Shown here piece after piece: positions 1 to 64,000 of a DNA stretch of 64,000 nt. Source of the stretch: an uncultured Rhodobacteraceae bacterium (GTDB lineage Bacteria; Pseudomonadota; Alphaproteobacteria; Rhodobacterales; Rhodobacteraceae); NCBI GenBank assembly GCA_903930735.1, contig CAIYZT010000441.1:2975-66974 (forward strand), read 5' to 3'. A program made the position numbers and the translations under genes. The notes beneath the pieces are model-generated. The model searched no databases. It was not told the DNA's origin and saw nothing but the letters and a program-made list of their open reading frames with translations. Positions within the stretch are counted from its first letter, which is position 1. The number at the start of each line of letters is the position of its first letter.

Positions 1-867
1 CGCGGCAAAGCCGTAACCGGGCGACAGGATTGGCTGCAATCGGCCAATCGGCCCGGCAATCTCTCCCACCCCCGCCAGCCCCGCGCAGGCACCACCGATC
101 AAGAGCGACAACCAGACCGCGCGGTTGGCTGAAAATCCGGCGTAACGCGCCGCGGCAGGGGCCACACCGCCAACGTGCAGCCGATAGCCCGAAAAGCTGT
201 GCGCTACGAAGACCCAGGCCACCGCCGACAGGGCCAGCGTCAGGATGATCGAATAATTTACACGCAGCAGTCCACCCTCAACGATCAGCGGGTAAAGCGC
301 CTCGGGCGGGAAGGATACCGATTGCGGAAACGAGAACCCGCGCGGATCTTTCAAGGGGCCGTTGATCACATACAAAAGCACCTGCGCCGCAATCTGGTTC
401 AACATCAGCGTTACGATGATCTCGCTGGCATTGAAGCGCGTTCGCAAGAGCGCGGCGATTGCTGCCCAAGCCACCCCGCCCAGGCCTGCGGCCACGATCA
501 TCGAGGGCAGCATCAGCGAAAACGGCTGATCCACCCAGTAAATCGGGATCAGGCTGGCGAAGATAGCCCCGATCGTCAGTTGCCCCTCGGCCCCGATGTT
601 CCAGACCCGCGCGCGAAACCCGATGGCCAAGCCCTGGGCAATAATGATCAGTGGGCTAGCTTTGATCAGCACCTCGCTGATCCCGTAAGCGTCAAGGAAG
701 GGTTCGACGAAAATGCTGTAGAGGGCCGTTCCGGCATCGTTTCCGGTCACCGTGAACATGATCGTGGCGCAGATCACCGTCAGGACAACGGTCAGGACTG
801 GCACGACGAACAGCATGCGTGACGAACGTTCCGTTCTTGCGACGATTTCGAAGGGCCACACACTCAT
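1..867 (-). CDS. ABC transporter permease (BMP/CUT2 nucleoside-or-sugar type), 3'-partial at window edge
   Basis: ATG at 867 overlaps the upstream ATPase stop (ATGA). My translation MSVWPFEIV...IIAQGLAIGFRARVWNIGAEGQL...GGACAGLAGVGE is hydrophobic and multi-TM, and stays open to position 1. It is absent from the ORF track because it is truncated. Confidence 0.8.
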   Translation of the reverse strand, partial: MSVWPFEIVARTERSSRMLFVVPVLTVVLTVICATIMFTVTGNDAGTALYSIFVEPFLDAYGISEVLIKASPLIIIAQGLAIGFRARVWNIGAEGQLTIGAIFASLIPIYWVDQPFSLMLPSMIVAAGLGGVAWAAIAALLRTRFNASEIIVTLMLNQIAAQVLLYVINGPLKDPRGFSFPQSVSFPPEALYPLIVEGGLLRVNYSIILTLALSAVAWVFVAHSFSGYRLHVGGVAPAAARYAGFSANRAVWLSLLIGGACAGLAGVGEIAGPIGRLQPILSPGYGFAA

Positions 868-2399
868 GCAGCTTCTCCGCGTGTGGCACCAAAATGGCCA
901 ATCATCATTTGACCAATTTCTTCAGCGTTGGTATCGCGTGAATTAACCGGATCCGAGATTTTACCATCAAACATTACGACAAGCCGGTCCGAGATTTCGA
1001 AAAGCTCTTCCAACTCCTCGGAAATCACAAGAATCGCCGTGCCCTGATCGCGCAAATCGATAAGTTTCTGCCGTACCATCGCGGCCGCTCCCACATCGAT
1101 GCCCCAAGTGGGCTGTGAGACAATCAGCACACGCGGCGACAGCATCATTTCTCGGCCAACAATGAATTTCTGAAGATTGCCTCCAGACAGGCTTGAGGCC
1201 AAGGAATGGCGCCCTCTTGTGCGGACATCCATTGTCTCGATGCAGGTGTCCGTAAAAACATCCCGCTTTTGCCTGCTAATAAAGCCGTGTTTGACCATGC
1301 CCGACCGATGCGCCGTCAAAAGGCTATTTTCGGAAAGCGACATTGGCGGGGCGGTGCCGCGGCCGAGCCGATCTTCCGGAACAAAAGCCAGGCCGATCCG
1401 GCGGCGGTGCTCGGCATTTAGATGGCCGACGGGATTTCCCAGCATTTGGATGTGGTCGGCCTGTGCCCCGGAAAGCACTTCCTCGCCCGACAGAAGCCGG
1501 GTCAGAATGGATTGACCATTGCCCGAAACGCCAGCAATGCCGACAATCTCGCCTGCGCGCACTTCAAGGCTGACGTCCTTCAGATCCACGCCGTAGGGGT
1601 CTGGGTTCTGTTGCGAAAGCCCCTGCACCAGCAGCCGAACCTCGCCATCGGCGCGCGAGGGTGGATGCACCGGATGGGGAATGTCACGTCCGATCATCAG
1701 CCGCGCCAACTCACTCGAGGTGGCGGTTCTCGGGTCGGCAGTGCCGGCCACCTTGCCCATCCGCAACACAGTCGCCCTGTGGCAAAGCGCGCGGATCTCG
1801 TCCAGCTTGTGCGAGATATACAAGATCGAAACCCCGCGCTCAGGCAACTTGCGCAGGGTCTGAAAAAGTTGCTCCACACTGGATGGCGGCAAGACCGAGG
1901 TCGGCTCGTCCAGGATCAGAAGTGCCGGATCCTGCAGCAGGCTGCGGATGATTTCCACCCGCTGCCGTTCTCCCACTGACAGCCCATGGACTAGCGCCTT
2001 GGGGTTGACCTGAAGGCCGAATTCATCGCCCTTGGCACGGATTTTTTCTTCAAGGTCCGCCAGTGGCGCTGGCACGGTCAACGAGATGTTTTCGGCCACC
2101 GTGACCGTCTCAAAAAGCGAGAAGTGCTGGAAAACCATACCAATCCCCAGCGCGCGCGCCATGCCGGGGCTCTCCATCCGAACCTCGGCGCCCTTCCACA
2201 AGATCTGCCCTTCGTCGGGCATATGAACCCCGTAGATGGTCTTCATCAACGTCGACTTGCCTGCGCCATTCTCGCCCAGAATCGCATGAATCTCGCCAGG
2301 ATTGATGATCAGATTTATCGCGTCATTGGCCACAAACGCGCCATAGCGCTTGGTGATGCCGCGCAGTTCAAGCAAGCTTTGGGCGGGGATGTCTGTCAT
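864..2399 (-). CDS. ABC transporter ATP-binding protein with duplicated ATPase domains
   Basis: 511 aa with two Walker A sites (GENGAGKST, GVSGNGQS), signature motifs LSVGERQ and LSGGNLQ, and Walker B motifs LILDEPT and LIVSQPT. Confidence 0.9.
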   Translation of the reverse strand: MTDIPAQSLLELRGITKRYGAFVANDAINLIINPGEIHAILGENGAGKSTLMKTIYGVHMPDEGQILWKGAEVRMESPGMARALGIGMVFQHFSLFETVTVAENISLTVPAPLADLEEKIRAKGDEFGLQVNPKALVHGLSVGERQRVEIIRSLLQDPALLILDEPTSVLPPSSVEQLFQTLRKLPERGVSILYISHKLDEIRALCHRATVLRMGKVAGTADPRTATSSELARLMIGRDIPHPVHPPSRADGEVRLLVQGLSQQNPDPYGVDLKDVSLEVRAGEIVGIAGVSGNGQSILTRLLSGEEVLSGAQADHIQMLGNPVGHLNAEHRRRIGLAFVPEDRLGRGTAPPMSLSENSLLTAHRSGMVKHGFISRQKRDVFTDTCIETMDVRTRGRHSLASSLSGGNLQKFIVGREMMLSPRVLIVSQPTWGIDVGAAAMVRQKLIDLRDQGTAILVISEELEELFEISDRLVVMFDGKISDPVNSRDTNAEEIGQMMIGHFGATRGEAA

Positions 2400-3025
2400 C
2401 AGGCGAACACATTGATGCCGGGCATGTTGTGGTATCTCGGAAGGCGGGTGAGGCGGTGGATCCAGCGCTGGATGGCGGGATAATAGAAGGTGTCGATGCC
2501 GCCATCGCCGGCAAGCGCCGTATAGGGGAAGCAGGCGATGTCGGCGATCGTGGGACTTGGACCCGCGATCCAGTGGTGGCCTTCGAATTCCTGCTGGCTA
2601 AGGTGGCTGTCGAGAATACGAAACAACCGATGTGCGCCCGCGCGGGCAGCGACAATATCCAGATCATATCCCAGCATGTCGTGCAGGCGCGCGGCCGAGG
2701 AGGTGCCGGTGATGCTGTCAGCAAAGGCAAGCCACTGGACGACCTGGGCGAACTGCGCATGATCGGCCTGCGGCCACCATTGACCCGAAGGGTCATGGCG
2801 GTTGGCCAGATAGACGAGGATAGCCTGGGCGTCGCGGATCACGACGCCGTTGTCCTCTAATACGGGCAACTGACCCAGCGGATTGATTGCCAGAAACGAG
2901 TCGGACTTGTGTTCGCGGCCCGGATAGAAATCAACGCCGACCTTTTCATAGTCCAAGTCCAGAAAGGCCATGAACAGCCGAATCTTGTAACAGTTGCCGG
3001 AAAGGACATAATCATAAAGCTTCAT
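2399..3025 (-). CDS. glutathione S-transferase family protein (copy 1)
   Basis: MKLYDYVLSGNCYKIRL...INPLGQLPVLEDNGVVIRDAQAILVYLA is a thioredoxin-like GST N-domain. The internal ATG at 3025 lies directly after the upstream stop at 3027. Its stop overlaps the ABC ATPase start. Confidence 0.8.
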   Translation of the reverse strand: MKLYDYVLSGNCYKIRLFMAFLDLDYEKVGVDFYPGREHKSDSFLAINPLGQLPVLEDNGVVIRDAQAILVYLANRHDPSGQWWPQADHAQFAQVVQWLAFADSITGTSSAARLHDMLGYDLDIVAARAGAHRLFRILDSHLSQQEFEGHHWIAGPSPTIADIACFPYTALAGDGGIDTFYYPAIQRWIHRLTRLPRYHNMPGINVFA

Positions 3026-3026
3026 A

Positions 3027-3881
3027 TCAGGCAGCCTCTGCCAATTTCGCGGTGCCCCAAACCACGCCATTCGCTTTCAGCCAGCGACGGTAGGCAATGG
3101 ACGACGCGTCGGCGCGGGTTGGCATTTCCCAGCGGGGGTCAATCGGCAATTTGCGCGGGACTTGGTTTTCAAGGATCATGCGGTCCTGCAGGAAGATATT
3201 CTGCTGGAAATGCAGGAGGCTGGTATCAGAGTTGCTTTCGTCGAATACCAGCACGAAGGAATGGGCAATGCAGGCGTCCTCTTCTGTTGGCTGAATGAAC
3301 AGGCCGATCAAATCCCAGGCACCTTCACGAATGGGGCATGTCTTGTATAGAATTGTCGAATAGGGGTGTGGGACTCGGTATTTGTATTCAGTGATCTGTC
3401 CGCCCGTCGCCGTAGCCGCTGCCATTGGCTGAAAAAAGCAGCATTTGGTAGCCCAGATCTCGTCCCTCTCGGCATCCATTGACACGTCGTATTTCTCGAC
3501 CTCCGGATGCTCTTCAATTCCCAGAATCCCCGTGTGGACAAAGGGGAAATGCGCCATGTCGAGGAAATTTTCTACCGCGCGCAGCCCCGAGCACAGCACT
3601 CCGATGGCTCCGGCGGTAACAAGACGGCGACCCTCTTCCAGAAATTCGGGCATGTCGTAAAGCGCACGTGGCTTGTCCATCAGCGTGGTCCAGACATGCC
3701 CGTAGCGCGCCTGAACCATGCAGGGGCGCCCATCGGCGCGGGTGACCTTTACATCCTTTCCCTGCCGAACGGCGACAATATCCTGTGACAGCAGCCGCAG
3801 GGGTCTGGACAGGCCCTCGGGGAAATCGGCAAAGCGGCCAATGGCATACCAGTGTGAGGCTGTGAAGTCATCGGGAGACAT
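3027..3881 (-). CDS. Rieske-less non-haem iron oxygenase catalytic subunit (copy 1)
   Basis: Mononuclear-iron motif NFLDMAHFPFVH (D-x2-H-x4-H). The N-terminal 70 aa lack C-x-H...C-x2-H. Start chosen at the ATG 7 nt after AAGGA; the longest ORF starts at 3908 (TTG). Confidence 0.7.
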   Translation of the reverse strand: MSPDDFTASHWYAIGRFADFPEGLSRPLRLLSQDIVAVRQGKDVKVTRADGRPCMVQARYGHVWTTLMDKPRALYDMPEFLEEGRRLVTAGAIGVLCSGLRAVENFLDMAHFPFVHTGILGIEEHPEVEKYDVSMDAERDEIWATKCCFFQPMAAATATGGQITEYKYRVPHPYSTILYKTCPIREGAWDLIGLFIQPTEEDACIAHSFVLVFDESNSDTSLLHFQQNIFLQDRMILENQVPRKLPIDPRWEMPTRADASSIAYRRWLKANGVVWGTAKLAEAA

Positions 3882-3946
3882 CGCCATTTCCTTTTGGGTC
3901 GTCGTCAAGAGACAGGGCCATCATGGGTGCGGCCCGGTTTGGGCGT

Positions 3947-4609
3947 TCAGGCCGCGATTGGACGTTCCAAATGGCCACGCAGGCTTTCGATCCAGTCGCT
4001 GGCACGGGTCAAATCCTCCGGGCCGGTCACACACGCATGCAGCATCGCTCCGCGCGCGCCCATCGGCTGAACCGCCAGAAGAACCGCCCCCTGCAGGCCC
4101 GCCACGCGCAATTGGCCGGCCCAAGCGCCCATCGCCAGTGCAAGATTGGCTTTGCCTGTGCCTAGAACCTCGGCCAGACCCGTCAGTGAGCGGTTGACCT
4201 GCATCGTCCGGCAAGGCATCCACGTGCCCGAAATCTGCGGAGGCGGCTCCGAACTTTCGGATCGTGCGACCCAGATCATTCCGCCCGTTTCAACACAGCC
4301 ATAGGCCTTTGCCCGGATAGACTTGGGCGGCACCAGGTCGGGATGCGCCGGTATATGGGCGCAGCCACCCGTCCCGTCATAGGTCCAGCCATGATAAAGG
4401 CAGGTCAGCCGATTTTCCCGAACGATTCCATAGGAAAGCCGCATCCCCCGGTGCGGGCATCGGTTTTGCCAGGCGCGGGCAAGCCCATCTTGCCCGCGCC
4501 AAATCGCTATATCATCCTCGAAGATGACAGCCCGTACGGACGTCCCGGTTTCGGCCGCATTCTGCAGGCCTGCTGGCATCCATCCAGCAAACGAGACCAC
4601 GCTGTCCAT
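3947..4609 (-). CDS. stand-alone Rieske [2Fe-2S] domain protein (copy 1)
   Basis: CPHRGMRLSYGIVRENRLTCLYHGW is a complete C-x-H-x17-C-x2-H motif. The protein is 220 aa and has no D-x2-H-x4-H catalytic motif. Confidence 0.8.
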   Translation of the reverse strand: MDSVVSFAGWMPAGLQNAAETGTSVRAVIFEDDIAIWRGQDGLARAWQNRCPHRGMRLSYGIVRENRLTCLYHGWTYDGTGGCAHIPAHPDLVPPKSIRAKAYGCVETGGMIWVARSESSEPPPQISGTWMPCRTMQVNRSLTGLAEVLGTGKANLALAMGAWAGQLRVAGLQGAVLLAVQPMGARGAMLHACVTGPEDLTRASDWIESLRGHLERPIAA

Positions 4610-4717
4610 GCCTCAATCTCCCTGTTCGCATCTTGACGTTAGCAGTGCAGGAGGGGCTTAAATAGGCGGGAAGTCAGAACCAAGCGTCCAAGAATTTGAA
4701 CGACCGCAGGTGAGCCC
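4610..4717. promoter_or_regulatory. divergent intergenic region between the LysR gene and the Rieske operon
   Basis: A 108-bp gap between divergently transcribed genes, which is the classical LysR autoregulatory layout. I did not identify a convincing T-N11-A box. Confidence 0.35.
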
Positions 4718-5650
4718 ATGGAAGAGAAGATCGAGTTGAAGGATATCGACTTGTTCGTGCGGATCGCACGCACCGGCAGCCTTTCGAAGACCGCGCAGCA
4801 GTTCAACATTCCCAAGGCCTCGCTCAGCCATTCGCTGCGGCGGCTGGAGGATTCGCTGAACGTTGAGTTGTTCATTCGCAGCGCCCGCGGCCTCAGCCTG
4901 ACCGAGGCCGGACGGGCTTACCTAAAGAATTGCCACCGCATTTTCGAGAGCTGCGATCTGGCGGCCTATGCGGCGCAAAGTGCGCACAGTTCGGTGTCTG
5001 GAAAGATCCGAATCGCCGCCAGCGCGGAGTTCGGCACATCGATCCTTGGGGCGGCCACGCTGCATCTAGCCAGGGAACACCCCGAATTGGACTTCGAGGT
5101 TCGGATGTATCCCAGCGATGTGCTTCTGACTGCCCAGCCTGAGTTTGATTGCCTAATCTATGTGGGCACGGTGCCGGATTCTAGCTACCTTTGCCGTAAA
5201 ATGGGGACAATTTCATATGGAATCTACGCCAGCCCCAGCTTTCTTAACACCCACGGTACGCCGAAATTACCAAAGGATATAAAGGCGCTAAGCGGCGTGG
5301 AATTTTCTCGCGGCGGCATTTCGGAGGCGTGGCTTTTGAACTTGAAAAACCATGCTCAGCCAATTGATTATCAGCGGAAATTCAGTGTGAACGATTACTG
5401 GATGGCGAAGTATTATGCCGTCTTGGGTCTGGCCTTGGCCTACTTACCGGACTTTTTTGTGCATTACGAGGTGCTGAATGGCGCGCTGCGGCCAGTGCTG
5501 CCCCACGCCCGCTCGGTCGAAACCGCGGCCTGGGTGGTGTTCCCGATGTCGCGCCACAAGAACCCAAGGGTTCAGCTTGCGGTGGACACGCTCTGCTCGA
5601 AGTTTCAGGAGTTCATCGTACATCCCGGCTATACGCTGATCGAGCCCTGA
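4718..5650 (+). CDS. LysR-family transcriptional regulator
   Basis: N-terminal HTH DIDLFVRIARTGSLSKTAQQFNIPKASLSHSLRRLEDSLNVELFIRSARGLSLTEAG followed by a substrate-binding domain of about 200 aa. Confidence 0.9.
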   Translation: MEEKIELKDIDLFVRIARTGSLSKTAQQFNIPKASLSHSLRRLEDSLNVELFIRSARGLSLTEAGRAYLKNCHRIFESCDLAAYAAQSAHSSVSGKIRIAASAEFGTSILGAATLHLAREHPELDFEVRMYPSDVLLTAQPEFDCLIYVGTVPDSSYLCRKMGTISYGIYASPSFLNTHGTPKLPKDIKALSGVEFSRGGISEAWLLNLKNHAQPIDYQRKFSVNDYWMAKYYAVLGLALAYLPDFFVHYEVLNGALRPVLPHARSVETAAWVVFPMSRHKNPRVQLAVDTLCSKFQEFIVHPGYTLIEP

Positions 5651-5910
5651 GGACCGGGGCACGATTGTGCGTGCAACGGCGCCAGTTGGACGTCATCAAC
5701 GCGGCCATTCTCCGGTCCAAGCCAGCAGGCCATTTCAAACATGTCGATCAGGTTTTCGTTACCCTGCACGTCGACGGTGACCCGGCCCGGTGTGACAGAC
5801 AGAATGCGGCTTTTCAGGTCCAGTCGGCGCAGGAAATGCTGCATCAGCGCCAGACAGGCCTCTGTTTCCATCCTGCCCGTCACGGTCAACCTCGTTGCGC
5901 GCTCGGCCAT
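5629..5910 (-). CDS. hypothetical small protein, translationally coupled to the reductase
   Basis: The ATG at 5910 shares one nucleotide with the reductase TAA stop. The 93-aa sequence MAERATRLTVTGRMETEACLALMQHFL... has balanced composition. The longer 146-aa ORF in the track has an Arg/Gly-rich N-terminus that overlaps the reductase. Confidence 0.4.
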   Translation of the reverse strand: MAERATRLTVTGRMETEACLALMQHFLRRLDLKSRILSVTPGRVTVDVQGNENLIDMFEMACWLGPENGRVDDVQLAPLHAQSCPGPQGSISV

Positions 5911-6854
5911 TACAAGTCCAGGACCAGCCGCGCGCCCTTGCAGCGCGATACGCAGGGCATGATCAATGTGCCAAGTGCCTTTTCCGATGCGTTGAGATAT
6001 TGGTCGCGGTGATCGGGAACCCCTTCCAGAACCGTGGTCAGGCAGGTGCCGCAGACCCCCTGTTCGCACGAGGTCATCGGCGTGATGCCCGCCTCTTCCA
6101 TCGCCGCGATGATCGTCTGCCCCTCGGCCACACGCAGGGTCTTTCCCGTGCGCTTCAGCACCACCTCGAACTCGCCGCCGCTCTGGTCCAGCCGAGAGGG
6201 GTCGATCGAGAAGCGCTCCAGATGCACGCGAGAGGAAGGCCAGCCGGCCAGTATCGCCTCGCGCTCAACAAGATCCATGAAGGGGCCGGGGCCACAGATG
6301 TAGAGGTGCCCCTGAGGGTCCGGCGCGGCTAGAAGGCCCCTGACCACCCGGTCAAGTGCAGGGGGCAGAAGACCCAGATGCACCGCCGCCCCCGGCAGGG
6401 CGGTAAGCAGGTCCAGAAAGGGCGTTTGAGGGGCGCTGCGGGCGAAAAGATGCAGCGCACCGGGCTGGCCCCGGGCCGCCACTTGCCGCGCCATCGACAG
6501 AAGCGGCGTGATGCCGATCCCCCCCGCCAGTAAAAGCGGCGGCCCGCCGCCTTCGGCCATCTCGAAATTGTTCCGCAGCACGCCGATTTCCAGCACGTCG
6601 CCCACGCCCAGTTCGTGCATGGCGACGGATCCGCCGCGCCCGTGCGCCTCGCGCTTGACACCGATCAGATAGGCGTCGCGGTCCTCTGGGCCGTTCCACA
6701 GCGAATATTGCCGGATCAGGCCGCCCTTCAGATGCACTTCCAGATGTGCGCCCGGCGTGAAGGGGGCCGGCGGGCCATCGACCGGCACCAGCGCGAAGCA
6801 ACGAATTTCCGGGGTCGCCTCCCAGACGCGAACGATTCTTGCGCGACTGGTCAT
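5910..6854 (-). CDS. VanB/phthalate-dioxygenase-reductase-type oxidoreductase (flavin/NAD-binding domain plus plant-type 2Fe-2S)
   Basis: RQYSLW flavin-binding motif, LLLAGGIGITPLLSM NAD-binding motif, and a C-terminal CEQGVCGTCLTTV...PC ferredoxin cluster motif. Confidence 0.85.
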   Translation of the reverse strand: MTSRARIVRVWEATPEIRCFALVPVDGPPAPFTPGAHLEVHLKGGLIRQYSLWNGPEDRDAYLIGVKREAHGRGGSVAMHELGVGDVLEIGVLRNNFEMAEGGGPPLLLAGGIGITPLLSMARQVAARGQPGALHLFARSAPQTPFLDLLTALPGAAVHLGLLPPALDRVVRGLLAAPDPQGHLYICGPGPFMDLVEREAILAGWPSSRVHLERFSIDPSRLDQSGGEFEVVLKRTGKTLRVAEGQTIIAAMEEAGITPMTSCEQGVCGTCLTTVLEGVPDHRDQYLNASEKALGTLIMPCVSRCKGARLVLDL

Positions 6855-7495
6855 GTGCGGGCTTCCTTCGGCAAAGGCAGGGGCATCATACCGGCCATGG
6901 GCGCAAAGCCCGGAAGGCGCATGAACCGGTCGGTCCAGCGTTGGATCGCTGCGTAAGGTGCCAAATCAATCCCGCCCTCTTCAGCCAGAGCGACATAGGG
7001 AAAGCAGGCGATGTCGGCGATGGTCGGGTGTTCGCCCGCAATGATCCAGTCTTGCCCTGCCCATTCAGCAAACCACAGGTGGTCGTCAAGGATGCGCAAA
7101 AGCTGCACCCCGCCGGCCCGAGCTTTGTCCACATCCAGCCGGAAGAACATCGCATCATGCAGCCGCGCGGCGGAAATCGTGCCGGTGATACTGTCGGCAA
7201 AAGCCAGCCATTGATAGATCGGTCCGATCCTGTCCATCGGGCACCATTGGCCCAAGGGGTCGCGCGTGGTGGCCAGATAGATTAGGATGGCTTGGGCATC
7301 GCGGATAAGCTGACCATCGATCTCAATCACCGGGAGTTGCCCCAAGGGGTTGATCTTGCGGAAGGTGTCCGAGCGGTGCTCGAACCCGGGGTAGAAATCG
7401 ACCAGTCGGGTTTCGTATTCGAGGTCAAGCCAACTCAGAAGCAGCCGGACCTTGAAGCAGTTCCCCGACAGGGCATAGTCATATAATCTGATCAT
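6851..7495 (-). CDS. glutathione S-transferase family protein (copy 2)
   Basis: MIRLYDYALSGNCFKVRLLLSWLDLEYE...INPLGQLPVIEIDGQLIRDAQAILIYLA is a paralogue of 2399..3025. The ATG at 7495 forms an ATGA overlap with the upstream stop. Confidence 0.8.
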   Translation of the reverse strand: MIRLYDYALSGNCFKVRLLLSWLDLEYETRLVDFYPGFEHRSDTFRKINPLGQLPVIEIDGQLIRDAQAILIYLATTRDPLGQWCPMDRIGPIYQWLAFADSITGTISAARLHDAMFFRLDVDKARAGGVQLLRILDDHLWFAEWAGQDWIIAGEHPTIADIACFPYVALAEEGGIDLAPYAAIQRWTDRFMRLPGFAPMAGMMPLPLPKEART

Positions 7496-8031
7496 CCTGC
7501 CGCCTCCAGCCTGCGCCGCAGCGCCGTCAGCATGCGATGCGCCGCCATCGCATCCGGGTCGATGCCATAAACCATGCAGGCCGCTGCGCCCCAAGGGGTG
7601 ATCCGTGTTTTCGTAGGGTCTAGCTCGGCCGCGACCCGGTTGGCCGACACACCGAAATGAAGCGGTCGCAACGGCGGGCCTGCGAAGTCGCCGGTTTCCA
7701 GCACTCCGGCGGAGGCCCAGACAAAGCCGCCAGTGACAGCCGAAGCCAGCACGTGGGCGGAAATCTCGGGATGTCCCTTGCCTCCTTCGGCCGGGACATG
7801 GATTACCGTCCCGTCCTCTGCAAAGCGCCAGCCGTGATAGGGGTCTTCCAGATACGCCCCCATGTTGCGCCCGGCGCTCAGGCGGGAAGACCGGTGCGGG
7901 CAGCGGTCTTCCCAGACATGCACTGAGCCCGACGCGCCGCGCCAGATCACCAGTTCCGCCGTGTCCATCCGTCCTCGCACCAGCCCCTCCGGCAGAACCT
8001 CGCGGTCAAGGGCGACGATGTAGGTGCTCAT
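7492..8031 (-). CDS. stand-alone Rieske-like protein (copy 2) with Asp in place of the third cluster ligand
   Basis: CPHRSSRLSAGRNMGAYLEDPYHGW shows C-x-H present, but the expected C-x2-H reads D-P-Y-H. The ATG at 8031 forms an ATGA overlap with the upstream stop. Confidence 0.7.
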   Translation of the reverse strand: MSTYIVALDREVLPEGLVRGRMDTAELVIWRGASGSVHVWEDRCPHRSSRLSAGRNMGAYLEDPYHGWRFAEDGTVIHVPAEGGKGHPEISAHVLASAVTGGFVWASAGVLETGDFAGPPLRPLHFGVSANRVAAELDPTKTRITPWGAAACMVYGIDPDAMAAHRMLTALRRRLEAAG

Positions 8032-8849
8032 TGCACTGCTCCATATCTTACTCCCTTGTCGCGCAGCCACTGCCGATACGCCAGCGACCCGACATCAACG
8101 CTGACCGAGCTTTCCAGCCCTGCAAGCGGCAGCCGTTTTTCCGTATGCCGTTCCAGCACATATTTATCCTGCACCGAGATCCATTGCTGATCCGATTTCA
8201 ATCGCCGCTCATCCATCCAATTCTCGTGAACCCAGGCGAACATCTTGTGGGCGATGAAGTTCTCTTCATCGACGGGCTGAGCAAAAATTCCCAGAAAGTC
8301 ATGGCGCCCCGGGGATTGCGGGCGATGGATATAGAGGATGACCGTGTAGGGGTCAGCGATGCGGTAGGTGTATTCGGCCACTGATTGGGTCAGCGGAAGC
8401 CAGGCCCTCTGCGAAGGCAGCCATAGGGTTCCGCCCTCATCGATAATGGGTTCGGCGGTGATAATATCCGGATGCGCCGCGTCCCCCAAAATTCCGGGAT
8501 GGACGAAGGGGAAATGGGCATTGTCGATGACATTGTCGATGATGCGCAGGCCTGAACATTTGATCGGCGTGGACCAGATGTTCATCGTCACTCGGTCCAC
8601 CTCGTAATATTCGAGGAGCGACTGCGGCGGTCCGTCGGGCCGACCCAGCGTCGTCCAGACATAGCCGAGCCGTTCCGTCACCGGCAAAGGACGCCCTTCG
8701 CAGGCCGCCGAAATCCAGGTCTTGTGGATGGTCAGGTCGATCTGATGCCCCAGAAGCCTGGTGCGCGTGGCGTGCTGGCGGCGGATATCGGTGGGCGCAC
8801 CCACCGGATACCAGGCATTCCAGACCACCGGATCGTCTCTGGCATCCAT
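8028..8849 (-). CDS. Rieske-less non-haem iron oxygenase catalytic subunit (copy 2)
   Basis: IDNVIDNAHFPFVHPGILG iron motif and no Rieske cysteines or histidines in the N-terminus. It is a paralogue of 3027..3881. Confidence 0.7.
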   Translation of the reverse strand: MDARDDPVVWNAWYPVGAPTDIRRQHATRTRLLGHQIDLTIHKTWISAACEGRPLPVTERLGYVWTTLGRPDGPPQSLLEYYEVDRVTMNIWSTPIKCSGLRIIDNVIDNAHFPFVHPGILGDAAHPDIITAEPIIDEGGTLWLPSQRAWLPLTQSVAEYTYRIADPYTVILYIHRPQSPGRHDFLGIFAQPVDEENFIAHKMFAWVHENWMDERRLKSDQQWISVQDKYVLERHTEKRLPLAGLESSVSVDVGSLAYRQWLRDKGVRYGAVQ

Positions 8850-8851
8850 GC

Positions 8852-9907
8852 TCAGCGACTTTCGATGATGTCGGTCAGTAGCGCCTTCTCAAAGGCTTCC
8901 TTACCTAGAGTCGCGGCATGGCCCAACTCGCGCAGCCATTTGCGATATTGGTTGGAAACCTTGTCGGTCGGCAGAGAAATCTCGTCAAGCGACAACCCGC
9001 CCGGCTGGGTCTCAATTACTGGCTGATCCTCGGCTAGAACGATCTTCTGGAAACGGATCGGCTGGTCGTCAGGGATGTCGGGGTCGGTATGAGCGATGAT
9101 CATGAAGTTACGGCAGGTGTCGGCGGTCACTGGGCTGGAGGTGGTCCAAAGCAGGAAGGGCTGATCGTTCCGGTAAAGCCTGATCGACAGGTTGATGGAG
9201 TAGGGCATAGCCGCACGGTAGGTCCAACTACCCAAGGGGCTTTCGGGCGGCAGGGTATTCAGCATGTCTTTGCCGGGTTCCAAAAAGAATTGCAGTTCGC
9301 CCCCGACGCGGTCGATGGGTACGATCGCCGGTTCGGAATAGGCCGGGTCATAAAGGGTGCCGGGGTGCACGTAGGCGAAATGCGAGAAATCGGTGAAATT
9401 CTCCCAGCGTCGCTCTGCCGAGCTGCCCCAGTCGTAAGGCACCCCGATTATCTGGCGCTTGAATTCGGGATTCTCCCAGGCCTCGCAATATGGGATCGAA
9501 CTGCAATTCCACGAGCTGTCCAGCCTCACCCAGATCAGTCCGTATTTCACCTCGCACTCATAAGCCTGGGTAAAAGCCTTTTTCGGGACCGGGTCGTTGG
9601 GGCATGCCGGGATCAGTTTACACTTGCCGTCCGAACCATACTGCCAGCCGTGATAGGGGCACTGCAGGCGGCCGTCCGGCAGGACCTTACCGGCCGACAG
9701 CTTAGCAAAGCGATGCGCGCAGCGATCGGCCATCGCGACGATCTTGTCGTCCAGCTTGGCAATCACGACAGCCTCCTCCAGCAAGACACGGCCGATAGGC
9801 CCTACGCCTTGCGCGTTGGACTCGGACAATTCCTGTAACGTCGCCACCGGATGCCAGAAGTGCCGCAAGTAGCTTTGGTCTTCGACCAACGGTCGCTGAA
9901 TGTTCAT
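8852..9907 (-). CDS. full-length Rieske non-haem iron oxygenase alpha subunit (VanA/phthalate-family type)
   Basis: Rieske motif CAHRFAKLSAGKVLPDGRLQCPYHGW plus catalytic motif NFTDFSHFAYVH. Start taken at MNIQRPL, which is preceded by AGGAG; the longest ORF reaches 9949. Confidence 0.85.
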   Translation of the reverse strand: MNIQRPLVEDQSYLRHFWHPVATLQELSESNAQGVGPIGRVLLEEAVVIAKLDDKIVAMADRCAHRFAKLSAGKVLPDGRLQCPYHGWQYGSDGKCKLIPACPNDPVPKKAFTQAYECEVKYGLIWVRLDSSWNCSSIPYCEAWENPEFKRQIIGVPYDWGSSAERRWENFTDFSHFAYVHPGTLYDPAYSEPAIVPIDRVGGELQFFLEPGKDMLNTLPPESPLGSWTYRAAMPYSINLSIRLYRNDQPFLLWTTSSPVTADTCRNFMIIAHTDPDIPDDQPIRFQKIVLAEDQPVIETQPGGLSLDEISLPTDKVSNQYRKWLRELGHAATLGKEAFEKALLTDIIESR

Positions 9908-10099
9908 GCCAGACTCCTGTTTCACGCGAGCTTTGGTCAGATTACGCAAGTGCGTCCGTTCGCGAAAGTTGCTTGAATTATACCGGGCGTTCCATTTATT
10001 GAACGAAAAAGCTGTCCTTCGGGTGTTGTCATGTGCGGACGGCTCCGATTACGCAAGGGCAGCCAAGGCATCTACTACACCGGCTTTGACGCCAACTAG

Positions 10100-10234
10100 G
10101 CCAGCCTGATCATCGGCATTCTTCTGCTGCTGGCGGTCTTAATGAACAACACTTTCCGCAAGGCTGCGTTGTCCTACACGCCCAAGGCTCACAAACCCAG
10201 GTCCACCGCTGGCACCGCAAAGGTGAAAGCATGA
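10100..10234 (+). pseudogene. C-terminal remnant of a sugar-ABC permease
   Basis: Only 44 codons are open (..[18 protein letters not shown]..). The stop overlaps the ATG of the following ATPase (GCATGA), as in an intact operon. An in-frame TAG lies directly upstream. Confidence 0.4.
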
Positions 10235-11057
10235 CCGCGCCCCAAATGACCTCTCCTGCGAAGTCAGCATCCCTTCTCAGATTGTCCAACATCAACAAAA
10301 GCTTCGGCCCGATCGACGTCTTGCACGACATCTCGCTCGAGGTCTATCGAGGCGAGGTCCTGTGCCTTCTGGGCGACAACGGTGCTGGCAAATCGACGCT
10401 GATCCGGCTTCTGTCGGGCGTGCACAAACCGACTTCGGGCACGCGGTGCATTTCGCCAGCCCGCGCGAAGCCAGCAAAGCTGGGATCGCCACGGTGCATC
10501 AATTCGGCGGCACTTTTCCCTTGATGTCGATCGGCCGGTCTTCCTTTGTCGGTCAAGAGCCTAGAAAGGGCCGGGGCCCGTTCCAGGTCTATGACCGCAA
10601 ACGCGCCAACGAGATCGCGGTCAAAGCTGTGCGCGATCTCGGCACTACCCGAATCACCGACGGCGACCGGCTGGGAGGCGGCCTTGCCGGCGGCGAACGG
10701 CAATCGCTGGCGATCGCCCGAACCTTGCATTTCGGCGCCCGTGTTCTGATCCTTGATGAACCCACTGCCGCACTTGGAGTAAAGCAGGCCGCCCATGTAT
10801 TGCGCATTGTCAACGAGGCCGAGCGTCGGGGCCTTGCCGTGGTGTTCATTACCCATCAGGTCATGCACGCGATGGCGGTGGGCGCCCACTTTGCCGTCCT
10901 GATCCGCGGTGCCATCGCCGCTGATTTTCGTAAGGGCGAGAGAACTCGAGAAGAGATTGCCGACTTGATGGCCGGCGGCGAAACCATGGCGACGCTGGAG
11001 GCCTCGGTCAAAGATTACATGGAAGCTCATGAAGGCTACGCGCCGACAATGGCCTGA
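10231..11057 (+). pseudogene. frameshifted sugar-type ABC ATP-binding protein
   Basis: Walker [10 protein letters not shown] and ..GVHKPTSG lie in frame 1. The continuation [20 protein letters not shown]...GGERQ...LILDEPT lies in another frame. About 8 codons are missing at around 10440-10446. The signature motif is degenerate (LAGGERQ). Confidence 0.75.
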
Positions 11058-11284
11058 TCTAATCCCATTGGGCGGTCTTCTCCCGACCGCCCCGAACTGT
11101 CCGTCGCGCCTCTCCACCGCGCGGATCTTGCCAACGATCCGGGCCAGAAACCGTTTGGCCCGGATCACCCCTTTTTTGGCCCTATCCATTCAAATCGCGG
11201 CCAAAGGAAGATAATTGACTCAAGAATCCTTCGGCACCGGACGACAACGAAGGCGGCTTCCGGCATGCCACGGCCCGGGGCGGA

Positions 11285-11740
11285 TCAGGTCCTGCTTCGC
11301 CATTTGAGCACTCGAAATCCGGGGCAAGCCTTCGCAGCATACTCGTTGTGTCCGGAAACACGGGACACGGCAGTTCGGTCAGCGATTTCCGTCAAGAGGC
11401 CGCGCAAGGCTAGATCCTGCGCCGCTGCGAAATTCTTCTCGAACGGATCATCCGCGGTCGATCCCGCACCGCCGACTAGGCAGATGTGGATGACACCACG
11501 GTTGTGCCCCTCCACGCCCGCTCCGATCTCGGTTTCCGGACGGCCGGGCAATGTGCTGCCATCCCGATCGATCAGGTGGTGGTAGCCTATATCGCGCCAG
11601 CCGCGCTGGTCCACATGCCAGCGCCGGATTTCGGCGCGCTTGGCGGCGAGGGATTGGCCCTTCATCCAGCCCGGCGGCGTCGCGCTGCAATGGATGACGA
11701 TTTCGGAGACGGGATATCGGGCAGTGCCTTGGTAGATCAT
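11285..11740 (-). CDS. N-acetylmuramoyl-L-alanine amidase (PGRP/T7-lysozyme-like endolysin)
   Basis: IVIHCSAT...IGYHHLIDRDG...GHNRGVIHICLVGG...GHNEYAAKACPGF. AAGGAG lies before the ATG. Confidence 0.9.
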   Translation of the reverse strand: MIYQGTARYPVSEIVIHCSATPPGWMKGQSLAAKRAEIRRWHVDQRGWRDIGYHHLIDRDGSTLPGRPETEIGAGVEGHNRGVIHICLVGGAGSTADDPFEKNFAAAQDLALRGLLTEIADRTAVSRVSGHNEYAAKACPGFRVLKWRSRT

Positions 11741-11763
11741 GTCTTTCTCCTTGGACTAGTTGA

Positions 11764-11859
11764 TCAGTGGCTTAGGAAGGCGAAGACGCCGACCGCAATC
11801 GCGGCGCCCCAGAAGATGAGTTCGCGGCTGAGACGGCGGAGTGTGTCACCGCGTTTCAT
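11764..11859 (-). CDS. 31-aa single-TM peptide between holin and endolysin (lysis accessory candidate)
   Basis: My translation MKRGDTLRRLSRELIFWGAAIAVGVFAFLSH. It overlaps the holin 3' end by 14 nt and is below the ORF-track size cutoff. Confidence 0.35.
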   Translation of the reverse strand: MKRGDTLRRLSRELIFWGAAIAVGVFAFLSH

Positions 11860-12187
11860 CGGACTTCCTCTTGGCTTCGGCACTGCGGGCGCGGATCATG
11901 TCGATCAAGAGCCCAGCGATGGAAATGCCGCCGAGGCCCACGATGAAGGAGGCGAAGCCGTTGCTGTCGCCGTTCGGAGCGAGATCGCCGATCATCGGGC
12001 TGATCAGCGGATTGACGAAGGGCCCGACATAGAGGGCGCAGATCGAGCCCACGAGAAGCGAGGCCACGCCGTCTTGCCAGCGTTCGCGCAGGGTGACCCA
12101 GCGCACGATGCCGCCTGCGGCGCCGGCAAGGGCGGTTTTAGCCTGGTCGGTCATGATCCATGACCAGAAGTCGTTCTGGTTTGCCAC
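11846..12187 (-). CDS. holin-like membrane protein
   Basis: 113 aa with predicted TM stretches (LLVGSICALYVGPFV, FASFIVGLGGISIAGLLI) and a charged C-terminus. It lies directly upstream of the endolysin. GTG start with AAGGAG. Confidence 0.6.
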   Translation of the reverse strand: MANQNDFWSWIMTDQAKTALAGAAGGIVRWVTLRERWQDGVASLLVGSICALYVGPFVNPLISPMIGDLAPNGDSNGFASFIVGLGGISIAGLLIDMIRARSAEAKRKSDETR

Positions 12188-12238
12188 GAAGGGCTCCTTT
12201 TCGGTTGGGGAGGAGAAAGAAAAGTTGGAACGGCCGGG

Positions 12239-13927
12239 TCAGGACCAGCTGCCGCCGAGCGCTGCGGCCGGGCCGAGGTAGATGCATTCGAAATAGCTGC
12301 CTGCGTTGACAACAGCAGCGGCGGCCACATCAAGCGCGATGGAGGGAATGATGGTCCCGGCGGTGGTGATCTCGAAGGTTCCGTGGATCGAAGCGCGCAG
12401 GGCCACCGATGTCGCAACCGATGCGAGGGAGCCGCCACTGGTGGGGACGTCGGATGCCGTTCCCGAGGTGGCAGTGGTACCGCCGACCGCGACGGTGCCG
12501 CGCGAGCCGAAGTCCTGCATGGACATCTTGCCGAAGACGGCCGTACCCGCACCTTTCAGATCGAACTTCGCCGATCCGCTCGTGGTCGACATCGAGGTCA
12601 GCAGCAGCGAACAGGAGAAGCGGTAGGTGCCCGCAGCCAGGGACAGCGCGCCATTCGGCGACCAGTTGAACAGTTTCTGGGCCGTTGTGATGCTGGTCAG
12701 AGTGTAGTTCGCCTGCAGCACGCCGTAGATAGCGGTGGCCGACGCGCCGCCCGCCAGATCAATCGACACCCCGCCTTGGCAGCCCCGGAATTTCCCTGTG
12801 CTGGAGTTGTACCAGAGGTCCCCATCGGCCACCGTGCCCGGGTCGCCCGCATTCGGGTTCAGCTGCAGCGCCACCATGGCGCGGACCCGACCGGAGGTTC
12901 GTTCCAGCTGCAGGGCGTTGAACCAAGTGGCGCCATCGGGCGACACCTTGATCTGAAAATCATCCGAACCGGTGAGGCCAAACTCCGCCCGGCCGGAAAA
13001 TCCGGTCTGAAACAGGAAGGAGCCGGTGTCGGTGGCTGCGGCCTTGTTGACCTTGACCTGATGCCCGGCACCAGCGTGGTTGAAGAGGCTGGCCGGGGCG
13101 TTGATCGACAGGCGGTTGGTGGCGTCTGCAGAAGCACCACCAAGCCCGAGGTAGAGGGCTGAAACATTCGCCGCCGCCATGGCAATGGCCGACACGCTGC
13201 TGCCGAAAGTCACGGTCGGGTTGTTGATCGTGAGCGTGCCCAGCGCCCCGGCTATTGCCGAGCCGATGGTCACGTTGGTCGTCGAACCCGAAACCCCGGC
13301 CGTGCCGATGTTCACGGTCTTGGAGTTGCCGTTCAGCGTGGCACCTGTGGCGAGGTTCATGGTCCCGGTGCCGGTCGAGGTGCCGAGATCATTGTTCGCC
13401 GCCGAAAGCGTCTGCTTGGACGAGAAGGTTTGGGCCACGGCGAGCCCGGCGAGGGAAGTGGTCGCATCCGGCAAAGTGAAGACCCGCGTCGCCCCGGCAG
13501 TAAACCCCGCGATCTGGAACCGGGCCTGCTTCGTCGGGTCGATGTCGTCCTGCAGTGTAAAGGCCGCGTCACTGAAAACACCGGTAATCAACCCGGCCCA
13601 GATGCCAGTCCCTGCATTGTAGTGAAGCAACGTGTCGGTGCTGACGTCAACGGCGGCCCAGCCATCGAGGGGCGCATAGAAGGCCCACGCCCCATCCTGC
13701 CATGCTGCAATCTGCCCCGCATGTCCCGCCCAGGCGCCCGTCGGCGATGACGGGATGATCCAGCGCTGGCCTTCGGTCGGGCTCCCGGGTGGCGTGGCCA
13801 GCGCCGCGCTCTGGACGGTGACCTGCACCAAGGCATCCAAACGGCGCAGGGCTTCGTTGACCGTGACATGCTTTTGCGACTGGTTGGCGGCGAGATAAGG
13901 CAGAACCAGATTGGGCGTATCCGCCAT
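12239..13927 (-). CDS. DUF2793-type tail fibre protein
   Basis: N-terminus LVLPYLAANQSQKHVTVNEALRRLDALVQ is followed by Gly/Thr/Ala-rich fibre-like repeats. It lies directly downstream of the g15 homologue. Confidence 0.8.
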   Translation of the reverse strand: MADTPNLVLPYLAANQSQKHVTVNEALRRLDALVQVTVQSAALATPPGSPTEGQRWIIPSSPTGAWAGHAGQIAAWQDGAWAFYAPLDGWAAVDVSTDTLLHYNAGTGIWAGLITGVFSDAAFTLQDDIDPTKQARFQIAGFTAGATRVFTLPDATTSLAGLAVAQTFSSKQTLSAANNDLGTSTGTGTMNLATGATLNGNSKTVNIGTAGVSGSTTNVTIGSAIAGALGTLTINNPTVTFGSSVSAIAMAAANVSALYLGLGGASADATNRLSINAPASLFNHAGAGHQVKVNKAAATDTGSFLFQTGFSGRAEFGLTGSDDFQIKVSPDGATWFNALQLERTSGRVRAMVALQLNPNAGDPGTVADGDLWYNSSTGKFRGCQGGVSIDLAGGASATAIYGVLQANYTLTSITTAQKLFNWSPNGALSLAAGTYRFSCSLLLTSMSTTSGSAKFDLKGAGTAVFGKMSMQDFGSRGTVAVGGTTATSGTASDVPTSGGSLASVATSVALRASIHGTFEITTAGTIIPSIALDVAAAAVVNAGSYFECIYLGPAAALGGSWS

Positions 13928-13937
13928 GGGAATTCTC

Positions 13938-16900
13938 CTACGGTGTCAGGGTGGTTTCAGCCGGGGCGCCGCGACCAAGCTGGCCGTTCTGGAAAACCCG
14001 GAGGCGCAGGCTGGTTACAGGTGCGCCGAAATCGGCGGTCTGCATCGCGGCAGTGTAGGTCCAGGTGGCGTTCCCGATGCCTGAAACGGTGCGCACCACT
14101 GTTCCCCCGCCGGTCAGGATCTCGACGTCATAGGTTTCCGAAGCTTCGCCCAGCGGCACTTCAGGGGAATTCCAGCTGTCGCCAGCCAGCGACCGGGTCC
14201 GACGCAGCCAGGTGATCGCAATGTCGTCCGAGCCCTGCCAGATGCCCTTGATCCCCACCACACTCCAGGGGCGAAGGCCGCGGCCCTCAGGTGTGAAGGT
14301 CAGGGGCAGGTTCACGGCATCGCCCGCCGCGCGGTCGATCGGGCCAATCCGCCAATTCCACGGCATGCCAAGCTCGGCCTCGGTCACCGGCAGCGGCACC
14401 AGCGCAGAATTCAGAAACACGATCCGACTGCCGATCGGGACCGTCGGCACAACGGCATCTTCCGTCCCCGACTGACCGCGCAGCAGGCGGGAGAGTTGCC
14501 ACCGACCGGTCGCGACGATGCTGGCCAGAGCGAACTGCAAAACCTCCCAGTTGCCCGGGGCGGTTTCCAAGGCCATTGCATTGGCGCCCGCAAACAGTTG
14601 CTCGTCGGTCACGCTTTGCAGTGACCCGGACGCGATATCGACCAATAGGGAATTCGCCAGATCGAACCTCCATGACGGCCCGGTCGCCAGTGCTGCCGCG
14701 AGGGTACCGAACTGAGCCGGGGTGGAGGCCGTGGAGAACAGCGAGAACCCATCGAGCGAGGCGCTGCGCCAGATCGCGGCCTGGCCATACCAGGGCGAGG
14801 CCGCAACCGCTGCGAGAGGTCGGTAGGCCGGGATATCCTCCGACAGCTGCGGCAGGTCGAGGATTTCCGCATCGGGTGGGCCATAGACCACCGGCACGGC
14901 GGTCGAGACGCCACGTGACGGGCCCTCCGGCAAGCCGTAGACCGTCTGGTCTCGTCTGGACGCCTCCACCCGTCTTGCCTCGCCATCAGCGATCTGCGTC
15001 AGCGCGAAGTCGAGGCTGCGGCCATTATTCTCGATTGAGACGACATCGGTCGGGTCGAGGGCTAGGCGCGATGGCGGCAGGGCGAAGGCTGCGGTTTCCC
15101 TGCCGATCCAAGCCTCAAAAAGCGCGCGACGAGCATTGCGATCAGCCGTCGCGGGGGGATGGGCGATAGCGAATTGCTCGGCCTGCACCCGGACGGAATC
15201 CACCGTCACGCGGCGGGCTTCAACTGTGACCGCCTCATAATCCTCGTCCGCCGACAGCATGCGCCACTTCAGCACGCGCGGCAGTTCGGTCTCCTGACCC
15301 CGGGTGAATTCGATATCCTCGCCCTCGGGCCGGTCGGCCGCGACGAGATCGACGGCGGTGATCGTGGCCGCCGATTTCCCACCCCGCGGCACGAAGCGCA
15401 GCAGTCCCTGGCTTTCCACGGCATCAAAGCCGAAATACCGGGCCAGCGGCGCGATGGATGCCCGAGGGCTTTCCAGCGCCGCGATCACGAATCCCGGCAC
15501 GGCATCGGCGAGCCGAGAAACATCAAGGGCGTTGGGATCGATGCCCGACCGCGCGCAGATATCACGCACCAGATCCCCAAGGCTGGCATTGCCCAGTCGT
15601 CCGTTCAGCCAATGCCCGACTTCCCAATTGGCGGTGTCGCCCCAGACATCGTTTCGGCCGGGCCAGGCGGGATAGGGCCGCCCATCCCAGCACCAGACCG
15701 CACATTCGCCCAAGTCGATCATCGGGGCGGCATAGATGGTCGAGACCGGGTTGTTGCCCGGGTCGGACCAGTAGCCGATCAGTGCTTCCAGATATCGGCG
15801 CTGGATCGCGTCGTCCCGCGCGCCGGTCGAAAAGTGGGGCAATTCGCTTTCGGAGCTTTTCGGATCGAAGAAGACGTTCGGCTGGTTGGTGCCCTTGTCT
15901 ACGGCCGGGCAACCGATCTCGGTGAAGCGGAAGGGCTTTGACTGCGGCACCCATGCGGTGGCGCTGGCACTCTCCACCCCACCCGGGCGGTTCTTGTGGC
16001 TGTTCATCCACCAGCTGCGGAAATCCTTCGCCCGGAAGACCCAAGGCTTAGCTGCGGCGCCATCGGTGATTGCCGTGCGAGTCTGGGCGTTGCGGGCGGC
16101 GTCGGAGGCATAGAACCAGTCGAAATACTCGCCACCCTCGATGTTGGATTGCAGATAGGTCGGGTCGTGGATGCCCGACCAACCGCCCGAGGTATCGAGG
16201 TGCGATGTGCCATCGCGCCAGTCCGACAAAGGCAAATAGTTGTCGACCCCGATGAAATTGATGTTGGCATCGGCCCAGAGCGGGTCGAGGTGGAAATAGA
16301 TGTCCCCGGTGCCATCGCCCGGCTGGTGGCCGAAGTATTCGGACCAGTCGGCGGCATAGCCGATCTTGGTGCCCGGCCCGAGGATCGCCCGACAATCAGC
16401 GGCGAGGGTCTGCAGGGCCGCGACGGCCGGATAGGTGCTGGCGGCCGAACGGGCCGTGGTCAGACCGCGCAGTTCGGACCCGATCAGGAAGCTGTCGACG
16501 CCACCCGCGGCGACGCAAAGCTTGGCATAATGCAGCACCATCCGGCGATAGCCCCATTCAGAAGGCGAGCCGGTCCAGCTGACAGCTGTGCCGCTGGTCG
16601 AGAAGTTGGCAGCAGAGGCGGAGCCGAAGAAGGCGCTGACTTGCATGGCCGCCGCCCCGGTCTTGTCCACCGTTCCGGTCTGCCCCGCTGCCGGCGCGAC
16701 GGTGATCCTGCCCCTCCAGGGATAGATGGGCTGGCCGAGGGTCGCCCCGTTGGCGCTGTAGGGGTTCGGCAGGGTGTTCCCGGCTGGCACATCCATCATC
16801 ACGAAGGGATAGAAGGTGATCCGTTTGCCACGCCCGCGGAGATCCTGGATCGACTGCACCACCGCGAAATCTGCCGGTGTGCCGCCGAAGGCGGCTGCAC

Positions 16901-17894
16901 CCCCGACCCGGCTGATGAGATGCGCCCCGGTTCGGGTCACACCATTCACCGCCCATGACTTCGGCGATGTGGTCTTGGTAGTGGTCTCCACGCCCGGCTG
17001 GATCAGACAGGAACCGGCACGCAGATCCGTGCCGAACCAGCTGACGACCAGCGATACGGCCTCAAAGTTGGGTGCCACCTGTTCGAGGTTGTCGAGCGAG
17101 GCAGGCAGGTCCGCCTTGCCGAAGGTGCTGTTCTGGTTCTCGGGCACCGTCGTGCCGCCCGACGACCGTGTGATCGTCTCGGTGGCGTAGACGAATTCGC
17201 CAGCGCCGGGGATCAGGTTCACGGCCCGGATCAGGCTTTCCGCCGAGCCGTCGGCCAGTGTCGGCCGGATCACCTCGAAGGACAGTTGGGGAATTCGATT
17301 GCCGAACCTCTCGAGCGGCAATTCCTCGAAGACGACATAGGCCATGCCGCGATAGGCCGGCGCATTGCCCGCGCCCATCTTGGCGGTGATAAACGGATCG
17401 GGCAGCTGCGCCTCAGTGCCGGTGTAGACCCGCCAGACCGCGCTTGGCAGGTCGAAAGGTTTGCCGTCGGCCCAGATCCGGCCGATCCCCGAAATCGGAC
17501 CCTCGCAAAGGCCGACCGCGAAGGAGCAGGAATAGGAGTAGGTCGTGGTCTTGACCTCACCGCCGCCACCGCCCTTGCCGCTTCCGCCCTGCGTCGTAGT
17601 CGTGGATTTCTCCAGGAAATCGGTGGCCCAGAAGATATTGCCGCCGATCTTCATGCGCCCGTAGACGTTCGGAATGACCGACCCTTCGGTGGACGAAGTC
17701 ACCCGCAGACTTTCCAGCCGCGCGCCTTCAGAAATCTGGTTCGGGGCGAAAGAGGCGATGATCCGGCTGTCGATGATCGTGCCGATGATTGACCCCGCCG
17801 CCTGGCCAAGCACAGCCCCGGACAAGCCGAGGATCGTGCCGCCAAAGCCTGCACCGATCGAGGCACCAGCAGCGGCAAGGACAATGGAGGCCAT
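13938..17894 (-). CDS. RcGTA g15-like host-specificity / baseplate protein
   Basis: 1318 aa. The N-terminal Gly-rich TM-like segment is followed by YGRMKIGGNIFWATDF...GRIWADGKPF..., which is typical of GTA g15 / phage tail central-fibre proteins. Confidence 0.9.
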   Translation of the reverse strand: MASIVLAAAGASIGAGFGGTILGLSGAVLGQAAGSIIGTIIDSRIIASFAPNQISEGARLESLRVTSSTEGSVIPNVYGRMKIGGNIFWATDFLEKSTTTTQGGSGKGGGGGEVKTTTYSYSCSFAVGLCEGPISGIGRIWADGKPFDLPSAVWRVYTGTEAQLPDPFITAKMGAGNAPAYRGMAYVVFEELPLERFGNRIPQLSFEVIRPTLADGSAESLIRAVNLIPGAGEFVYATETITRSSGGTTVPENQNSTFGKADLPASLDNLEQVAPNFEAVSLVVSWFGTDLRAGSCLIQPGVETTTKTTSPKSWAVNGVTRTGAHLISRVGGAAAFGGTPADFAVVQSIQDLRGRGKRITFYPFVMMDVPAGNTLPNPYSANGATLGQPIYPWRGRITVAPAAGQTGTVDKTGAAAMQVSAFFGSASAANFSTSGTAVSWTGSPSEWGYRRMVLHYAKLCVAAGGVDSFLIGSELRGLTTARSAASTYPAVAALQTLAADCRAILGPGTKIGYAADWSEYFGHQPGDGTGDIYFHLDPLWADANINFIGVDNYLPLSDWRDGTSHLDTSGGWSGIHDPTYLQSNIEGGEYFDWFYASDAARNAQTRTAITDGAAAKPWVFRAKDFRSWWMNSHKNRPGGVESASATAWVPQSKPFRFTEIGCPAVDKGTNQPNVFFDPKSSESELPHFSTGARDDAIQRRYLEALIGYWSDPGNNPVSTIYAAPMIDLGECAVWCWDGRPYPAWPGRNDVWGDTANWEVGHWLNGRLGNASLGDLVRDICARSGIDPNALDVSRLADAVPGFVIAALESPRASIAPLARYFGFDAVESQGLLRFVPRGGKSAATITAVDLVAADRPEGEDIEFTRGQETELPRVLKWRMLSADEDYEAVTVEARRVTVDSVRVQAEQFAIAHPPATADRNARRALFEAWIGRETAAFALPPSRLALDPTDVVSIENNGRSLDFALTQIADGEARRVEASRRDQTVYGLPEGPSRGVSTAVPVVYGPPDAEILDLPQLSEDIPAYRPLAAVAASPWYGQAAIWRSASLDGFSLFSTASTPAQFGTLAAALATGPSWRFDLANSLLVDIASGSLQSVTDEQLFAGANAMALETAPGNWEVLQFALASIVATGRWQLSRLLRGQSGTEDAVVPTVPIGSRIVFLNSALVPLPVTEAELGMPWNWRIGPIDRAAGDAVNLPLTFTPEGRGLRPWSVVGIKGIWQGSDDIAITWLRRTRSLAGDSWNSPEVPLGEASETYDVEILTGGGTVVRTVSGIGNATWTYTAAMQTADFGAPVTSLRLRVFQNGQLGRGAPAETTLTP

Positions 17895-18364
17895 CAGATC
17901 ACCTCAAGGGCTGCGGGGAAGACGAACGCGAAGGTGGCGCGGCGCGACCAGGCCGGGGTGAAAGCCTCTTCGACGACGCCCGAGCGGTCGTAGGCGTGGA
18001 GCAAAGTGGGCCGGACCACGCTGGCGCCCAAGATGCCGCAATGCTTGGCGGGAATGCGCGGCCCCATGCGGAACAGGATCAGCGCACCAGGACCGGCGTC
18101 GTCCAGCGCCACCTCAATCAGGGCCGCCCGTGCCGCTTCGACCAGGACTTCGCGGCGACCTGCCTCGCCCCAATCGCGGGAATAGGGCGGTACTTCCCAA
18201 GGCTCGTCGCCATGTAGGGCCCGCCAGATGCCGCGGGCCAGGCCAAGGCAGTCGCAGCCGACGCCTTGCAACGAAAATTGATGCAGATAGGGCGTTCCGA
18301 TCCAGGCGCGTGCGATGGCCAGCACGGCCGAGGGATCGGCCGGGGTCAAGGTGATGGCGGTCAT
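17894..18364 (-). CDS. RcGTA g14-like NlpC/P60 cell-wall peptidase
   Basis: ARAWIGTPYLHQFSLQGVGCDCLGLARGIW...HCGIL contains the Cys/His catalytic pair. Start taken at the internal ATG 18364 (MTAITL). Confidence 0.85.
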   Translation of the reverse strand: MTAITLTPADPSAVLAIARAWIGTPYLHQFSLQGVGCDCLGLARGIWRALHGDEPWEVPPYSRDWGEAGRREVLVEAARAALIEVALDDAGPGALILFRMGPRIPAKHCGILGASVVRPTLLHAYDRSGVVEEAFTPAWSRRATFAFVFPAALEVI

Positions 18365-18375
18365 GTGGAAACTCG

Positions 18376-19251
18376 TCAGGTGAGGGGTGCGCCGTTGTTG
18401 GCATCGCCCTGATTGGGATAGCGCAGCACGGCCTCTTCGCCGGGCATGTGCGGAAAGCCCCGGAAGTTCACGCCATTGCCGAACTTCGCGGAGCAGGTCG
18501 CGAACTGCTTGGCGCAGCCCGCCGCGGCGAGGAAAGTGTCTCCCACGGCAATCTGGCGCACCGGGGCTTCGAAAAGGGTGATGGCACCACTGGCGAAGCT
18601 TGCGATCTCGGCCTTGCGCCCGGCATTTGCACCGGTCGTCCAACTAATCACACCGAGGGTAAAGGTATCATTGGCGAAGCTGCCCAGCGCGGCAGCGCTG
18701 AAACTCCGGCTTCCCGACAGCGTCGCCACAGTCCCGTTAGCCGACCAGAGCGGCGAGGCCAGGTTTACCCCGCAGCGTGCATCGCCAAGATCGGCATCGC
18801 AGGAAAACTGGTAGGTTCGCCCGACCGTCTGGTTCAGCCAATGCGCGAGTGATCGAACCTCGGCCACGAAACTCATCCGCCCGCGCCGAATGTCACCCAG
18901 ATTGCCGCGCCTCATCAGCACGCGCTGGTCTGGAGCGGCCCAATTGACCCGCCAGACCTCGACCTCGGCATTGTCCCAGCGTCCGTCCAGAATATCGGCC
19001 TCGGTGATCCGATCGGAGGACAGCGCCCCTTCGACATCCTGTGCATCCACGGAGAAATCTTGCCCAGCGCGGATTTCTGAGGGGACGAAGCCGCTTTCGG
19101 GCTCAAAGGTCGTGCCTGCAAAGGCAAGGGCAAGATCATGGTCGGTGAAACCATAGACCGCGCCGTCACTGCGGGTGATCTTCCAGCACCAGGACAGAGT
19201 CGTGGTACCGGAATCGAGATGGGCCTGCAGCCCGGAAGGCAGAGATTTCAT
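18376..19251 (-). CDS. RcGTA g13-like tail hub protein (DUF2163 / BR0599 C-terminal type)
   Basis: MKSLPSGLQAHLDSGTTTLSWCWKITRSDGAVYGFTDHD... and position between the g12 and g14 homologues. Confidence 0.85.
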   Translation of the reverse strand: MKSLPSGLQAHLDSGTTTLSWCWKITRSDGAVYGFTDHDLALAFAGTTFEPESGFVPSEIRAGQDFSVDAQDVEGALSSDRITEADILDGRWDNAEVEVWRVNWAAPDQRVLMRRGNLGDIRRGRMSFVAEVRSLAHWLNQTVGRTYQFSCDADLGDARCGVNLASPLWSANGTVATLSGSRSFSAAALGSFANDTFTLGVISWTTGANAGRKAEIASFASGAITLFEAPVRQIAVGDTFLAAAGCAKQFATCSAKFGNGVNFRGFPHMPGEEAVLRYPNQGDANNGAPLT

Positions 19252-20357
19252 CGGCGGACCTCGATCAGAGGGATGGAGGTGATCGAGCCCAGACGCTCGA
19301 TGTCGAGCGTGACGGGCAGATCGTCGGTGTCAAACCGCACCGGCACATCGAATTCGAAACCAACCGTCAGGTTCGCCCCGACCGAAGGCGGGCTGAGGAA
19401 GTTGACGATCCCGGTGGATATGTCGACGGTCCAGCCCGGGGCGGCCCCGGTCCAGGCCGGTTCGCGAAGGCTTGCGCCAAGGATGGTGACGATCTGCCCT
19501 GCGGTGCTGTTTCCCGCGCCGAGCAGGCATCCGGTCAAGCCTGCGCCCACGACGATGTCGAAAGCCCAGAGCCAGAAGCCGCTGCCAAGGTCGGTGATCA
19601 CTACATTCGACACGGCCCCGCCGTTCTGGTTGAAGATCGTGGGCGCAGCGAAGGTGCCCTTGATGCCGCTGTCGAGATTGCCGGGCTGCAGCCGCAGGTT
19701 CAGCCTTGCGTCGGGCGACCCGCCCGCCTTGAACCAGACTTGCGCCCGGTACTTCTTGCCCTGCTGCACCGGAACCGAGGCGTGCTGGCGCAGGCCAAAG
19801 CCAGTCGTTCCTAGATCATAGGCGGCGGTGAAGCTGCCATAGGTCACTGCGCTGTTTGCCCCCAGGGCCCCGGTGTTCGACCAGGTGGCGGACTGAAGAT
19901 TGTTCCCAGAGGTCAGCAATTCCGGTCCCTGCAGCGTCAGGATCCCGGTCTGCACGGTCCCGGCTACCGGCTTCAGGATCGTGCGCACCCAAGTCTGCCC
20001 GCCCGAGGTGTAGAGCTTCCTCAGCTGAAATGCGGTGGTCGTGCCATCGCCGGTCCCGAGAGGCTGGTCGAAGGCCGTGGCTGCCACCGAGGGCAGGCAG
20101 GACTTGTAATCGGCCCAGTCCTTCCAGCGAAATCCACGCAGGCGCCCGTTCCGTGCCTCGAAGAAGGCGATCACCGCCGCCAGATCGTCGGCGCGGCGGA
20201 TCCCGTAGGCGGCATCATAGGACCGCCGCGAATTCGCCCATGAGGCGTTCCGCTCCTCGTCACCTGACGCCAATGTCACGATCTGGGTGCGGCGCTGCGG
20301 CCCGCCGCGCGCGCCCCGGCTAATCATGTCCGGAAAACGGACTTCATCGAATGCCAT
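19248..20357 (-). CDS. RcGTA g12-like distal tail protein (DUF2460) with an inserted domain of about 170 aa
   Basis: The N-terminal half FDEVRFPDMISRGARGGP...FFEARNGRLRGFRWKDWADY and the C-terminal GFEFDVPVRFDTDDLP..IPLIEVRR are separated by an extra block (residues about 139-307). Confidence 0.85.
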   Translation of the reverse strand: MAFDEVRFPDMISRGARGGPQRRTQIVTLASGDEERNASWANSRRSYDAAYGIRRADDLAAVIAFFEARNGRLRGFRWKDWADYKSCLPSVAATAFDQPLGTGDGTTTAFQLRKLYTSGGQTWVRTILKPVAGTVQTGILTLQGPELLTSGNNLQSATWSNTGALGANSAVTYGSFTAAYDLGTTGFGLRQHASVPVQQGKKYRAQVWFKAGGSPDARLNLRLQPGNLDSGIKGTFAAPTIFNQNGGAVSNVVITDLGSGFWLWAFDIVVGAGLTGCLLGAGNSTAGQIVTILGASLREPAWTGAAPGWTVDISTGIVNFLSPPSVGANLTVGFEFDVPVRFDTDDLPVTLDIERLGSITSIPLIEVRR

Positions 20358-22786
20358 CAGAAGGCCCTCCGACCGAAGGCGACTGCGCGGGCGATGTCGC
20401 TTGCCACCTGGACGCGCGATTGACGAAAGCTCTGTGCGTCCTTGGCATTGATGGTCACGGCGATGTTTTGGCCGCCACCGGCTGCTTGCCCGCCCTGTGC
20501 GGCAAGTTCGCGGCGCGACAGAACCCGCTCGCCCTTTTGGAGAATTGCGGGCACTTCGTCAGGACGAAGACCGGCCCAGCCGCCCGAGTGCATGCGCGGC
20601 GCGCCCGCAAAGGCCAGCGCAGAGATCATCCGGCCGGATGTGCTGCCTCCGACCGTGCCCCCCGAATGCAGGACCGGGGCGAAGATCCCGCCGATGCCGC
20701 CCAGCGCGCCGGAGAGCATGTCGGCAACGGGGCCGAGCACGGATTTGCGCACCGCCAGTTTGGCGAGGTCCGCCAAGATTGAGGTGACGAGATCGCCGAA
20801 GTTCAGCTTACCGGTCTTCACGAACTCACCCACCGCGTCCTCAGCGGACTGGAAGGCCCCGACAAGTGCCTGGCCGACATCGGCCCCGATTTCGCGGGCC
20901 CTGCTGGCATAGTCGGACAGGGCTGCGATGACGGCCTTCCAGCCGGTCGCGGTTTCTTCGGCGGCCGCTTTCCCCGCGGCTCCCGCGCCTCCTGCAGCCC
21001 GCCCAGCGTCGTCAAGCGCATCGGTGGTTCCATCAGCAGCGGCGGTGGCGGCATCAAGGGCCGAAGCGCCGTCTGTTCCCGCCGCTGTCATCGCCGATTG
21101 CAGTGCCTGCCAACTTGCGAGCGGTCTGGCGGCCGCATCGGTCAGCATGCCGGAGGCTTCCGAATAGGCCGCCGCACGGTCGCGGGCCTCGCTGGCCATG
21201 GTGCCGAGGCCAAGATCAGGTGTCTCGAGATAGGTCTTGCCCATCGCGGCGTTGAACGCATCCGCGGCGGCGGCACCGGCAGCGGTGGCCGCCCCGGCGA
21301 ACGGATTATCGACACGGCCCAGCGTCACTGGGTCAAGTGTGCCGATCTGAATGCCGCCTTCGCCAGTTGCCCAATCGGGCAACAGGTCCAACGCCGCGTT
21401 CAGGCCGGAAATGAAGGTGTTGATCCGGGTGACGACGCCGTTCAGCATCGCCTCGACCCCACCAATCAGCCCGTTCGCCGCCTGGAATGCGAAGTCGCCG
21501 ATGGCCGAGGGAAGTGCCGCCCAGATTGCCTTCACCGCATCAAACGCCCCCTGAAACACGCCGGTCGCCGAATTGCCGAAGCCCACGACCGCCACCAACG
21601 CGCCCTGCATGGTATCGGCCACAGTCTCGGTGATGCCTGGCCAACTGGCGCTGAGGCTCGCGACCACGGCCTCGACGCCAAGTCCGATCCGGTCCCAGAC
21701 CTCGCTGGCGAGATCGGAGAGGAGCCCAAGTGCCGCACCGAACCCGCCAGCACCCTCGACCAGTTTGGAGAACTGATAGACCAATTCGCCCGCCCCGACG
21801 ATCAGGGCACCAATGCCGGTGCGGATCAGCGCGCCTTTCAGGACGGTCAAGGAAAGGGAAAACCCGCTGACGCCCAGCGCAGCCGCGCCCAAGGACACGA
21901 CAAAACGCCCTGCGAAGAAGGCAGCGAAGGCTCCGGCTATGCTGGCAATCTCGCCAATATGGTCGCCGAGGAAAGCGATGCTAGTCTGGAAGATGCCACC
22001 CTTGCGGGTGGCGTTCGCCAGCGCGTTGGCCACGGTTTCCAACGCCGGTGCTACCGCCACCGTCAATTGGTTCGTGAGACCAAGCCAGACCAGACCGAGC
22101 CGGTCGATGGCATCACCAGCTGTCCGGATCTGGTCGGCATCCTGATCAGACACTGCGACGCCGAAGTCCGTGATGTCCTGCGATGCCTGGCGCAAGGTGG
22201 CAGAATCGATCCGGCTGAAGGCCAGCGCGGCTTTGTCGCCGAACAATGCCGAGGCCACAGCCGCCCGTTCTGCCGGAGGCACGAACTTCGCCAGCGCGTC
22301 CTGAATGGCCGCGATGCGTTCATCCAGTGGCAGGGCCTGCAGATCAGATGCTGTCAGATGGAGCCGCTTCAAAGCGTCCACCGCCGTGCCAGTGCCCCCA
22401 GCAGCATCGGAAAGCTTGAGGGTCAACTTCTTCGTGGCGGCGGCTATCTCATCCATCGAGACTCCTGCCAGGTCCCCGGCGAAAGTTAGAACCTGAATGC
22501 TGCGGGTCGTGGTGCCGAGAGATTGCGCAAGGTTGGCCTGCGCGTCGATGGTCTCGAGGCCCGACTTGATCATGGCGATCCCAGCTGCGGCTGCAGCCGC
22601 GACAGCCACCGCAGCTGCGATCTTCACCCGGGTGGCGAAAGCTGAAAGCCTGGCATTGGCGAGTTCCGCCTCGCGTGACATGCGTCCGAAGCCTCGAGCC
22701 CCTGCGTCGCCCACGCCTTCCAGTTCCGCGCGCACCTGTTTGCCGCCCACGGCGGCCAGGCGGACGGACACGCGTTTTTCAGCCAT
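20357..22786 (-). CDS. tail tape measure protein
   Basis: 809 aa, Ala/Gly-rich and helical, with hydrophobic central segments. It sits between the chaperone pair and the distal tail genes. Confidence 0.85.
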   Translation of the reverse strand: MAEKRVSVRLAAVGGKQVRAELEGVGDAGARGFGRMSREAELANARLSAFATRVKIAAAVAVAAAAAAGIAMIKSGLETIDAQANLAQSLGTTTRSIQVLTFAGDLAGVSMDEIAAATKKLTLKLSDAAGGTGTAVDALKRLHLTASDLQALPLDERIAAIQDALAKFVPPAERAAVASALFGDKAALAFSRIDSATLRQASQDITDFGVAVSDQDADQIRTAGDAIDRLGLVWLGLTNQLTVAVAPALETVANALANATRKGGIFQTSIAFLGDHIGEIASIAGAFAAFFAGRFVVSLGAAALGVSGFSLSLTVLKGALIRTGIGALIVGAGELVYQFSKLVEGAGGFGAALGLLSDLASEVWDRIGLGVEAVVASLSASWPGITETVADTMQGALVAVVGFGNSATGVFQGAFDAVKAIWAALPSAIGDFAFQAANGLIGGVEAMLNGVVTRINTFISGLNAALDLLPDWATGEGGIQIGTLDPVTLGRVDNPFAGAATAAGAAAADAFNAAMGKTYLETPDLGLGTMASEARDRAAAYSEASGMLTDAAARPLASWQALQSAMTAAGTDGASALDAATAAADGTTDALDDAGRAAGGAGAAGKAAAEETATGWKAVIAALSDYASRAREIGADVGQALVGAFQSAEDAVGEFVKTGKLNFGDLVTSILADLAKLAVRKSVLGPVADMLSGALGGIGGIFAPVLHSGGTVGGSTSGRMISALAFAGAPRMHSGGWAGLRPDEVPAILQKGERVLSRRELAAQGGQAAGGGQNIAVTINAKDAQSFRQSRVQVASDIARAVAFGRRAF

Positions 22787-23443
22787 CTTCGGCTCCGATC
22801 TTTTCGTTGATGCGGCGGACCATCACCGCCTCCAGCTCCGGCAGCAGCTCGGCCACCACCATTGGGTTCAGGCCCAGCGCTCTGGCGAGGGCGACGGCCG
22901 CAGTCATGTCCCAACCGATGACCGCCTTGCCCGCCACTCGCATCTGGTCGCCGAGACGGCAGACCAGGTCCCAGACTTGCCAGCCGTCATGGCTGACAGG
23001 CTGGTTCAGCCGCGCGGGGCAGTCTTTGCATTGCGTTTCACAGGCCGCGCAGTAGCCATCGCCCCCGCCGAAGTGCCAGTCAGCGAGGGCGCAGAGCCGT
23101 TTTTTTCCGCGTCCAGCAGCATGCCGCGGCTGACATAGTGCAGGTTGAAGGCCTCGAAGATCGGCCACAGGGACAGGAGGGCGTCGATGCCTTCCGGCGT
23201 CACAGGCAAGACGTTGCCATCTGCATCGCCAAGGCCCTCCCAATCGACCACGGCGCGACGCGCCAGTGCCCCTGAAAAGATCGCGGCCCGCGTGTCGTTG
23301 CTGGCTTCGGGATCCAGATCCCGCACGGCCGGATCGGAGCGGGTGGCGACCATCAGCGCGGTGGTCAGCGGCAAAAGCAGAAGGCGAACGCCATGGCCGA
23401 GGTCGAGCCATTGCGGTTCGGGGGAGAGTTCGATCCGGATCAT
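22779..23443 (-). CDS. tail assembly chaperone -1 frameshift fusion product (gpGT-like)
   Basis: The -1 frame is open from the slippery site to 22779 and encodes a plausible sequence (..ADWHFGGGDGYCAACETQCKDCPARLNQ...VVAELLPELEAVMVRRINEK..). Its stop overlaps the tape measure start. Confidence 0.6.
23006..23443 (-). CDS. tail assembly chaperone (gpG-like, zero-frame product)
   Basis: 145 aa MIRIELSPEPQWLDLG..., located between the tail tube and tape measure genes. It contains the slippery heptamer A_AAA_AAC at 23099-23105. Confidence 0.7.
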   Translation of the reverse strand: MIRIELSPEPQWLDLGHGVRLLLLPLTTALMVATRSDPAVRDLDPEASNDTRAAIFSGALARRAVVDWEGLGDADGNVLPVTPEGIDALLSLWPIFEAFNLHYVSRGMLLDAEKNGSAPSLTGTSAGAMATARPVKRNAKTAPRG

Positions 23444-24711
23444 CAGTAACCTGCGATGTTGTTGACGAGGACGACGGTGCACATCCGTGCGGGGGAGGTG
23501 GCGAGTGCCGCCTGCCAGTCGAAACTTGCCTGGACACCCTTCGGGCCTTTGATCTCGATGCGGGGCCGTGGCAGGTAGACGGCATGGGCGGTCAGGGTCA
23601 GGCTTTCGCCGCTGGCCAGCGCATAGCTGAATTCCAGTGCTGCCGCCGTGCCATTGATGGCTTGGGTCAACAGCGTGGTATCGGCAAAGCGCACCTCGAT
23701 CTTGCCGGTCAGGGCCGCGATGGTGGGATCCGCGCCATCGATCCTGGCATCGGAGCGGATGGTTTCGATCCGGTCCAGGTTATTGGCATAGGTGAGATCG
23801 GCCGAGACGATATTGCCCAGCGCAACACCATCCCGCTTGATCGCCCCGTTGAAATGCCCGAACCGGTTCAGAGCGATGGCTGCGGGTGTGCCTGCGGCAG
23901 TGGCCTCGGCGATGGTTTCCCCCTGCGCCACCAGCGTCGCCTTGGCACCGAGGAGGCCGGAGCGTTCCATAGCCCATGACAGCGCATCCAGCACACAACC
24001 AGAATAAATGGCGAAACGCGGCACTTCCGGCATGGCGACTTCGATAGACATGCTGGGCAAGGTCCAACTGCCCGACATAAAGGTGTGGGCATTCAGGCCG
24101 CCGGTCAACGATGCGCCCGATACCGTGCCGTTGGAGGCGGGCGTGGTGGACGCCGCCAGCGTGAAGGCGTTCCCCGTGCTGCCCAGCGTGTCGTGCACGA
24201 TGGTCAGCGCCGTCGCCGTGCCGGTGTAGGTCGCAAGCGCCACCCCGGTGACAACGCTGGCGTTCAGGGCAACGGCGAGAGCCGTCATGGTCGCGGGCAG
24301 GTTGGCGCCTATGTTCACCTGATTGCCGGTGGCGCCTGCGGCCACAAAGGTGAAGGCGGTGCCGTTGATCGTCACCGTCGAGTTGACGGCGGGTTGGGCC
24401 GAAAACGTGATCGAGCCGGCCGCAGCGACGGTGCCCGCCGTCGTTGGCGCCCCGAACGCCGCCTTCAGCCAGACGCCAAAGCCCACGGCATCGATCGGCA
24501 CCTCGACGTCGCCGTCGGTGGTGATCGCATCCAGCAAGGGCGCGCGGGGATCGCGGCCATAGCCCAGAAGCTCGGAAGCAAGCAGGGGCTGCTCTGCTGC
24601 CAGCGAACTGGTGATGAAGGGCATTTGGGTAAAACCCGCCCCTGGCGGGGTGCCGTAGACCGTCTCGAACGCAAGCGCCATCTGCGCCCGCGCCCCTTGT
24701 GCGCGTGCCAT
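23443..24711 (-). CDS. major tail tube protein with internal insertion
   Basis: 422 aa. Called from position upstream of the chaperones, AAGGA before the ATG, and conserved-looking ends around an Ala/Thr/Gly-rich central insert. Confidence 0.7.
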   Translation of the reverse strand: MARAQGARAQMALAFETVYGTPPGAGFTQMPFITSSLAAEQPLLASELLGYGRDPRAPLLDAITTDGDVEVPIDAVGFGVWLKAAFGAPTTAGTVAAAGSITFSAQPAVNSTVTINGTAFTFVAAGATGNQVNIGANLPATMTALAVALNASVVTGVALATYTGTATALTIVHDTLGSTGNAFTLAASTTPASNGTVSGASLTGGLNAHTFMSGSWTLPSMSIEVAMPEVPRFAIYSGCVLDALSWAMERSGLLGAKATLVAQGETIAEATAAGTPAAIALNRFGHFNGAIKRDGVALGNIVSADLTYANNLDRIETIRSDARIDGADPTIAALTGKIEVRFADTTLLTQAINGTAAALEFSYALASGESLTLTAHAVYLPRPRIEIKGPKGVQASFDWQAALATSPARMCTVVLVNNIAGY

Positions 24712-24735
24712 GTCAGTGTCCTTTTGTGGGTGAAA

Positions 24736-25158
24736 TCAGGTGAGTGGGTCGGGCGTGGCGTAGTGCAGCACGACGGTGATCACCGCCGCTTTCAGCGCGG
24801 CCGCGCCTTCGATGGGCAAGTCGATCGGCTCCGGCGCTTCGGCCTCGATCCACTCGCAGAGTCCACCAAGCGTTCGGTCTGTCGCCAGCGCTGCGCCGAC
24901 ATCTGCCGTCAGCGCATCGAACAGTGCGTCGCGCCCGGCACCCGCCTGGATCACCACTTCCAGTTCCGCCCGGTGCTCGTAGAAATAGGTCAGCGGCGAC
25001 AGCGTGACCTCCGGCTCGCCCGGCTTGCCATCGCGCAGAATGATCAAGCCGGTGGTCGGAATGCGTTCGGGCAGCACGTCACCGCGCAGCACCGGGCCGG
25101 CGAGGGTCTGCAACCGCACATGCAGGGCAGCGAGGACTGTTTCGCGAACGCTAGGCAT
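24736..25158 (-). CDS. tail terminator / tail completion-like protein
   Basis: About 140 aa, immediately upstream of the tube gene. The start is uncertain (25158, 25170 or 25215). Confidence 0.5.
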   Translation of the reverse strand: MPSVRETVLAALHVRLQTLAGPVLRGDVLPERIPTTGLIILRDGKPGEPEVTLSPLTYFYEHRAELEVVIQAGAGRDALFDALTADVGAALATDRTLGGLCEWIEAEAPEPIDLPIEGAAALKAAVITVVLHYATPDPLT

Positions 25159-25543
25159 TTTTGATTCCATATCTGACAGCACGGCCAACGACCGCAAGGA
25201 GCCCTGGTCCGACATTTGCTTCAGGCGCAGCGAGCCTGCGCCACCTCAACTTGGAAATCTTAAGCCCATACCCCTCAGTCAGCTTCCCCGATGCTGCAAC
25301 GCAGCGCCAAGATGAGCGACTCTCGGCCTGACCCAGTGCAAGAGGAGTTTCTACCCGGGGGTGATCTGCCTAAAAATGACAACTGGGGGCATTGTCGTGG
25401 AGGGCAGCGTGTTAGCTGCAATTGAGAGAGACGATGCAAACGGAGTGATCAGTCCAGGCTTGGCTAACCTGAGTTAGGGTCCACGGGCACAGAGTCGAGC
25501 AAGATCGCAGGACATTTTCTGAAGCCTGATCCTCAAGGCAAAA

Positions 25544-25798
25544 GTGACCGGAGATGAGAACGCAATGCCAAAAAGCCCAGACGCTGCCGCCATTGCCGCA
25601 TTTGACATCTGCGACTCCCATTTGTTGACCATGGTCGAACTGAAGATATTGACGGCTCCTCAGGCTATTCAGGTGTTGGAAGACGTAGCGGAAACTCACA
25701 GGAATGCCACGGCAACAGACGGTAATCAGGCCCTTCACAGACAAACCGCCGCACGCATTCAGCAGTTGATCAATACGCGCGTGGCGTTGCCGCTTTAG
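25544..25798 (+). CDS. hypothetical small protein, opposite-strand moron
   Basis: Normal amino-acid composition (AAIAAFDICDSHLLTMVELKILTAPQAIQVLEDVAETHRNA). It sits in a locally AT-richer patch. An alternative ATG lies at 25565. Confidence 0.4.
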   Translation: MTGDENAMPKSPDAAAIAAFDICDSHLLTMVELKILTAPQAIQVLEDVAETHRNATATDGNQALHRQTAARIQQLINTRVALPL

Positions 25799-26430
25799 CC
25801 AAGCCGATCTTCCACCCAATTTTCCACAATCATCTCCGGCACTCTGGCCCGTGCTTGGTCAGCATCCCTTGCCAGATCCAGCCTTTTCGGCAGTTTGACC
25901 TGCCGCACCAGCAGGAAAATCGGCGCCGTCACCTGACCCTTCCCGGTTTTCGACCTGGAGACTACCCCCTGGCCTCGCGTGTTCAGACGAACGGCCTCGG
26001 CCACCAGAAGGCTCGGACCACGGCTGCGATAGACAAAGCGCAGGCGCAGGCCGGTCTTTTGCTCCCACATCCCCGGCGTGATGCGCTTGCCGCCCATTGC
26101 CTTGCCTGCGGCTGGCAGCGGGATGGCCAGCCAGAAGCCACTGTCCGAGCGGATCAAGGGGCCGGTGTCATGCGCGCCGATGATGGCCGGCGCGTTGGAC
26201 CAGACCAATGCCGCTGCATCGAGGCTGTTTCGGCCCTTCGGATAGGTCTGCGACCGAATGGTATTGGCGAGGCGCTGGCCGAGCCCAGCGCCGGTGATCT
26301 GCCCGCGCCATGCGGATTTCAGGCTGGCGCCTGCTTGGGCCATTGTGGCGGAGACCGCCTTTTGGCCGGCCGCCACTTCCGCGCGCATCATTGCGACCAG
26401 GTCAGGCGTTACATCGATCTTGAGTTTCAT
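25795..26430 (-). CDS. phage virion/neck-associated protein, function unknown
   Basis: 211 aa, co-oriented with the head and tail genes. No motif that I can name with certainty. Confidence 0.55.
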   Translation of the reverse strand: MKLKIDVTPDLVAMMRAEVAAGQKAVSATMAQAGASLKSAWRGQITGAGLGQRLANTIRSQTYPKGRNSLDAAALVWSNAPAIIGAHDTGPLIRSDSGFWLAIPLPAAGKAMGGKRITPGMWEQKTGLRLRFVYRSRGPSLLVAEAVRLNTRGQGVVSRSKTGKGQVTAPIFLLVRQVKLPKRLDLARDADQARARVPEMIVENWVEDRLG

Positions 26431-26514
26431 CTTGCCGCGTTTGTCTCCGGATGGCGGATTGCCCTATTTAGTGGCAGGAAAGAGCGTGAGCTTAAAGGCG
26501 CAGGGGGACTGGAA

Positions 26515-27141
26515 TTGGATGCGATCGTGGCTCTGGACTACGCTGGGGTGTCGCTCTTTGCTGCCACCGGCGCATTGGCGGCGTCGCGCAAAGAGCTCGA
26601 TGTCATCGGGTTCCTGTTTTTGGCCGCGGTGACCGGAATCGGTGGCGGCACGGTCCGTGACCTGGTCCTCGGCGTGCCGGTGTTCTGGATCGTCCAGCCC
26701 GTCTACATTCTGGCCTGCGCCATCACGGCGGTGGTCATCTTCTTCACCGCGCATCTTCTGGAGTCGCGGTACCGCTGGCTTCTTTGGTTTGATGCCATCG
26801 GATTGGCCGCCTATTGCGTCATTGGCGCGGACAAGGGACTGTCCGTCACCGGTTCCGCCACCGTCGCCGTGGTCATGGGCATGTTGACTGGCACGCTTGG
26901 CGGCATCCTGCGCGATGTGCTGGCCAATGAACCCTCGGTCCTCTTGCGGCGCGAAGTCTATGTGACAGCAGCACTTCTTGGGGCCTTGGCCTTTGTGGCG
27001 GCAGAGACTGCGGGCTTGAACCAGATCACCTCGGTCAGTCTTGGGTTTGCCGTGGCCAGCGTCATACGCGGCAGTGCGCTGGCCTTCGGCTGGACGCTGC
27101 CGACCTATCGCTCCCGCCCCGGTCGCGACGTCGGCCGTTGA
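26515..27141 (+). CDS. UPF0126 (YadS/TRIC-like) integral membrane protein, opposite-strand cargo
   Basis: Two repeats of the glycine-rich motif (AVTGIGGGTVRDLVLG and MLTGTLGGILRDVLAN) and about 7 TM segments. TTG start at 26515, 7 nt after GGGGGA, gives MDAIVALDYAG, which matches the family N-terminus. Confidence 0.8.
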   Translation: MDAIVALDYAGVSLFAATGALAASRKELDVIGFLFLAAVTGIGGGTVRDLVLGVPVFWIVQPVYILACAITAVVIFFTAHLLESRYRWLLWFDAIGLAAYCVIGADKGLSVTGSATVAVVMGMLTGTLGGILRDVLANEPSVLLRREVYVTAALLGALAFVAAETAGLNQITSVSLGFAVASVIRGSALAFGWTLPTYRSRPGRDVGR

Positions 27142-27144
27142 GGA

Positions 27145-27459
27145 TCACGAGGGCCTCAGGTCCAGGGTCCAGATCAGCCGTTCGCGGTCCCGCGTGGGCT
27201 CGCCCTGGAGGGTGAAACTCTCGGTCCCGATCACGATCAGATCCCCGGGTCGTGGATCGGGAAGGTCGGAGACCTGGACATCGACCACCATCGTGGCGCT
27301 GACAAACCGGCCCGCGCCGAATTCGGTGATCCGGTCCGGGGCACGGCGGATCACCCGGATGGGGCGCTCATCGGAGGTGGTGGCGGAGATCCAGAGGGCT
27401 TCCGCCGCCATCGATGCATTGCCAAAAATGCGGCCCAGCGCCGCCTCGAAGACCGACAT
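27145..27459 (-). CDS. head-tail joining / head completion protein candidate
   Basis: 104 aa, directly downstream of the capsid gene. Assigned by position. Confidence 0.5.
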   Translation of the reverse strand: MSVFEAALGRIFGNASMAAEALWISATTSDERPIRVIRRAPDRITEFGAGRFVSATMVVDVQVSDLPDPRPGDLIVIGTESFTLQGEPTRDRERLIWTLDLRPS

Positions 27460-27479
27460 GTTGGCCGCCCGTCCTACCG

Positions 27480-28505
27480 TCAGTTCGAGGTGAAGAGCCG
27501 GATTGCCAGCCGCGGCCGCTTGTTGACGGGCAGGATCGAAGCCTCGGTCATCAGGTCGATCCAGCGGCCCTTTTCGTCGAGATGCTGGCGGGCATAGAGT
27601 GGCTGGCCGATGGTATTGGCGGCCTCCAGCAGGTTTGCCGGTCCGCCATAGGTGGTGAAGGTGTCGAAGGTACCGATCGGGAAGGCCACCCCTTCGCCGG
27701 CCGGCAGGAACCGCTCTGCCGTGCCGGTCGAGAGCGTGGCGCTGCCAGTGTATTCCTCGAACAGGATCCCCGCGAAGGGGAAGGCACGGCGGACATCCTC
27801 GCGCAAGGGCTGGCCGCCGGTCGCGGAGTAGAACTTGTAGGCGTCCTCGGTTTTGGGATGGCTGATCAGCTTGTCAAAGAATTCGGGGCTGACCAGTGCA
27901 TGCGCCCGGATCATGGATTCGCCGAGAAGATTGTCCTCGATGGCGCGCAGCACCTCACGGACCTTGCCCTGCACATTGGTGCCGGCGGTGCCGAGGACGA
28001 AGTCGACGGAGATCTGCGCCAGGCCGAACTCGGTGAAGTAGTTGTAAAGCGTGGTGCCCGCCCCGTCCTTCACGATGCCGCGCAGCGCGTTCATCTCCAT
28101 GTATTCGCGGGTCTGGGCATGCTTGCGGCGCATGAGCTGCAACTTTCGCGACATCACCTCGACCAGCGGATCGGCGGCGTCGGACACGCCCAGCGCGGGT
28201 TGCCCCTGGATGTCAGAGGGAAGGATGACATCGTCATGCGGGATCCAAGGCAGGGCGAAACTGCGCATCGACCGGCCCTCACGGGTGCCGACCGTCGCTG
28301 GGGCGCCCAAGGGGACCGAGGGCAGGAGGCTCAGCACGCCCTGAAACTGTTCGATGACGATGCTGCGCTGGGTGACACCCTCGAAGCGGAAGAGGCCGAT
28401 CTGGCCAAGGCGGGTGTAGAGGTTGGGCAGGATGTTGATGGCCTGCGTCATCTCGGCCAGCGAATAGCCGCCGGCGTCGAAAGGGTTGCGGATGATGGCG
28501 TTCAT
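27480..28505 (-). CDS. major capsid protein, lambda gpE family
   Basis: MNAIIRNPFDAGGYSLAEMTQAINILPNLYTRLGQIGLF... runs to ..RPRLAIRLFTSN. Start taken at the internal ATG 28505; the longer ORF has an Arg/Ser/Pro-rich extension. Confidence 0.9.
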   Translation of the reverse strand: MNAIIRNPFDAGGYSLAEMTQAINILPNLYTRLGQIGLFRFEGVTQRSIVIEQFQGVLSLLPSVPLGAPATVGTREGRSMRSFALPWIPHDDVILPSDIQGQPALGVSDAADPLVEVMSRKLQLMRRKHAQTREYMEMNALRGIVKDGAGTTLYNYFTEFGLAQISVDFVLGTAGTNVQGKVREVLRAIEDNLLGESMIRAHALVSPEFFDKLISHPKTEDAYKFYSATGGQPLREDVRRAFPFAGILFEEYTGSATLSTGTAERFLPAGEGVAFPIGTFDTFTTYGGPANLLEAANTIGQPLYARQHLDEKGRWIDLMTEASILPVNKRPRLAIRLFTSN

Positions 28506-28581
28506 GGTGGGGCTCCGGGGATGTGGGGGAAAGGAAGGGGTGGCGAGATATGCAACGCGGAAGCGCGCGCGGCCTCTGCCG

Positions 28582-28962
28582 TCAGGCGCTGTCGCGGGGC
28601 ATGATGCCGACGGCCACGAGCTGGCCGAGCTTGGTGGTGATCTTTGCACCGTCGTTGACGGTGGCGTCGTAGGCCAACGCCGCCCGCGAGACGATCGAAG
28701 GGCCCCGCGCGACGACGATGCCCTGCGCATCCGAGAGAGTCGCATCGACGGCATAGAGCAGGACGGCGACGGCAGTCTGCGCGCCATCGGTGCCGCCGCT
28801 GGTGGCCAGCTTGTACTTGCCGCTGGCGGTGATCTTCCCGAGGACCGACCCCACCGGATAAGGCATGCCGGCCAGAAGGGTGATCGTGTCGCGGGTATAG
28901 TTGGGGTTCACCTCATATTTGAGGACATCCCCGAGGCTCGGCGGTTGGGTCAGTACGGTCAT
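28582..28962 (-). CDS. head decoration protein (gpD-like)
   Basis: 126 aa, located between the protease and capsid genes. GDVLKYEVNPNYTRDTITL...GIVVARGPSIV is typical of the family. Confidence 0.8.
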   Translation of the reverse strand: MTVLTQPPSLGDVLKYEVNPNYTRDTITLLAGMPYPVGSVLGKITASGKYKLATSGGTDGAQTAVAVLLYAVDATLSDAQGIVVARGPSIVSRAALAYDATVNDGAKITTKLGQLVAVGIMPRDSA

Positions 28963-28988
28963 GGCGTGTTCCTTTGGAGGTCAGGGGC

Positions 28989-30377
28989 TCAGGTGGACTT
29001 GGCCGCGGCAGTGACGCGCTTCACGGCTGCGACCAGCGGGCTTTCCGGGGTGGCGGATTTCGGCGGCGGAACGACGGTGATGGCGGCAGCATCGCTGCGC
29101 GCGGCCAACTGGGTCAGGACCGAGGCGCGGAGCGCATCCGGGGCCACGCCTTTCTGCACGGCCTCGGCCAGATCGATGGTCAGACCGAGCCGGGCGGCTT
29201 GTGCGGCGATGGTGGCCAATTCTGCCGCCTCGGTGCGGACGCGAGACACGGCAGCTTCAGCGTCACCCGTCGTGGCCGGGGCGGGCTCGGGAGCCGGAAC
29301 CGGGGTAGATGCGGGCGGCGTGACTGGCGCGGGAGCCGGGGGCATCGGGTCGTCGGTTTCATCGGCGGGGTCTTCATTCGCGGTGGTCGCATCGGGTTTC
29401 ATCGACAACTCCTTCGACAGTGGGGATTGGGCTGAACGGCGTGACAAAGCGCTTCGGGACGGGCCTAGGCTGTTCACTAGGGCGGTGAAGGCGGCAAAGG
29501 CGGAAGCTGGATCCGAGACCTCGTCTGCGAGTCCGACTGCCACCGCTTCCGCGCCCCGATAACACTCGGCCTCGGTGGCCAGCGCTGCCTCCGCCGTCAG
29601 ACGACGACCGCGCCCAGCGCCGATGGTTTCGGCAAAGAGGCCCCTGATCGCGTCGATCTCGCCCTGAATGCGCGCCCGCACCGGGTCGGGCAGCGGCTCA
29701 TAGGGATTGCCGTCGACCTTGTGCGCGCCGGAATGGACCAGCGTGACGGTCACACCGGCATCCGAGAGCTGGCCGCTCAAGTCGGCATGCATGACGACGA
29801 CGCCTATGCTGCCGACCGCGCCGGTGCGCGGCAGGATGATGCGGTCGGCCTGAGATGCCAGCGCGTAGCCTGCCGAGAAGGCATGTTCGGCGACGAAAGC
29901 CCAGACAGGCTTGGCCGCCCTAGCCGCGCGGATGGCATCGGCTAGGTCGAACACGCCCGCCACTTCGCCGCCGAAGCTGTCGATCTCCAGCGCGATGCCC
30001 CGCACCATCGGGTCGGCAACCGTCGCCGCAAGTTGGGCTGCGATCCCCTCGTAGGAGGTCTGACCAGACGATTGTCCGATCCAGGCCCCGCGATGCACCA
30101 GAACGCCGGAGATTTCCATCACGGCCACGCCGTCGACCAGCGTGTAGGGCGTCTGACCGTTCCGCTGGATCTGTTCGGCGAGACCATTGGTCAGGATCCC
30201 TGCGTGGGCGGGCACGGCGGCCCGGGTCAAGTCCTCGGGGGCGACATCGGGCCCAGTCAGGTTCAACTGCCGTCCGGTGATGCGCGGACCGAGCCCGGCA
30301 AGGAAGGCCATGGCCTTGGCGGGCTCGACCAGCAGCGGAGTGTTGAAGGCGCGCTGGGCGATTTGGGCATGGAACAT
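28989..30377 (-). CDS. S49-family head maturation protease / scaffold (gpC-like)
   Basis: ClpP/SppA-like core: GIALEIDSFGGEVAGVFDLADAI..AFSAGYALASQADRIILPRTGAVGSIGVV. Confidence 0.9.
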   Translation of the reverse strand: MFHAQIAQRAFNTPLLVEPAKAMAFLAGLGPRITGRQLNLTGPDVAPEDLTRAAVPAHAGILTNGLAEQIQRNGQTPYTLVDGVAVMEISGVLVHRGAWIGQSSGQTSYEGIAAQLAATVADPMVRGIALEIDSFGGEVAGVFDLADAIRAARAAKPVWAFVAEHAFSAGYALASQADRIILPRTGAVGSIGVVVMHADLSGQLSDAGVTVTLVHSGAHKVDGNPYEPLPDPVRARIQGEIDAIRGLFAETIGAGRGRRLTAEAALATEAECYRGAEAVAVGLADEVSDPASAFAAFTALVNSLGPSRSALSRRSAQSPLSKELSMKPDATTANEDPADETDDPMPPAPAPVTPPASTPVPAPEPAPATTGDAEAAVSRVRTEAAELATIAAQAARLGLTIDLAEAVQKGVAPDALRASVLTQLAARSDAAAITVVPPPKSATPESPLVAAVKRVTAAAKST

Positions 30378-31882
30378 CAGATTCCCTCTTGCGGAGCAGG
30401 GTCTTGCGGCAGGTCCTGGTTTGGATCGGACGTGTTTTGGTCGGCACTGTTTGCGTCTATTGGTCCTTGCGCGGGCGATCCGGGCCGCCGGAAGTCCAGA
30501 CCCAACCGCTTCTCGCGTTCGCGGTCGCGGGCGATTTCCGCGTCGACCTGCTCGGCGTCATAGCCCCGCTCGGAGATGGCTTGCGTGCGGGATTTCAACC
30601 CGGCTTCGATCTGGGCAATCTCGGCGTTGGCGTCCTTCAAGGGATCGACCCAGTCCCATTTGGTCGGCAGCCAGTTGCAGGCGAGGTATTCTGCGCGACG
30701 GCGATCATAGCCCGGCAGCTTCAATGCCCCGGCCAACACCGCAGTGTCCATGAACCGGGCCCAGACCGGGCGGCACATCTGGAACACCATCACTGAATGC
30801 TGCCAGGCCGACACCCGGCGGCGGAACTCGATCAGCGACAGCCGGGAGTTCGAGAAGTTGCCCTTGGCACCGTCATTGGTCAGGTAGCCGTAGGGGATGC
30901 CCAGCGCGGCCGAGATTTGCAGCAAAGTGCGATACTGGAACGGCTCGTAGGTCGCCCCGGAATCGGCCGGGGCGCTGACAGTCACGTCCTCGCCGGGGTC
31001 GAGGCGAACCACCTGGCCCGGGGCGACCTCATATTCCTCCTCCGGCGGCGCAAGCGGGTTGTCTGGTGCCGGCGAGGTCACGAACATCGCGTACATCGCC
31101 GCGACCTTTTTGCGATCGAGCTCCGCGTCGTCGTACTGGTCGAGCAGGAACAGCTTCACGATGGCGGGGGCAAAGCGCGATACACCGCGCAATTGGCCAG
31201 CCTCCACCGGGTCAATGATGTGCAAAACTTCGGAAGCCGGAACCCGCACAGTTTCGCCGGATAGGCCGGGATCGGTGCTGTCGCCGGGATGGCGGCGCAG
31301 GAAGTGGAAGGCGACGCGCCGTCCGACCCGGTCAAACTCGATGCCCTGACGGATCACGTTGCCGTTCCCGTCCACAGCATTGTGCGAGAGCGGCAGCATT
31401 TCTGACGGCAACATCTGCACCTGCAAGGGTACCACCAGTCCATCTTCGACACGGCGCGGACGAAAGCGCAGGAACACTTCGCCGGTCATGAATACCTCTC
31501 GGGCGGCACGGCGCTGCAGCCCATAGAAATCCGTCAGCCCCTCGGCATCGGCATCGTCGGTCCAGGCCAGCCAGAGCCGCTGCACCGCGTCCTTGCGGGA
31601 CGCTTGGGCGATGGACGAGTTCGGGCTGATGCCATCCCCCACGGTGTTGGCCGCCCAGCTTTCGATGGCATTGGCGGCGTAGCCGTTGTTGCGGACCAGC
31701 CAGCGCGCCCGGGCGTTCATCTCCGGCCAGGAGGCGGCGATCAGCGCGTTCACATGGGCGCGGGTGGTGACAAATCCCTTCAAGCGACGCTGGCCGGAGG
31801 TGGCGTCAAACCCACCGGGCACACCAAACCCACCGACCCATGCGCCGAGCCGGGTCCGCCAGTTGGACTGGGCCATGATCAA
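30377..31882 (-). CDS. portal protein, lambda gpB family
   Basis: 501 aa, between the gpW-like and protease genes. The C-terminal acidic tail and overall layout fit the family. Confidence 0.9.
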   Translation of the reverse strand: MIMAQSNWRTRLGAWVGGFGVPGGFDATSGQRRLKGFVTTRAHVNALIAASWPEMNARARWLVRNNGYAANAIESWAANTVGDGISPNSSIAQASRKDAVQRLWLAWTDDADAEGLTDFYGLQRRAAREVFMTGEVFLRFRPRRVEDGLVVPLQVQMLPSEMLPLSHNAVDGNGNVIRQGIEFDRVGRRVAFHFLRRHPGDSTDPGLSGETVRVPASEVLHIIDPVEAGQLRGVSRFAPAIVKLFLLDQYDDAELDRKKVAAMYAMFVTSPAPDNPLAPPEEEYEVAPGQVVRLDPGEDVTVSAPADSGATYEPFQYRTLLQISAALGIPYGYLTNDGAKGNFSNSRLSLIEFRRRVSAWQHSVMVFQMCRPVWARFMDTAVLAGALKLPGYDRRRAEYLACNWLPTKWDWVDPLKDANAEIAQIEAGLKSRTQAISERGYDAEQVDAEIARDREREKRLGLDFRRPGSPAQGPIDANSADQNTSDPNQDLPQDPAPQEGI

Positions 31883-32094
31883 AGATCCTTGCTGGCAAAG
31901 GGCCGCGACACCCGTGACCGCGTGACCGTTGTGTCCGCGGCCGTAATCCGGCGTTCGAGGTCGAATATCGCCGTCGCAAGCTCGGCGTCGGAGCCGTAGC
32001 TGATCTGGCGACCGTCATAGGTGACCTGTCGCACCCCGCCGAACCGCATGCCGAGAAGGGCGCTGAGAAGCGCCTGCATTTCTGCGAGGGTCAT
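31879..32094 (-). CDS. gpW-like head-tail joining protein
   Basis: 71 aa MTLAEMQALLSALLGMRFGGVRQVTYDGRQISYGSDAELATAIFDLERRI. ATGA overlap with the portal start. Confidence 0.75.
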   Translation of the reverse strand: MTLAEMQALLSALLGMRFGGVRQVTYDGRQISYGSDAELATAIFDLERRITAADTTVTRSRVSRPFASKDL

Positions 32095-32097
32095 CTG

Positions 32098-34227
32098 TCA
32101 TTTCCTCAGATAGGACGGAGGCACTGCGCCGGTACGGCGGCGGCGCGGGGTCAGGACTGTTCCGGCGGTGGGTGCCGAGGACGTGGTTTCTTCGGTCGGT
32201 GTGACGGCCACTGTTTCCCTGGTTTGCACACCGGCTTGGGCCTCAAGAGATCGCCATGTCGCTTCGTCCCAACGGTCGGCACCAAGGATCCACGCCGCCG
32301 CGCGAGCGTAGACCCGGCAATCCAGCGCCTCGTTCCGCTCGCGCATTTTCTGCCATTCCTGATGGCCGAAGCCGCGTTTGTTGCGCACCGTGACCATCTG
32401 TTCGGCCACCAGCTGCTTCAGCCATTCGGTATCGGCCCAGCTGGGCAGGTGCATCGTGCCGGGCGCATCGCAGACGCCAACGGCGCGGTCCTCGTCCGAG
32501 GGCCGTTCCAACCGCAGGAAGCGGTAGGTTTCCGCCTTGAAGGTCGAGACCGCGATGGTCCAGATCCGTGCGCCGCGGCGCAGACGCTTGCCGCCGATGG
32601 TGGCGTCGACAAAGGTCGGACCTGATACCGGCGTCGAGCGGTTGAAGGTCTCGACGCCCTTGATCGGCGTCACCTGTGCGTAGCCCGTGGTGCGCGACCA
32701 AGCGTAAACTGCTGGTGCCTCATAGCCGGTGTCGATGGCCAGCTTGGAAAGCTGCATCACCGCGCCGCTTTCGTGGCTCCATGTCCGCCCGAGGATTGCC
32801 GTCAGCTTGTCCCATGCTGCGGGATCCTCCGGCCCGCCCGCAATGACGATGTGCTCGACAAGCCAGCTTTCCAGCCCCCGGCCCCAGGCCCAGATGTCGA
32901 CCTCGATCCGGTCTTTCTGCACATCCGCCCCGGCGGTCAGGAACAGCCCGAGGTGCGGCACGGTGGCGGCGAACACCTCTCGGCGATCCGCCAGGCGCTG
33001 CCATTCCGGCGCATCGCCACTTTCAACCCATGTCTCACCCAGCAGGGTGTTGCGTGCGGCGCGCAGCATCTCGTCCGAGCCTTGCGCCGCCAGCCAGTCG
33101 CGCGCGATCTGTGCCCAGCTTTTCCAGCCAAGCGGCGAATAGAGCGCCGAGACGTGGAAGCCGATGGAGTGCGGATCGACCGACAAAGCTGTCGGCCGCC
33201 ATTCGCCGTGCTCCAGCATCGAAGTCTTGTGATGCTCGGCGATGGGCTTTTCACAGCCTTCGCAGTGATAGGCAGCTGTGTCGGGCTGACCCTTGTCCCA
33301 GCGCAGGCGTTCAAACTGCAACCACTGCATCGCTCCGCAATGCGGGCAGGGCACGAAATACCGGCGCTGGTCTGACGCCTCGAATTCCCGCTCGATCCGG
33401 CTGATGCCGCGGATTGTCGGCGTCGAGACCATGAACACCTTCCGCCGGTGCGAGAAGGTGGTTGTCCGCGCCTCGGCCAGAGTGACCGGGTCGCCTTCCT
33501 CGTCCGCCGACGCCGGATAGGCGTCGACCTCGTCAAGAAAGATGTAGCGCGCCGGCATCGAGCGCAGGCCGGTCGCCGAGTTGGCCCCGGTCAGCACCAG
33601 GATGCCGCCTGGGAATTCCTTGGACAGCATCGAGTTGCCCGCGTCGCGCGACCGGGCCGGCTTGACCCGCTCGCGCAGAGCCGGGCTGTCCTCGATCAGC
33701 GGATCGAGGCGCCCGCGCGAGGTGCGCTTGGCCATCTCCACAGTCGGCAGCACCGCCAGCATCGGCCCCGGCGCGTGGTGGATGACGAAGCCGATCCAAT
33801 TGTTGCCCGCCTCCGTCGCCCCAACCTGCGCCGCCTTCATGAACGAGATGCGCTGGGCCGGGTGGCGGGGCGACAGCGCATCCATGATCTCGCGCAGATA
33901 GGGCGTGCGCGTCGTGCGATAGCGCCCGGGTTCGGCGCTCGCTCGCGATGACAACCAGCGATGTTGGTCCGCCCATTCTGAAACCGTCAGGTCCGGGTCG
34001 GGCCGCATCCCCCGGCGCCATGCGCGCAAAATGTCCTCGGCGCCGTCAAAGCCGAGGTCGAGATCGTCTGTCAGATCCTGTCCGTCATCCGCCAGCCCTT
34101 CGCCTGAGCTCCGGGCGTTCGTCTCTCGCAAAGGTCCACCGGACCTTTGCGTCTCGCTGTCGCGAGACCGTTCCTCACCCGAGCGAAACCCGGAGATCGG
34201 CGAGGGCGTCGAGTTGCGCTCTGACAT
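32098..34227 (-). CDS. terminase large subunit, lambda gpA family
   Basis: 709 aa with Walker-like FMKAAQVGATEAGNNW and YIFLDEVDAYP. Confidence 0.9.
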   Translation of the reverse strand: MSERNSTPSPISGFRSGEERSRDSETQRSGGPLRETNARSSGEGLADDGQDLTDDLDLGFDGAEDILRAWRRGMRPDPDLTVSEWADQHRWLSSRASAEPGRYRTTRTPYLREIMDALSPRHPAQRISFMKAAQVGATEAGNNWIGFVIHHAPGPMLAVLPTVEMAKRTSRGRLDPLIEDSPALRERVKPARSRDAGNSMLSKEFPGGILVLTGANSATGLRSMPARYIFLDEVDAYPASADEEGDPVTLAEARTTTFSHRRKVFMVSTPTIRGISRIEREFEASDQRRYFVPCPHCGAMQWLQFERLRWDKGQPDTAAYHCEGCEKPIAEHHKTSMLEHGEWRPTALSVDPHSIGFHVSALYSPLGWKSWAQIARDWLAAQGSDEMLRAARNTLLGETWVESGDAPEWQRLADRREVFAATVPHLGLFLTAGADVQKDRIEVDIWAWGRGLESWLVEHIVIAGGPEDPAAWDKLTAILGRTWSHESGAVMQLSKLAIDTGYEAPAVYAWSRTTGYAQVTPIKGVETFNRSTPVSGPTFVDATIGGKRLRRGARIWTIAVSTFKAETYRFLRLERPSDEDRAVGVCDAPGTMHLPSWADTEWLKQLVAEQMVTVRNKRGFGHQEWQKMRERNEALDCRVYARAAAWILGADRWDEATWRSLEAQAGVQTRETVAVTPTEETTSSAPTAGTVLTPRRRRTGAVPPSYLRK

Positions 34228-34711
34228 GGGTTTCCAGCACCCTCTGCAGGATCGCGGCCTCGATGATCACCGGTTTGCCGGATTGCTTTTCCACCTCCGC
34301 AGCCACATCGGCCGCCATCAGGGCCGCCACGCGGGCGGGCCAGGTCACCCAGACATCGCGCTCCTGCCGCGCCAGCCGGAACACCAGCGTCTCCGCCCGA
34401 GACCGGTCGACCAGCGCCCCCTTCTTCTTCTGGATCGCCAGTTGGCGTTCCTGAGCCTGGTAGACCGTCAGCGCGGTCCGGGCTTTCAGATAGGACGAGC
34501 TGTCAGCCGGGCCAGAAAACCCGGTTTCACCGCCCGTCGACCGGCGCTGCTGATCGGGGTCGGTCATCTCGGCCCGGCGTGCATCCGAGGCTGCCGCGTT
34601 GATCGAGCCATCGCCGTACACAACCAGCCGTCCGGTCTTCCGGGCCTTCTGGATCGCCCCGCGCGAAAGGCCGGAATGGGCGGAATAGTCCCGCTCGCTC
34701 ATGCCCTCCAT
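34175..34711 (-). CDS. terminase small subunit (Nu1-like HTH)
   Basis: N-terminal HTH SERDYSAHSGLSRGAIQKARKTGRL. It lies immediately upstream of, and overlaps, the TerL gene. Confidence 0.7.
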   Translation of the reverse strand: MEGMSERDYSAHSGLSRGAIQKARKTGRLVVYGDGSINAAASDARRAEMTDPDQQRRSTGGETGFSGPADSSSYLKARTALTVYQAQERQLAIQKKKGALVDRSRAETLVFRLARQERDVWVTWPARVAALMAADVAAEVEKQSGKPVIIEAAILQRVLETHVRAQLDALADLRVSLG

Positions 34712-34828
34712 CGTTGCGCCAGTTCTGATTAAAGAAGTGATATTGCTTGATATTCAGTTGATTATACTCGGCCCGAGAGCGATCCTGGGACAGGAATTCA
34801 GACCAACTCACCGAAGGATGCCCATGCC
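34712..34828. promoter_or_regulatory. AT-rich divergent region upstream of TerS: candidate cos/terminase-binding and promoter region
   Basis: Locally AT-rich sequence with reiterated TGATAT/TGATTAT motifs (GTGATATTGCTTGATATTCAGTTGATTATACT) between divergent genes. Confidence 0.35.
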
Positions 34829-35272
34829 ATGACCGCGAAGACTGCCACCCCCGCCAAAGCCCCCAGCGAGGCGCTTCTCCTCGAGATCGCCATCAAGCAC
34901 TTCTTCGTCGAGACGCTTGAAACCCGGAATTCCGACAGTCTCGACTTCCACGAAGTGTCGGTCTGGGCGATCCGCTCCGCGCTGGAAGCGGCCTTTGCCG
35001 CTGGCCAAGCCGCTGCCCGCCGAACGGGAGATCAAGCCATGACCACCCGCCGCGCCACCGCCACGAACAACGACAAAGCTCTCGCCGCCTTCATCGCCGC
35101 CAAGGCCGAGATCGACGCCCAACTGGAGCGCCTGAAAGCCCTCAGCGACGAGCACTTCAACGCCCAGCCCGACGAGATTCACTGGGGCCATGTCGGCGAC
35201 CTGCAGCGCTACGCGGGCCTTCTGCGCCAAATCACCGACATCGCCTTCAAGGAAGGCGAATTCGCCGAGTGA
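34829..35272 (+). CDS. hypothetical phage protein
   Basis: 147 aa with balanced composition (LLEIAIKHFFVETLETRNSDSLDFHEVSVWAIRSALEAAF...). Confidence 0.6.
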   Translation: MTAKTATPAKAPSEALLLEIAIKHFFVETLETRNSDSLDFHEVSVWAIRSALEAAFAAGQAAARRTGDQAMTTRRATATNNDKALAAFIAAKAEIDAQLERLKALSDEHFNAQPDEIHWGHVGDLQRYAGLLRQITDIAFKEGEFAE

Positions 35273-35361
35273 CCTACTCCATCCCGGCCGGGCCCCGCGA
35301 TGGCGGGGCTTGCTTGCGTACAAGGGTCCGCATCCCGCGCGCCCGATCACTAGGAGTGACC

Positions 35362-35598
35362 ATGTCCTACCAGAAGCTCTTGCGCGAACTCGCGCCCGAC
35401 CTGAACCCCGCAGGGGTAGAAGCCTCGATGCGCCTGCACTACGGCGTTCTGAACCATTTGCCGCGCGATATCTTCGTGGCGGAAGCGCTGCTTGCCGCCG
35501 ACCTCGAGTCCGGGTCGCCGGGCATCCTCCGCAAGATCGCCGAAAGCCTCGGGATGGCCGACGACTTCGCCAAATGGGAGGCGGGCCAAGACGCTTGA
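35362..35598 (+). CDS. hypothetical phage protein
   Basis: MSYQKLLRELAPDLNPAGVEASMRLHYG..., preceded by TAGGAG. Confidence 0.5.
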   Translation: MSYQKLLRELAPDLNPAGVEASMRLHYGVLNHLPRDIFVAEALLAADLESGSPGILRKIAESLGMADDFAKWEAGQDA

Positions 35599-35812
35599 TC
35601 CCGCCCAGCGCCATCAGATCGAACAGGACGCGATCACTGCCCTTTGGGAAGCCGAGCGCCTTGCCGCTTGCGACGGCGCCATCGCACTGCTTCGCGAGAT
35701 TGCCGATCTGGAGCGCGATGCCGATGGCGACGTGATCATCGGGGCCGACGAGAAAGGCCGCAATGACCTGATGTCCCGCATCACCACCTTCCTTGCCACC
35801 CACGACCGATAG
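35492..35812 (+). CDS. hypothetical phage protein (start uncertain)
   Basis: The C-terminal two thirds (..QRHQIEQDAITALWEAERLAACDGAIALLREIADLERDADGD..) look coding. The 5' third overlaps the previous gene in another frame. Confidence 0.4.
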   Translation: MPPTSSPGRRASSARSPKASGWPTTSPNGRRAKTLDPAQRHQIEQDAITALWEAERLAACDGAIALLREIADLERDADGDVIIGADEKGRNDLMSRITTFLATHDR

Positions 35813-35821
35813 GGGAACGCC

Positions 35822-36376
35822 GTGACCAAACCGACCGAGACCAAACTCACCGAAACCCAGACCGTGATCCTCAGCGCTGCGGCCCAGCGCCCTGAGAACA
35901 TCGCCCTGCCGCTCCCAAAAGGACTGGTCGGTGCCGCCGCCAAGATGACCGTCACCAAGATGATCGAGCGCGGCTGGTTGCAGGAAGTCGAGGCCAACCT
36001 GCGCAAGCGCGAGCCCCTTTGGCGCGAAACCGGCGACGGCCACGGCACCACGCTGATCGTCACCGACGCCGGACTGCTGGTCATCGGCATCGAGCCGGTG
36101 GTGGTCAAGACCGTGGTGGCGATCCGCAAGCATACCGCCGAGACGCCGGCGCCCAAAGTGCCTGTGATCCGAGCGGGGACCAAGCAGGCGACGCTGATCG
36201 AAATGCTCCGGCGCTCGGAGGGCGCGACCATTGAGGAGATCATGGCTGCTACCGGATGGCTGAGCCACACCATTCGGGGCGCGATTGCCGGGGCCCTGAA
36301 GAAGAAGCTGGGCCTTGAGGTCAGCTCGAAAAAGGATGTCGAACGGGGTAGGGTGTATCGCCTCCCTGTCGCATGA
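35822..36376 (+). CDS. DUF3489-type protein
   Basis: C-terminal TKQATLIEMLRRSEGATIEEIMAATGWLSHTIRGAIAGALKKKLGLEVSS matches the DUF3489 signature as I remember it. GTG start. Confidence 0.7.
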   Translation: MTKPTETKLTETQTVILSAAAQRPENIALPLPKGLVGAAAKMTVTKMIERGWLQEVEANLRKREPLWRETGDGHGTTLIVTDAGLLVIGIEPVVVKTVVAIRKHTAETPAPKVPVIRAGTKQATLIEMLRRSEGATIEEIMAATGWLSHTIRGAIAGALKKKLGLEVSSKKDVERGRVYRLPVA

Positions 36377-36402
36377 CGCCCCTTTCACCAAGTCATGACA
36401 AG

Positions 36403-36426
36403 ACCGCCACCCCACCGGGTGGCGGT
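36403..36426. terminator. hairpin between convergent genes
   Basis: ACCGCCACCC / GGGTGGCGGT, a 10-bp stem with a 4-nt loop. No clear U-tract. Confidence 0.4.
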
Positions 36427-36428
36427 GG

Positions 36429-36653
36429 TCATTTCATGTGCCGGACATGGATCGCTTCGAAGACGCGGCGGATAGCATAGGAACGGCAGATCGAGATCAC
36501 CGTGAAGGCGGCCGCCAGTTTCAGGTTCTGCGCCATGGTCATGTGAAGGCCGAAGGCCGGGAAGAGCAGGACTTGGCTGGCCACGGCAATTGCATAGCCA
36601 AGTGCCACATTTGCGACTGCCTCCACCAGCGACATGGCGCGGGACTGTTTCAT
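36429..36653 (-). CDS. small membrane protein
   Basis: MKQSRAMSLVEAVANVALGYAIAVASQVLLFPAFGL...AAAFTVISICRSYAIRRVF has two TM segments. ATGA overlap with the upstream methylase stop. Confidence 0.55.
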   Translation of the reverse strand: MKQSRAMSLVEAVANVALGYAIAVASQVLLFPAFGLHMTMAQNLKLAAAFTVISICRSYAIRRVFEAIHVRHMK

Positions 36654-37996
36654 TCTGGCACCTCGCCGATGGTCAGGCGGCGTGCCGTCTTTCCGGTCGC
36701 CATCTCCCATCGTCGCACGGCGACGTCGCAATAGGCCGGGTCCAACTCCATCGCGCAGCAGCGCCGCTCAGCGCGTTCGGCGGCGATGATTTGGGTGCCG
36801 GACCCGCAAAACGGCTCATAGATCAGATCGTCCGGATCCGAAAACGCGGTCAGAACCGCCTCGACGAGCGCGACCGGGAACACCGCCGGGTGTGATCCCG
36901 CTGCGCCCAGCCCGCCCTTGTGCCGCATGATCCGGAACACCGAGTCCGGGATACGATGGCTCTGGATCGCATTGCCGGCGCCGGTCTTGGCCTGGACGCT
37001 GCCGTCGGCCCCTCGCAGCCCGCCGCCGCCCAAGGTTTCGCCCGCGTGCTTGGAGGGCACCGTCTTGTGTGGTTTGCGAGGGCTCCGGTTGAAGTGGAAG
37101 ATGAACTCGTGCGACGGGGCCAGGCGGCCGTTCCAGCCGCCCGGCAGGCCAGGGCCCTGATCCCAGACATACCAGCCGAAGCGCCGCCAGCCAGCAGCGC
37201 GCATCCATTCGACCCATCCTTCCCAATAGACCTGCCATTCACTGTCGCGGTGCACGAGCCCAAGGTTGACCAGCAACTGGGCATCCGCCGTGACCGGTGC
37301 CGCGGCGAACACGCCCTGCATCAGCGCATCCCAATCGCCGACCTTTTCCTTTGCCGCACCGTAATCGCGCTCCTGGGCGTAGGGCGGCGAAGTGAACATC
37401 AGCGTGGCCTGTTCGCCCTGCATTAGGCTACCTACGGAGGTCGGATCGGTGGAATCACCGCAGCAAAGACGGTGATGGCCCAGCACCCAGATGTCGCCGG
37501 GGCGAGTGATCGGCTCGGCCGGGGTCTCCGGGATAGCATCAGCTGTGTCGTCGTCGATCATCGTCTGGTCTTCGTCGCCCTGGTGCAGAAGGGCATCCAG
37601 TTCATCTTCGGGGATCCCGACCAGCCCGAGGTCGAAATCCGCCGCCAGGATCGCCTGCAATTCCTGCAAGAGGAGGGCCTCGTCCCAGCCACCCAGCTCC
37701 GTCAGTTTGTTGTCGGCGATCCGGTAAGCCCGGCGCTGCGCTTCGGTCAGATGCCCGAGCACGATCACAGGGGCTTCTGACAGCCCCAGATGCGCCGCCG
37801 CCAGGATGCGGCCATGGCCAGCGATCAACTCGCCGTCGGCCGCGACCAGCACCGGCACTGTCCAGCCGAACTCCACCATGCTGGCGGCGATCTTGGCCAC
37901 CTGATCGGCGTCGTGGGTCTTGGCGTTGCGGGCGTAGGGCTTCAGTCGGGCGAGGGGCCAATGTTCGATCCGGCCCGGCAAGAGGGGCGCGTTCAT
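36650..37996 (-). CDS. ParB-like nuclease domain / DNA methyltransferase fusion (TSPPY motif IV)
   Basis: ParB-N box LIAGHGRILAA, motif IV FTSPPY and motif I EPFCGSGT (beta-class order). Internal ATG at 37996 forms an ATGA overlap. Confidence 0.9.
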   Translation of the reverse strand: MNAPLLPGRIEHWPLARLKPYARNAKTHDADQVAKIAASMVEFGWTVPVLVAADGELIAGHGRILAAAHLGLSEAPVIVLGHLTEAQRRAYRIADNKLTELGGWDEALLLQELQAILAADFDLGLVGIPEDELDALLHQGDEDQTMIDDDTADAIPETPAEPITRPGDIWVLGHHRLCCGDSTDPTSVGSLMQGEQATLMFTSPPYAQERDYGAAKEKVGDWDALMQGVFAAAPVTADAQLLVNLGLVHRDSEWQVYWEGWVEWMRAAGWRRFGWYVWDQGPGLPGGWNGRLAPSHEFIFHFNRSPRKPHKTVPSKHAGETLGGGGLRGADGSVQAKTGAGNAIQSHRIPDSVFRIMRHKGGLGAAGSHPAVFPVALVEAVLTAFSDPDDLIYEPFCGSGTQIIAAERAERRCCAMELDPAYCDVAVRRWEMATGKTARRLTIGEVPE

Positions 37997-39252
37997 GCCG
38001 CCAGCCTCTTCGCCTTCATTTCTGCAAACGTCTCGCCGGTGTTTGCCAACACGGCATTGGTCCCGGTGAAGGACTGCCAGCGCTCGATAGCCACATCGAC
38101 ATAGGCGGGGTTCAATTCGATGCCGAAGCAGACGCGGCCTGTGGTTTCCGCTGCGATCAGGGTGGTGCCGGATCCCATGAAGGGTTCGAATACCGCCTGG
38201 CCGGGACTGGAGTTGTTCAGGATCGGACGACGCATACATTCGACCGGCTTCTGCGTGCCATGGACGGTGGCGGCGTCCTGGTTTTTTCCGGAAATCTGCC
38301 AGAGCGTCGTCTGTTTGCGGTCACCGGCCCAATGACCTTTGCCAGTCTTCTTGACGGCATACCAGCACGGCTCATGCTGCCAGTGATAATCGCCCCGGCT
38401 GAGCACAAGCCTGTCCTTGGCCCAGATGATCTGCGATCTGACGGCAAAACCTGCAGCCACCAGGCTCTCAGCGACAGTGGTGGCATGCAGAGCACCGTGC
38501 CAGACATAGGCCACGTCACCGGGGAACAGGGCCCACGCGTCGCGCCAATCTGCACAGTCGTCGTTCAGCACCTTGCCAGTGCGCTTGGTCTTCGCGGCCC
38601 CCGCCTGGTTGCGCCAGGACGGATCGTACTCGACGCCATAGGGCGGGTCGGTCACCATGAGCAGGGGGCGAACATCGCCCAGCAATCGCCCGACCACATC
38701 AGCAGTCGTACTGTCGCCGCAGATCAGCCTGTGCGATCCGAGGTGCCAAAGGTCACCCGCCACCGACACCGGCGTGACCGGTGGTTCGGGCACATCGTCC
38801 TCGCCTTCGACTGCCCCGCCTTCCGCCTGATCAGGATCGCGCAACAAGTCATCCAAATCCTCGTCGGTGATCCCCAGCAGCGACAGGTCGAAGTCTTCGG
38901 CCAGGAGCCCTGCGATCTCGTCGCGCAGCATGGCCTCGTCCCATTCGCCCAGCTCTGTCAGCTTGTTGTCGGCGATCCGGTATGCCCGGCGCTCGGCCTC
39001 GTCCAGGTGGCCGAGCCGGATCACCGGCACATCCTTCAGACCCAGTATGGTGGCGGCTAGCACCCGACCGTGGCCGGCGATCAATTCGCCATCGTCTGCG
39101 ACCATGCAGGGAACGGTCCAGCCGAATTTCGCCATGCTGGCCGCGATCTTGGCGACCTGATCGGTGCCGTGGATCTTGGCGTTGCGGGCATAGGGCCGCA
39201 ACCGGTCGATCGGCCAAGTCTCGATCTGGCTCGGTGTGAACACCAGGTCCAT
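37993..39252 (-). CDS. ParB-like nuclease domain / N6-adenine DNA methyltransferase fusion (TDPPY motif IV)
   Basis: ParB-N LIAGHGRVLAA, motif IV VTDPPYG, motif I EPFMGSGTT. Start at MDLVFTPSQ. Confidence 0.9.
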   Translation of the reverse strand: MDLVFTPSQIETWPIDRLRPYARNAKIHGTDQVAKIAASMAKFGWTVPCMVADDGELIAGHGRVLAATILGLKDVPVIRLGHLDEAERRAYRIADNKLTELGEWDEAMLRDEIAGLLAEDFDLSLLGITDEDLDDLLRDPDQAEGGAVEGEDDVPEPPVTPVSVAGDLWHLGSHRLICGDSTTADVVGRLLGDVRPLLMVTDPPYGVEYDPSWRNQAGAAKTKRTGKVLNDDCADWRDAWALFPGDVAYVWHGALHATTVAESLVAAGFAVRSQIIWAKDRLVLSRGDYHWQHEPCWYAVKKTGKGHWAGDRKQTTLWQISGKNQDAATVHGTQKPVECMRRPILNNSSPGQAVFEPFMGSGTTLIAAETTGRVCFGIELNPAYVDVAIERWQSFTGTNAVLANTGETFAEMKAKRLAA

Positions 39253-39330
39253 GCGAAAGGTCTCGTCTGGAGAAGGCGGACATTCCGATGCGCGTGGCCG
39301 GGAAGGCTGCATCAGGATCGGGTCCGCGAT

Positions 39331-39372
39331 GGGGGAAAACGAAAGCGCCCGCGAGGGGATACCTGCGGGCGC
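39331..39372 (-). terminator. rho-independent terminator (minus strand)
   Basis: GCGCCCGC..GCGGGCGC stem (39345-39372), followed on the minus strand by TTTCGTTTT. Confidence 0.5.
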
Positions 39373-39672
39373 AATTCTTCGATGATCAAGGGGTAGGTCA
39401 AGAGGGGCAGCTTTGTCAATCAGAAAACTGGCGTGGATTCAATCTGTTATCGCGGCGCGGGTTCGGGCATCCGGGCCAGGCCATTGGCATGGTCAACTGG
39501 GCGCGCAGCCCAGGTCTCCCTTCTGCCATGTCCTCTACATTCGCGACCGATGCTCAATTGCCGACTGGACAAGGTCTCGACTCCCCGCTCGACCACCGTT
39601 TTCCGACGGCCGAACGGCAGGGCAGGCGCGCCTGGCACTCTATCTCAAGAAAGTTCCATGGGATTTCTTCGT

Positions 39673-41241
39673 TCAGTCCGAAAATCCGGCAGCAAGGAGG
39701 GCCGAACGCATCTTGTTGCGAAAATCTGCTTCCGAGAATGGCATTGACTTTAGATACAGGGTGATCGACGGATCCGGTCGAACTTCGCGCACGACACGCG
39801 CCCAGCGGGCGGCTGCTTCTGTACGACCGTCAAGCTGGCACAATGCTACTGCCGCTATCACGATGGCGAAATGGCTGGTCGCAGTGCGCGCCGCCAGCAC
39901 CGCCCAGTCGGCAGCGGTCGCATAGTCGCCATCAATCGCGAAGGATATCGCCTTCATGATACGCATCGGAGCAAGCAGCGGATCGAGCGGGCTTAGGCCG
40001 ATCGCCATGTCGACCCCCGCGCGAGTCGCGACCGTCTGACAGCGGATCACTTGCAGGAAGGCCCGCGAGTAGTGGCCCTTGGCATAGTTTGGACTCAACT
40101 CCACCGACCTGTCCAGCCAGACCAGCCCGTCATCTGGGCTGCCCGTCAGGATGTGCAACCGCCCCATCGCGGCATTCGCGTAGGGATCGAGCGGGTCAAG
40201 CTCGATGCTGCGTTCGGCCGCGAACCTTACGGCGGCCAGAGCTGCTTGGCGGTCCGGCACGTAACCCATCATCGCGTCCTGAAAACTGGTGAACGCCCGG
40301 GCAGCAAAAGCAGTGGAAAATCCGGGGTCAAGATCGGTTGCGCGGCGGAAGAGACTGCCCGCAATCGCATTGTCATGAGCGTTGAAGCGATACACATGAC
40401 TTAGCCCGAGGTGATAAGCCTCCCAGGCATCCAGGTGCTCTACGGGCTTGCCGCGCGCCAGTGCAGCTTCGGTCTGCGGGATCTGGAGATCCAGTGCCGC
40501 GATGACCGCGCCCACAATCTCGTGCCGGACGGCGTGCACGTCGGCAACGGGCCGCTCGAAACGGTCTGACCAGATCAGTCCCCCACTCCGGGTGTCGACG
40601 AGATCAACGCTCACTTCCAACTGCTTGCCGAAAAGCTCGACGCGACCAGAAAGGCAGTAGCTCGCCCCCAGAACGCTGTGCAGCCCGGCAAGGTCCACAT
40701 CAGCATTTCGGAAGCGGAACGTGGATTCGCGTGCGATCACCCGCAACCAGCGCAGGCGAGCCAGCGAAGAAATGATGTCAGCCGGGATCGCATCGCCCAG
40801 GCTCGCAAAGTCATCCGGCAAACCGATCCGGCCGAATGGCAGAACCGCGATGGTAGGCCGTTCGCCCCGTCCGTCCACAGCGACAGATCGTTCTGCCTGT
40901 GGTGCGGGACCGACAACACTGATCTCGGTTGGCCTGATCCTGACCGGCGCGACAAAACGATGGCCAAGGCCGCGAACGGTGCGGATGAAACCTTGCCTGT
41001 CCCCGTCGTCCCCAAGCGCTTTGCGGACGGCTTTCAACGCAGTCGAGACTGCGGCGTCCGAAATGAAGCGCCCGGCCCAGACCACCGCGATCATTTCTTC
41101 CTTGCTGATGACCCGTTCGTTGTTCTCAACCAAAAGGCACAGTAGCCTGAAGACCTTGGGTTCAAGTTTGACGGGTCCCGACACCGTCCGAAGCTCGGCG
41201 CGATCCGTGTCGAGCTCAAATGGGTCAAATTGAAGTTTCAT
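39673..41241 (-). CDS. OmpR/CadC-type winged-helix regulator with TolB-N-like and TPR domains
   Basis: wHTH block KVFRLLCLLVENNERVISKEEMIAVVWAGRFISDAAVSTALKAVRKAL...IRTVRGLGHRF, then TIAVLPFGRIG...IISSLARLRWLRVIARES, then helical repeats. Confidence 0.85.
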   Translation of the reverse strand: MKLQFDPFELDTDRAELRTVSGPVKLEPKVFRLLCLLVENNERVISKEEMIAVVWAGRFISDAAVSTALKAVRKALGDDGDRQGFIRTVRGLGHRFVAPVRIRPTEISVVGPAPQAERSVAVDGRGERPTIAVLPFGRIGLPDDFASLGDAIPADIISSLARLRWLRVIARESTFRFRNADVDLAGLHSVLGASYCLSGRVELFGKQLEVSVDLVDTRSGGLIWSDRFERPVADVHAVRHEIVGAVIAALDLQIPQTEAALARGKPVEHLDAWEAYHLGLSHVYRFNAHDNAIAGSLFRRATDLDPGFSTAFAARAFTSFQDAMMGYVPDRQAALAAVRFAAERSIELDPLDPYANAAMGRLHILTGSPDDGLVWLDRSVELSPNYAKGHYSRAFLQVIRCQTVATRAGVDMAIGLSPLDPLLAPMRIMKAISFAIDGDYATAADWAVLAARTATSHFAIVIAAVALCQLDGRTEAAARWARVVREVRPDPSITLYLKSMPFSEADFRNKMRSALLAAGFSD

Positions 41242-41378
41242 GTCCGAACCTAGCAAATCCGCACCAGCCGCTCAACAACTCCTCAGCCAGTCCTCAAGCA
41301 GCGATGCCACCGCGGCTGTAAGGTTGTGCAATCCATAGTGCCTTGTCTGGGCGCTGAACGCAAAACGGGAGGCCTGCG

Positions 41379-41654
41379 ATGATCCATGCATCCGATGACA
41401 ACCACACCCCGGCAACGCCAATAGACGTGGTCGCCAAATTCAGGCCCTTCATGACCTGGATCGGGGCGGTCCTCGGTGCAACCCGCGCTTCGGTGCACAA
41501 GGTTGAAGCGGCGCACGCCGCGCGTTGCAACCTCGCCTCCTTCTCAGCCAAGGAAATTCAGGACACCGACATTGACCCATCCGATGCCACAGGGATCGCG
41601 TCATGGCAGCCCGACTTGCCGTTCTTCATGCAGAGTGGATTCGGCCGGAGATGA
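41379..41654 (+). CDS. hypothetical, possibly DUF1127-like
   Basis: LASFSAKEIQDTDIDPSDA loosely resembles the DUF1127 L..LSDreL.DIGlsRsD motif. This is weak evidence. Confidence 0.25.
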   Translation: MIHASDDNHTPATPIDVVAKFRPFMTWIGAVLGATRASVHKVEAAHAARCNLASFSAKEIQDTDIDPSDATGIASWQPDLPFFMQSGFGRR

Positions 41655-41869
41655 GGGCGAAGCCAACCCTTTCGGCGCGGCCATCAAGCAGCTCCCGAAA
41701 GTTGGCCACAGTGGATTCCGCAAAAGAATCCAGCGCCGTCAGATCGTGATTTGTCAACTAATTGATAATAAATGATTTATCTGGACAGGTTGCGCGAAGT
41801 GGATTCCAGGTGGATTCCCCGGTGAAAGTGCCTGTCGCTAGCGAAATGCTGCGCTGCGCCCCCCCGCAT

Positions 41870-42066
41870 ACAAATGGGCCGGGGAGGAACCATGGAAGGG
41901 GGGAACGACATGTTCGGCCCTGAGCGACCACTCGGCCTTGGCCGCGCGCAGCCGATTTTTGCCGATATCGACATGATCGCCCTCTGCGCGATCCAGGCTG
42001 GGATTGATTGTCCAACACCAGCCGCGCCGTGCCTTCGCGCACTTCGGGAAAACTTGCTCGTTTCAT
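41870..42066 (-). pseudogene. possible IS3-family OrfA remnant
   Basis: Fragments across two frames (KRASFPEVREGTARLVLDNQSQ / SIPAWIAQRAIMSISAKIGCA) resemble the IS3 OrfA HTH region. Multiple frame breaks, AT-richer patch. Confidence 0.3.
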
Positions 42067-42069
42067 TGC

Positions 42070-42423
42070 TCAGGACGATGAACCTGTGCCGCGCCGGATG
42101 GATGGCACGAAGAGGTATTTCACAACGCGTTCGTGCATAAGCAACAGCGCCTTCGACGCGTCCATATCGGGGGTCGCGGCCGTTCGAGTGCAGAGATAGA
42201 ACTCGTCGTACGTGCTCAGAATGATGCGCGGGTCGCGGCCGCTGACTTGCTCCCCAAGGCTGGCAACGTAGAAACCGACGGGATTGGGACGGACGTCGAC
42301 GTCGGAGGCAACCTCGTTGACATGGTCAGAGCCGCAGAGTTTCGCGATGCGCGAATCCGCCAAAGCAGCGGTCGGCGTTGCAAAGAGAAGCGAGAGCGCT
42401 ATGATTGAATTGGTGCGTTTCAT
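42070..42423 (-). CDS. small secreted protein, function unknown
   Basis: Signal peptide MKRTNSIIALSLLFATPTAALA. 117 aa with two Cys. AT-richer codon usage than the flanks. Confidence 0.6.
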   Translation of the reverse strand: MKRTNSIIALSLLFATPTAALADSRIAKLCGSDHVNEVASDVDVRPNPVGFYVASLGEQVSGRDPRIILSTYDEFYLCTRTAATPDMDASKALLLMHERVVKYLFVPSIRRGTGSSS

Positions 42424-42515
42424 GTCATCCTCCTTTGCAGTCCGGTGCTCCTGCGGGGTTCGCTTGGAAGCGATGACCGAACTGGTTACCCTAGGAAGCG
42501 TCCCAAGAGGATGAA

Positions 42516-44054
42516 ATGTCCCGAAAGGTTCCCGAAATTGACCCGAAATCTGCTGAAACGGTAACGTTCCGCGGCTTTGTGTTCCTGACGAAAATCAGAC
42601 AGCTTCAAACGGTTGAAGGCAAAGCGATTGACCTTCGCAGCCAGTCCACTGAAGTGCTTTCCATGCTCGCGGCGCGACCGGGCGAGATCGTGTCAAAGGA
42701 TGCCCTTATGCAGGCGGTCTGGGCCGATACTTTCGTGACCGACGACAGTCTGACCCAATGCATCGCCGATATTCGCCGTGCGTTGGGCGACGCCGAGCAC
42801 GTGATCGTGGAGACCGTCCCCAAACGAGGCTACCGGCTGACTGCTGATGTATCGGACACGCTTGGCCCCAACACAAAAGGCGGCGTGGCGCGCGCCGAGG
42901 CACTCGATGCAGCGCCGCGCGGGCACCGCACACTGGCGGTCATGCCGTTCGAGAACCTCTCCGCAGACCCCGAGCAGGCGTTCTTCGCGGCCGGCCTCCG
43001 GCTCGACCTCGAAACGGCGCTTGGTCTGATCGACGGCATCGAGTTGCGCCCGCTGGACGATGCCGCCGAATTTCATCTCACCGGCGGCGTGCGTGCTGCG
43101 TCAGGCCAGATCCGCGTCACCGCCCGGCTGGTGGAGACGGTCGTCGGCCGGCAGCATTGGAGTGGCCGGTTCGAGGGCCGGGCTGACGGCATATTTGCGT
43201 TGCAGGACGAGATCACCCGCAAGGTCGCAGTGGCCATGCAGGTCGAGCTGACCACCGGGGACAACGCGCGGCTGTGGGACGGCCAGACGGCGAGCCTTGC
43301 GGCGTGGGAGCGGTATGTCGTCGCGCATGGGCATTTCATGCGCTGGACCGAAGCCGACAACCGTCGCGCCCGCGACCTGTTGCGCGAAGCGCTGGAGATC
43401 GACCCGGACTATCTCACCGCCAAAGTGATGCTGGCCAAGACCTGGTGGTATGACGCCCGGTTCTTTGTTTCCGGTGATGCCCGCCTGCATGCCATCGCCG
43501 AGGCCGAGCGGCTTGCCAAAGAGGTGCTGGAGCGGCGCCCCGACGCGGCCAATGCGCTAATGACCCTCGGCGGCACCGCGTGGCTGTGCGACCGCCATGA
43601 CGAAGCGGTCGCGCTTTGCCGCCGCGCCTGCGACTTGAGCCCGAGCGACGCCTGGGTGCTCGGCTTCTTCGGCACAATCTCGATCTTTTCCGGCGATCTC
43701 GGCGAGGCGCTTGCCGTTCTCGAGCGGGCGGCACGGCTGTCGCCGCAGGCCGTCACCTGGATCGACTTCCACACCGGCCACGCCAAGGCGTGGGCCGGTG
43801 ACGACGCCGGGGCGTTGGCCAGCCTGCATTCCTACATCGCGGCCACGCCACATGAACCCTGGGGCCAAGTGATGCTCGCCCTCGTTCACGGCCTCGCCAG
43901 TCGCCCCGACGATGCCCGCAGGGCGGTCGCGGAGGCGCTGCGCCTCCAGCCCGACCTCGACCAGAAACAGGTTCGGCGTTCGCACCGCTACCGCGACCCG
44001 GCACGGCAGGAACGAATGATGGCGGTATTGAACGAGGCCGGGCTTCCCGCCTGA
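42516..44054 (+). CDS. OmpR/CadC-type winged-helix regulator with TolB-N-like and TPR domains (second copy)
   Basis: STEVLSMLAARPGEIVSKDALMQAVWADTFVTDDSLTQCIADIRRAL...TVPKRGYRL, then TLAVMPFENLSADPEQAFFAAGL, then TPR-like helices. Confidence 0.85.
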   Translation: MSRKVPEIDPKSAETVTFRGFVFLTKIRQLQTVEGKAIDLRSQSTEVLSMLAARPGEIVSKDALMQAVWADTFVTDDSLTQCIADIRRALGDAEHVIVETVPKRGYRLTADVSDTLGPNTKGGVARAEALDAAPRGHRTLAVMPFENLSADPEQAFFAAGLRLDLETALGLIDGIELRPLDDAAEFHLTGGVRAASGQIRVTARLVETVVGRQHWSGRFEGRADGIFALQDEITRKVAVAMQVELTTGDNARLWDGQTASLAAWERYVVAHGHFMRWTEADNRRARDLLREALEIDPDYLTAKVMLAKTWWYDARFFVSGDARLHAIAEAERLAKEVLERRPDAANALMTLGGTAWLCDRHDEAVALCRRACDLSPSDAWVLGFFGTISIFSGDLGEALAVLERAARLSPQAVTWIDFHTGHAKAWAGDDAGALASLHSYIAATPHEPWGQVMLALVHGLASRPDDARRAVAEALRLQPDLDQKQVRRSHRYRDPARQERMMAVLNEAGLPA

Positions 44055-44326
44055 GCCGGCGCGCTGGTTTCCAGACATCGGCAGGTTAATCGGCCGCAGC
44101 GGGAGCGCTCCTGCTGCCTCGGGTCTGCGCTGAACGGCGGCCATGCGGCTTCTCGTTTCTGTGTTGAACGCGGCGACATGACTGCTTTCCGCCCTTGGAC
44201 GAAGCCGCTCCGCGGCAATGGCGCTCGCGGCTGGCGTTCGGCGCTGATCTGAACGTGGTGTATTTGGCGGTCGGCATTTCTGTCTGACGATCGGGGTCTT
44301 CCCCCTTCAACTGACAGGAGGTTCCC

Positions 44327-45214
44327 ATGACGGAGGAAAGAACCACCCCGCTGCGCCAGCGGATGATCGAGGACATGCGCATCCGAGGCATGGGCGAGAA
44401 GGCCCAGCAGGCCCATATCCGCGCCGTGAAGGGTTTTGCGTCCTTCCTCTGTCGATCGCCCGACACGGCCACCTCGGAAGAGTTGCGCGCCTACCAGCTG
44501 CACATGACCGATGCCGGGGTGACGCCGTCGACCTTCAACGCCCGCATCGTGGCGCTGCGGTTCTTCTTCGGCATGACCTGCGGGCGGGAGGAGATGAAGC
44601 GGTTCATGCAGTTCCGGACAGAACCGCGCCGGTTGCCCGTGGTGTTCAGCATCGAGGAAGTCTCCGACATCCTGATGGCGGCGCCCGGGCCGGGGCTGAA
44701 GTATCGAGCGGCCCTCAGCATCTCCTACGGCGCAGGGCTGCGCTCGGCCGAAGTCTGTAACCTCAGGATCGGCGACATCGACAGCGACCGGATGCTGATC
44801 CACGTCGAGCAAGGCAAGGGCAAGAAGGATCGCAAGGTCATGCTCTCACCGGGGCTGCTGGACCTCTTGCGCCAGTATTGGCGCGAGACCCGCCCTGACG
44901 GCTGGCTCTTCCCGGGCCTGCCGAGGGTCAGCCCGATCTCGCCACGCCAGTTGAGCCGGGCCTTCACCTCGGCCAAGAACATGGCGGGCATCAAAAAAGC
45001 CGCCACGCTGCACACGCTGCGCCACAGCTTCGCGACCCATCTGCTGGAGGCGAACACCGATGTCCGCGTGATCCAGGTTCTGCTGGGTCACGCCAAGCTG
45101 TCGACCACGGCGCAGTATACCCATGTCGCGACCAAGACGATCCGCGACACGGTCAGCCCCTACGAGATGCTGACGAAGCTGCAGCACCGCACCGTCCAGC
45201 GAAGTCTGGAGTGA
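44327..45214 (+). CDS. IS-associated tyrosine recombinase
   Basis: R..H-x-x-R..Y catalytic set: GLRSAEVCNL, LHTLRHSFATHLL, LLGHAKLSTTAQYTH. Confidence 0.9.
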   Translation: MTEERTTPLRQRMIEDMRIRGMGEKAQQAHIRAVKGFASFLCRSPDTATSEELRAYQLHMTDAGVTPSTFNARIVALRFFFGMTCGREEMKRFMQFRTEPRRLPVVFSIEEVSDILMAAPGPGLKYRAALSISYGAGLRSAEVCNLRIGDIDSDRMLIHVEQGKGKKDRKVMLSPGLLDLLRQYWRETRPDGWLFPGLPRVSPISPRQLSRAFTSAKNMAGIKKAATLHTLRHSFATHLLEANTDVRVIQVLLGHAKLSTTAQYTHVATKTIRDTVSPYEMLTKLQHRTVQRSLE

Positions 45215-45226
45215 CCCCGCACCGGG

Positions 45227-46420
45227 GTGTCCCGGCTCAAGCTGGAGCTGGCTGACATCTTCCGCGCCCATGGTCCTGCGTGGCGGCAGGCCCATGCGGG
45301 GCATGTCAGCCTGACCCAGCTCAAGGTGATGTCGGCCATCGAGGCCTGCCGAACCGAGGCGCTCGGCGGGCATGTCGCCGGCAGTGCCAAGTGCGGCCAC
45401 CACCACATCGCATACAACTCCTGCAAGAACCGGCACTGTCCGAAGTGCCAAGGACCCGCCGCGCGTGACTGGATGGCCGCGCGCGCCGCGGATCTGCTGC
45501 CGGTCGAGTATTTCCACCTCGTCTTCACTCTGCCGGCCGAGATCGCGCAGGTCGCATACTGGAACAAGAAGGCGGTCTACGACCTTCTGTTCCGTGCCTC
45601 AGCGGAGACAGTGATGACCATTGCAGCCGATCCCAAGCGCCTTGGCGCGCGGGTCGGCATGACGGCGGTGCTGCACACCTGGGGTTCGGCGCTGACACAC
45701 CATCCCCACATCCACATGATCGTGCCCGGTTGAGGCCTGTCGCCCGGGGGCACCCGCTGGATCGGCTGCCGACCGGGGTTTTTCCAGCATGTGCGGGTTC
45801 TGTCGCGGCTCTTTCGCCGCCTGTTCATCAAAGGCCTGCTCGCCCTGCACCACACCGGGCACCTCGTTTTTTTCGGCGACCATGCTGGACTGGCCGAGAC
45901 GGCCGCATTCAAAGCCTGGCTCACCCCGTTCCGCAAATCCGAATGGGTGGTCTATGCCAAACCGCCCTTCGGCGGCCCCGAGACGGTTCTGGCCTATCTC
46001 AGCCGCTATACGCATCGCGTTGCCATCTCGAACAGCCGCCTGATCAGCGCCGATGCCCAGACCGTCGCCTTCCGCTGGAAGGATTACCGCATCAAGACCG
46101 GCGACCGGCGATCGGTCATGCGGCTCGCCACCGACGAGTTCATCCGCCGGTTCCTGAACCACGTCCTGCCCGACGGCTTCCACCGCATCCGGCATTACGG
46201 CCTGCTCGCCAGCGCCGCCCGAAAAACAAACATCGCGAAGATCCGCGACGTGCTCGGGGCTGCGCAACCCGAGGCGGCACCTCAGGCCAGCGCCGAGGTC
46301 GTCGCGCTCACCCTGCGCGAACCGTGCCCCTGCTGCGGCGGCCCGATGCGGATCGTCGAGATCTTCAGGCGGGGCGCGATCCCACAGTCACGCGCACCAC
46401 CATTGGAGCAGGCCGCATGA
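45227..46420 (+). pseudogene. IS91-family transposase interrupted by an in-frame TGA at 45731-45733
   Basis: N-terminal zinc-finger CGHHHIAYNSCKNRHCPKC and HUH HPHIHMIVPG, then TGA, then the same frame continues with GLSPGGTRW...YLSRYTHRVAISNSRL...RHYGLL. The two track ORFs 45227..45733 and 45791..46420 are in the same frame. Confidence 0.85.
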
Positions 46421-46777
46421 CGAAATGCCCGTCACACAGCCCGACCTGCCACCGGTTCCCGTTCGGGCACCGGACGGGCCCAGGTCACTCCGGGCGCCTC
46501 TGCCAGTTGGAAACGGGGGCGTTCCTTCCCATGCACGCCAAGACTGCACCGACATCAAGCGACAAGAACTCTCCGCGCGCGTCAACATCACACCGTCGGT
46601 GCTCCCCCGATAGGACAGCGGCTGCCACCTTCAGCACTCTTTACCCATAGGCAGAGCCAGGCCCCCGCGGCTTCCTCCTTGGGAGGTTTGCCAACGCGGG
46701 CCGCCCGCGCGCCAAGCCCCACCCTCACGCCACGGCCCGCATCGGAAAACCTTCACCAAAGTGGCCCCTCGTCGGAC

Positions 46778-47428
46778 CTACCACGGCCGCATTTTCGGCA
46801 TCACCGACGTCAGACCAACCTCTTGTAGCATCCCGCCTGCGATCAGGCCATCTCGGAGCCAAGCCAGCGCTTTCCACCAATCGTCATAAGCGCGCCGGGC
46901 GGCCTCGATCTGCTGGGGATGAGGTGAGTAAGTCACCGGACATGCTAAAACCTCTGTTGAGCGCAACTTTCCGCGGGAGAGGATTCGTTCTGTTCGGACC
47001 ACTGTTGTGACGGCTCGCTCTCCGTGCTGATTTCTCGTCCACGCGACTGGCACGCACCGAGGAACGGCTCCGGGCATCCAATCCGGGGTAAGGCCAGCGC
47101 CGGCTAGTTCCGCGACCCGGATCGCCATGCGCTTGCCGCCGAGATTGTCGGAGATCCCGGCTACCGTAGCGGCGATCACCTCGGCGTCCACGTGAGTGAA
47201 GTTGCCGGTCTTGTGCTGACCACCATCGATTTTGCATCCCAGAGCGGAACGTTGCAGCAAGACGTACTCCAGCCCGAACCCAAATCCTTCCCCGGCGATA
47301 TCCTGGGGCTGCGGCAGTTCCAGCTGAGCCTTCTCGACCCGAAACGCCCACTCAAGCGCCGCCTGCACACCCAGAGGTCGCTTGATCTTCATGCCGGCAG
47401 CGCGGCCAATCGGACGATAAAGGCTCAT
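46778..47428 (-). CDS. hypothetical phage early protein
   Basis: 216 aa starting MSLYRPIG. ATGA overlap with the upstream gene stop. The longer 343-aa ORF has an Arg-rich N-terminus that overlaps the replication gene. Confidence 0.55.
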   Translation of the reverse strand: MSLYRPIGRAAGMKIKRPLGVQAALEWAFRVEKAQLELPQPQDIAGEGFGFGLEYVLLQRSALGCKIDGGQHKTGNFTHVDAEVIAATVAGISDNLGGKRMAIRVAELAGAGLTPDWMPGAVPRCVPVAWTRNQHGERAVTTVVRTERILSRGKLRSTEVLACPVTYSPHPQQIEAARRAYDDWWKALAWLRDGLIAGGMLQEVGLTSVMPKMRPW

Positions 47429-48438
47429 CTCACGCCCCTTTCGCGGAGCCGCTCGTTCGTGACCAGTCCTCGGGCCAGCATGGCGTCGCGCATCGTGTTG
47501 CTGATCGCGCTGACGGGCAGGTAGCGGTCGGAGTTGACGACATCGGCGTAGAAGACGGGCAGGTCGGTGATCGTAGTCGCGGCGGCCGCACCGTCCGTTG
47601 CTGTCTTTGCAGTCTTGCTTTTGCGCCCAGCGCCCTCGACCTTGCGCTGGGCGGTGCGCTGCATCACCCGGTCCAGCGCTTTGGGCCCGTCTGGCGGCTC
47701 GGGATGCTCCTGGCGGGAGGCCTCGGCCATGTCGAGGATCTCGGCCTCGGTGAGCCCCAAGTCGTCGCGCCAGCGCTGGACACGCTGCCGAGGCGGCCAG
47801 CCTTGCCACCAGCCGGGCAGGGCAGCGGGGACCAGGCCCAGCGCTTCGAGGAGTGCGCCAAAGAACACTTCGAAATCGGATTCGCGCGATTGCGCGTCCT
47901 CCTCCTCCTTTACTGGTTTACTTAGTGGTTCTCTTACAAGGTTAGTGTCCGGATTTCGGACACGGCTCTCGGAATTTTCCGGACACGGCTTTGGGCAAAA
48001 CCCGGACACGGCTTCGGGGTCAATCCCGTGTCCGAAATCCGGACACGGCGCGGCTTCGGGCGGGGCATCCATACTGCAAGTGCCAGCACCCTCAGAGGTT
48101 TCTTCATCGCCCGCCACCCCGTGTCCGATTTCCGGACACGGAACCACATCCGCGGGTGTGAAGCCTGGCTCAAACCCCAGGATGTAGCGGGTCGGCAGTT
48201 GGCGCTTGGTCGCCGGATCGATGCGCGGTACCCGGCGTAGAAGGCCGCCAGCCTCGAGCTGGCCAAGATGATCGTTCAGGGTGGAACGGCTGATTTCGCA
48301 ATCATGCGCCAGTCGGTCCTGCGAGGGGAAGCAGCCATAGTCGGGGTTGAACCGATCGCACAGGTGCCAGAGCACGATCTTGGTGGTGGGCTTCAACCCG
48401 CGCTGCTTGATGGCCCAGTTGGTGGCTTCGTGGCTCAT
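47425..48438 (-). CDS. replication initiator-like protein (N-terminal winged-HTH)
   Basis: MSHEATNWAIKQRGLKPTTKIVLWHLCDRFNPDYGCFPSQDRLAHDCEISRSTLNDHLGQLEAGGLL. The central low-complexity region coincides with the DNA iterons. Confidence 0.7.
   Translation of the reverse strand: MSHEATNWAIKQRGLKPTTKIVLWHLCDRFNPDYGCFPSQDRLAHDCEISRSTLNDHLGQLEAGGLLRRVPRIDPATKRQLPTRYILGFEPGFTPADVVPCPEIGHGVAGDEETSEGAGTCSMDAPPEAAPCPDFGHGIDPEAVSGFCPKPCPENSESRVRNPDTNLVREPLSKPVKEEEDAQSRESDFEVFFGALLEALGLVPAALPGWWQGWPPRQRVQRWRDDLGLTEAEILDMAEASRQEHPEPPDGPKALDRVMQRTAQRKVEGAGRKSKTAKTATDGAAAATTITDLPVFYADVVNSDRYLPVSAISNTMRDAMLARGLVTNERLRERGVR
47945..48141. repeat. iteron array (CCGGACACGG half-sites, three as inverted pairs) inside the replication gene: candidate phage origin
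   Basis: GTGTCCGGATTTCGGACAC at 47945-47963, CCGGACACGG at 47979-47988 and 48002-48011, CCGTGTCCGAAATCCGGACACGG at 48026-48048, CCGTGTCCGATTTCCGGACACGG at 48119-48141. Confidence 0.7.
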
Positions 48439-48830
48439 GGCGCGGGCGTCCGCGCAGGCGCCGCAATGCGCGTGGCAAGGCCGTTGTCGGCCAGCGCGCT
48501 CAGGGCATCATCGAGACTGCGGACCAGCGCCCAGCCGAAGCCCTGAGCCAGCACTGCGTCGCGAAACGCCTCCTGTTCCGGGCGCAGGCGGCCCTTCGGC
48601 GCTTTCAGTTCCAGAAACAGGACCCGCCCGTCGCAAAGGACTATCAGATCGGCAAAGCCCGCATGAACGCCCATGCCGACCAAGATGGCCTGGCGCCTGG
48701 CACCGCGGGGACCGGCTTCCGTTACCTCGTTGGCGCAGTGATGGATGATCGCCGTGCGGGGCAGGGCAAAACGAAGTGCCTGCACTACAGCGCGCTGCAG
48801 ATCGGCCTCGGGGGTACCGCGTCGGCTCAT
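48435..48830 (-). CDS. VRR-NUC domain nuclease
   Basis: GFADLIVLCDGRVLFLELKAPKGRLRPEQEAFRDAVLAQGFGWALVRS. Internal ATG at 48830 forms an ATGA overlap. Confidence 0.8.
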   Translation of the reverse strand: MSRRGTPEADLQRAVVQALRFALPRTAIIHHCANEVTEAGPRGARRQAILVGMGVHAGFADLIVLCDGRVLFLELKAPKGRLRPEQEAFRDAVLAQGFGWALVRSLDDALSALADNGLATRIAAPARTPAP

Positions 48831-49021
48831 GCGGCACCGCCGATCTGCGGCGCATCGGCAAGGACACTGGAAGCCAGGGTGACCAAAGTGGCGCGATGGC
48901 AATTCGCCTCGGCCAGAATGGCGCGGGCTTCGATGATCCTGTCCTGGCGCCAGCGGTCGAAACCGGTGGCAGTGGTGGAATGCTGGATGGGGCAGGGCGT
49001 AGTCATCGCAAGGTTGGTCAT
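48827..49021 (-). CDS. hypothetical small early protein
   Basis: 64 aa, translationally coupled on both sides by ATGA overlaps. Confidence 0.45.
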   Translation of the reverse strand: MTNLAMTTPCPIQHSTTATGFDRWRQDRIIEARAILAEANCHRATLVTLASSVLADAPQIGGAA

Positions 49022-49263
49022 TTCCGCCCTCCCGCAACCCTGGCCCGCGGCATTTCCTGCGCGTCAAGCCAGTCCTGCACGGCACGGCGCCGGTAGAGCA
49101 CCATGCGCCCAGCGCGCACGCAGGGTGGACCAAAGCGCCGGGCTTCCCATCGTCCGAGCGTGTCGACCGTGACGCTTAGCGCCTCGGCCAGGTCCTTGCG
49201 AGTGATCCAGCCCGAGAGCAGCGCTGCGGCGCTTGAGTCGGGCTCTGTCTGTGGTTGAATCAT
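49018..49263 (-). CDS. AlpA/Xis/MerR-like HTH DNA-binding protein
   Basis: WITRKDLAEALSVTVDTLGRWEARRFGPPCVRAGRMVLYRRRAVQDWL. AGGAGG lies before the ATG at 49263. Confidence 0.7.
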   Translation of the reverse strand: MIQPQTEPDSSAAALLSGWITRKDLAEALSVTVDTLGRWEARRFGPPCVRAGRMVLYRRRAVQDWLDAQEMPRARVAGGRK

Positions 49264-49326
49264 TTCTGCCTCCTGATCGCCGCCCGAAGCGGGTGGCTGT
49301 CGTGAGGCAGCGAGAGCAGATCGGCA

Positions 49327-49378
49327 GGGGTGGCGGGGTGGCGCAGGGTGGCGGTCAGTTTGCCGGACCAGCGCCACC
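49327..49378. promoter_or_regulatory. operator-like repeat block A (three direct GGTGGCG and one inverted CGCCACC)
   Basis: The 34-bp GGGGTGGCGGGGTGGCGCAGGGTGGCGGTCAGTT is identical to 51667-51700. It lies 64-115 nt upstream of the HTH gene start. Confidence 0.6.
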
Positions 49379-49708
49379 CCTTGTTTTATTGAAGTTTCCG
49401 GAAAGCGTGCTTGACCGCCTGCCGAGTCGCGTTGCGCGGAACCCTGTCAAGCGGGGAGTTGGATTGCGTCTGTCATAGATCGTCGCTTACATCCGCCGGG
49501 CGAGTCGTTTCGCAGGGCGAGTAAAGAGGGAGGCAGCCATGGTCGAGATCATCTTCAAGCTGCGTCTGATCTTCACTGCCCCCCAGGCCGGTGCTGATCG
49601 CCCGCCCGGCTGACCTGACATTTCCAGACTGACGGACCTTGAGCCGCCTCCACCCGGAGCGCGGTCTGAAGGCTGTTTCCTGACAACAACAAAAAACGGA
49701 GTTGAGGC

Positions 49709-50302
49709 ATGGCATTGCCACCACGAGTATATTTCACCCTCATCGAAGCGGCGGTCCGCTGGAACTGCACGACGGCCGACATTGCCGCCTGGGCATCAGT
49801 CGGCAGGCTCCACATCGTCACCGCCATCGCGCCGGTGACGCATGGCCTGCAAACCGTGGCGGGGTACGTCGTGGTTTCGGTGACGGATATCCTGCACATG
49901 TTCCGACGTACGGGCGCCAGCCATTCCAGCGGCCTTGTGAAACGCGTTCGTCCGGCCGACCAGCAGGACTGGATCCTGATCGACGATCCGGCAAAGCATA
50001 TCCCGGTCACCATCGATGATCTCTTCATCATGGCGGAGGACGTCCAGCGCTTCGAGGCGGACTGGGAACTGGACCGGCGGCAGGGCGGATACATCGGCTC
50101 GGCCCCGCGCTATGATTGGGACGGCATGTATGTCGCGATGATGAAGCGCATGAATGAGCTGGGACCGCCAGAAACGCAGGCGGAATGGGTGGGTGAAATG
50201 CAGGAGTGGTTTATCGCCAACAGTGACGAGGGCGATGCGCCGGACGAGCGTACCATCAGGCGCCGGATCACGCCGGTCTGGAGGGCGCTGCGCGGTACAT
50301 GA
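49709..50302 (+). CDS. hypothetical protein with N-terminal HTH-like segment (lysogeny regulator candidate)
   Basis: YFTLIEAAVRWNCTTADIAAWASVGRL resembles an excisionase/MerR-type HTH. It is divergent from the early operon and adjacent to the integrase gene. Confidence 0.5.
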   Translation: MALPPRVYFTLIEAAVRWNCTTADIAAWASVGRLHIVTAIAPVTHGLQTVAGYVVVSVTDILHMFRRTGASHSSGLVKRVRPADQQDWILIDDPAKHIPVTIDDLFIMAEDVQRFEADWELDRRQGGYIGSAPRYDWDGMYVAMMKRMNELGPPETQAEWVGEMQEWFIANSDEGDAPDERTIRRRITPVWRALRGT

Positions 50303-50332
50303 CCGCCCAGCGCCAGATGACGAAGATCGGAT

Positions 50333-51595
50333 TTAGGCCGACTTGCGGGCCGCCTCGCCCGCATCGTGCACCAGCTTGGGCTTCGGCCGGAATGCGCTCG
50401 CCACGGCATCGACGCCGGCGCGCAAGGGCGAGTCCATCAGGTGGGCATAGCGCTGGGTCGTCTGCATCTGGCTGTGGCCCAGCAATTTGCCGATCATCTC
50501 CAGTGAGGCGCCGCCGCTGACCAGGAGGGACGCGAACGTATGACGCAGATCGTGGACCCGAACCTCGGGGATTCCGACCTTCTTCTGGACGGCTGCCCAG
50601 AACCGGCGAATTTCCTGCACCGGCTGGCCCGGCGTGTCGCCGGGAAACAGGAAGGGGCAGCCCTTTGGCACCAGCAGGAGGCGCTGGCGGACGATGGACG
50701 CAGCTTCGTCGGAGATCGGCAGCCGGTGCACCTTCCGCTGCTTGGTCATGCTGGCGGGCTTGGACCAACTCAGGTGTTCAAGGCTGAAGTGTTCGAACCG
50801 AGCCTGGCGCACCTCGCCCACGCGGGCACCGGTCAGCATGCAAAGACGCAGGATGTCGGCCGCGCGACGGTCTTCGGCGGCGTCCAGCGCATCCGCCAGC
50901 TTGCGGATTTCTTCCTGGGTAAGGAACCTCTCACGCGGGTTTTCGATACGACGGTGAAAGCTGGCGGCGGGGTTGTCGTCGCGCCAGCCCCAGTTGACCG
51001 CATAGGTGAACATCTTGCGCAGAACCTCGCCGGTGCGGTTGGCACGCACCGGGGTCGGTTTGGCGCCCTGCAGCTTCCGCGCCCGGTTGTTCGGCTTTAC
51101 CTTCGACGGCCGAGCCCGACCTGCCGCCACCTTGTTCAGGAGCTTTTCGACGTCGTAGGGCGCGATCTCGCTGACCAGCTTGTTGCCCCAGTCCGGCGCC
51201 ACCATCTTCGCGAGCATCGACTTCTGGTCGGCGGCGTTGCGCGCCGCCAGCTTCGGCAGATGCACCTCGACATAGCGGTCGACCAGATCCTTGACCCGTG
51301 GTGCATCCCGACCGGTCTCCTTCTGTCCGAGCGGATCGCCACCGGCATCGATCTCTCGCCTTAATTCCTTGGCACGCTCCCGTGCCGCCGTAGTCGACCA
51401 TTCCGGCCAGCGCCCAATGGTCATCCGCCGCTGCCTTCCGGCGTGGCGATAGTCGATCGTGAAGGCCCGGTTACCGGACCGGTAGATGCAGACCGCAAAG
51501 CCTCGCACCTCGGTGTCGAAAATCTGATAATCCCTCCCCTTCTCAGGCTCGGCCTCACGGACAGATTTCTCGTTCAAACGCAATCGGTTGACCAT
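50333..51595 (-). CDS. int: P4-type tyrosine integrase (DUF4102 arm-binding N-terminus)
   Basis: LNEKSVREAEPEKGRDYQIFDTEVRGFAVCIYRSGNRAF, with catalytic GARVGEVRQ..., HDLRHTFAS and LGHSQMQTTQRYAH. Alternative start at 51619. Confidence 0.9.
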   Translation of the reverse strand: MVNRLRLNEKSVREAEPEKGRDYQIFDTEVRGFAVCIYRSGNRAFTIDYRHAGRQRRMTIGRWPEWSTTAARERAKELRREIDAGGDPLGQKETGRDAPRVKDLVDRYVEVHLPKLAARNAADQKSMLAKMVAPDWGNKLVSEIAPYDVEKLLNKVAAGRARPSKVKPNNRARKLQGAKPTPVRANRTGEVLRKMFTYAVNWGWRDDNPAASFHRRIENPRERFLTQEEIRKLADALDAAEDRRAADILRLCMLTGARVGEVRQARFEHFSLEHLSWSKPASMTKQRKVHRLPISDEAASIVRQRLLLVPKGCPFLFPGDTPGQPVQEIRRFWAAVQKKVGIPEVRVHDLRHTFASLLVSGGASLEMIGKLLGHSQMQTTQRYAHLMDSPLRAGVDAVASAFRPKPKLVHDAGEAARKSA

Positions 51596-51666
51596 GCAAC
51601 TCACCCTTCTTCCCGTCATCCCATGAGGCGTGGATTCGCGCCCTAGGCAAGCGATGCATGAGGACG

Positions 51667-51717
51667 GGGGTGGCGGGGTGGCGCAGGGTGGCGGTCAGTT
51701 GGTGAGCGCGCGCCACC
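51667..51717. promoter_or_regulatory. operator-like repeat block B (copy of 49327-49378)
   Basis: Identical 34-mer plus a downstream CGCCACC. It lies about 50-120 nt upstream of the integrase start. Confidence 0.6.
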
Positions 51718-51919
51718 ACCCGCTGCTCGCGTCTGCGATTGATAGGAATCGGCTCCCTCAGATGTGTGGTGCCAACCCATTTGCGCCTGACTTTTTTGGG
51801 GAATTTGCAGAGGCGAGTCTTGTCTTGATGGAGGAAACTACATAATGAACGGAGATATTTGCGGAAATTTCGTTGATACTGCCGATTTGAATGCCTATGT
51901 TGTGACTTGGAGGCGCAAC

Positions 51920-53131
51920 ATGATCTACCGACTCGAGATTGAGAACTTCTATTCTGTGCGCGAACGGCAGGTCGTCGACCTCACCGTTGGCAAGAAAGTT
52001 CCCGATGAGCCAGGCCGCCTGGTGCACATCCATGATGGCGCTGATGAGCGCGCGCCTAGAGTGGTCGCAATCTACGGCGCAAATGCTTCGGGAAAATCAA
52101 ACCTGCTGCGCGCGATCGCGTTCTTGGCTTGGTTCGTCCAGTTCAGTTTTCAGCACAAGGCAGGGGCAGGGCTACCGTACCAAAAGTTCCAGACCCAGGA
52201 TACCGTCAACGCGCCAACAAAGCTGTCGGTCACATTCGCGGGACTAGAAGATCCACTTGCCACCGCAGGTTTACGCACCTGCCCCTATGTTTATTCTCTT
52301 GAGCTGTCTTCCCGGGGTGACAGCGGAGATCGGGTGTTGAGCGAAACCTTGCATTACCGACCTAGTGGCGCCTCGCGAATGGTTCGGATATTCGAAAGGG
52401 ACGCATCTGGAGGAGTAAAGGCAGCCAGTTGGGTCGGCCTTGGCCGCGAGCTCTCGGTCCTAGAGAACATCCTTCGCCCCGATGCGAGTGTCATTGCGAC
52501 TTTGGGACAGCTGAACAACAAGCTCGCACTGAGCCTCATTCAATCGGCGAACGCGATCGACACGAACATTCTGCTTACGCGGTTTGAGCGTGATGACCTC
52601 GATCTACTGAAGAACTATGCGTTGGACTCCGAACTGCTCGAAGCCCTTAACCGCGATATCCGACGCATCGATCTGGGCATCGATCAAGTTCAGATACTGG
52701 CGGAGAACGGTGCTCCAGTGGCGAGTTTCGCTCACTCTGGTCTCGACCAGTCAATACGGATGTTGTTCGAAAGTCATGGCACCCAGCAGTTTTTCCGGAT
52801 CTATCCGACGCTTCACAGAGCTCTTGCGATTGGCGGAATTGCCGCCGTTGACGAACTTGACGTTGCGATACATCCCGCAGTTCTTCCGGAAATCTTGCGA
52901 TGGTTCTCCGACCCGGAGCGCAATCCCCATGGGGCCCAGCTGTGGATGAGCTGCCATGCTGTTTCACTCTTGGATGAGTTGCTGAAGGAAGAAGTGCTTA
53001 TCTGCGAAAAAAGCCCGAGCGGCGCCACCCAAGTCTATAGCCTCGGTGACATCAAAGGAATTCGCAGGGATGAAAACTTCCTGCAGAACTACTTGGGCGG
53101 CGTCTACGGCGGGGTTCCGAGTATAGGATGA
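51920..53131 (+). CDS. AAA_15/AAA_21-type ATPase (AbiLi/RloA-like)
   Basis: MIYRLEIENFYSV, Walker A GANASGKSNLLRAI, Walker B AAVDELDVAIHP. GGAGG lies before the ATG at 51920. Confidence 0.85.
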   Translation: MIYRLEIENFYSVRERQVVDLTVGKKVPDEPGRLVHIHDGADERAPRVVAIYGANASGKSNLLRAIAFLAWFVQFSFQHKAGAGLPYQKFQTQDTVNAPTKLSVTFAGLEDPLATAGLRTCPYVYSLELSSRGDSGDRVLSETLHYRPSGASRMVRIFERDASGGVKAASWVGLGRELSVLENILRPDASVIATLGQLNNKLALSLIQSANAIDTNILLTRFERDDLDLLKNYALDSELLEALNRDIRRIDLGIDQVQILAENGAPVASFAHSGLDQSIRMLFESHGTQQFFRIYPTLHRALAIGGIAAVDELDVAIHPAVLPEILRWFSDPERNPHGAQLWMSCHAVSLLDELLKEEVLICEKSPSGATQVYSLGDIKGIRRDENFLQNYLGGVYGGVPSIG

Positions 53132-53685
53132 GGGGGCGGCGCATCATAGAGCGGAGGGCTCGCGTCTTCCTTGGTTGCGAGGGGGAAAGCGAACAGGGCT
53201 ACGGCGTGCTTCTGCAGCGGTTCACCGATGCCGAAAGCCTGAGGATCCACATTGTGATCAAAAACCTGCAGCCTGCAGGTGACCCGCTTGCTTTGGCAGA
53301 AAAGGCGGCCCTCCTCTTCGACAAGGAAAACCGAAAGGCACCATTCATCGGCAAGGCAATTCTGCTCGACGCTGATCGCCTCGCCGAACCGCCAGACAGA
53401 GGGCGGCGGGCCTGTGAATTGCTCCGGCGGGAAGGCTTCACAACAATCTGGCAGAAGCCGGATCACGAGGGTCTTTTGCTACGCCATTTCGCCGGGCATG
53501 ACCATGATGATCCGGCAAGTGGAAGGTCAATGTCAGCTCTGCAAGCTGTCTGGCCCGGATACCACAAAAACATGGCAGCTGCGGATTTGCAGCGGCAGCT
53601 CACGATAGAGCATATAACGCGGGCAGCCGGAGTAACTGAAGAACTCATGGCGCTTCTTCGCATGATTGGCCTATGTCGCATCTGA
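53128..53685 (+). CDS. RloB-like protein (AbiLii-like)
   Basis: N-terminal VFLGCEGESEQGY matches the RloB CEGE.TE..Y signature. ATGA overlap with the ATPase stop. Confidence 0.8.
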   Translation: MRGRRIIERRARVFLGCEGESEQGYGVLLQRFTDAESLRIHIVIKNLQPAGDPLALAEKAALLFDKENRKAPFIGKAILLDADRLAEPPDRGRRACELLRREGFTTIWQKPDHEGLLLRHFAGHDHDDPASGRSMSALQAVWPGYHKNMAAADLQRQLTIEHITRAAGVTEELMALLRMIGLCRI

Positions 53686-53912
53686 GTTCGTAGCTCAGAT
53701 TCTTGTCATCGATGTGAGGCGATTATTCACTTCTGATCATTATGTCCGGTCGGCACATCAACGCCACCTCAACCCGGATATGCCGTTTTGGTCCGGCTGG
53801 TGTCGTCGAAACACGGCGAATGTCGGACAGAATCGGAATGACAATGACGCGAATTCAAAGTCTTGCACCGTAAGCTACTGATTTTATTGTGTTTGATGTT
53901 AAGCGTCGGGGT

Positions 53913-53960
53913 AGGCTCATAACCTGAAGGTCACAGGTTCAAATCCTGTCCCCGCAACCA
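53913..53960 (+). tRNA. 3' fragment (about 48 nt) of an initiator-type tRNA-Met(CAT): att-site remnant
   Basis: AGGCTCATAACCTGAAGGTCACAGGTTCAAATCCTGTCCCCGCAACCA covers the anticodon loop CTCATAA, the T-arm, the acceptor 3' strand and CCA. No D-arm or 5' acceptor strand lies upstream. Confidence 0.65.
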
Positions 53961-53988
53961 AAAAATCACAAGATATCAATGCGTTACA

Positions 53989-54011
53989 GGCCGCCCAAAG
54001 GGCGGCTTTTT
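53989..54011 (+). terminator. rho-independent terminator after the tRNA fragment
   Basis: GCCGCCC-AAA-GGGCGGC followed by TTTTT. Confidence 0.6.
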
Positions 54012-54024
54012 GCGTTCCAAATTC

Positions 54025-54046
54025 TAGGTCAACAATAGGTCAACAA
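54025..54046 (+). repeat. perfect tandem 11-mer TAGGTCAACAA x2 (possible recombinase arm-type or iteron sites)
   Basis: Direct reading. Related TCGACCAA and GTTGACCGA motifs lie just downstream. Confidence 0.5.
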
Positions 54047-54158
54047 AATCGACCAAGTTGCGACGGGCACTCTTGCGTTGACCGAGCGCCATCGGTCGCC
54101 CTTACATCCCATGACCGGCAAAATCTATTTTACATCCCGCAGTGCAACAACGAGGGGA

Positions 54159-54683
54159 TCATGGAAACTCAATGACTTGTGCATGTGGGACAATCGCACC
54201 GCTCGCAAAACGACCGGGCAACAATGTTCTTATAACACCGGAATGAGTGACAAGCAGTGGCAATACATCGTCATCTATCGCTTCTAGCGTCTCGAAAACT
54301 CGCGCGTGGAACGCAGCTTCGGATTCGCTACCTTCTGGCTCCTGGCTTGATCGACGCTCCGTTTTGGGTCGCCCTTCAAGAACACCCCAGCCTCGCTCAC
54401 GAAGTCCGGGTGCGATTTTCAAAGGCAAAGCCAATTTGTCTGAAACATACTGTGCCGTCTGTTGGCATCGCTGAAGTGAGCTCGAATAGATTGCACCAAC
54501 GCCTAGAGTTAGGAGGACATCCGCGACATTTCGTGCCTGTTCCATTCCCAAGGCGTTAAGCGGAACATCAGCTGCACCCATAACAAGGCCCCGCTTGTTC
54601 CAGTCCGTTTGGCCGTGGCGGATCAGGATTAGACGACTTTTCCTAAACCTAGCTGGAATGTCGTGAAAATCTATGGTCCCCAA
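54159..54683 (-). CDS. histidine phosphatase superfamily protein (PGM/CobC/PhoE branch)
   Basis: LILIRHGQTDWN (RHG motif), ..SSSLQRCQQTA.., LLVTHSGVIRTL (second catalytic His). TTG start 8 nt after GAGGA. Confidence 0.85.
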   Translation of the reverse strand: MGTIDFHDIPARFRKSRLILIRHGQTDWNKRGLVMGAADVPLNALGMEQARNVADVLLTLGVGAIYSSSLQRCQQTAQYVSDKLALPLKIAPGLRERGWGVLEGRPKTERRSSQEPEGSESEAAFHARVFETLEAIDDDVLPLLVTHSGVIRTLLPGRFASGAIVPHAQVIEFP

Positions 54684-54694
54684 ATACTAAATCC

Positions 54695-55693
54695 TCAGAA
54701 CATTAGTGCCAAAGCTATATCATCTGGCGTTCCGTCTGACTTAAGGAGCAATGATATCAACTCGCGGCGGAACTCACGTGCCACCTCGGTTAGATCACGA
54801 TACTCAATTGTTTCGAGTCCAAGCTTGCCGTTTGCATCCAATCGCCCACGAACTTCCGGAAGATCAAGAGCATTCAGAAAAGTTGCATAGCACGCTAGTG
54901 CGCCCGCCATGCGATCGCTGCCAAAGATCTCGCGCAATCTTTCAACAGGCGGCATCGCCAGTAGACGGGTGAGAGCGGCGCGCTTTGCGGCGGCATTCTT
55001 ACCTGCAGTTTCTCGGATAGCTGCGACGCCAGCAAAGTAGAGCAGCATCCTTGAAAGGCGTAGCTTGATCAGCCGGATCGCCCTCGGTTTGTTCGCATCA
55101 GCGGTCTTGAACTCGAAGTCAACGCAAATGGTGCGCCAGTATCGAATCACATCATTCAGAAGAAATCGACATATCTTGTGTTCTTCCAAGTCATCGGCGA
55201 CATAGCGCTGGATCAACTCCTCGCGAAGCTTCTCAAATCCTGACTGGTTGAAAATCCACTCCCCTTCGAGGAGGTATAACATCCGGCGCGTGATGAATGT
55301 ATTGGTGTCGTCATCGCCGCCAATTTTTGAATGGAGCTCTGACTTCTGCAAAGGGGTTTCGAAAACGCCGCCCGACGCAGGCATCTTGACCCCTTTCCCG
55401 CGCAATGCGCTCCGGTAGGAGTCGAGGATTTTTGTTGCAGCGGCTATATCTTCGTCAACTGAAAGCACGAAAAGATCAACGTCAGATCCGCTTGTAGCTT
55501 CTCTTCTGGCAATGCTGCCATTAACGCCGAGAATTACATTTGGGTTCTCGCCGATAGTTTCGAGTGCGATTTTACGCAGCTCTAGGAGCTGACGCTCGGA
55601 CTCAGAGAGAGCTTTGTTAAGAACTGCAAGCACTTCGTCTTTATCGGTAATGCGTCTGACCGGACTGGGCGCGATCAAATTCAAGATGCCCAT
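54695..55693 (-). CDS. Pol-beta-fold nucleotidyltransferase with helical C-terminal domain (GlnD/DUF294-like)
   Basis: GVNGSIARREATSGSDVDLFVL (G-S ... D-x-D). The C-terminal RFLLNDVIRYWRTICVDFEFK...IKLRLSRMLLYF resembles the DUF294_C substrate-binding domain. Confidence 0.75.
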   Translation of the reverse strand: MGILNLIAPSPVRRITDKDEVLAVLNKALSESERQLLELRKIALETIGENPNVILGVNGSIARREATSGSDVDLFVLSVDEDIAAATKILDSYRSALRGKGVKMPASGGVFETPLQKSELHSKIGGDDDTNTFITRRMLYLLEGEWIFNQSGFEKLREELIQRYVADDLEEHKICRFLLNDVIRYWRTICVDFEFKTADANKPRAIRLIKLRLSRMLLYFAGVAAIRETAGKNAAAKRAALTRLLAMPPVERLREIFGSDRMAGALACYATFLNALDLPEVRGRLDANGKLGLETIEYRDLTEVAREFRRELISLLLKSDGTPDDIALALMF

Positions 55694-56742
55694 CCGATCA
55701 AATCTCCAAGCGTGCTCGTTTGGTAGAGTTTTGTCTGTTTGTAACGGGCATTGATTGATTCAGACTTCAATGGTGCAATATCCTTACAGATAAAGAACGA
55801 CCTTACCTTCAGCCTAACTTCTTGACTCATCCAATCACGAGGGGTCTGATCGCACAATACTCCCCTAGGCCGTGACGCCTGATCAAGATAAGCAAAAAGT
55901 TGGCGATGCCGGGCTCTGAAACTACGCTCGGTAAGGAGAAAGTCGTCCGGGGAAAACAAAGCTAAGTTAGAGCGCATGTAAACTTGTGCGATCGCATCAA
56001 GGGCTGCGCCATGAGGAGCGCCGATGAAGAGATTATAAACCTCATGCTTCAATTCCCAAAACGCGTCGAAATCTGCGATCGGCAACTTTTTGCCAGTTGC
56101 CCACTTTCGTACGATCGATCTGGCGGAGTTTGGTGCGGCGCGAGGTGCCATGAAGGCCCGACAACGTGTTATCCCGTCCAAAGTGTCGAGATTTATTTGC
56201 CCTGAAAACAAGAAGCCAATATCGCCGTCATGCTTGCCGTCTATAAGAGCAAGAAGTTCATCAACGTCGATTTTGGCTTCCACCAGCAGGTCGAGAATTT
56301 CCTGCCCCAACTTAGTCTCGCCGGTCACTATTCGGCGCGTCATCGAATGATGATTGATGCCGAACCTTTCGTCAAAAACCGCTTCCAAAGTATGAGACAG
56401 CGGTCCATGGCCGACATCATGGAGAAGCGCAGCAGCAATAAGCAGAATTCGACGGCTCTCAGGGAGCTCAGCGCTGCGCGCATAAAGGTTTGCAAGGTCG
56501 GCCACGGCAATCGAATGCTCGAGACGATTGTGTCGGCGTCTGTGCGCAGATCGACCAGATCCGTGTCGAACGTAGTCGATTGCGCCGAGGAAGCCGATCC
56601 CGGCTAGCCGTCGCAATGGCGCAGTTGCAATTAGCGCCGAGGCTATAGGATCAGCAAAGCATGTCACATCGTCGGAACGAAAGGTTCCGCCGCTGGGTGT
56701 CCACACCATAGATAGAGGTTCGATAACAGACGATTGATCCAT
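55681..56742 (-). CDS. SAMHD1/dGTPase-like HD-domain phosphohydrolase
   Basis: RLEHSIAVADLA...LIAAALLHDVGHGPLSHTLE (H...HD...). Possible starts are 56742 (ATG), 56709 (ATG) and 56817 (GTG, longest). Confidence 0.85.
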   Translation of the reverse strand: MDQSSVIEPLSMVWTPSGGTFRSDDVTCFADPIASALIATAPLRRLAGIGFLGAIDYVRHGSGRSAHRRRHNRLEHSIAVADLANLYARSAELPESRRILLIAAALLHDVGHGPLSHTLEAVFDERFGINHHSMTRRIVTGETKLGQEILDLLVEAKIDVDELLALIDGKHDGDIGFLFSGQINLDTLDGITRCRAFMAPRAAPNSARSIVRKWATGKKLPIADFDAFWELKHEVYNLFIGAPHGAALDAIAQVYMRSNLALFSPDDFLLTERSFRARHRQLFAYLDQASRPRGVLCDQTPRDWMSQEVRLKVRSFFICKDIAPLKSESINARYKQTKLYQTSTLGDLIGWAS

Positions 56743-56955
56743 TTGATCCAGATGAAACGAAAAAAGAGAGCGATTCTCCCTGACGATAACCTGTATGTAG
56801 GTACGTGGGCCATACACTCAAGTCATATCTACGGCTCTTTGGTCACACGATTTCTGGTCAAAGACCAGCAAATTGTATCGGAATGGCGCGTTGGACACTC
56901 CCGCGAGTGTCCGAGCGTGGTGTTGCACTGCTGTAGGGACCCGCAGCCCAAGAGT

Positions 56956-57126
56956 TCATTTTCGCCCTCGCTTGTCGCTAACCGACCAGATCACTGACCC
57001 GATGGTAAACAGGGCCCCGATAACCGGCTCGATGTCCGAGGCCTGGACGTAGCCTTTGGCGACCAGCGCGGTGCCAGCGACGGTCAGTACTTGCCGGATT
57101 AAGGCGAGGATTGCAGGTTTCAGCAT
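56956..57126 (-). CDS. 56-aa two-TM holin-like peptide
   Basis: My translation MLKPAILALIRQVLTVAGTALVAKGYVQASDIEPVIGALFTIGSVIWSVSDKRGRK. AGGAG lies 7 nt before the ATG. It is directly downstream of the muralytic gene and below the ORF-track cutoff. Confidence 0.45.
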   Translation of the reverse strand: MLKPAILALIRQVLTVAGTALVAKGYVQASDIEPVIGALFTIGSVIWSVSDKRGRK

Positions 57127-57139
57127 GATGGTCTCCTGT

Positions 57140-57793
57140 TCAGATTTCGTTGTTGGTTGCGAGGAATTCGCCCGGCTTCATTGTCGGCAGACGCTGCAGG
57201 CGGGGTGGGTAGGTTGCGGGCCAGCGCGCTCCTAGGAGGCGGGACTTGGCGATGCGTGCGATGGTGACGGCGTCGGATTGGTTGCCGCCGAGCACGTAGA
57301 AATGCGTGTCGTCCTGGCCGATTGCGAAACCGACATGGCCTCCGGAGCCGCGTTTAAAGATCAACACGGCGCCGATGATCGGCTGCACCTGACGGCCAAA
57401 GAGCAGCCAGTGCCGGGCCCAGTAGGGATTTGTACCCAGCGCGCCCAGCAACGGCTCGTCGGGCAGGACCACTCGGATGCAGGTTTCCACAAAATCCCCG
57501 CACCACGGGTTCTTGGACGGATCGCCCAGCGACCGGCCGTCGCGTTTTAGCCAATCCATCAGCCAGGACCGGTCGCGGGCCTCATGGCGGCCGAGGGCGG
57601 ACTTGGCTTCGGTGATCCAGGGCAGCGGGCCCGGCGGGGCAACGGACGCCGCGCGGCCATTGGCGGCCAGCAGTGATTTCATCGCCCTGGCGGTGCGCAG
57701 CCCCCAAAGGCCGTCGATGGCGCCGGGGGAATGGCCGAGCTTGTCCAGACCGCTCTGGATCAGGCGGAGGGGATCGCGAGTGTCGGTGTTCAT
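57140..57793 (-). CDS. peptidoglycan-binding domain plus CHAP/NlpC-like hydrolase (TIGR02594-type)
   Basis: PG_binding_1-like LGHSPGAIDGLWGLRTARAMKSL, catalytic NPWCGDFVETC, ...GGHVGFAIG...VLGGNQSD. Confidence 0.8.
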   Translation of the reverse strand: MNTDTRDPLRLIQSGLDKLGHSPGAIDGLWGLRTARAMKSLLAANGRAASVAPPGPLPWITEAKSALGRHEARDRSWLMDWLKRDGRSLGDPSKNPWCGDFVETCIRVVLPDEPLLGALGTNPYWARHWLLFGRQVQPIIGAVLIFKRGSGGHVGFAIGQDDTHFYVLGGNQSDAVTIARIAKSRLLGARWPATYPPRLQRLPTMKPGEFLATNNEI

Positions 57794-57825
57794 GGGGTGG
57801 CTCCTTTCGCCCGTCGCCGGGTATG

Positions 57826-57849
57826 AAAAAACCCGCCTTGCGGGCGGGT
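57826..57849 (-). terminator. rho-independent terminator (minus strand)
   Basis: Minus strand reads ACCCGCCCGCAAGGCGGGTTTTTT. Confidence 0.6.
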
Positions 57850-57880
57850 GCGGGGTGGTTCGGATTGGTAGGTGGTTGGG

Positions 57881-58189
57881 TCAGTCGGTGCGGCCGCGCT
57901 GAAAGGCTTCGAACATCAGATCGCGCATCGCGCAGATGTCGGCTTCGATGCGCTCCAGCCGATCGGCATCGTCGTGTCGATCTTCGGCCCGCTGGCGATC
58001 GGCACGGTCACGCTCGGCCGCGAGTTCCAGGTCGAGGCGCGCCAGCATAGCGTCGTTGGTGAAGGCTATCCGCGTGACGGCGGCTAGGAGGGCAATCGTG
58101 CCGCCAACCAGTGCCGTGATCGCGGCCGTCACTCCGTGGTCACGGAAGGCCGCGCCAACCTCCTGCAGGATCGTCGTTTTCTCATCCAT
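57881..58189 (-). CDS. membrane-anchored coiled-coil protein (lysis or spanin-like candidate)
   Basis: TM segment AAITALVGGTIALLAAV followed by a charged helical tail (LELAAERDRADRQRAEDRHDDADRLERIEAD). ATG at 58189 lies 8 nt after GAAGGA. Confidence 0.5.
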   Translation of the reverse strand: MDEKTTILQEVGAAFRDHGVTAAITALVGGTIALLAAVTRIAFTNDAMLARLDLELAAERDRADRQRAEDRHDDADRLERIEADICAMRDLMFEAFQRGRTD

Positions 58190-58200
58190 GAGATTGTCCT

Positions 58201-60129
58201 TCAATAATCGGTTTCGACGTAGACGCCTGAACAGTCGTAGGCGACGGCCGCCGCGGTGGCGCCGGTGTTCAGGTAGAGGCGGGGCGAGAGGAACTGCGTG
58301 TTGGCGGGCAGATCGGCGATGATTTCGGCCTCGAACACGGCGCCCGAAACCTCATTGACCAACCGGACCCAGACCGAGGCGGCATTCGGTGCTGCAGCGA
58401 CATAGAGCGTCAGCACCCCGCCGGTCGCGATGGCAAAGCCTGCACCCATGTCAGTCAGGGTTGGTGCGCCGGTGCCGTCATTGGCGACCAGCTGCCAGTT
58501 GGCATGGGTGCCGCGCTGGAAGCCGACGCCGACGCAGTTCAGCACGGTAGCCAAGGCCAGGGTGGTGGCCAGCGCTGCGGTGGAGCCGTAGAGACCGAAA
58601 AATCCCATTCCGGTTGCCTGCAACGTGGTCAGCGACAGCCGGGTGACGAAGGTCCAGCCGCCGAGACCTGCCGCATTTCCCCGCCAGCAAGCCCAGCCCG
58701 CTGATCGCTGTTCTGCGACTGAATCCACCACTGCGGCCGAGGTTAGCCGCCAGCGCCGGATGCTTGCGGCAAGGTTGGTGGCAGCCAGTGTCGGGTGCGA
58801 GACCGTGCCGACCGAGGTGATCGGCAGCCCTTCTGTGGTGATCGTGGTGGTGATCGAAGGCGACCAATTCGCAATACGGTTCACCCCGAAATGCGGCTGC
58901 AGCGGGAAATCCCGGCCAGACGGGCGCATGACATCGACCCAGGGCGCACCTGCGCGGTTGCGTGCATAGACCGCGATCTTTCCCGTCGGCGGCGGCGAAG
59001 GGGCTGCGGCCAGCCCGGGCAGAATGGTGGGCTGCGGCAGTTCGACCTGACCGTTGGTGCGATCGATGGTGATGGCGTCAAAGAAAGTCGAGCCATCCGG
59101 GCTGACCTTGAAGCCGAAGTTGTCACTGCCCAGCAACCCGATCAGCGCCCGAACGGAGAAGCCGGTCTTGAAGGCGAAGGCGGCGTCATTGGCTGGGGCA
59201 GCCTTGTTGATCGTCGCCTCGATCCCGGCACCAGCATTGTTGAAGAGCATGGCCGGGCTGTTGATCGACAGGCGATTGTAGCTGTCGGCAGTGGCGCCCC
59301 CGAGGCCCAGCAGCTGCGCTGTGAGGTTCGCCTGCGGCATGCCGACCTGCGTGACCGCGTTGGCAAAGGTGACTGTCGGCGTATTGACCACCGTCGTGCC
59401 GCCCGCGCCCGCTGCGACCGGGCCGATGTTTACGACCGTGGTCGATCCGGACGCGCCGCCGGTGCCAAGGTTCACGGTCTTGGTGACGCCGGTGGTCGTG
59501 GCACCCGTGCCCATGCCATAGGTGGCAGTCGTGGTCGCCGTGCCGATCGTGGCGGCCGCAGCCGAGACCGTCACGGTTCCCGATGCTGTCAGCGTGCCGG
59601 AAAAGGTCTTGTTGCCGGTAAAGGTCTGGGTGCCCGCGAGGATCGCCAATTCGCTGGTGGTGTTGGGCAGGGTGAAAGTCCGGGTCGTGCCGGTGGTGAT
59701 GCCCGCCAGTTCGAACATCGCCTTCTTGGTCGGATCGGCATCATCGGTCAGCGTGAATGCCGTATCGGCCACGCCCGCGGCCAACAGGGCGCCGATCAAC
59801 GACACCCACGCTCCCGCACTGAACACCAGCGAGGTCAGCGTCGCTTCATTCCAGGCAAGCCAGCCATCCTTCGGGGCATAGAACACCCAGGCCCCATCCT
59901 GCCTGGCGGCGATCTGGGTCGCGCGGCCTGCCCAGAGGCCGGTAGGGGCGGGCCCGATGATCCAGCGGTGGCCGTCGGCGGGGGCCCCTGGCGGCGTGGA
60001 CAGTGCAGCGCTTTTGACCGCGATCTGCACAAGCACATCGAGAAACCGCAGGCCCTCGTTCACCGTGACATGCTTTTGCGATTGGCTGGCCCCGAGATAG
60101 GGCAGCGCAAGGTTCGTGGATTGGCTCAT
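58201..60129 (-). CDS. DUF2793-type tail fibre protein (second copy)
   Basis: NLALPYLGASQSQKHVTVNEGLRFLDVLVQ. Paralogue of 12239..13927 with a different C-terminal part. Confidence 0.8.
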   Translation of the reverse strand: MSQSTNLALPYLGASQSQKHVTVNEGLRFLDVLVQIAVKSAALSTPPGAPADGHRWIIGPAPTGLWAGRATQIAARQDGAWVFYAPKDGWLAWNEATLTSLVFSAGAWVSLIGALLAAGVADTAFTLTDDADPTKKAMFELAGITTGTTRTFTLPNTTSELAILAGTQTFTGNKTFSGTLTASGTVTVSAAAATIGTATTTATYGMGTGATTTGVTKTVNLGTGGASGSTTVVNIGPVAAGAGGTTVVNTPTVTFANAVTQVGMPQANLTAQLLGLGGATADSYNRLSINSPAMLFNNAGAGIEATINKAAPANDAAFAFKTGFSVRALIGLLGSDNFGFKVSPDGSTFFDAITIDRTNGQVELPQPTILPGLAAAPSPPPTGKIAVYARNRAGAPWVDVMRPSGRDFPLQPHFGVNRIANWSPSITTTITTEGLPITSVGTVSHPTLAATNLAASIRRWRLTSAAVVDSVAEQRSAGWACWRGNAAGLGGWTFVTRLSLTTLQATGMGFFGLYGSTAALATTLALATVLNCVGVGFQRGTHANWQLVANDGTGAPTLTDMGAGFAIATGGVLTLYVAAAPNAASVWVRLVNEVSGAVFEAEIIADLPANTQFLSPRLYLNTGATAAAVAYDCSGVYVETDY

Positions 60130-60161
60130 ACCAATGCCTCCAAGGGTTCAAGGGGACAGGA

Positions 60162-63100
60162 TCAGACGAGGGCCTCTGCGGCGGCTCCGCGGCCCAGCGC
60201 GCCGATCTGATAGACGCGAAAGCGGAGGGTTGTGACGGGCCCGCCGAAATCCGCCACGATCATCGCGGCGGTGTAGACGAACGAGGGCGTGGCGATGCCA
60301 GACACCGTGCGCACCACGGCCGCGCCGTTGAGGATTTCCAGATCATAGGCCTCGGTGGTCTCGCCTAGAGGCACTTCGACCAGCACCCAACTGTCGCCGC
60401 TGCTTGCCCGGGTGCGCCGCAGCCATGTCAGCAGCAAGTCGCCCCCTGGCTGTGGCATCCCGCGCAGCTGCGCCGGGCTGAAGGGGCGCAGGCCTTGCCC
60501 TGATGGGGTGAAGGCCAGTTGCAGGTTAAGCGGGTCTGCCGCCGCCACCGTTGACGGGCCGATCCGCCAGTTGGCGGGCAGACCGATATCGCTTTCACCG
60601 ATGGCGATCGGCGTGACGGCGGCATTCAGCACCACCACCCGCGCTCCTGCTGAGGCCGGATTGGCGATGGCATCTTCAGTTCCGAACTGGCCGCGCAAGA
60701 GGTGGGTCAGCTTCCAGCGCCCGGGGCTTTGCAGAGCGGCCGTGCCAAATTGGACGATTTCCCAGACGCAGGGAGCGGCCTCAATGGCCACCGGATTGCC
60801 TCCGGCCAGCAGGGCCTCGTTGTCGAGGCTGCTGAAAGTGCCGCAGGCCACATCCACCCAGAGCTCGTTGCCATCATCGAAGCGCCAGAACGGCCCGGAA
60901 AAGAAATCGAAGGCCAACGTGCCGAGCCGGGCGGGCTGGCCCATGGTGCCCAGCGCCGTGAAGCCATCACTGGACGGGCTGCGCCAGATCAGCGCCGATC
61001 CATACCAAGGTGCTGCGAACACTGCGGCATATGGGCGGTGGGCCGGGATATCGTCGGCCAGCTGCGGCAGGTTCATCAAGATCGCTGCCGGTGGCCCGAA
61101 TACCGTCGGCGCAATGAAGGCGGGCGTCCGCTCTGGGCCCGGCGGCAGATCATAGAGGGTCTGGTCGGTGCGTTTGGCCTCGATCCGCCGCGCGCCGCCA
61201 TCAGTGATCCGGGCCAGCACATAGTCGGGCGTGCGGCCGTCATGTTCGAGGCGAATGACATCAGTCGGGTCCAGCGCCAGGCGCGACGGTGGCAAGGCGA
61301 AAGCCGCATCTTCCCGGCCGATCCATTCCTCATAAAGCGCCCGCCGCGCCGCCCGATCAGCGAGGGCGGCGGGATAGACGATAGGAAACTGCTCGGTCCG
61401 CACCCGGGCGGTGTCGACCGTAATCCGGCGTGCCTCAACCGATAACGATCCATAATCCTCGTCCGGCATCAGAAGGCGCCATTTGAGCGCGCGGGGCAAT
61501 TCGGTCTCCTGCGCCCGGGTGAAGCTGATGTCCTCCGCGTTCCGATCGGTGATCACCAGCGTGTCGGCGGCGATCTGGGCCATGGCGGGTCGACCGCGTG
61601 GTACGAAGCGCAACCGACCGCCGGTCTCGACGACGTCAAATCCGTAGAACTGTGCCAGCGGGGCGATCGACGCCCGGGCGCTCTCGATTGCGGTAATGGC
61701 ATAGCCCGGCACGGTGGCCGCCAGTTGCGTCACATCGATCATCTCCAGCGGCACGCCGCCGGTGCGGCAGAGTTCGCGGACCAGTTCCGCCAAGCCACAG
61801 CCGCCGATCCGGCCGGTGAGCCAGTGCCCAAGACGGTAGTTGTCGATGTCGGACCAGACGTCGGAGCGCACCGGGAAAGCCGGGTAGGGCCGGGCGTCCC
61901 ATGTCCAGATGGCAATCTCGGCCGTGTCGATCATCCGTCCGGAATAGAGGCCGGAGGTGGGGTTTTTCGCGGGGTCGTTCCAATAGGGATAGAGTGCCTC
62001 GATGTATCGCCGCTGGACCAGATCGTCCTGATAGCCCCGGGAAAAGTAGGGCAGGAAGGATTCCGAGGATTTCGGGTCATAGAAGACGTTCGGCTGGTTG
62101 GTGCCGCGATCGACGGCAGGCGCCCCGGCTTCGGTGAAGCGGACTCGTTTCGATTGCGGAACCCAAGGGGTGGGCGATCCGCTCTGCACTCCGCCGGGCC
62201 GGTTGAAATGCTGGTTGAGCCACCAGCTGCGTATATCCTTGGGCCGAAATACCCATGGCTTGCCATGGGCGCCGTCGGTGACCGCGGTGCGCACCTGTGC
62301 GGCGCGATCGGCATCAGAGGCATAGAACCAGTCGAATCCTTCGCCGCCCTCGATGTTCGATTGCAGATAAGACAGGTCATAGATCGCAGGCCAGCCCGCC
62401 AGCGCATCGAGATGCTGATCGCCATCGCGCCAATCCGACAGCGGCATATAGTTGTCGATGCCCACGAAGTCGGTGTTGGCATCGGCCCAGAGCGGATCGA
62501 GGTGGAAGAACAGATCGTTTGTACCATCTTGCGGCTGGTGGCCGAAATATTCCGACCAGTCGGCCGCATAGCTGAGCTTGGTGCCCGATCCCAAGACCGA
62601 CCGACATGCGGAAGCCAGACTCTGCAGAGCCGCCACCGTGGGATAAGTGCTGGCGCCGGATCGGATCTGGGTTAACCCGCGCAATTCGCTGCCGATCAGG
62701 AAGGCGTCAACGCCTCCGGCCGCCACGCAGAGGTGGGCGTAATGCAGCATCATTCGGCGCAAGCCCCAGTCGGAGGGCGATCCGGTCCATGTCACCGCGC
62801 TGCCCGACACCGCGAAATTGCCAGGCACTGCCGCGCCAAAGAACGCCGAGACCTGCGTTGTCGCGGCCGCGGTCTTGTCGACCGTGCCCGCGAAGCCCGC
62901 GGCGGGCGCACAGGTGATCCGGCCGCGCCAGGGGTATTTCGGCTGGCCCAGCGCTGCGGCATTGTTCGAATAAGGGTTCGGCAGCGTATTGGCCTCGGGC
63001 ACGTCCATCAGCAGGAACGGGTAGAACGTCACCCGAAACCCGCGAGCTTTCAGTTCCTGGATGGCCTGCACAACTGAGAAGTCGCTGGGCGTGCCGCCGT

Positions 63101-64000
63101 AAGCCGGGCTGCCGCTGATCTGCGACACGACATAGGCGGCGGACCGTGCCACCCCGTTCACCAGCCAGAGCTTCGGAGCGGTCACTTTGCTGGCGGTTTC
63201 CACGCCGGGCTTGATCTGACAACTGCCCGCGCGCAGGTCGGTGCCGAACCATGCCACCACCAGCGACACCGATCTGCAGTTCGGCGCGGTGGCTTCCAAC
63301 TGATCGAGCGAGGTCAGAAAATCGCACTGCCCGCCGCTGGAATTGACGTTCTCGGGCAGCACTGCCCCGCCGACAACCGTCCGTGTGATCGGTTCGGTCG
63401 CATAGATGAACTCGCCCGAGGACGGGATCATGTTCACCGCAGTGAGCAACTGCTCGGCGCTATCGGGCTCCTCGCTGGGCCGATACACCTCAAAGGAAAG
63501 CTGCGGCAGCCGGTTGCCAAACGTCGCGAGCGGCAGGTTCTCGAACAAGATATAAGCGGTGCCGCGATAGGCCGGGGCGAGCCCTGCACCCATCGTCGCT
63601 TCGATGAACGGATCGGGCATCTGGGTCTCAGAACCGAGGTGCAGCCGCCACACAGCGCCAGGCACATCAAAGGCACTGCCGTCGGCCCAGATGCGACCGA
63701 TCCCGCCAATCGGGCCAGTGGCGATCGCCACGGCGATGCTCGCGAAATAGCTGTATTCCTCGACGACAACACCGCCGCCACCGCCTTTGCCGCCGCCGCT
63801 CTGGCGGGTTTCAGAATAGACCTCGCGGAAATCCGTGGCCCAAATGATGTTGCCGCCGACCCGCATCCGACCATAAACGCGCGGGATCACCGCGCCTTCG
63901 GTGGCGCTGGTGACGCGCAATTCATCCAGCCGCGCGCCTTCCTGCCGCTGATCTGGCGTGAAGGAAGAGATAATGCGGGAGTCGATCGCCGTGCCGATCA
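60162..64000 (-). CDS. RcGTA g15-like host-specificity protein (second copy), 5'-partial at window edge
   Basis: Collinear with 13938..17894 (YGRMRVGGNIIWATDF..GRIWADGSAF..). The reading frame stays open upstream of the track start to position 64000 (..IGTAIDSRIISSFTPDQRQEGARLDELRVTSATEG). Confidence 0.9.
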   Translation of the reverse strand, partial: IGTAIDSRIISSFTPDQRQEGARLDELRVTSATEGAVIPRVYGRMRVGGNIIWATDFREVYSETRQSGGGKGGGGGVVVEEYSYFASIAVAIATGPIGGIGRIWADGSAFDVPGAVWRLHLGSETQMPDPFIEATMGAGLAPAYRGTAYILFENLPLATFGNRLPQLSFEVYRPSEEPDSAEQLLTAVNMIPSSGEFIYATEPITRTVVGGAVLPENVNSSGGQCDFLTSLDQLEATAPNCRSVSLVVAWFGTDLRAGSCQIKPGVETASKVTAPKLWLVNGVARSAAYVVSQISGSPAYGGTPSDFSVVQAIQELKARGFRVTFYPFLLMDVPEANTLPNPYSNNAAALGQPKYPWRGRITCAPAAGFAGTVDKTAAATTQVSAFFGAAVPGNFAVSGSAVTWTGSPSDWGLRRMMLHYAHLCVAAGGVDAFLIGSELRGLTQIRSGASTYPTVAALQSLASACRSVLGSGTKLSYAADWSEYFGHQPQDGTNDLFFHLDPLWADANTDFVGIDNYMPLSDWRDGDQHLDALAGWPAIYDLSYLQSNIEGGEGFDWFYASDADRAAQVRTAVTDGAHGKPWVFRPKDIRSWWLNQHFNRPGGVQSGSPTPWVPQSKRVRFTEAGAPAVDRGTNQPNVFYDPKSSESFLPYFSRGYQDDLVQRRYIEALYPYWNDPAKNPTSGLYSGRMIDTAEIAIWTWDARPYPAFPVRSDVWSDIDNYRLGHWLTGRIGGCGLAELVRELCRTGGVPLEMIDVTQLAATVPGYAITAIESARASIAPLAQFYGFDVVETGGRLRFVPRGRPAMAQIAADTLVITDRNAEDISFTRAQETELPRALKWRLLMPDEDYGSLSVEARRITVDTARVRTEQFPIVYPAALADRAARRALYEEWIGREDAAFALPPSRLALDPTDVIRLEHDGRTPDYVLARITDGGARRIEAKRTDQTLYDLPPGPERTPAFIAPTVFGPPAAILMNLPQLADDIPAHRPYAAVFAAPWYGSALIWRSPSSDGFTALGTMGQPARLGTLAFDFFSGPFWRFDDGNELWVDVACGTFSSLDNEALLAGGNPVAIEAAPCVWEIVQFGTAALQSPGRWKLTHLLRGQFGTEDAIANPASAGARVVVLNAAVTPIAIGESDIGLPANWRIGPSTVAAADPLNLQLAFTPSGQGLRPFSPAQLRGMPQPGGDLLLTWLRRTRASSGDSWVLVEVPLGETTEAYDLEILNGAAVVRTVSGIATPSFVYTAAMIVADFGGPVTTLRFRVYQIGALGRGAAAEALV

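What the first reader, a model, noticed from the sequence alone, without database searches (positions are those of the whole stretch)
2399..9907. Duplicated 'stand-alone Rieske / Rieske-less oxygenase / GST' modules with a shared reductase: a split NdmCDE-like GST-dependent oxygenase architecture
Seen: the same three-gene module occurs twice, at 4609-2399 and at 8849-6851. One gene has the iron motif D-x2-H-x4-H but no Rieske ligands. One small protein carries only a Rieske domain. One is a GST. The gene order differs between the copies: copy 1 runs Rieske, catalytic, GST, and copy 2 runs catalytic, Rieske, GST. The genes are joined by ATGA or 1-nt overlaps. One VanB-type reductase (5910-6854), one canonical full-length Rieske oxygenase (8852-9907) and a LysR gene complete the cluster. 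Copy 1 runs straight into a BMP/CUT2-type ABC importer. Established: in Pseudomonas putida CBB5 the N7-demethylase NdmC lacks a Rieske domain, needs the GST homologue NdmE, and borrows a Rieske cluster carried by the reductase NdmD. Inference: here the same logic is implemented with the Rieske domain as a free polypeptide. The substrate (a methylated purine or another N/O-methylated compound, given the nucleoside-type importer) is unknown.
Basis: partly seen in the sequence, partly recalled or inferred. Interest (0 to 1): 0.75.

Follow-up and report, generated by a model that had tools for sequence, protein, structure and literature searches.

The report
Split caffeine-type N-demethylase gene island
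This is a mobile gene island for removing methyl groups from caffeine-like purines, built from relatives of the Pseudomonas NdmB, NdmC, NdmD and NdmE proteins. Here the iron-sulfur (Rieske) part is a separate small protein, a widespread arrangement that I could not find described, and in one of the two copies that protein lacks a normal iron-sulfur binding site.

Summary
Window 2399-9907 (minus strand) encodes two trios of a Rieske-less catalytic subunit, a small Rieske-fold protein and a GST, plus one PDR/VanB reductase, one full-length Rieske oxygenase and a LysR regulator.

The NdmCDE reading is supported by direct comparison with a genuine Pseudomonas ndmABCDE cluster:
- Cat1 is 47% and Cat2 37% identical to NdmC.
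- The GSTs are 55% and 57% identical to NdmE.
- The small Rieske proteins match the NdmD N-terminus, and the reductase matches NdmD residues 278-588.
- The full-length oxygenase is NdmB-like (E 1e-126 to PDB 6ICL) and carries NdmB's Gln/Leu specificity pair.

The same island sits on a Komagataeibacter plasmid from kombucha tea and in Paracoccus, Pseudooceanicola and Leisingera.

- **Correction:** Rieske protein 2 lacks the second cysteine ligand (Asp here, Gly in most orthologues).
- **Addition 1:** a conserved 93-aa acylphosphatase-like gene (5629-5910) belongs to the module.
- **Addition 2:** the "stand-alone Rieske" proteins are predicted to be shrunken oxygenase alpha subunits.

The free-Rieske trio is common in Alphaproteobacteria: nearly all of the 80 closest genome loci have it. 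I found no description of it in the literature I could search. Verdict: a new variant of a known kind. The substrate is probably methylxanthines, unproven.

The parts
1..867 (-). ABC importer permease, cut off by the window start
   Evidence: The frame is open and hydrophobic. The same genome (L001) shows BPD_transp_2 permeases x2, a Bmp-family binding protein and then S-(hydroxymethyl)glutathione dehydrogenase downstream.
864..2399 (-). Double ABC_tran ATPase of a BMP/CUT2-type importer; last gene of operon 1 that lies in the window
   Evidence: Pfam ABC_tran x2, E 2e-49. Its start overlaps the GST1 stop by 1 nt.
2399..3025 (-). GST1, an NdmE-like GST-fold protein (208 aa)
   Evidence: GST_N/GST_C domains. 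55% identical to Pseudomonas NdmE, E 4e-81.
3027..3881 (-). Cat1, an NdmC-like catalytic subunit without Rieske cluster ligands (284 aa)
   Evidence: VanA_C only. 47% identical to NdmC over the full length. Motif ENFLDMAHFPFVH plus QD. The Rieske cluster loops are deleted.
3947..4609 (-). Rsk1, a small Rieske-fold protein with the canonical CPH-x17-CLYH ligand set and a vestigial catalytic-domain tail (220 aa)
   Evidence: Rieske domain, E 2.5e-21. Matches NdmD residues 4-152. 120 of 120 listed family members have canonical ligands. AlphaFold2 pLDDT 94.5; Foldseek aligns it along whole RO alpha subunits, TMq 0.75-0.79.
4718..5650 (+). LysR-family regulator, divergent from operon 1
   Evidence: HTH_1 plus LysR_substrate domains. 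A LysR gene lies in or beside many related clusters.
5629..5910 (-). Conserved 93-aa acylphosphatase-like accessory protein; last gene of operon 2
   Evidence: NCBIfam acylphosphatase, E 1.9e-6, below the curated cut-off. tblastn finds homologues in about 80 related loci, in most of them just upstream of the free Rieske gene. TAATG overlap with the reductase stop.
5910..6854 (-). PDR/VanB-type NAD(P)H reductase with a C-terminal plant-type [2Fe-2S] domain (314 aa)
   Evidence: NAD_binding_1 plus Fer2 domains. 40% identical to NdmD residues 278-588. The orthologue is annotated as a PDR/VanB family oxidoreductase.
6851..7495 (-). GST2, an NdmE-like GST-fold protein (214 aa)
   Evidence: GST_N domains. 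57% identical to NdmE and 60% to GST1.
7492..8031 (-). Rsk2, a Rieske-fold protein that lacks the second Cys ligand (CPH...YLEDPYH; 179 aa)
   Evidence: Rieske domain, E 3e-15. The Cys position is Asp here and Gly in the Komagataeibacter, Paracoccus, Pseudooceanicola and Leisingera orthologues. Family tally. AlphaFold2 pLDDT 96.8 with an RO-alpha-like fold.
8028..8849 (-). Cat2, a divergent NdmC-family catalytic subunit (273 aa)
   Evidence: VanA_C only. 37% identical to NdmC and 33% to Cat1. DNVIDNAHFPFVH plus QD is conserved in all 15 Cat2-type sequences. Basal clade in the NJ tree.
8852..9907 (-). Full-length NdmB-like Rieske N-demethylase (351 aa); first gene of operon 2
   Evidence: E 8.9e-127 to NdmB (PDB 6ICL) and 1e-117 to NdmA. 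About 53% identical to Pseudomonas NdmB and NdmA. FQKIVLAED carries NdmB's Gln/Leu pair.
10231..11057 (+). Frameshifted ABC ATPase pseudogene at the right edge of the island
   Evidence: Two overlapping ORFs each hold part of one ABC_tran domain. G+C rises from 0.55-0.62 inside the island to 0.64-0.66 beyond it.

Best explanation
This is an alphaproteobacterial version of the purine-alkaloid N-demethylation (Ndm) system, carried on a horizontally mobile island and organised as two operons around a LysR regulator.

**Proposed electron path.** NAD(P)H passes electrons to the flavin and then the plant-type [2Fe-2S] cluster of the single PDR/VanB reductase. From there they go to a Rieske centre, then to the mononuclear iron. 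The iron hydroxylates an N-methyl group, which leaves as formaldehyde.

**Three terminal oxygenases share the reductase.**
1. A conventional full-length NdmB-like enzyme, probably N3-specific.
2. Cat1, the closer NdmC relative and probably the N7-demethylase. Its Rieske centre is supplied by the separate protein Rsk1, and GST1 acts as the NdmE-type structural partner.
3. Cat2 with Rsk2 and GST2, of unknown position specificity.

**Origin of the partners.** Rsk and Cat are two complementary, degenerate halves of an oxygenase alpha subunit. Cat lost only the cluster-binding loops. Rsk kept the Rieske domain and a stump of the catalytic domain. They presumably co-assemble so that the Rsk cluster sits beside the Cat iron, as neighbouring subunits do in an ordinary alpha3 trimer. 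In Pseudomonas NdmD the Rsk unit is fused to the reductase; here it is free.

**Supporting genes.** A BMP-type ABC importer brings in the purine substrate, and a glutathione-dependent formaldehyde dehydrogenase removes the product.

**Shown versus inferred.** Shown: homology, domain content, ligand motifs, gene linkage and distribution. Inferred: the physical complex, the electron path, the substrate and the regiospecificities.
For: - **Homology to each Ndm component.** Measured against a Pseudomonas cluster whose NdmA and NdmB score E 1e-229 and 1e-235 to the CBB5 crystal sequences.
- **NdmB-like oxygenase.** E 8.9e-127 to PDB 6ICL, with the Gln/Leu pair. These are the two positions that differ between wild-type NdmA and the NdmA QL mutant of PDB 6ICP. 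PMC8055839 states that two active-site mutations switch NdmA from N1- to N3-demethylation.
- **Iron site.** The facial-triad motif is intact in all 91 Cat1-type, 15 Cat2-type and 5 NdmC-type sequences.
- **Deletion in Cat.** It precisely removes the CxH...CxxH segment.
- **Linkage.** Nearly all of the 80 genome loci returned (those most similar to Cat1) contain a free Rieske gene and an NdmE-like GST. In most of them the order is Rieske-Cat-GST, contiguous.
- **Rsk tail.** It aligns with the NdmD segment between the Rieske and reductase parts.
- **Rsk fold.** The AlphaFold2 models (pLDDT 94.5 and 96.8) align along whole RO alpha subunits rather than with shuttle ferredoxins. The best sequence hits are alpha-subunit Rieske domains at E 3e-26, against 4e-4 for the ferredoxin T4moC.
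- **Same island elsewhere.** It occurs on Komagataeibacter nataicola plasmid pKNA08 from kombucha tea, flanked by IS elements and together with an NdmA-type (Asn/Phe) oxygenase. It also occurs in Paracoccus versutus and P. angustae, Pseudooceanicola nitratireducens and Leisingera.
- **Formaldehyde removal.** The dehydrogenase after the transporter scores 585 bits against a cut-off of 544 for S-(hydroxymethyl)glutathione dehydrogenase, as frmA does in the Pseudomonas cluster.
- **Published background.** The review PMC4408171 describes NdmC as Rieske-less, NdmE as a structural GST and NdmD as carrying the extra Rieske cluster.
Against: - No biochemistry exists for any member of the free-Rieske form.
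- Identity to the Ndm proteins is moderate (37-57%), so the substrate could differ.
- The source is an unnamed alphaproteobacterial MAG whose closest relatives are marine Rhodobacterales, where natural methylxanthine sources are not obvious.
- No NdmA-type gene lies in the window, and no xanthine-catabolism genes lie beside the cluster.
- Rsk2 lacks a Cys ligand, so module 2 cannot work exactly as proposed for module 1.
- In L005 module 2 has been deleted down to a 118-aa Cat2 remnant, which shows it is dispensable in some lineages.
- The Rhizobium-type trios have no reductase within 8 kb and sit beside a purine-deaminase-like amidohydrolase. That suggests the family's ancestral substrate may be another methylated purine.
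Confidence: 0.7

Rival explanations
1. The architecture is as described, but the physiological substrates are not caffeine-type methylxanthines. They would be other N-methylated purines, for example 7-methylguanine or 7-methylxanthine from nucleic-acid turnover, or methylated purines made by marine invertebrates.
For: - The transporter is a BMP (nucleoside/purine-type) ABC importer, not the NCS2 nucleobase permease of the Pseudomonas and Paraburkholderia clusters.
- The far more numerous Rhizobium-type trios lie next to an amidohydrolase that resembles 8-oxoguanine or guanine deaminase (363 bits, below the 532 cut-off) and a BMP importer.
- Many carriers are marine or soil bacteria with no link to coffee or tea.
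- No NdmA-type gene is present in the window.
Against: - The NdmB-like protein is 53-56% identical to proven methylxanthine demethylases and keeps the Gln/Leu pair.
- The identical island is on a plasmid from a tea fermentation, together with an NdmA-type oxygenase.
Confidence: 0.3
2. Module 2 does not work like module 1. Rsk2 is a redox-dead or non-canonical Rieske-fold scaffold, and Cat2 takes its electrons from another Rieske centre. That centre could be Rsk1 or the Rieske domain of the NdmB-like protein, which is always encoded immediately upstream. Alternatively, module 2 is decaying.
For: - The second Cys ligand is Asp in the window and Gly, Ala or Ser in many orthologues. Of 43 family members, 7 have it in the canonical place, 13 have a Cys shifted to position -3, and 23 have neither. 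One member has also lost the second His.
- In the exhaustive search the family proper is about nine 50%-identity clusters with the same mix, while more distant relatives are canonical.
- The Rsk1 family is 120 of 120 canonical.
- Rsk2-type genes were always found in the unit NdmB-like RO, Cat2, Rsk2, GST2; in L096 the upstream oxygenase appears as two shorter ORFs.
- L005 has lost module 2.
Against: - CPH and YHGW remain invariant or nearly so across a family that is only 36-63% identical, which argues for continued metal binding.
- A Glu at position -1 accompanies most Cys losses and could serve as a substitute ligand, but it is Gln in some members.
- Cat2 is well conserved (61-73%) with an intact iron site, so the module is not simply decaying.
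Confidence: 0.3
3. The GST-fold proteins are true glutathione-dependent enzymes rather than structural partners. For example, they might trap the released formaldehyde as S-hydroxymethylglutathione for the downstream dehydrogenase.
For: - A glutathione-dependent formaldehyde dehydrogenase ends the operon.
- Complete GST_N and GST_C domains, the N-terminal SGNC motif and the QLP loop are conserved.
Against: - The published view of NdmE is that it is needed for solubility and activity of NdmC and has no known catalytic role (PMC4408171, PMC8055839).
- The usual Glu-Ser glutathione-binding pair is Asp-Ala in both window GSTs and in Pseudomonas NdmE.
- Each catalytic subunit has its own GST, encoded with tight or overlapping junctions. 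That fits a stoichiometric partner.
Confidence: 0.12
4. This is an ordinary vanillate- or aromatic-type O-demethylase cluster that happens to lie beside unrelated detoxification GSTs and Rieske ferredoxins.
For: Pfam names the catalytic domain VanA_C, and NCBI annotates these proteins generically as aromatic ring-hydroxylating dioxygenase subunit alpha.
Against: - Every component has its best characterised match in the Ndm system.
- The trio is linked in nearly all of the 80 loci examined.
- No aromatic-ring catabolic genes are nearby.
Confidence: 0.03

Closest known systems
NdmCDE, the 7-methylxanthine N7-demethylase complex of Pseudomonas putida CBB5 (Summers et al. 2013; reviewed in PMC4408171)
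   Same: - A Rieske-less catalytic subunit of the same family (47% and 37% identity).
- An NdmE-type GST partner (55-57% identity).
- The Rieske centre is supplied in trans by a unit homologous to the NdmD N-terminus.
- A reductase homologous to the NdmD C-terminal part.
   Different: - The Rieske unit is a separate polypeptide, not the N-terminus of the reductase.
- Two such modules share one reductase.
- One Rieske unit lacks a Cys ligand.
- An acylphosphatase-like small protein is linked to the module. tblastn found no counterpart in the four fused-NdmD loci examined.
- Import is by a BMP ABC transporter instead of an NCS2 permease, and the regulator is LysR instead of GntR.
NdmA and NdmB, the full-length methylxanthine N1- and N3-demethylases (PDB 6ICK, 6ICL)
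   Same: The gene at 8852-9907 has the same length and domain order. It scores E 1e-126 to NdmB, is about 53% identical, and has NdmB's Gln/Leu pair.
   Different: It is always encoded directly upstream of Cat2-Rsk2-GST2, and it uses a reductase without an extra Rieske domain. Its activity is untested.
Three-component Rieske oxygenases with a shuttle Rieske ferredoxin (e.g. carbazole dioxygenase CarAa/CarAc/CarAd, toluene-4-monooxygenase T4moC)
   Same: A small separate Rieske protein stands between a reductase and an oxygenase.
   Different: - In those systems the oxygenase keeps its own Rieske cluster and the ferredoxin has about 110 residues.
- Here the oxygenase has no cluster.
- The small protein is derived from an alpha subunit, with a vestigial catalytic-domain tail. 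Sequence hits: alpha subunits E 3e-26, T4moC 4e-4. Foldseek: whole-alpha alignments at TMq 0.75-0.79.
SxtT and GxtA, the saxitoxin Rieske hydroxylases (PDB 6WN3, 6WNC)
   Same: They are the best solved-structure matches for Cat1, Cat2, Rsk1 and Rsk2, by sequence and by fold.
   Different: They are ordinary single-chain alpha subunits with both metal centres. The similarity is family-level only.

Membership tests
NdmCDE-type GST-dependent N-demethylase | Catalytic subunit homologous to NdmC that lacks the CxH...CxxH Rieske ligands | tested here: met
   Cat1 is 47% identical to NdmC (E 2e-89) and Cat2 37% (E 7e-47). The alignment shows the cluster-binding segment deleted in NdmC, Cat1 and Cat2 alike. 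In the NJ tree all Rieske-less subunits group apart from the NdmA/B catalytic domains (no bootstrap, rooted on one of those domains).
NdmCDE-type GST-dependent N-demethylase | Intact mononuclear-iron site (2-His-1-carboxylate) with the bridging Asp | tested here: met
   ENFLDMAHFPFVH plus QD in Cat1 and DNVIDNAHFPFVH plus QD in Cat2. The columns are invariant in alignment A1, and the motif is present in 111 of 111 family members checked.
NdmCDE-type GST-dependent N-demethylase | An NdmE-type GST-fold partner encoded with the catalytic gene | tested here: met
   GST1 and GST2 are 55% and 57% identical to NdmE. A GST is linked in nearly all 80 loci.
NdmCDE-type GST-dependent N-demethylase | Rieske cluster carried on the N-terminus of the reductase (NdmD fusion) | tested here: not met
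   The reductase has 314 aa and no Rieske domain. The NdmD N-terminal unit is encoded separately as Rsk1 and Rsk2. The fused form is present in Pseudomonas, Klebsiella, Paraburkholderia and Sinorhizobium.
NdmCDE-type GST-dependent N-demethylase | N7-demethylation of 7-methylxanthine; the GST is required for solubility and activity | not testable with these tools
   This needs expression and enzyme assays.
NdmA/NdmB full-length methylxanthine N-demethylases (gene 8852-9907) | Rieske plus VanA_C architecture with close similarity to the solved enzymes | tested here: met
   Domains. E 8.9e-127 to PDB 6ICL over residues 18-364.
NdmA/NdmB full-length methylxanthine N-demethylases (gene 8852-9907) | Position-specificity pair (NdmA Asn/Phe, NdmB Gln/Leu) | tested here: met
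   The window protein reads FQKIVLAED, the NdmB type. The extra Komagataeibacter oxygenase reads AFNDLVFAED, the NdmA type.
Canonical Rieske [2Fe-2S] domain | Ligand set CxH-x15-18-CxxH | tested here: met
   Rsk1 has CPH-x17-CLYH, and 120 of 120 listed homologues are canonical.
Canonical Rieske [2Fe-2S] domain (Rsk2) | Ligand set CxH-x15-18-CxxH | tested here: not met
   Rsk2 has CPH...YLEDPYH, so the second Cys is Asp. The same sequence is found in independent assemblies (L001, L002). Orthologues have Gly, Ala, Ser or Asp there.
Shuttle Rieske ferredoxins of three-component oxygenases | A single-domain protein of about 100-115 aa, most similar to other ferredoxins | tested here: not met
   Rsk1 has 220 aa and Rsk2 179 aa, each with a structured C-terminal sheet and helix. 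The best sequence and fold matches are oxygenase alpha subunits aligned end to end.
PDR/VanB (class IA) reductases | Flavin/NAD(P)H-binding FNR-like module followed by a C-terminal plant-type [2Fe-2S] domain | tested here: met
   NAD_binding_1 plus Fer2 at residues 234-305. 40% identical to NdmD 278-588. The orthologue is annotated PDR/VanB.

The most novel reading that the evidence does not exclude
Rsk2 defines a small lineage of Rieske-fold proteins that has given up the second cysteine ligand. There are two possibilities:

1. It holds a non-canonical centre with Cys, two His and a carboxylate.
2. It is redox-dead, and Cat2 receives electrons from the Rieske centre of the NdmB-like subunit that is always encoded just upstream.

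The second case would mean a mixed oxygenase in which a full-length alpha subunit and a split alpha subunit share one electron entry point.

More broadly, the Rsk/Cat pair would be a natural case of an oxygenase alpha subunit divided by duplication and complementary degeneration. The ACYP-like protein would be a fourth, so far unrecognised, component.
Probability: 0.2. Interest if true: 0.8.

Novelty: new variant of a known kind. Interest (0 to 1): 0.6.

Why it matters
**Structure of the known system.** NdmCDE is the only described Rieske-type oxygenase that needs a GST-fold partner and borrows its Rieske cluster. A May 2026 paper states that its structure is still unsolved (PMC13237722). The free-Rieske form found here separates the complex into small proteins that AlphaFold2 predicts with high confidence. 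It may therefore be an easier route to the structure and to understanding what the GST does.

**Origin of the split.** The results suggest how the split arose: two complementary, degenerate alpha subunits. In an unbootstrapped NJ tree both free-Rieske clades fall outside the fused clade, which hints that the fused NdmD is the derived state.

**Scale of the family.** Many are rhizobia, and their substrates are unknown. Methylated purines from nucleic-acid turnover are an obvious candidate.

**Practical use.** Culturable carriers exist (Paracoccus versutus, Pseudooceanicola nitratireducens, Komagataeibacter from kombucha). They offer new demethylases for making methylxanthines. The kombucha plasmid also raises the question of whether that strain can demethylate tea alkaloids.

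**The cysteine-less partner.** It is a testable oddity for iron-sulfur biochemistry.

Tried and rejected
- **Primary paper not available.** Summers et al. 2013 (PMC3754594) is not held. [quoted passage not shown] The review only says they are mostly Sinorhizobium and Mesorhizobium. In my data Sinorhizobium has the fused form and Mesorhizobium the split form.
- **Literature searches.** Searches for NdmC/NdmCDE, 7-methylguanine + Rieske + GST, Komagataeibacter + caffeine, and Rieske-lacking N-demethylases found no description of the free-Rieske form.
- **Regulatory signals.** The promoter and terminator scans gave nothing above shuffled background, and no inverted repeats were found in the two control regions. 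I make no claim about LysR boxes. Both regions contain a TTGAACG word, which I did not pursue.
- **Ideas rejected:**
  - Recent tandem duplication. The paralogues are only 33-60% identical.
  - Rsk proteins as ordinary shuttle ferredoxins.
  - The missing Cys as an assembly error. The same sequence occurs in independent assemblies and the change is shared by orthologues.
- **Not possible with these tools.** No multimer prediction was available, and model coordinates could not be inspected. The geometry around the Rsk2 ligand site and the Rsk-Cat-GST interface remain untested.

Full report
**What is in the sequence**

On the minus strand of window 1-9907 lie two operons around a plus-strand LysR gene (4718-5650).

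- Operon 2 (9907 to 5629) encodes, in order:
  - a full-length Rieske oxygenase (8852-9907)
  - Cat2 (8028-8849)
  - Rsk2 (7492-8031)
  - GST2 (6851-7495)
  - a PDR/VanB-type reductase (5910-6854)
  - a 93-aa ORF (5629-5910)
- Operon 1 (4609 to beyond the window start) encodes:
  - Rsk1 (3947-4609)
  - Cat1 (3027-3881)
  - GST1 (2399-3025)
  - an ABC ATPase (864-2399)
  - a permease that runs off the window

Pfam confirms the domain content. Cat1 and Cat2 have only VanA_C, Rsk1 and Rsk2 only Rieske, and the reductase has NAD_binding_1 plus a C-terminal Fer2 domain. There are three ATGA overlaps in operon 2, a TAATG overlap into the small ORF, and a TGATG overlap from GST1 into the ATPase.

The two trios are old paralogues, not recent copies. 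Cat1 and Cat2 are 33% identical, Rsk1 and Rsk2 36%, and GST1 and GST2 60%.

**Identity of the parts**

The full-length oxygenase matches the crystal-structure sequence of NdmB (PDB 6ICL) at E 8.9e-127 and NdmA at about 1e-118. NdmC, NdmD and NdmE are not in the PDB, so I looked for a genuine cluster to compare with.

A P. putida plasmid (L009) carries frmA, ndmA, ndmB, an NCS2 permease, a TIM-barrel gene, ndmC, ndmD, ndmE and fghA. Its NdmA and NdmB score E 1e-229 and 1e-235 against the CBB5 structures, with few substitutions.

Against that cluster:
- Cat1 is 47% identical to NdmC end to end, and Cat2 is 37% identical.
- GST1 and GST2 are 55% and 57% identical to NdmE.
- Rsk1 and Rsk2 align with the first ~150 residues of NdmD.
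- The reductase aligns with NdmD 278-588 at 40% identity.

The C-terminal ~100 residues of the Rsk proteins align with the NdmD stretch between its Rieske domain and its reductase part. NdmD therefore equals an Rsk unit fused to a reductase, and here the two are separate genes.

**Catalytic subunits**

A multiple alignment with NdmA, NdmB and the window's NdmB-like protein shows the same thing in NdmC, Cat1 and Cat2. They keep the first strands of the Rieske fold and the strand that ends it. A block of about 45 residues holding CxH...CxxH has been removed.

The iron site is intact: E/D-x3-D-x2-H-x4-H and the later Q-D. It is invariant in the 14-sequence alignment and present in all 111 family members I collected.

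A neighbour-joining tree (no bootstrap, so only indicative) groups all Rieske-less subunits together, apart from the NdmA/B catalytic domains on which it was rooted. The Cat2 clade branches first within that group. The fused-type group (NdmC plus Sinorhizobium) is sister to the free-Rieske group (Cat1 plus the Rhizobium type).

**The Rieske partners are shrunken alpha subunits**

AlphaFold2 models are confident: Rsk1 pLDDT 94.5 and Rsk2 96.8. Foldseek against the PDB does not put ferredoxins first. The best matches are whole oxygenase alpha subunits (GxtA, SxtT, NdmA, dicamba monooxygenase).

For Rsk1 the alignments span about 270-290 columns of 311-328-residue targets, with TMq 0.75-0.79. Rsk2 behaves the same way. 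By sequence, alpha-subunit Rieske domains score E 3e-26, whereas the shuttle ferredoxin T4moC scores 4e-4.

So each partner is a Rieske domain plus a stump of the catalytic domain, made of a few strands and the long C-terminal helix, without iron ligands. My inference is that Cat and Rsk arose from a duplicated alpha-subunit gene by complementary loss. I further infer that they co-assemble so the Rsk cluster sits next to the Cat iron, as neighbouring subunits do in an alpha3 trimer. That step is not shown.

**A correction: Rsk2 lacks a ligand**

Rsk1 has the canonical CPH-x17-CLYH, and so do all 120 listed relatives. Rsk2 reads CPH...YLEDPYHGW, with Asp where the second Cys should be. The same sequence is present in independent assemblies. 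The orthologues in Komagataeibacter, Paracoccus, Pseudooceanicola and Leisingera have Gly at that position, and only a Rhizobiaceae MAG keeps Cys.

Among 43 family members:

| Second Cys ligand | Members |
|---|---|
| In the canonical place | 7 |
| Shifted three residues upstream | 13 |
| Absent from both positions | 23 |

An exhaustive profile search shows the family proper is small, about nine clusters at 50% identity, with the same mixture. More distant relatives are canonical.

CPH and YHGW stay invariant or nearly so, and a Glu usually precedes the lost Cys. Cat2 is well conserved (61-73%) with an intact iron site. I cannot decide between two readings. Rsk2 may hold a non-canonical centre, or it may be a scaffold while Cat2 is reduced by another Rieske centre.

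In every locus examined, Rsk2-type genes sit in the unit full-length NdmB-like oxygenase, Cat2, Rsk2, GST2. In L096 the upstream oxygenase appears as two shorter ORFs.

**A fourth conserved gene**

The 93-aa ORF after the reductase is weakly acylphosphatase-like (E 1.9e-6, below the cut-off). tblastn finds a counterpart in about 80 of the fetched loci, in most of them directly upstream of the free Rieske gene. In Rhizobium it is annotated as acylphosphatase. None was found in the fused-NdmD loci. Its role is unknown.

**Distribution**

I classified the 80 best loci with HMMs built from the proteins above. Nearly all have a free Rieske gene and an NdmE-like GST, and in most the order is Rieske-Cat-GST, contiguous. 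In the Rhizobium-type loci no reductase lies within 8 kb.

On plasmids the family is dominated by Rhizobium (free form) and Sinorhizobium (fused form, with two tandem Cat genes).

The complete twin island (NdmB-like, module 2, reductase, ACYP-like gene, module 1) recurs in:
- Komagataeibacter nataicola DS12 plasmid pKNA08 from kombucha tea. There it is flanked by IS elements and accompanied by an oxygenase with NdmA's Asn/Phe pair.
- Paracoccus versutus DSM 582 and P. angustae.
- Pseudooceanicola nitratireducens.
- Leisingera and Roseobacteraceae MAGs.
- A Rhizobiaceae MAG.

In another genome (L005) module 2 has been deleted down to a 118-aa remnant.

In the window's own genome the island ends with the BMP-type importer, a glutathione-dependent formaldehyde dehydrogenase (585 bits, cut-off 544) and an IS110 transposase. 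On the other side lies a frameshifted ABC ATPase gene, and G+C rises from 0.55-0.62 to about 0.65. The island therefore appears to have been acquired horizontally.

**Function**

The most likely function is stepwise N-demethylation of purine alkaloids, with formaldehyde as the by-product. Four points support this:
- The NdmB-like enzyme carries the Gln/Leu pair. These are the positions that differ between wild-type NdmA and its QL mutant in the PDB. A published statement says two active-site mutations convert N1- to N3-specificity (PMC8055839).
- Cat1 is the closer NdmC relative, and NdmC's known reaction is 7-methylxanthine to xanthine (PMC4408171).
- The same island occurs in a tea fermentation.
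- A formaldehyde dehydrogenase is linked to the cluster.

NdmB-like plus module 1 would suffice for theobromine. Module 2 may handle another position, and no NdmA-type gene lies in the window.

The main uncertainty is the substrate. The importer is of the nucleoside/purine BMP type. The Rhizobium-type trios sit beside a purine-deaminase-like amidohydrolase. So other methylated purines are a serious alternative, especially for the wider family.

**Novelty**

[quoted passage not shown] It notes unnamed homologous clusters in 18 organisms. I found no description of the free-Rieske form, of the cysteine-less partner or of the small accessory gene in the searchable literature. I could not read the 2013 primary paper.

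I therefore rate this a new variant of a known kind. It is common in genomes and unstudied in the laboratory. It could be useful because the NdmCDE structure is reported as still unsolved.

Noticed in passing
window 5629-5910 (-): A 93-aa acylphosphatase-like ORF overlaps the reductase stop by 1 nt. Homologues occur in about 80 related loci, in most of them directly upstream of the free Rieske gene. None was found in the fused-NdmD loci. It may be a fourth component of the module. Its function is unknown.
   Followed up: partly
window 10231-11057 (+): An ABC transporter ATPase gene is split by a frameshift into two overlapping ORFs, each holding part of one ABC_tran domain. It marks the right edge of the lower-G+C island.
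   Followed up: partly
window about 11285-31900 (-): A phage-like block follows the island. It includes Amidase_2, DUF2793, a 1318-aa tail protein with GTA_TIM, Phage-tail_3 and Rcc01698_C domains, a baseplate hub, DUF2460, an 809-aa tape-measure protein, a major capsid protein E and an S49 protease. It looks like a prophage related to alphaproteobacterial gene transfer agents.
   Followed up: no
L006 (Komagataeibacter nataicola DS12 plasmid pKNA08), 6932-13483 and 17918-18997: A conjugative plasmid from a kombucha tea culture carries the same twin island (49-75% protein identity). It also has an extra full-length oxygenase with NdmA's Asn/Phe pair, and IS3, IS5 and IS110 elements surround the cluster. 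This raises the question of whether the strain demethylates tea alkaloids.
   Followed up: partly
L007 (Rhizobium brockwellii plasmid), 6909-15515: The common Rhizobium-type cluster has an ACYP-like gene, Rieske, Cat, GST, an amidohydrolase resembling 8-oxoguanine or guanine deaminase, and a BMP ABC importer, with no reductase nearby. It may serve catabolism of a methylated guanine or other methylpurine.
   Followed up: partly
L011 (Sinorhizobium meliloti pSymA), 6162-10518: Two tandem Rieske-less catalytic genes are followed by one fused NdmD-like gene and a GST ORF that the plasmid gene table does not list. They lie next to a BMP importer and a xanthine-dehydrogenase-family cluster.
   Followed up: no
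L005, 5577-11489: A related genome keeps the NdmB-like gene, the reductase and module 1. Of module 2 only a 118-aa Cat2 remnant is left, so there has been a lineage-specific deletion.
   Followed up: no
L001 17249-18358 (same genome, beyond the window start): An IS110-family transposase lies directly after the formaldehyde dehydrogenase that ends operon 1. This fits a mobile island.
   Followed up: no
window 4685-4702 and 9990-10005: Both upstream control regions contain a TTGAACG word. The first lies within an imperfect hairpin flagged by the terminator scan. These could be regulator sites, but nothing was tested.
   Followed up: no

Follow-up and report, generated by a model that had tools for sequence, protein, structure and literature searches.

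Clover, the closest described relative of the locus analysed here, pairs a dGTPase, CloA, with a nucleotidyltransferase (NTase), CloB (Yamaguchi et al., bioRxiv 2025 / 2026, PMC12265719). In the systems from Salmonella and Xanthomonas, p3diT, an inhibitory nucleotide produced by the NTase, restrains the dNTPase, and dTTP activates the effector. The characterised product, a free dinucleotide, comes through purification bound non-covalently to the effector; its IC50 towards CloA is 7.6 uM as p3diT and 20.9 uM as p2diT, and dephosphorylated p0diT is inactive. SeCloA, a Dgt-type protein of ~460 amino acids, has an N-terminal arginine pocket for p3diT (R29/R34/R38), and its C-terminal helical bundle forms the dTTP pocket (S418-Y452). 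CloB has been validated experimentally from Salmonella SA20044414, E. coli H5, and Xanthomonas, and the operon of Methylobacterium symbioticum SB0023/3 is named as a representative (Fig. 1a of that paper). CloB homologues were coloured according to which kind of effector adjoins them, and variation in the effector has thus already been recognised (PMC12265719).

Here we describe a cassette in a 64,000-nucleotide stretch of DNA (the window) from an uncultured Rhodobacteraceae bacterium. A preliminary description presented it as a candidate undescribed system, a claim that holds only in part: its two-gene core matches the class published as Clover in 2025/2026, and PADLOC already has a candidate model for its NTase, PDC-M70A, for which our literature search found no publication. 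What appears to be undescribed is only a third, tightly coupled gene encoding a histidine phosphatase. This phosphatase is mentioned neither in the Clover paper (PMC12265719) nor elsewhere in the searchable literature, in agreement with the earlier remark that no named system has this three-gene composition.

Results

Three reverse-strand genes, for an HD-domain protein, a Pol-beta-superfamily NTase, and a histidine phosphatase, are packed as one unit (Table 1), and both junctions read as the preliminary description gave them. The HD gene ends in a TGA at 55683-55681 and the NTase gene begins with an ATG at 55693-55691, an overlap that may couple their translation. The NTase TGA (54697-54695) is overlapped by a Shine-Dalgarno-like GAGGA (54696-54692), and the phosphatase TTG at 54683 lies 11 nt beyond this GAGGA-bearing stop. 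Catalytic motifs, described earlier as intact in all three proteins, are present and conserved across homologues. The gene arrangement is not a product of chance, since it is conserved in our comparison set of 80 species-level genomes.

Table 1. Features of the cassette and its surroundings in the window.
Feature	Position	Strand	Basis or remark
HD-domain gene	55681-56817	-	open reading frame as called
Pol-beta-superfamily NTase gene	54695-55693	-	open reading frame
Histidine phosphatase gene	54159-54683	-	open reading frame, TTG start
HD stop/NTase start overlap, 13 nt	55681-55693	-	sequence read; putative translational coupling
NTase stop in TGAGGA with 11-nt spacer to phosphatase TTG	54684-54697	-	sequence read
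tRNA-Met(CAT), 3' part, anticodon loop to CCA	53909-53960	+	alignment to intact tRNA-Met of locus L002
Terminator-like hairpin and T-run	53988-54018		after tRNA remnant
AbiLi AAA ATPase	51845-53131	+	PADLOC AbiLi 9.8e-72; Pfam AAA_21
AbiLii/RloB	53128-53685	+	PADLOC AbiLii 3.3e-6; Pfam RloB
Integrase	50333-51619		
Prophage end, directly upstream of cassette, same strand	56956-63920	-	PHROGs matches

The cassette occupies an AT-rich island, as first noted, with a GC content of 0.50-0.53 at 54-57 kb compared to ~0.65 in the flanks. The prophage end upstream of it encodes a small phrog_37382 protein, a tail lysozyme, phrog_19136, a fibre-like phrog_13925 protein, and a 1252-aa tail protein, with relatives in Rhodobacter capsulatus phages and PHROGs scores of 1704 bits (phrog_4271) and 1177 bits (phrog_13925). 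The tail and lysozyme genes are thus genuine by PHROGs, and the placement of the cassette between an integrase side and a phage tail/lysis cluster is borne out. An att-site remnant forms the downstream boundary of the cassette. This tRNA-Met piece, which lacks its 5' half and occurs once in the window, was called by neither ARAGORN nor Rfam; the alignment to an intact tRNA-Met shows that the remnant, which the preliminary description had also seen, is real. The adjoining AAA-ATPase/RloB pair is an AbiL system according to PADLOC and Pfam. It is a neighbour outside the operon, and an AbiLi homologue stands beside the operon in only one of the 80 loci. The AbiL neighbour, the prophage end, and similar settings in relatives uphold the description of a defence-type cassette in a context of defence genes and mobile elements.

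The HD protein matches Pfam HD (2e-12), and its matches to dGTPase models are local only, at 24-30 bits versus cutoffs of 390-510. Among PDB sequences it matches EF1143 (2o6i, 2e-11) and also SAMHD1. An AF2 model (pLDDT 82, residues 1-46 disordered) has EF1143, Aquifex 2hek, and SAMHD1 as its top Foldseek matches (probability 1.0, TM 0.55-0.59), with Dgt-type structures absent from the top 50. Residues H101, H133-D134, D211, and the H142/E145 dyad are kept in 73-77 of 78 sequences, the HD motif together with the dyad in 76/78, and the dyad lies at +9/+12 from the HD motif, the same spacing as H126/E129 of Dgt. The fold points to a SAMHD1/EF1143-type dNTP triphosphohydrolase with a CloA-like role. 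Depending on the start codon, the protein measures ~340-378 aa; because homologues span 340-365 aa and the first 46 residues are disordered in the model, the GTG start at 56817 is probably over-called, ATG 56742 or ATG 56709 being likelier.

A homologue search with the NTase found 387 sequences, and the active site, G59-S60...D71-V-D73, is invariant among homologues. Residues 20-321 match positions 17-343 of the 355-position PADLOC model PDC-M70A (3.8e-48); the Pfam NTP_transf_2 match falls below cutoff, and the Pfam search returned no GlnD or GlnE family. The AF2 model (pLDDT 92) has an NTase fold, and its nearest folds, DrrA, GlnE, ANT, and HalB, are all weak matches. DrrA (E 6e-5) and GlnE align at TM 0.39-0.43 with 11-13% identity, and HalB is a weak match in both sequence and fold. 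The NTase is a putative CloB-like regulator.

How close is this pair to Clover? The HD protein and NTase of M. symbioticum SB0023/3 (locus L040) each match their window counterparts at 38% (8e-52 and 5e-58, respectively). The link to the validated Clover systems is indirect, by way of this strain name, and the PDB contains no CloB. Enterobacterial members of the NTase family carry their DxD at D61/D63, as in the legend of Fig. 3 of the Clover paper (PMC12265719), and have short HD proteins as partners. All NTases tested, including that of M. symbioticum, match PDC-M70A at 1e-45 to 1e-59, and scores of 150-200 bits across all members suggest a sister clade as the source of this model. The PDC-M70 candidate resembles the window in its NTase, matched over the full length, and differs in the partner: the PDC-M70B model matches neither the window HD protein, nor the phosphatase, nor any of eight HD partners from diverse clades.

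Wherever upstream DNA is available among the 80 loci, the NTase gene is directly preceded by the HD gene, with a single exception (L015). Overlaps or gaps of a few nucleotides are typical of the junction, often a 4-nt overlap. Forty-nine loci contain the two-gene core only, and ~40% have the phosphatase; the three genes do not form an obligate unit. The flanks of the cassette differ in every genome. In Klebsiella the homologous locus is a P2-type prophage cargo site, in Serratia it adjoins Hachiman, in M. symbioticum it sits in an AbiE/integrase island, and an enterobacterial HD–NTase pair is the sole cargo of 4.5-4.7 kb ColE1/Rop plasmids.

The phosphatase belongs to branch 1 of the histidine phosphatases (Pfam His_Phos_1, 1.1e-36), with the full signature of RHG histidine, two arginines, proton-donor glutamate, and second histidine. 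R22, H23, R72, E96, and H147 are kept in 29/29 operon-linked homologues, and N29 in 28-29 of them. The best NCBIfam match is CobC (TIGR03162; 7e-27), which scores 94 bits where the cutoff is 162.9; the MutT1 8-oxo-(d)GTP phosphatase model matches weakly, and PADLOC gave no match. The gene follows the NTase gene in 29 of the 80 loci (27 complete, two cut by a contig end) and is divergent upstream in two more. On the NTase tree these loci are spread over three or more separate clades, the tandem arrangement occurring in Rhodobacteraceae and Pseudomonas/Bacteroidota and the divergent one in Sphingomonas. NTase–phosphatase gaps in other loci range from -29 to +26 nt, and some three-gene loci have Type I R-M or pAgo/SIR2-APAZ systems as neighbours. 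The survey of the loci turned up no other third gene that recurs. Phosphatase and NTase co-diverge (Spearman 0.71, Mantel 0/2000), which could in part reflect host phylogeny. These phosphatases need not form a dedicated subfamily, because many short histidine phosphatases of unassigned context score similarly and a search for fusions of the phosphatase to the HD protein or NTase found none.

Discussion

We propose the following model for the cassette. The HD dNTP triphosphohydrolase, when active, would deplete dNTPs and thereby block phage DNA replication. By analogy with characterised Clover, the CloB-family NTase would constitutively make a small inhibitory nucleotide, which would bind the HD enzyme and keep it inactive until the pool of nucleotides changes upon infection. 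The phosphatase would strip the terminal 5' phosphate(s) of this signal, giving the inhibitor a short half-life and so setting the threshold and speed of effector release. The model draws on the structure and homology of the genes, their conserved catalytic residues and operon architecture, co-divergence, and the mobile-element/defence context, with the activities of all three enzymes, the signal of this NTase clade, and the phosphatase substrate as its predicted elements. That an NTase-made signal controls an HD effector, one of the options raised in the preliminary description, is a mechanism established experimentally for Clover. Taken as a single explanation, namely a mobile, anti-phage-type, low-GC cargo at a prophage end by a tRNA att site, with a core of the Clover-type dNTPase–NTase class, an inhibitory NTase, and an optional, signal-trimming phosphatase, we favour this reading with moderate confidence.

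What might the third gene contribute? Histidine phosphatases usually hydrolyse phosphomonoesters, and a 5'-triphosphate would be an unusual substrate. We place its action on the 5' phosphates of the signal because inhibition in Clover depends on them, p0diT being inactive. More tentatively, and as a possibility rather than an expectation, the phosphatase may be a dedicated, operon-encoded eraser under whose action the inhibitor behaves as a labile "small-molecule antitoxin", so that the dNTPase fires once synthesis falters or the dNTP pool shifts. The activator, substrate, and inhibitor of the window HD protein could differ from those of SeCloA, because it is a ~340-aa protein of the EF1143/SAMHD1 branch and SeCloA a ~460-aa Dgt-type enzyme; the short SAMHD1-type clade may rely on a signal or trigger other than p3diT or dTTP.

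It is conceivable that the phosphatase acts on bulk nucleotides instead, as a second effector or helper that deepens depletion, either by blocking salvage as a dNMP/dNDP phosphatase or by clearing triphosphate. The products of a dNTPase are a deoxynucleoside and triphosphate, the nearest named relatives of the phosphatase act on alpha-ribazole-5'-phosphate and phosphoglycerate, and the weak MutT1 match shows that the fold can handle nucleotides; furthermore, remodelling of the nucleotide pool is central to the triggering of Clover, with T5 Dmp and NrdAB as escape loci (PMC12265719). We consider this role unlikely, given that constitutive activity of this kind would be costly and that an optional gene, present in ~40% of loci, suits a modulator more than an effector. 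A further proposal would make the NTase a protein nucleotidylyltransferase like GlnE, DrrA, or GlnD, AMPylating or UMPylating the HD enzyme or another target, and the phosphatase an enzyme for a phospho-protein or modified intermediate. The AMPylation domains of DrrA and GlnE are indeed its best structural matches, and one relative (P0240) carries Pfam DUF294, a GlnD-like NTase family, but those fold matches are weak in both TM score and identity, and the characterised Clover NTases make a free, non-covalently bound dinucleotide (PMC12265719). In addition, removal of a nucleotidyl phosphodiester adduct is beyond a histidine phosphatase, and the HD protein has a dNTPase fold and not a GlnD-type one, so that we hold such protein modification to be very unlikely. 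The GlnD-type split writer/eraser switch first suggested for the locus is improbable for related reasons, the NTase being only weakly DrrA/GlnE-like (TM 0.43 at best) and the HD protein SAMHD1/EF1143-type, not uridylyl-removing.

The cassette may also be read as a toxin-antitoxin-like addiction module whose main role is to stabilise a prophage or plasmid, with the HD protein as toxin, the NTase product as antitoxin, and a phosphatase that makes the antitoxin labile, defence being secondary. Inactivation of CloB is highly toxic in Clover (PMC12265719), the window copy lies at a prophage end, and the small ColE1/Rop plasmids carry nothing else as cargo. Set against this are the >10,000-fold protection by Clover against T5-like phages (PMC12265719) and the many chromosomal loci in islands with R-M, pAgo, Hachiman, or AbiE, and we give a primarily addictive role a slim chance. 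Addiction and defence roles are not mutually exclusive. Finally, the three genes might be adjacent housekeeping genes of nucleotide or cobalamin metabolism, as the CobC alpha-ribazole phosphatase match would have it, were that match not far below its cutoff. With phage genes and AbiL for neighbours and no cobalamin genes nearby, low-GC foreign DNA at a prophage/att junction, different flanks in each genome, and carriage on small plasmids and prophages, a housekeeping origin has next to no probability; the genomic context effectively rules it out.

If the proposed signal-trimming role is true, nucleotide-signalling defence systems under negative regulation would have in this phosphatase their first host-encoded enzyme for signal turnover, and its class, recruited in several clades, would represent a recurrent design. 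For the control of inhibitor level and lifetime in Clover, a recurrent and intact phosphatase, found in ~40% of a large NTase clade, is a natural candidate. Across many phyla, the partner of the CloB-type NTase is a compact, SAMHD1/EF1143-like dNTPase that differs from the characterised Dgt-type CloA, and this clade is carried on prophages, small ColE1 plasmids, and defence islands, which would broaden the Clover family. Judged from sequence and analogy, it may represent a bacterial relative of SAMHD1 in minimal form, controlled by a nucleotide signal.

Clover and the window cassette share the gene order, dNTPase then NTase, on one strand in tight coupling, an effector with an HD motif, HE dyad, and dNTP triphosphohydrolase fold, a Pol-beta NTase whose active site is of the [D/E]h[D/E] form, and a location in defence islands or mobile elements. 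They differ in the effector, ~460 aa and Dgt-type in SeCloA but ~340 aa and EF1143/SAMHD1-type in the window, and in the histidine phosphatase, a third gene that the Clover paper does not mention. Stand-alone defence dNTPases follow the same logic of dNTP depletion; Tal and colleagues reportedly described bacterial dGTPase and dCTP deaminase defence systems in 2022. SAMHD1 and EF1143, both under allosteric control by nucleotides, share the fold of the window HD protein, with sequence similarity to SAMHD1 and dGTPases limited to the HD core. Unlike these stand-alone enzymes, the window dNTPase has a dedicated NTase partner, and it is much shorter than SAMHD1.

In Hailong (HalB, oligo-dA) and Panoptes (2'3'-c-di-AMP), too, an NTase-made nucleotide constitutively holds an effector off. 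Their effectors are an ion channel or membrane protein instead of a dNTPase, and phage factors cause the loss of signal, the operons having no known host signal-degrading enzyme. The ring nucleases of type III CRISPR (Crn1-3, Csx3) are host-encoded erasers of an immune second messenger and offer a conceptual parallel, in that an operon-linked enzyme degrades the system's own signal and sets its lifetime, although the enzymes belong to unrelated families. Ring nucleases end immunity by taking away a signal that activates it; the phosphatase proposed here would do the opposite, erasing an inhibitory signal and so priming activation.

Organization and setting of the operon

Three tightly packed minus-strand genes encode an HD protein, a nucleotidyltransferase (NTase) and a histidine phosphatase. 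The stop codon of the HD gene and the NTase ATG share a 13-nt overlap, and the NTase stop lies inside a TGAGGA, with the TTG start of the phosphatase gene 11 nt further on. The GC content is 0.50–0.53 over 54–57 kb versus ~0.65 in the flanks. In gene coordinates, junctions and AT-richness, the DNA is exactly as the preliminary description had it. Homologues of the HD protein are 340–365 aa long and residues 1–46 of its AlphaFold model are disordered, so that ATG 56742 or ATG 56709 is a more likely start than GTG 56817. Promoter and terminator scans gave no signal beyond shuffled sequences.

Features of the operon and its surroundings
Feature	Position	Strand	Remarks
34-nt direct repeat, first copy	49327-49360		
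ORF	49709-50302		phrog_13283
Integrase gene	50333-51619		
34-nt direct repeat, second copy	51667-51700		
AbiL pair (AbiLi + AbiLii/RloB)	51845-53685	plus	AbiLi PADLOC 1e-71; complete abortive-infection pair
tRNA-Met(CAT) remnant	53909-53960		aligned to intact tRNA-Met, anticodon loop to CCA end; lacks 5' half
Histidine phosphatase gene	54159-54683	minus	174 aa, TTG start; Pfam His_Phos_1 1e-36
NTase gene	54695-55693	minus	332 aa; Pfam NTP_transf_2 6e-4, sub-threshold
HD gene	55681-56817	minus	378 aa counted from GTG; Pfam HD 2e-12
Tail cluster, left	13658-17786		
Tail cluster, right	59860-63998		

Directly upstream of the HD gene and on its strand lie phage genes for a small phrog_37382 protein, a tail lysozyme, phrog_19136, phrog_13925 and a phrog_4271 tail protein, with near full-length PHROG matches and akin to those of Rhodobacter capsulatus phages. 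On the other side is the tRNA remnant suspected earlier to be an att site; ARAGORN and Rfam made no call there, and alignment to intact tRNA-Met confirmed it instead. Given its low GC content, the late phage genes on one side and the att remnant on the other, the cassette is cargo carried at a prophage end. The neighboring AAA-ATPase/RloB genes of the preliminary description proved to be an AbiL pair, which occupies moderately low-GC DNA (0.55) between the integrase gene and the remnant, on the opposite side of the latter from the cassette. We reject a functional link between the two, because AbiLi accompanies the operon in only 1 of 80 loci (the best 80 of 188 surveyed).

The two tail clusters are phage-type paralogues with 71–77% DNA identity, the offset between them staying constant at ~46.2 kb. 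The left cluster is without low-GC cargo and adjoins chromosomal metabolism genes at 1–10 kb (Rieske/VanA oxygenases, GSTs, LysR, ABC); possible identities are a GTA-like cluster and a second, related prophage. Two perfect copies of a 34-nt direct repeat, GGGGTGGCGGGGTGGCGCAGGGTGGCGGTCAGTT, lie 2.34 kb apart on either side of the integrase gene and the adjacent ORF, possibly as an att-type duplication.

A conserved HD–NTase pair with an optional phosphatase

Homologues of the NTase number in the hundreds, most of them unannotated, in Rhodobacterales, Rhizobiales and beyond. Scanning one genome per species yielded 188 loci, of which the best 80 were kept (loci are numbered throughout with the prefix L). 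Wherever these 80 include DNA upstream of the NTase gene, a same-strand HD homologue directly precedes it, frequently with a 4-nt overlap; the only exception is L015. The phosphatase gene directly follows the NTase gene in 27 complete loci and two cut by contig ends (gap −29 to +26 nt), is divergent and upstream in two Sphingomonas loci, and is absent from 49, all with enough downstream DNA to reveal one. The triad is thus not obligate. On the NTase tree, operons with the phosphatase form at least three groups, set apart from one another by two-gene operons: a Rhodobacteraceae clade including the window, a Pseudomonas/Algoriphagus/Draconibacterium/Marinospirillum group, and Sphingomonas. All three proteins keep their catalytic residues across the family. 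Divergence of the phosphatase tracks that of the NTase (Spearman 0.71; Mantel 0/2000 permutations) and that of the HD protein (0.70), a correlation to which shared host phylogeny may contribute.

No alternative third gene recurs in the two-gene operons of the best 80 loci save a DUF5131-like gene in four. These loci (L020, L024, L026 and L027, a sphingomonad/Devosia sub-clade) carry, ~55 nt downstream of the NTase gene, a conserved gene for 273–276 aa with the N-terminus MAKNSKIEWTTHTFNPWWGC, which we take to resemble the DUF5131/phage Gp37-Gp68 family. It could serve as an alternative accessory or represent a system of its own. The Sinorhizobium mexicanum plasmid pEmeITTGR7a (L082, 3209–7628) encodes a more distantly related NTase (32% identity) with no HD gene before it; a hypothetical 240-aa gene follows, its start overlapping the NTase stop by 1 nt, and an AbiEii-family gene adjoins. 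This may be a CloB-like NTase (see below) with a different effector. In three Lichenihabitans loci (L054, L066, L076) the longest HD ORF spans 690–720 aa; since homology begins ~330 residues in, this most likely reflects over-extension in very GC-rich DNA, not a fusion. The NTase tree places an NTase–phosphatase operon from a MAG labelled 'Helicobacter pylori PMSS1' (L077, CAMCYD010000038.1) next to one from Phenylobacterium, and the contig is probably mis-binned.

Mobile and defence-associated contexts

In L001, genomically the nearest relative, the three-gene version abuts a complete Type I R-M system; in L006 its neighbour is a short pAgo + SIR2-APAZ system. The HD–NTase pair of L040 has an AbiEii gene on one side and an integrase gene on the other. 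In enterobacteria, a short-HD/NTase pair is the sole cargo of 4.5–4.7 kb ColE1/Rop plasmids (L081, E. coli pISHS7_5; L087-L092), and it also occurs within an integrase island of Salmonella, next to Hachiman in Serratia, and between the tail-fibre and gpU/tape-measure genes of Klebsiella P2-type prophages. On pISHS7_5 the HD gene crosses the record origin, and the plasmid's gene table omits it. The flanks differ in every genome, and the cassette is therefore mobile. It is rare in sequenced phages (0/50,697), in IMG/VR (one contig only) and in complete E. coli genomes (1/5,426).

The histidine phosphatase

The phosphatase is a compact branch 1 enzyme with every catalytic residue intact. It matched no PADLOC model, and an identity as CobC was rejected at 94 bits against a cutoff of 162.9, with no cob genes nearby. 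A search of 1.84 billion representatives matched 26,795 superfamily members at E ≤ 1e-3, with only ~30 above 102 bits. Several top-ranked representatives are identical or close to operon-linked enzymes of surveyed loci, and an operon-linked Pseudomonas enzyme scores 103 bits against that of the window. Operon-linked enzymes take very high ranks, yet many similar scorers have no known context, and a dedicated subfamily was not established. Because of these scorers, and because the L052, L064 and Sphingomonas enzymes are far more divergent (30–54 bits), we cannot decide whether one ancient component was repeatedly lost or enzymes of one class were repeatedly recruited. No fusions of the phosphatase to HD or NTase domains were found; its multidomain relatives carry tandem phosphatase domains or tRNA-synthetase insertions.

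Relation to Clover

The anti-phage system Clover is an operon of the dNTPase CloA followed by the NTase CloB, which constitutively makes p3diT, a nucleotide that binds and suppresses CloA (PMC12265719). CloA depletes dGTP as dTTP levels go up in the course of T5-like infection, and CloB active-site mutants are toxic (PMC12265719). Figure 1a of that study lists a representative Clover operon from Methylobacterium symbioticum SB0023/3; our locus L040 comes from this strain and encodes homologues of the window's HD protein (38%, 8e-52) and NTase (38%, 5e-58). Effector variation is already recognised by the authors of the study, whose Extended Data Fig. 1a gives ~650 CloB homologues colours according to the effector next to each (PMC12265719). 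The window NTase matches the PADLOC phage-defence candidate model PDC-M70A full-length (3.8e-48), as do the L040 NTase and all other members tested, at uniform scores of 150–200 bits; we infer that the model was built from a sister clade. None of the HD partners tested, from any clade, matched PDC-M70B, and no paper on PDC-M70 was found. Based on the shared strain, the homologous proteins, the PDC-M70A match and the known effector variation, we place the window pair in a Clover-type class, the validated CloA and CloB being compared by published description, not sequence. PDB sequence and fold searches surfaced neither of these proteins, although the SpdGTPase of the same paper (9P8W) is there.

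The effectors differ in type. Salmonella CloA (SeCloA) is a Dgt-type enzyme of ~460 aa with catalytic residues H69, H117/D118 and H126/E129 and a dTTP pocket formed by residues 418–452 of its C-terminal bundle (PMC12265719). The window HD protein shares the HD motif and, with identical +9/+12 spacing, an HE dyad, but at ~340 aa it is shorter than SeCloA. It matches dGTPase models only locally and is closest, by sequence and predicted fold, to EF1143, Aquifex O67745 and SAMHD1; Dgt-type structures are absent from its top 50 fold hits. The enterobacterial members cannot be equated with the validated Salmonella/E. coli Clover, as their HD partners have 343–351 aa, versus SeCloA residues to Y452. 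The coincidence of D61/D63 in the enterobacterial NTases with the paper's numbering is suggestive only. That numbering is inconsistent (CloB D71A/D73A in the text and Fig. 1, D61A/D63A in the Fig. 3 legend; CloA mostly H117A/D118A, H116A/H117A in Extended Data Fig. 1b), and residue numbers are hence of limited use as evidence; PDB codes 8P9S-8P9V are likewise printed alongside 9P8W.

What might the phosphatase add to such a system? We propose that the HD enzyme would deplete dNTPs and be restrained by an inhibitory nucleotide made by the NTase, while the phosphatase would trim the inhibitor's 5' phosphates, shortening its lifetime and tuning the activation threshold. Inhibition in Clover requires these phosphates: the IC50 against CloA is 7.6 uM for p3diT and 20.9 uM for p2diT, and p0diT is inactive (PMC12265719). 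Signal turnover is for this reason the most likely role, and the fact that the phosphatase is optional suits a modulatory role more than an essential one. A rival reading has it act on the nucleotide pool, reinforcing depletion.

Other alternatives concern the system as a whole. A protein-nucleotidylylation switch draws weak fold support: the fold search with the NTase model (pLDDT 92) found no close relative among solved structures and gave weak matches to the AMPylation domains of DrrA and GlnE, to ANT and to HalB, so that the 'GlnD-type' label stands for the fold class and not beyond it. Another rival to the defence reading is that the cassette serves mainly for addiction to its plasmid or prophage, in the manner of a toxin-antitoxin module, and a housekeeping function is effectively excluded by the genomic context.

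The preliminary observation is thus confirmed, and its interpretation as an undescribed system partly supported. The interest would be greater if erasing an inhibitory immune nucleotide were the dedicated task of the phosphatase. The HD–NTase core belongs to a kind already described (Clover; PADLOC PDC-M70A); what makes the variant new is the clade of short SAMHD1-type effectors and, above all, the recurrent histidine phosphatase.
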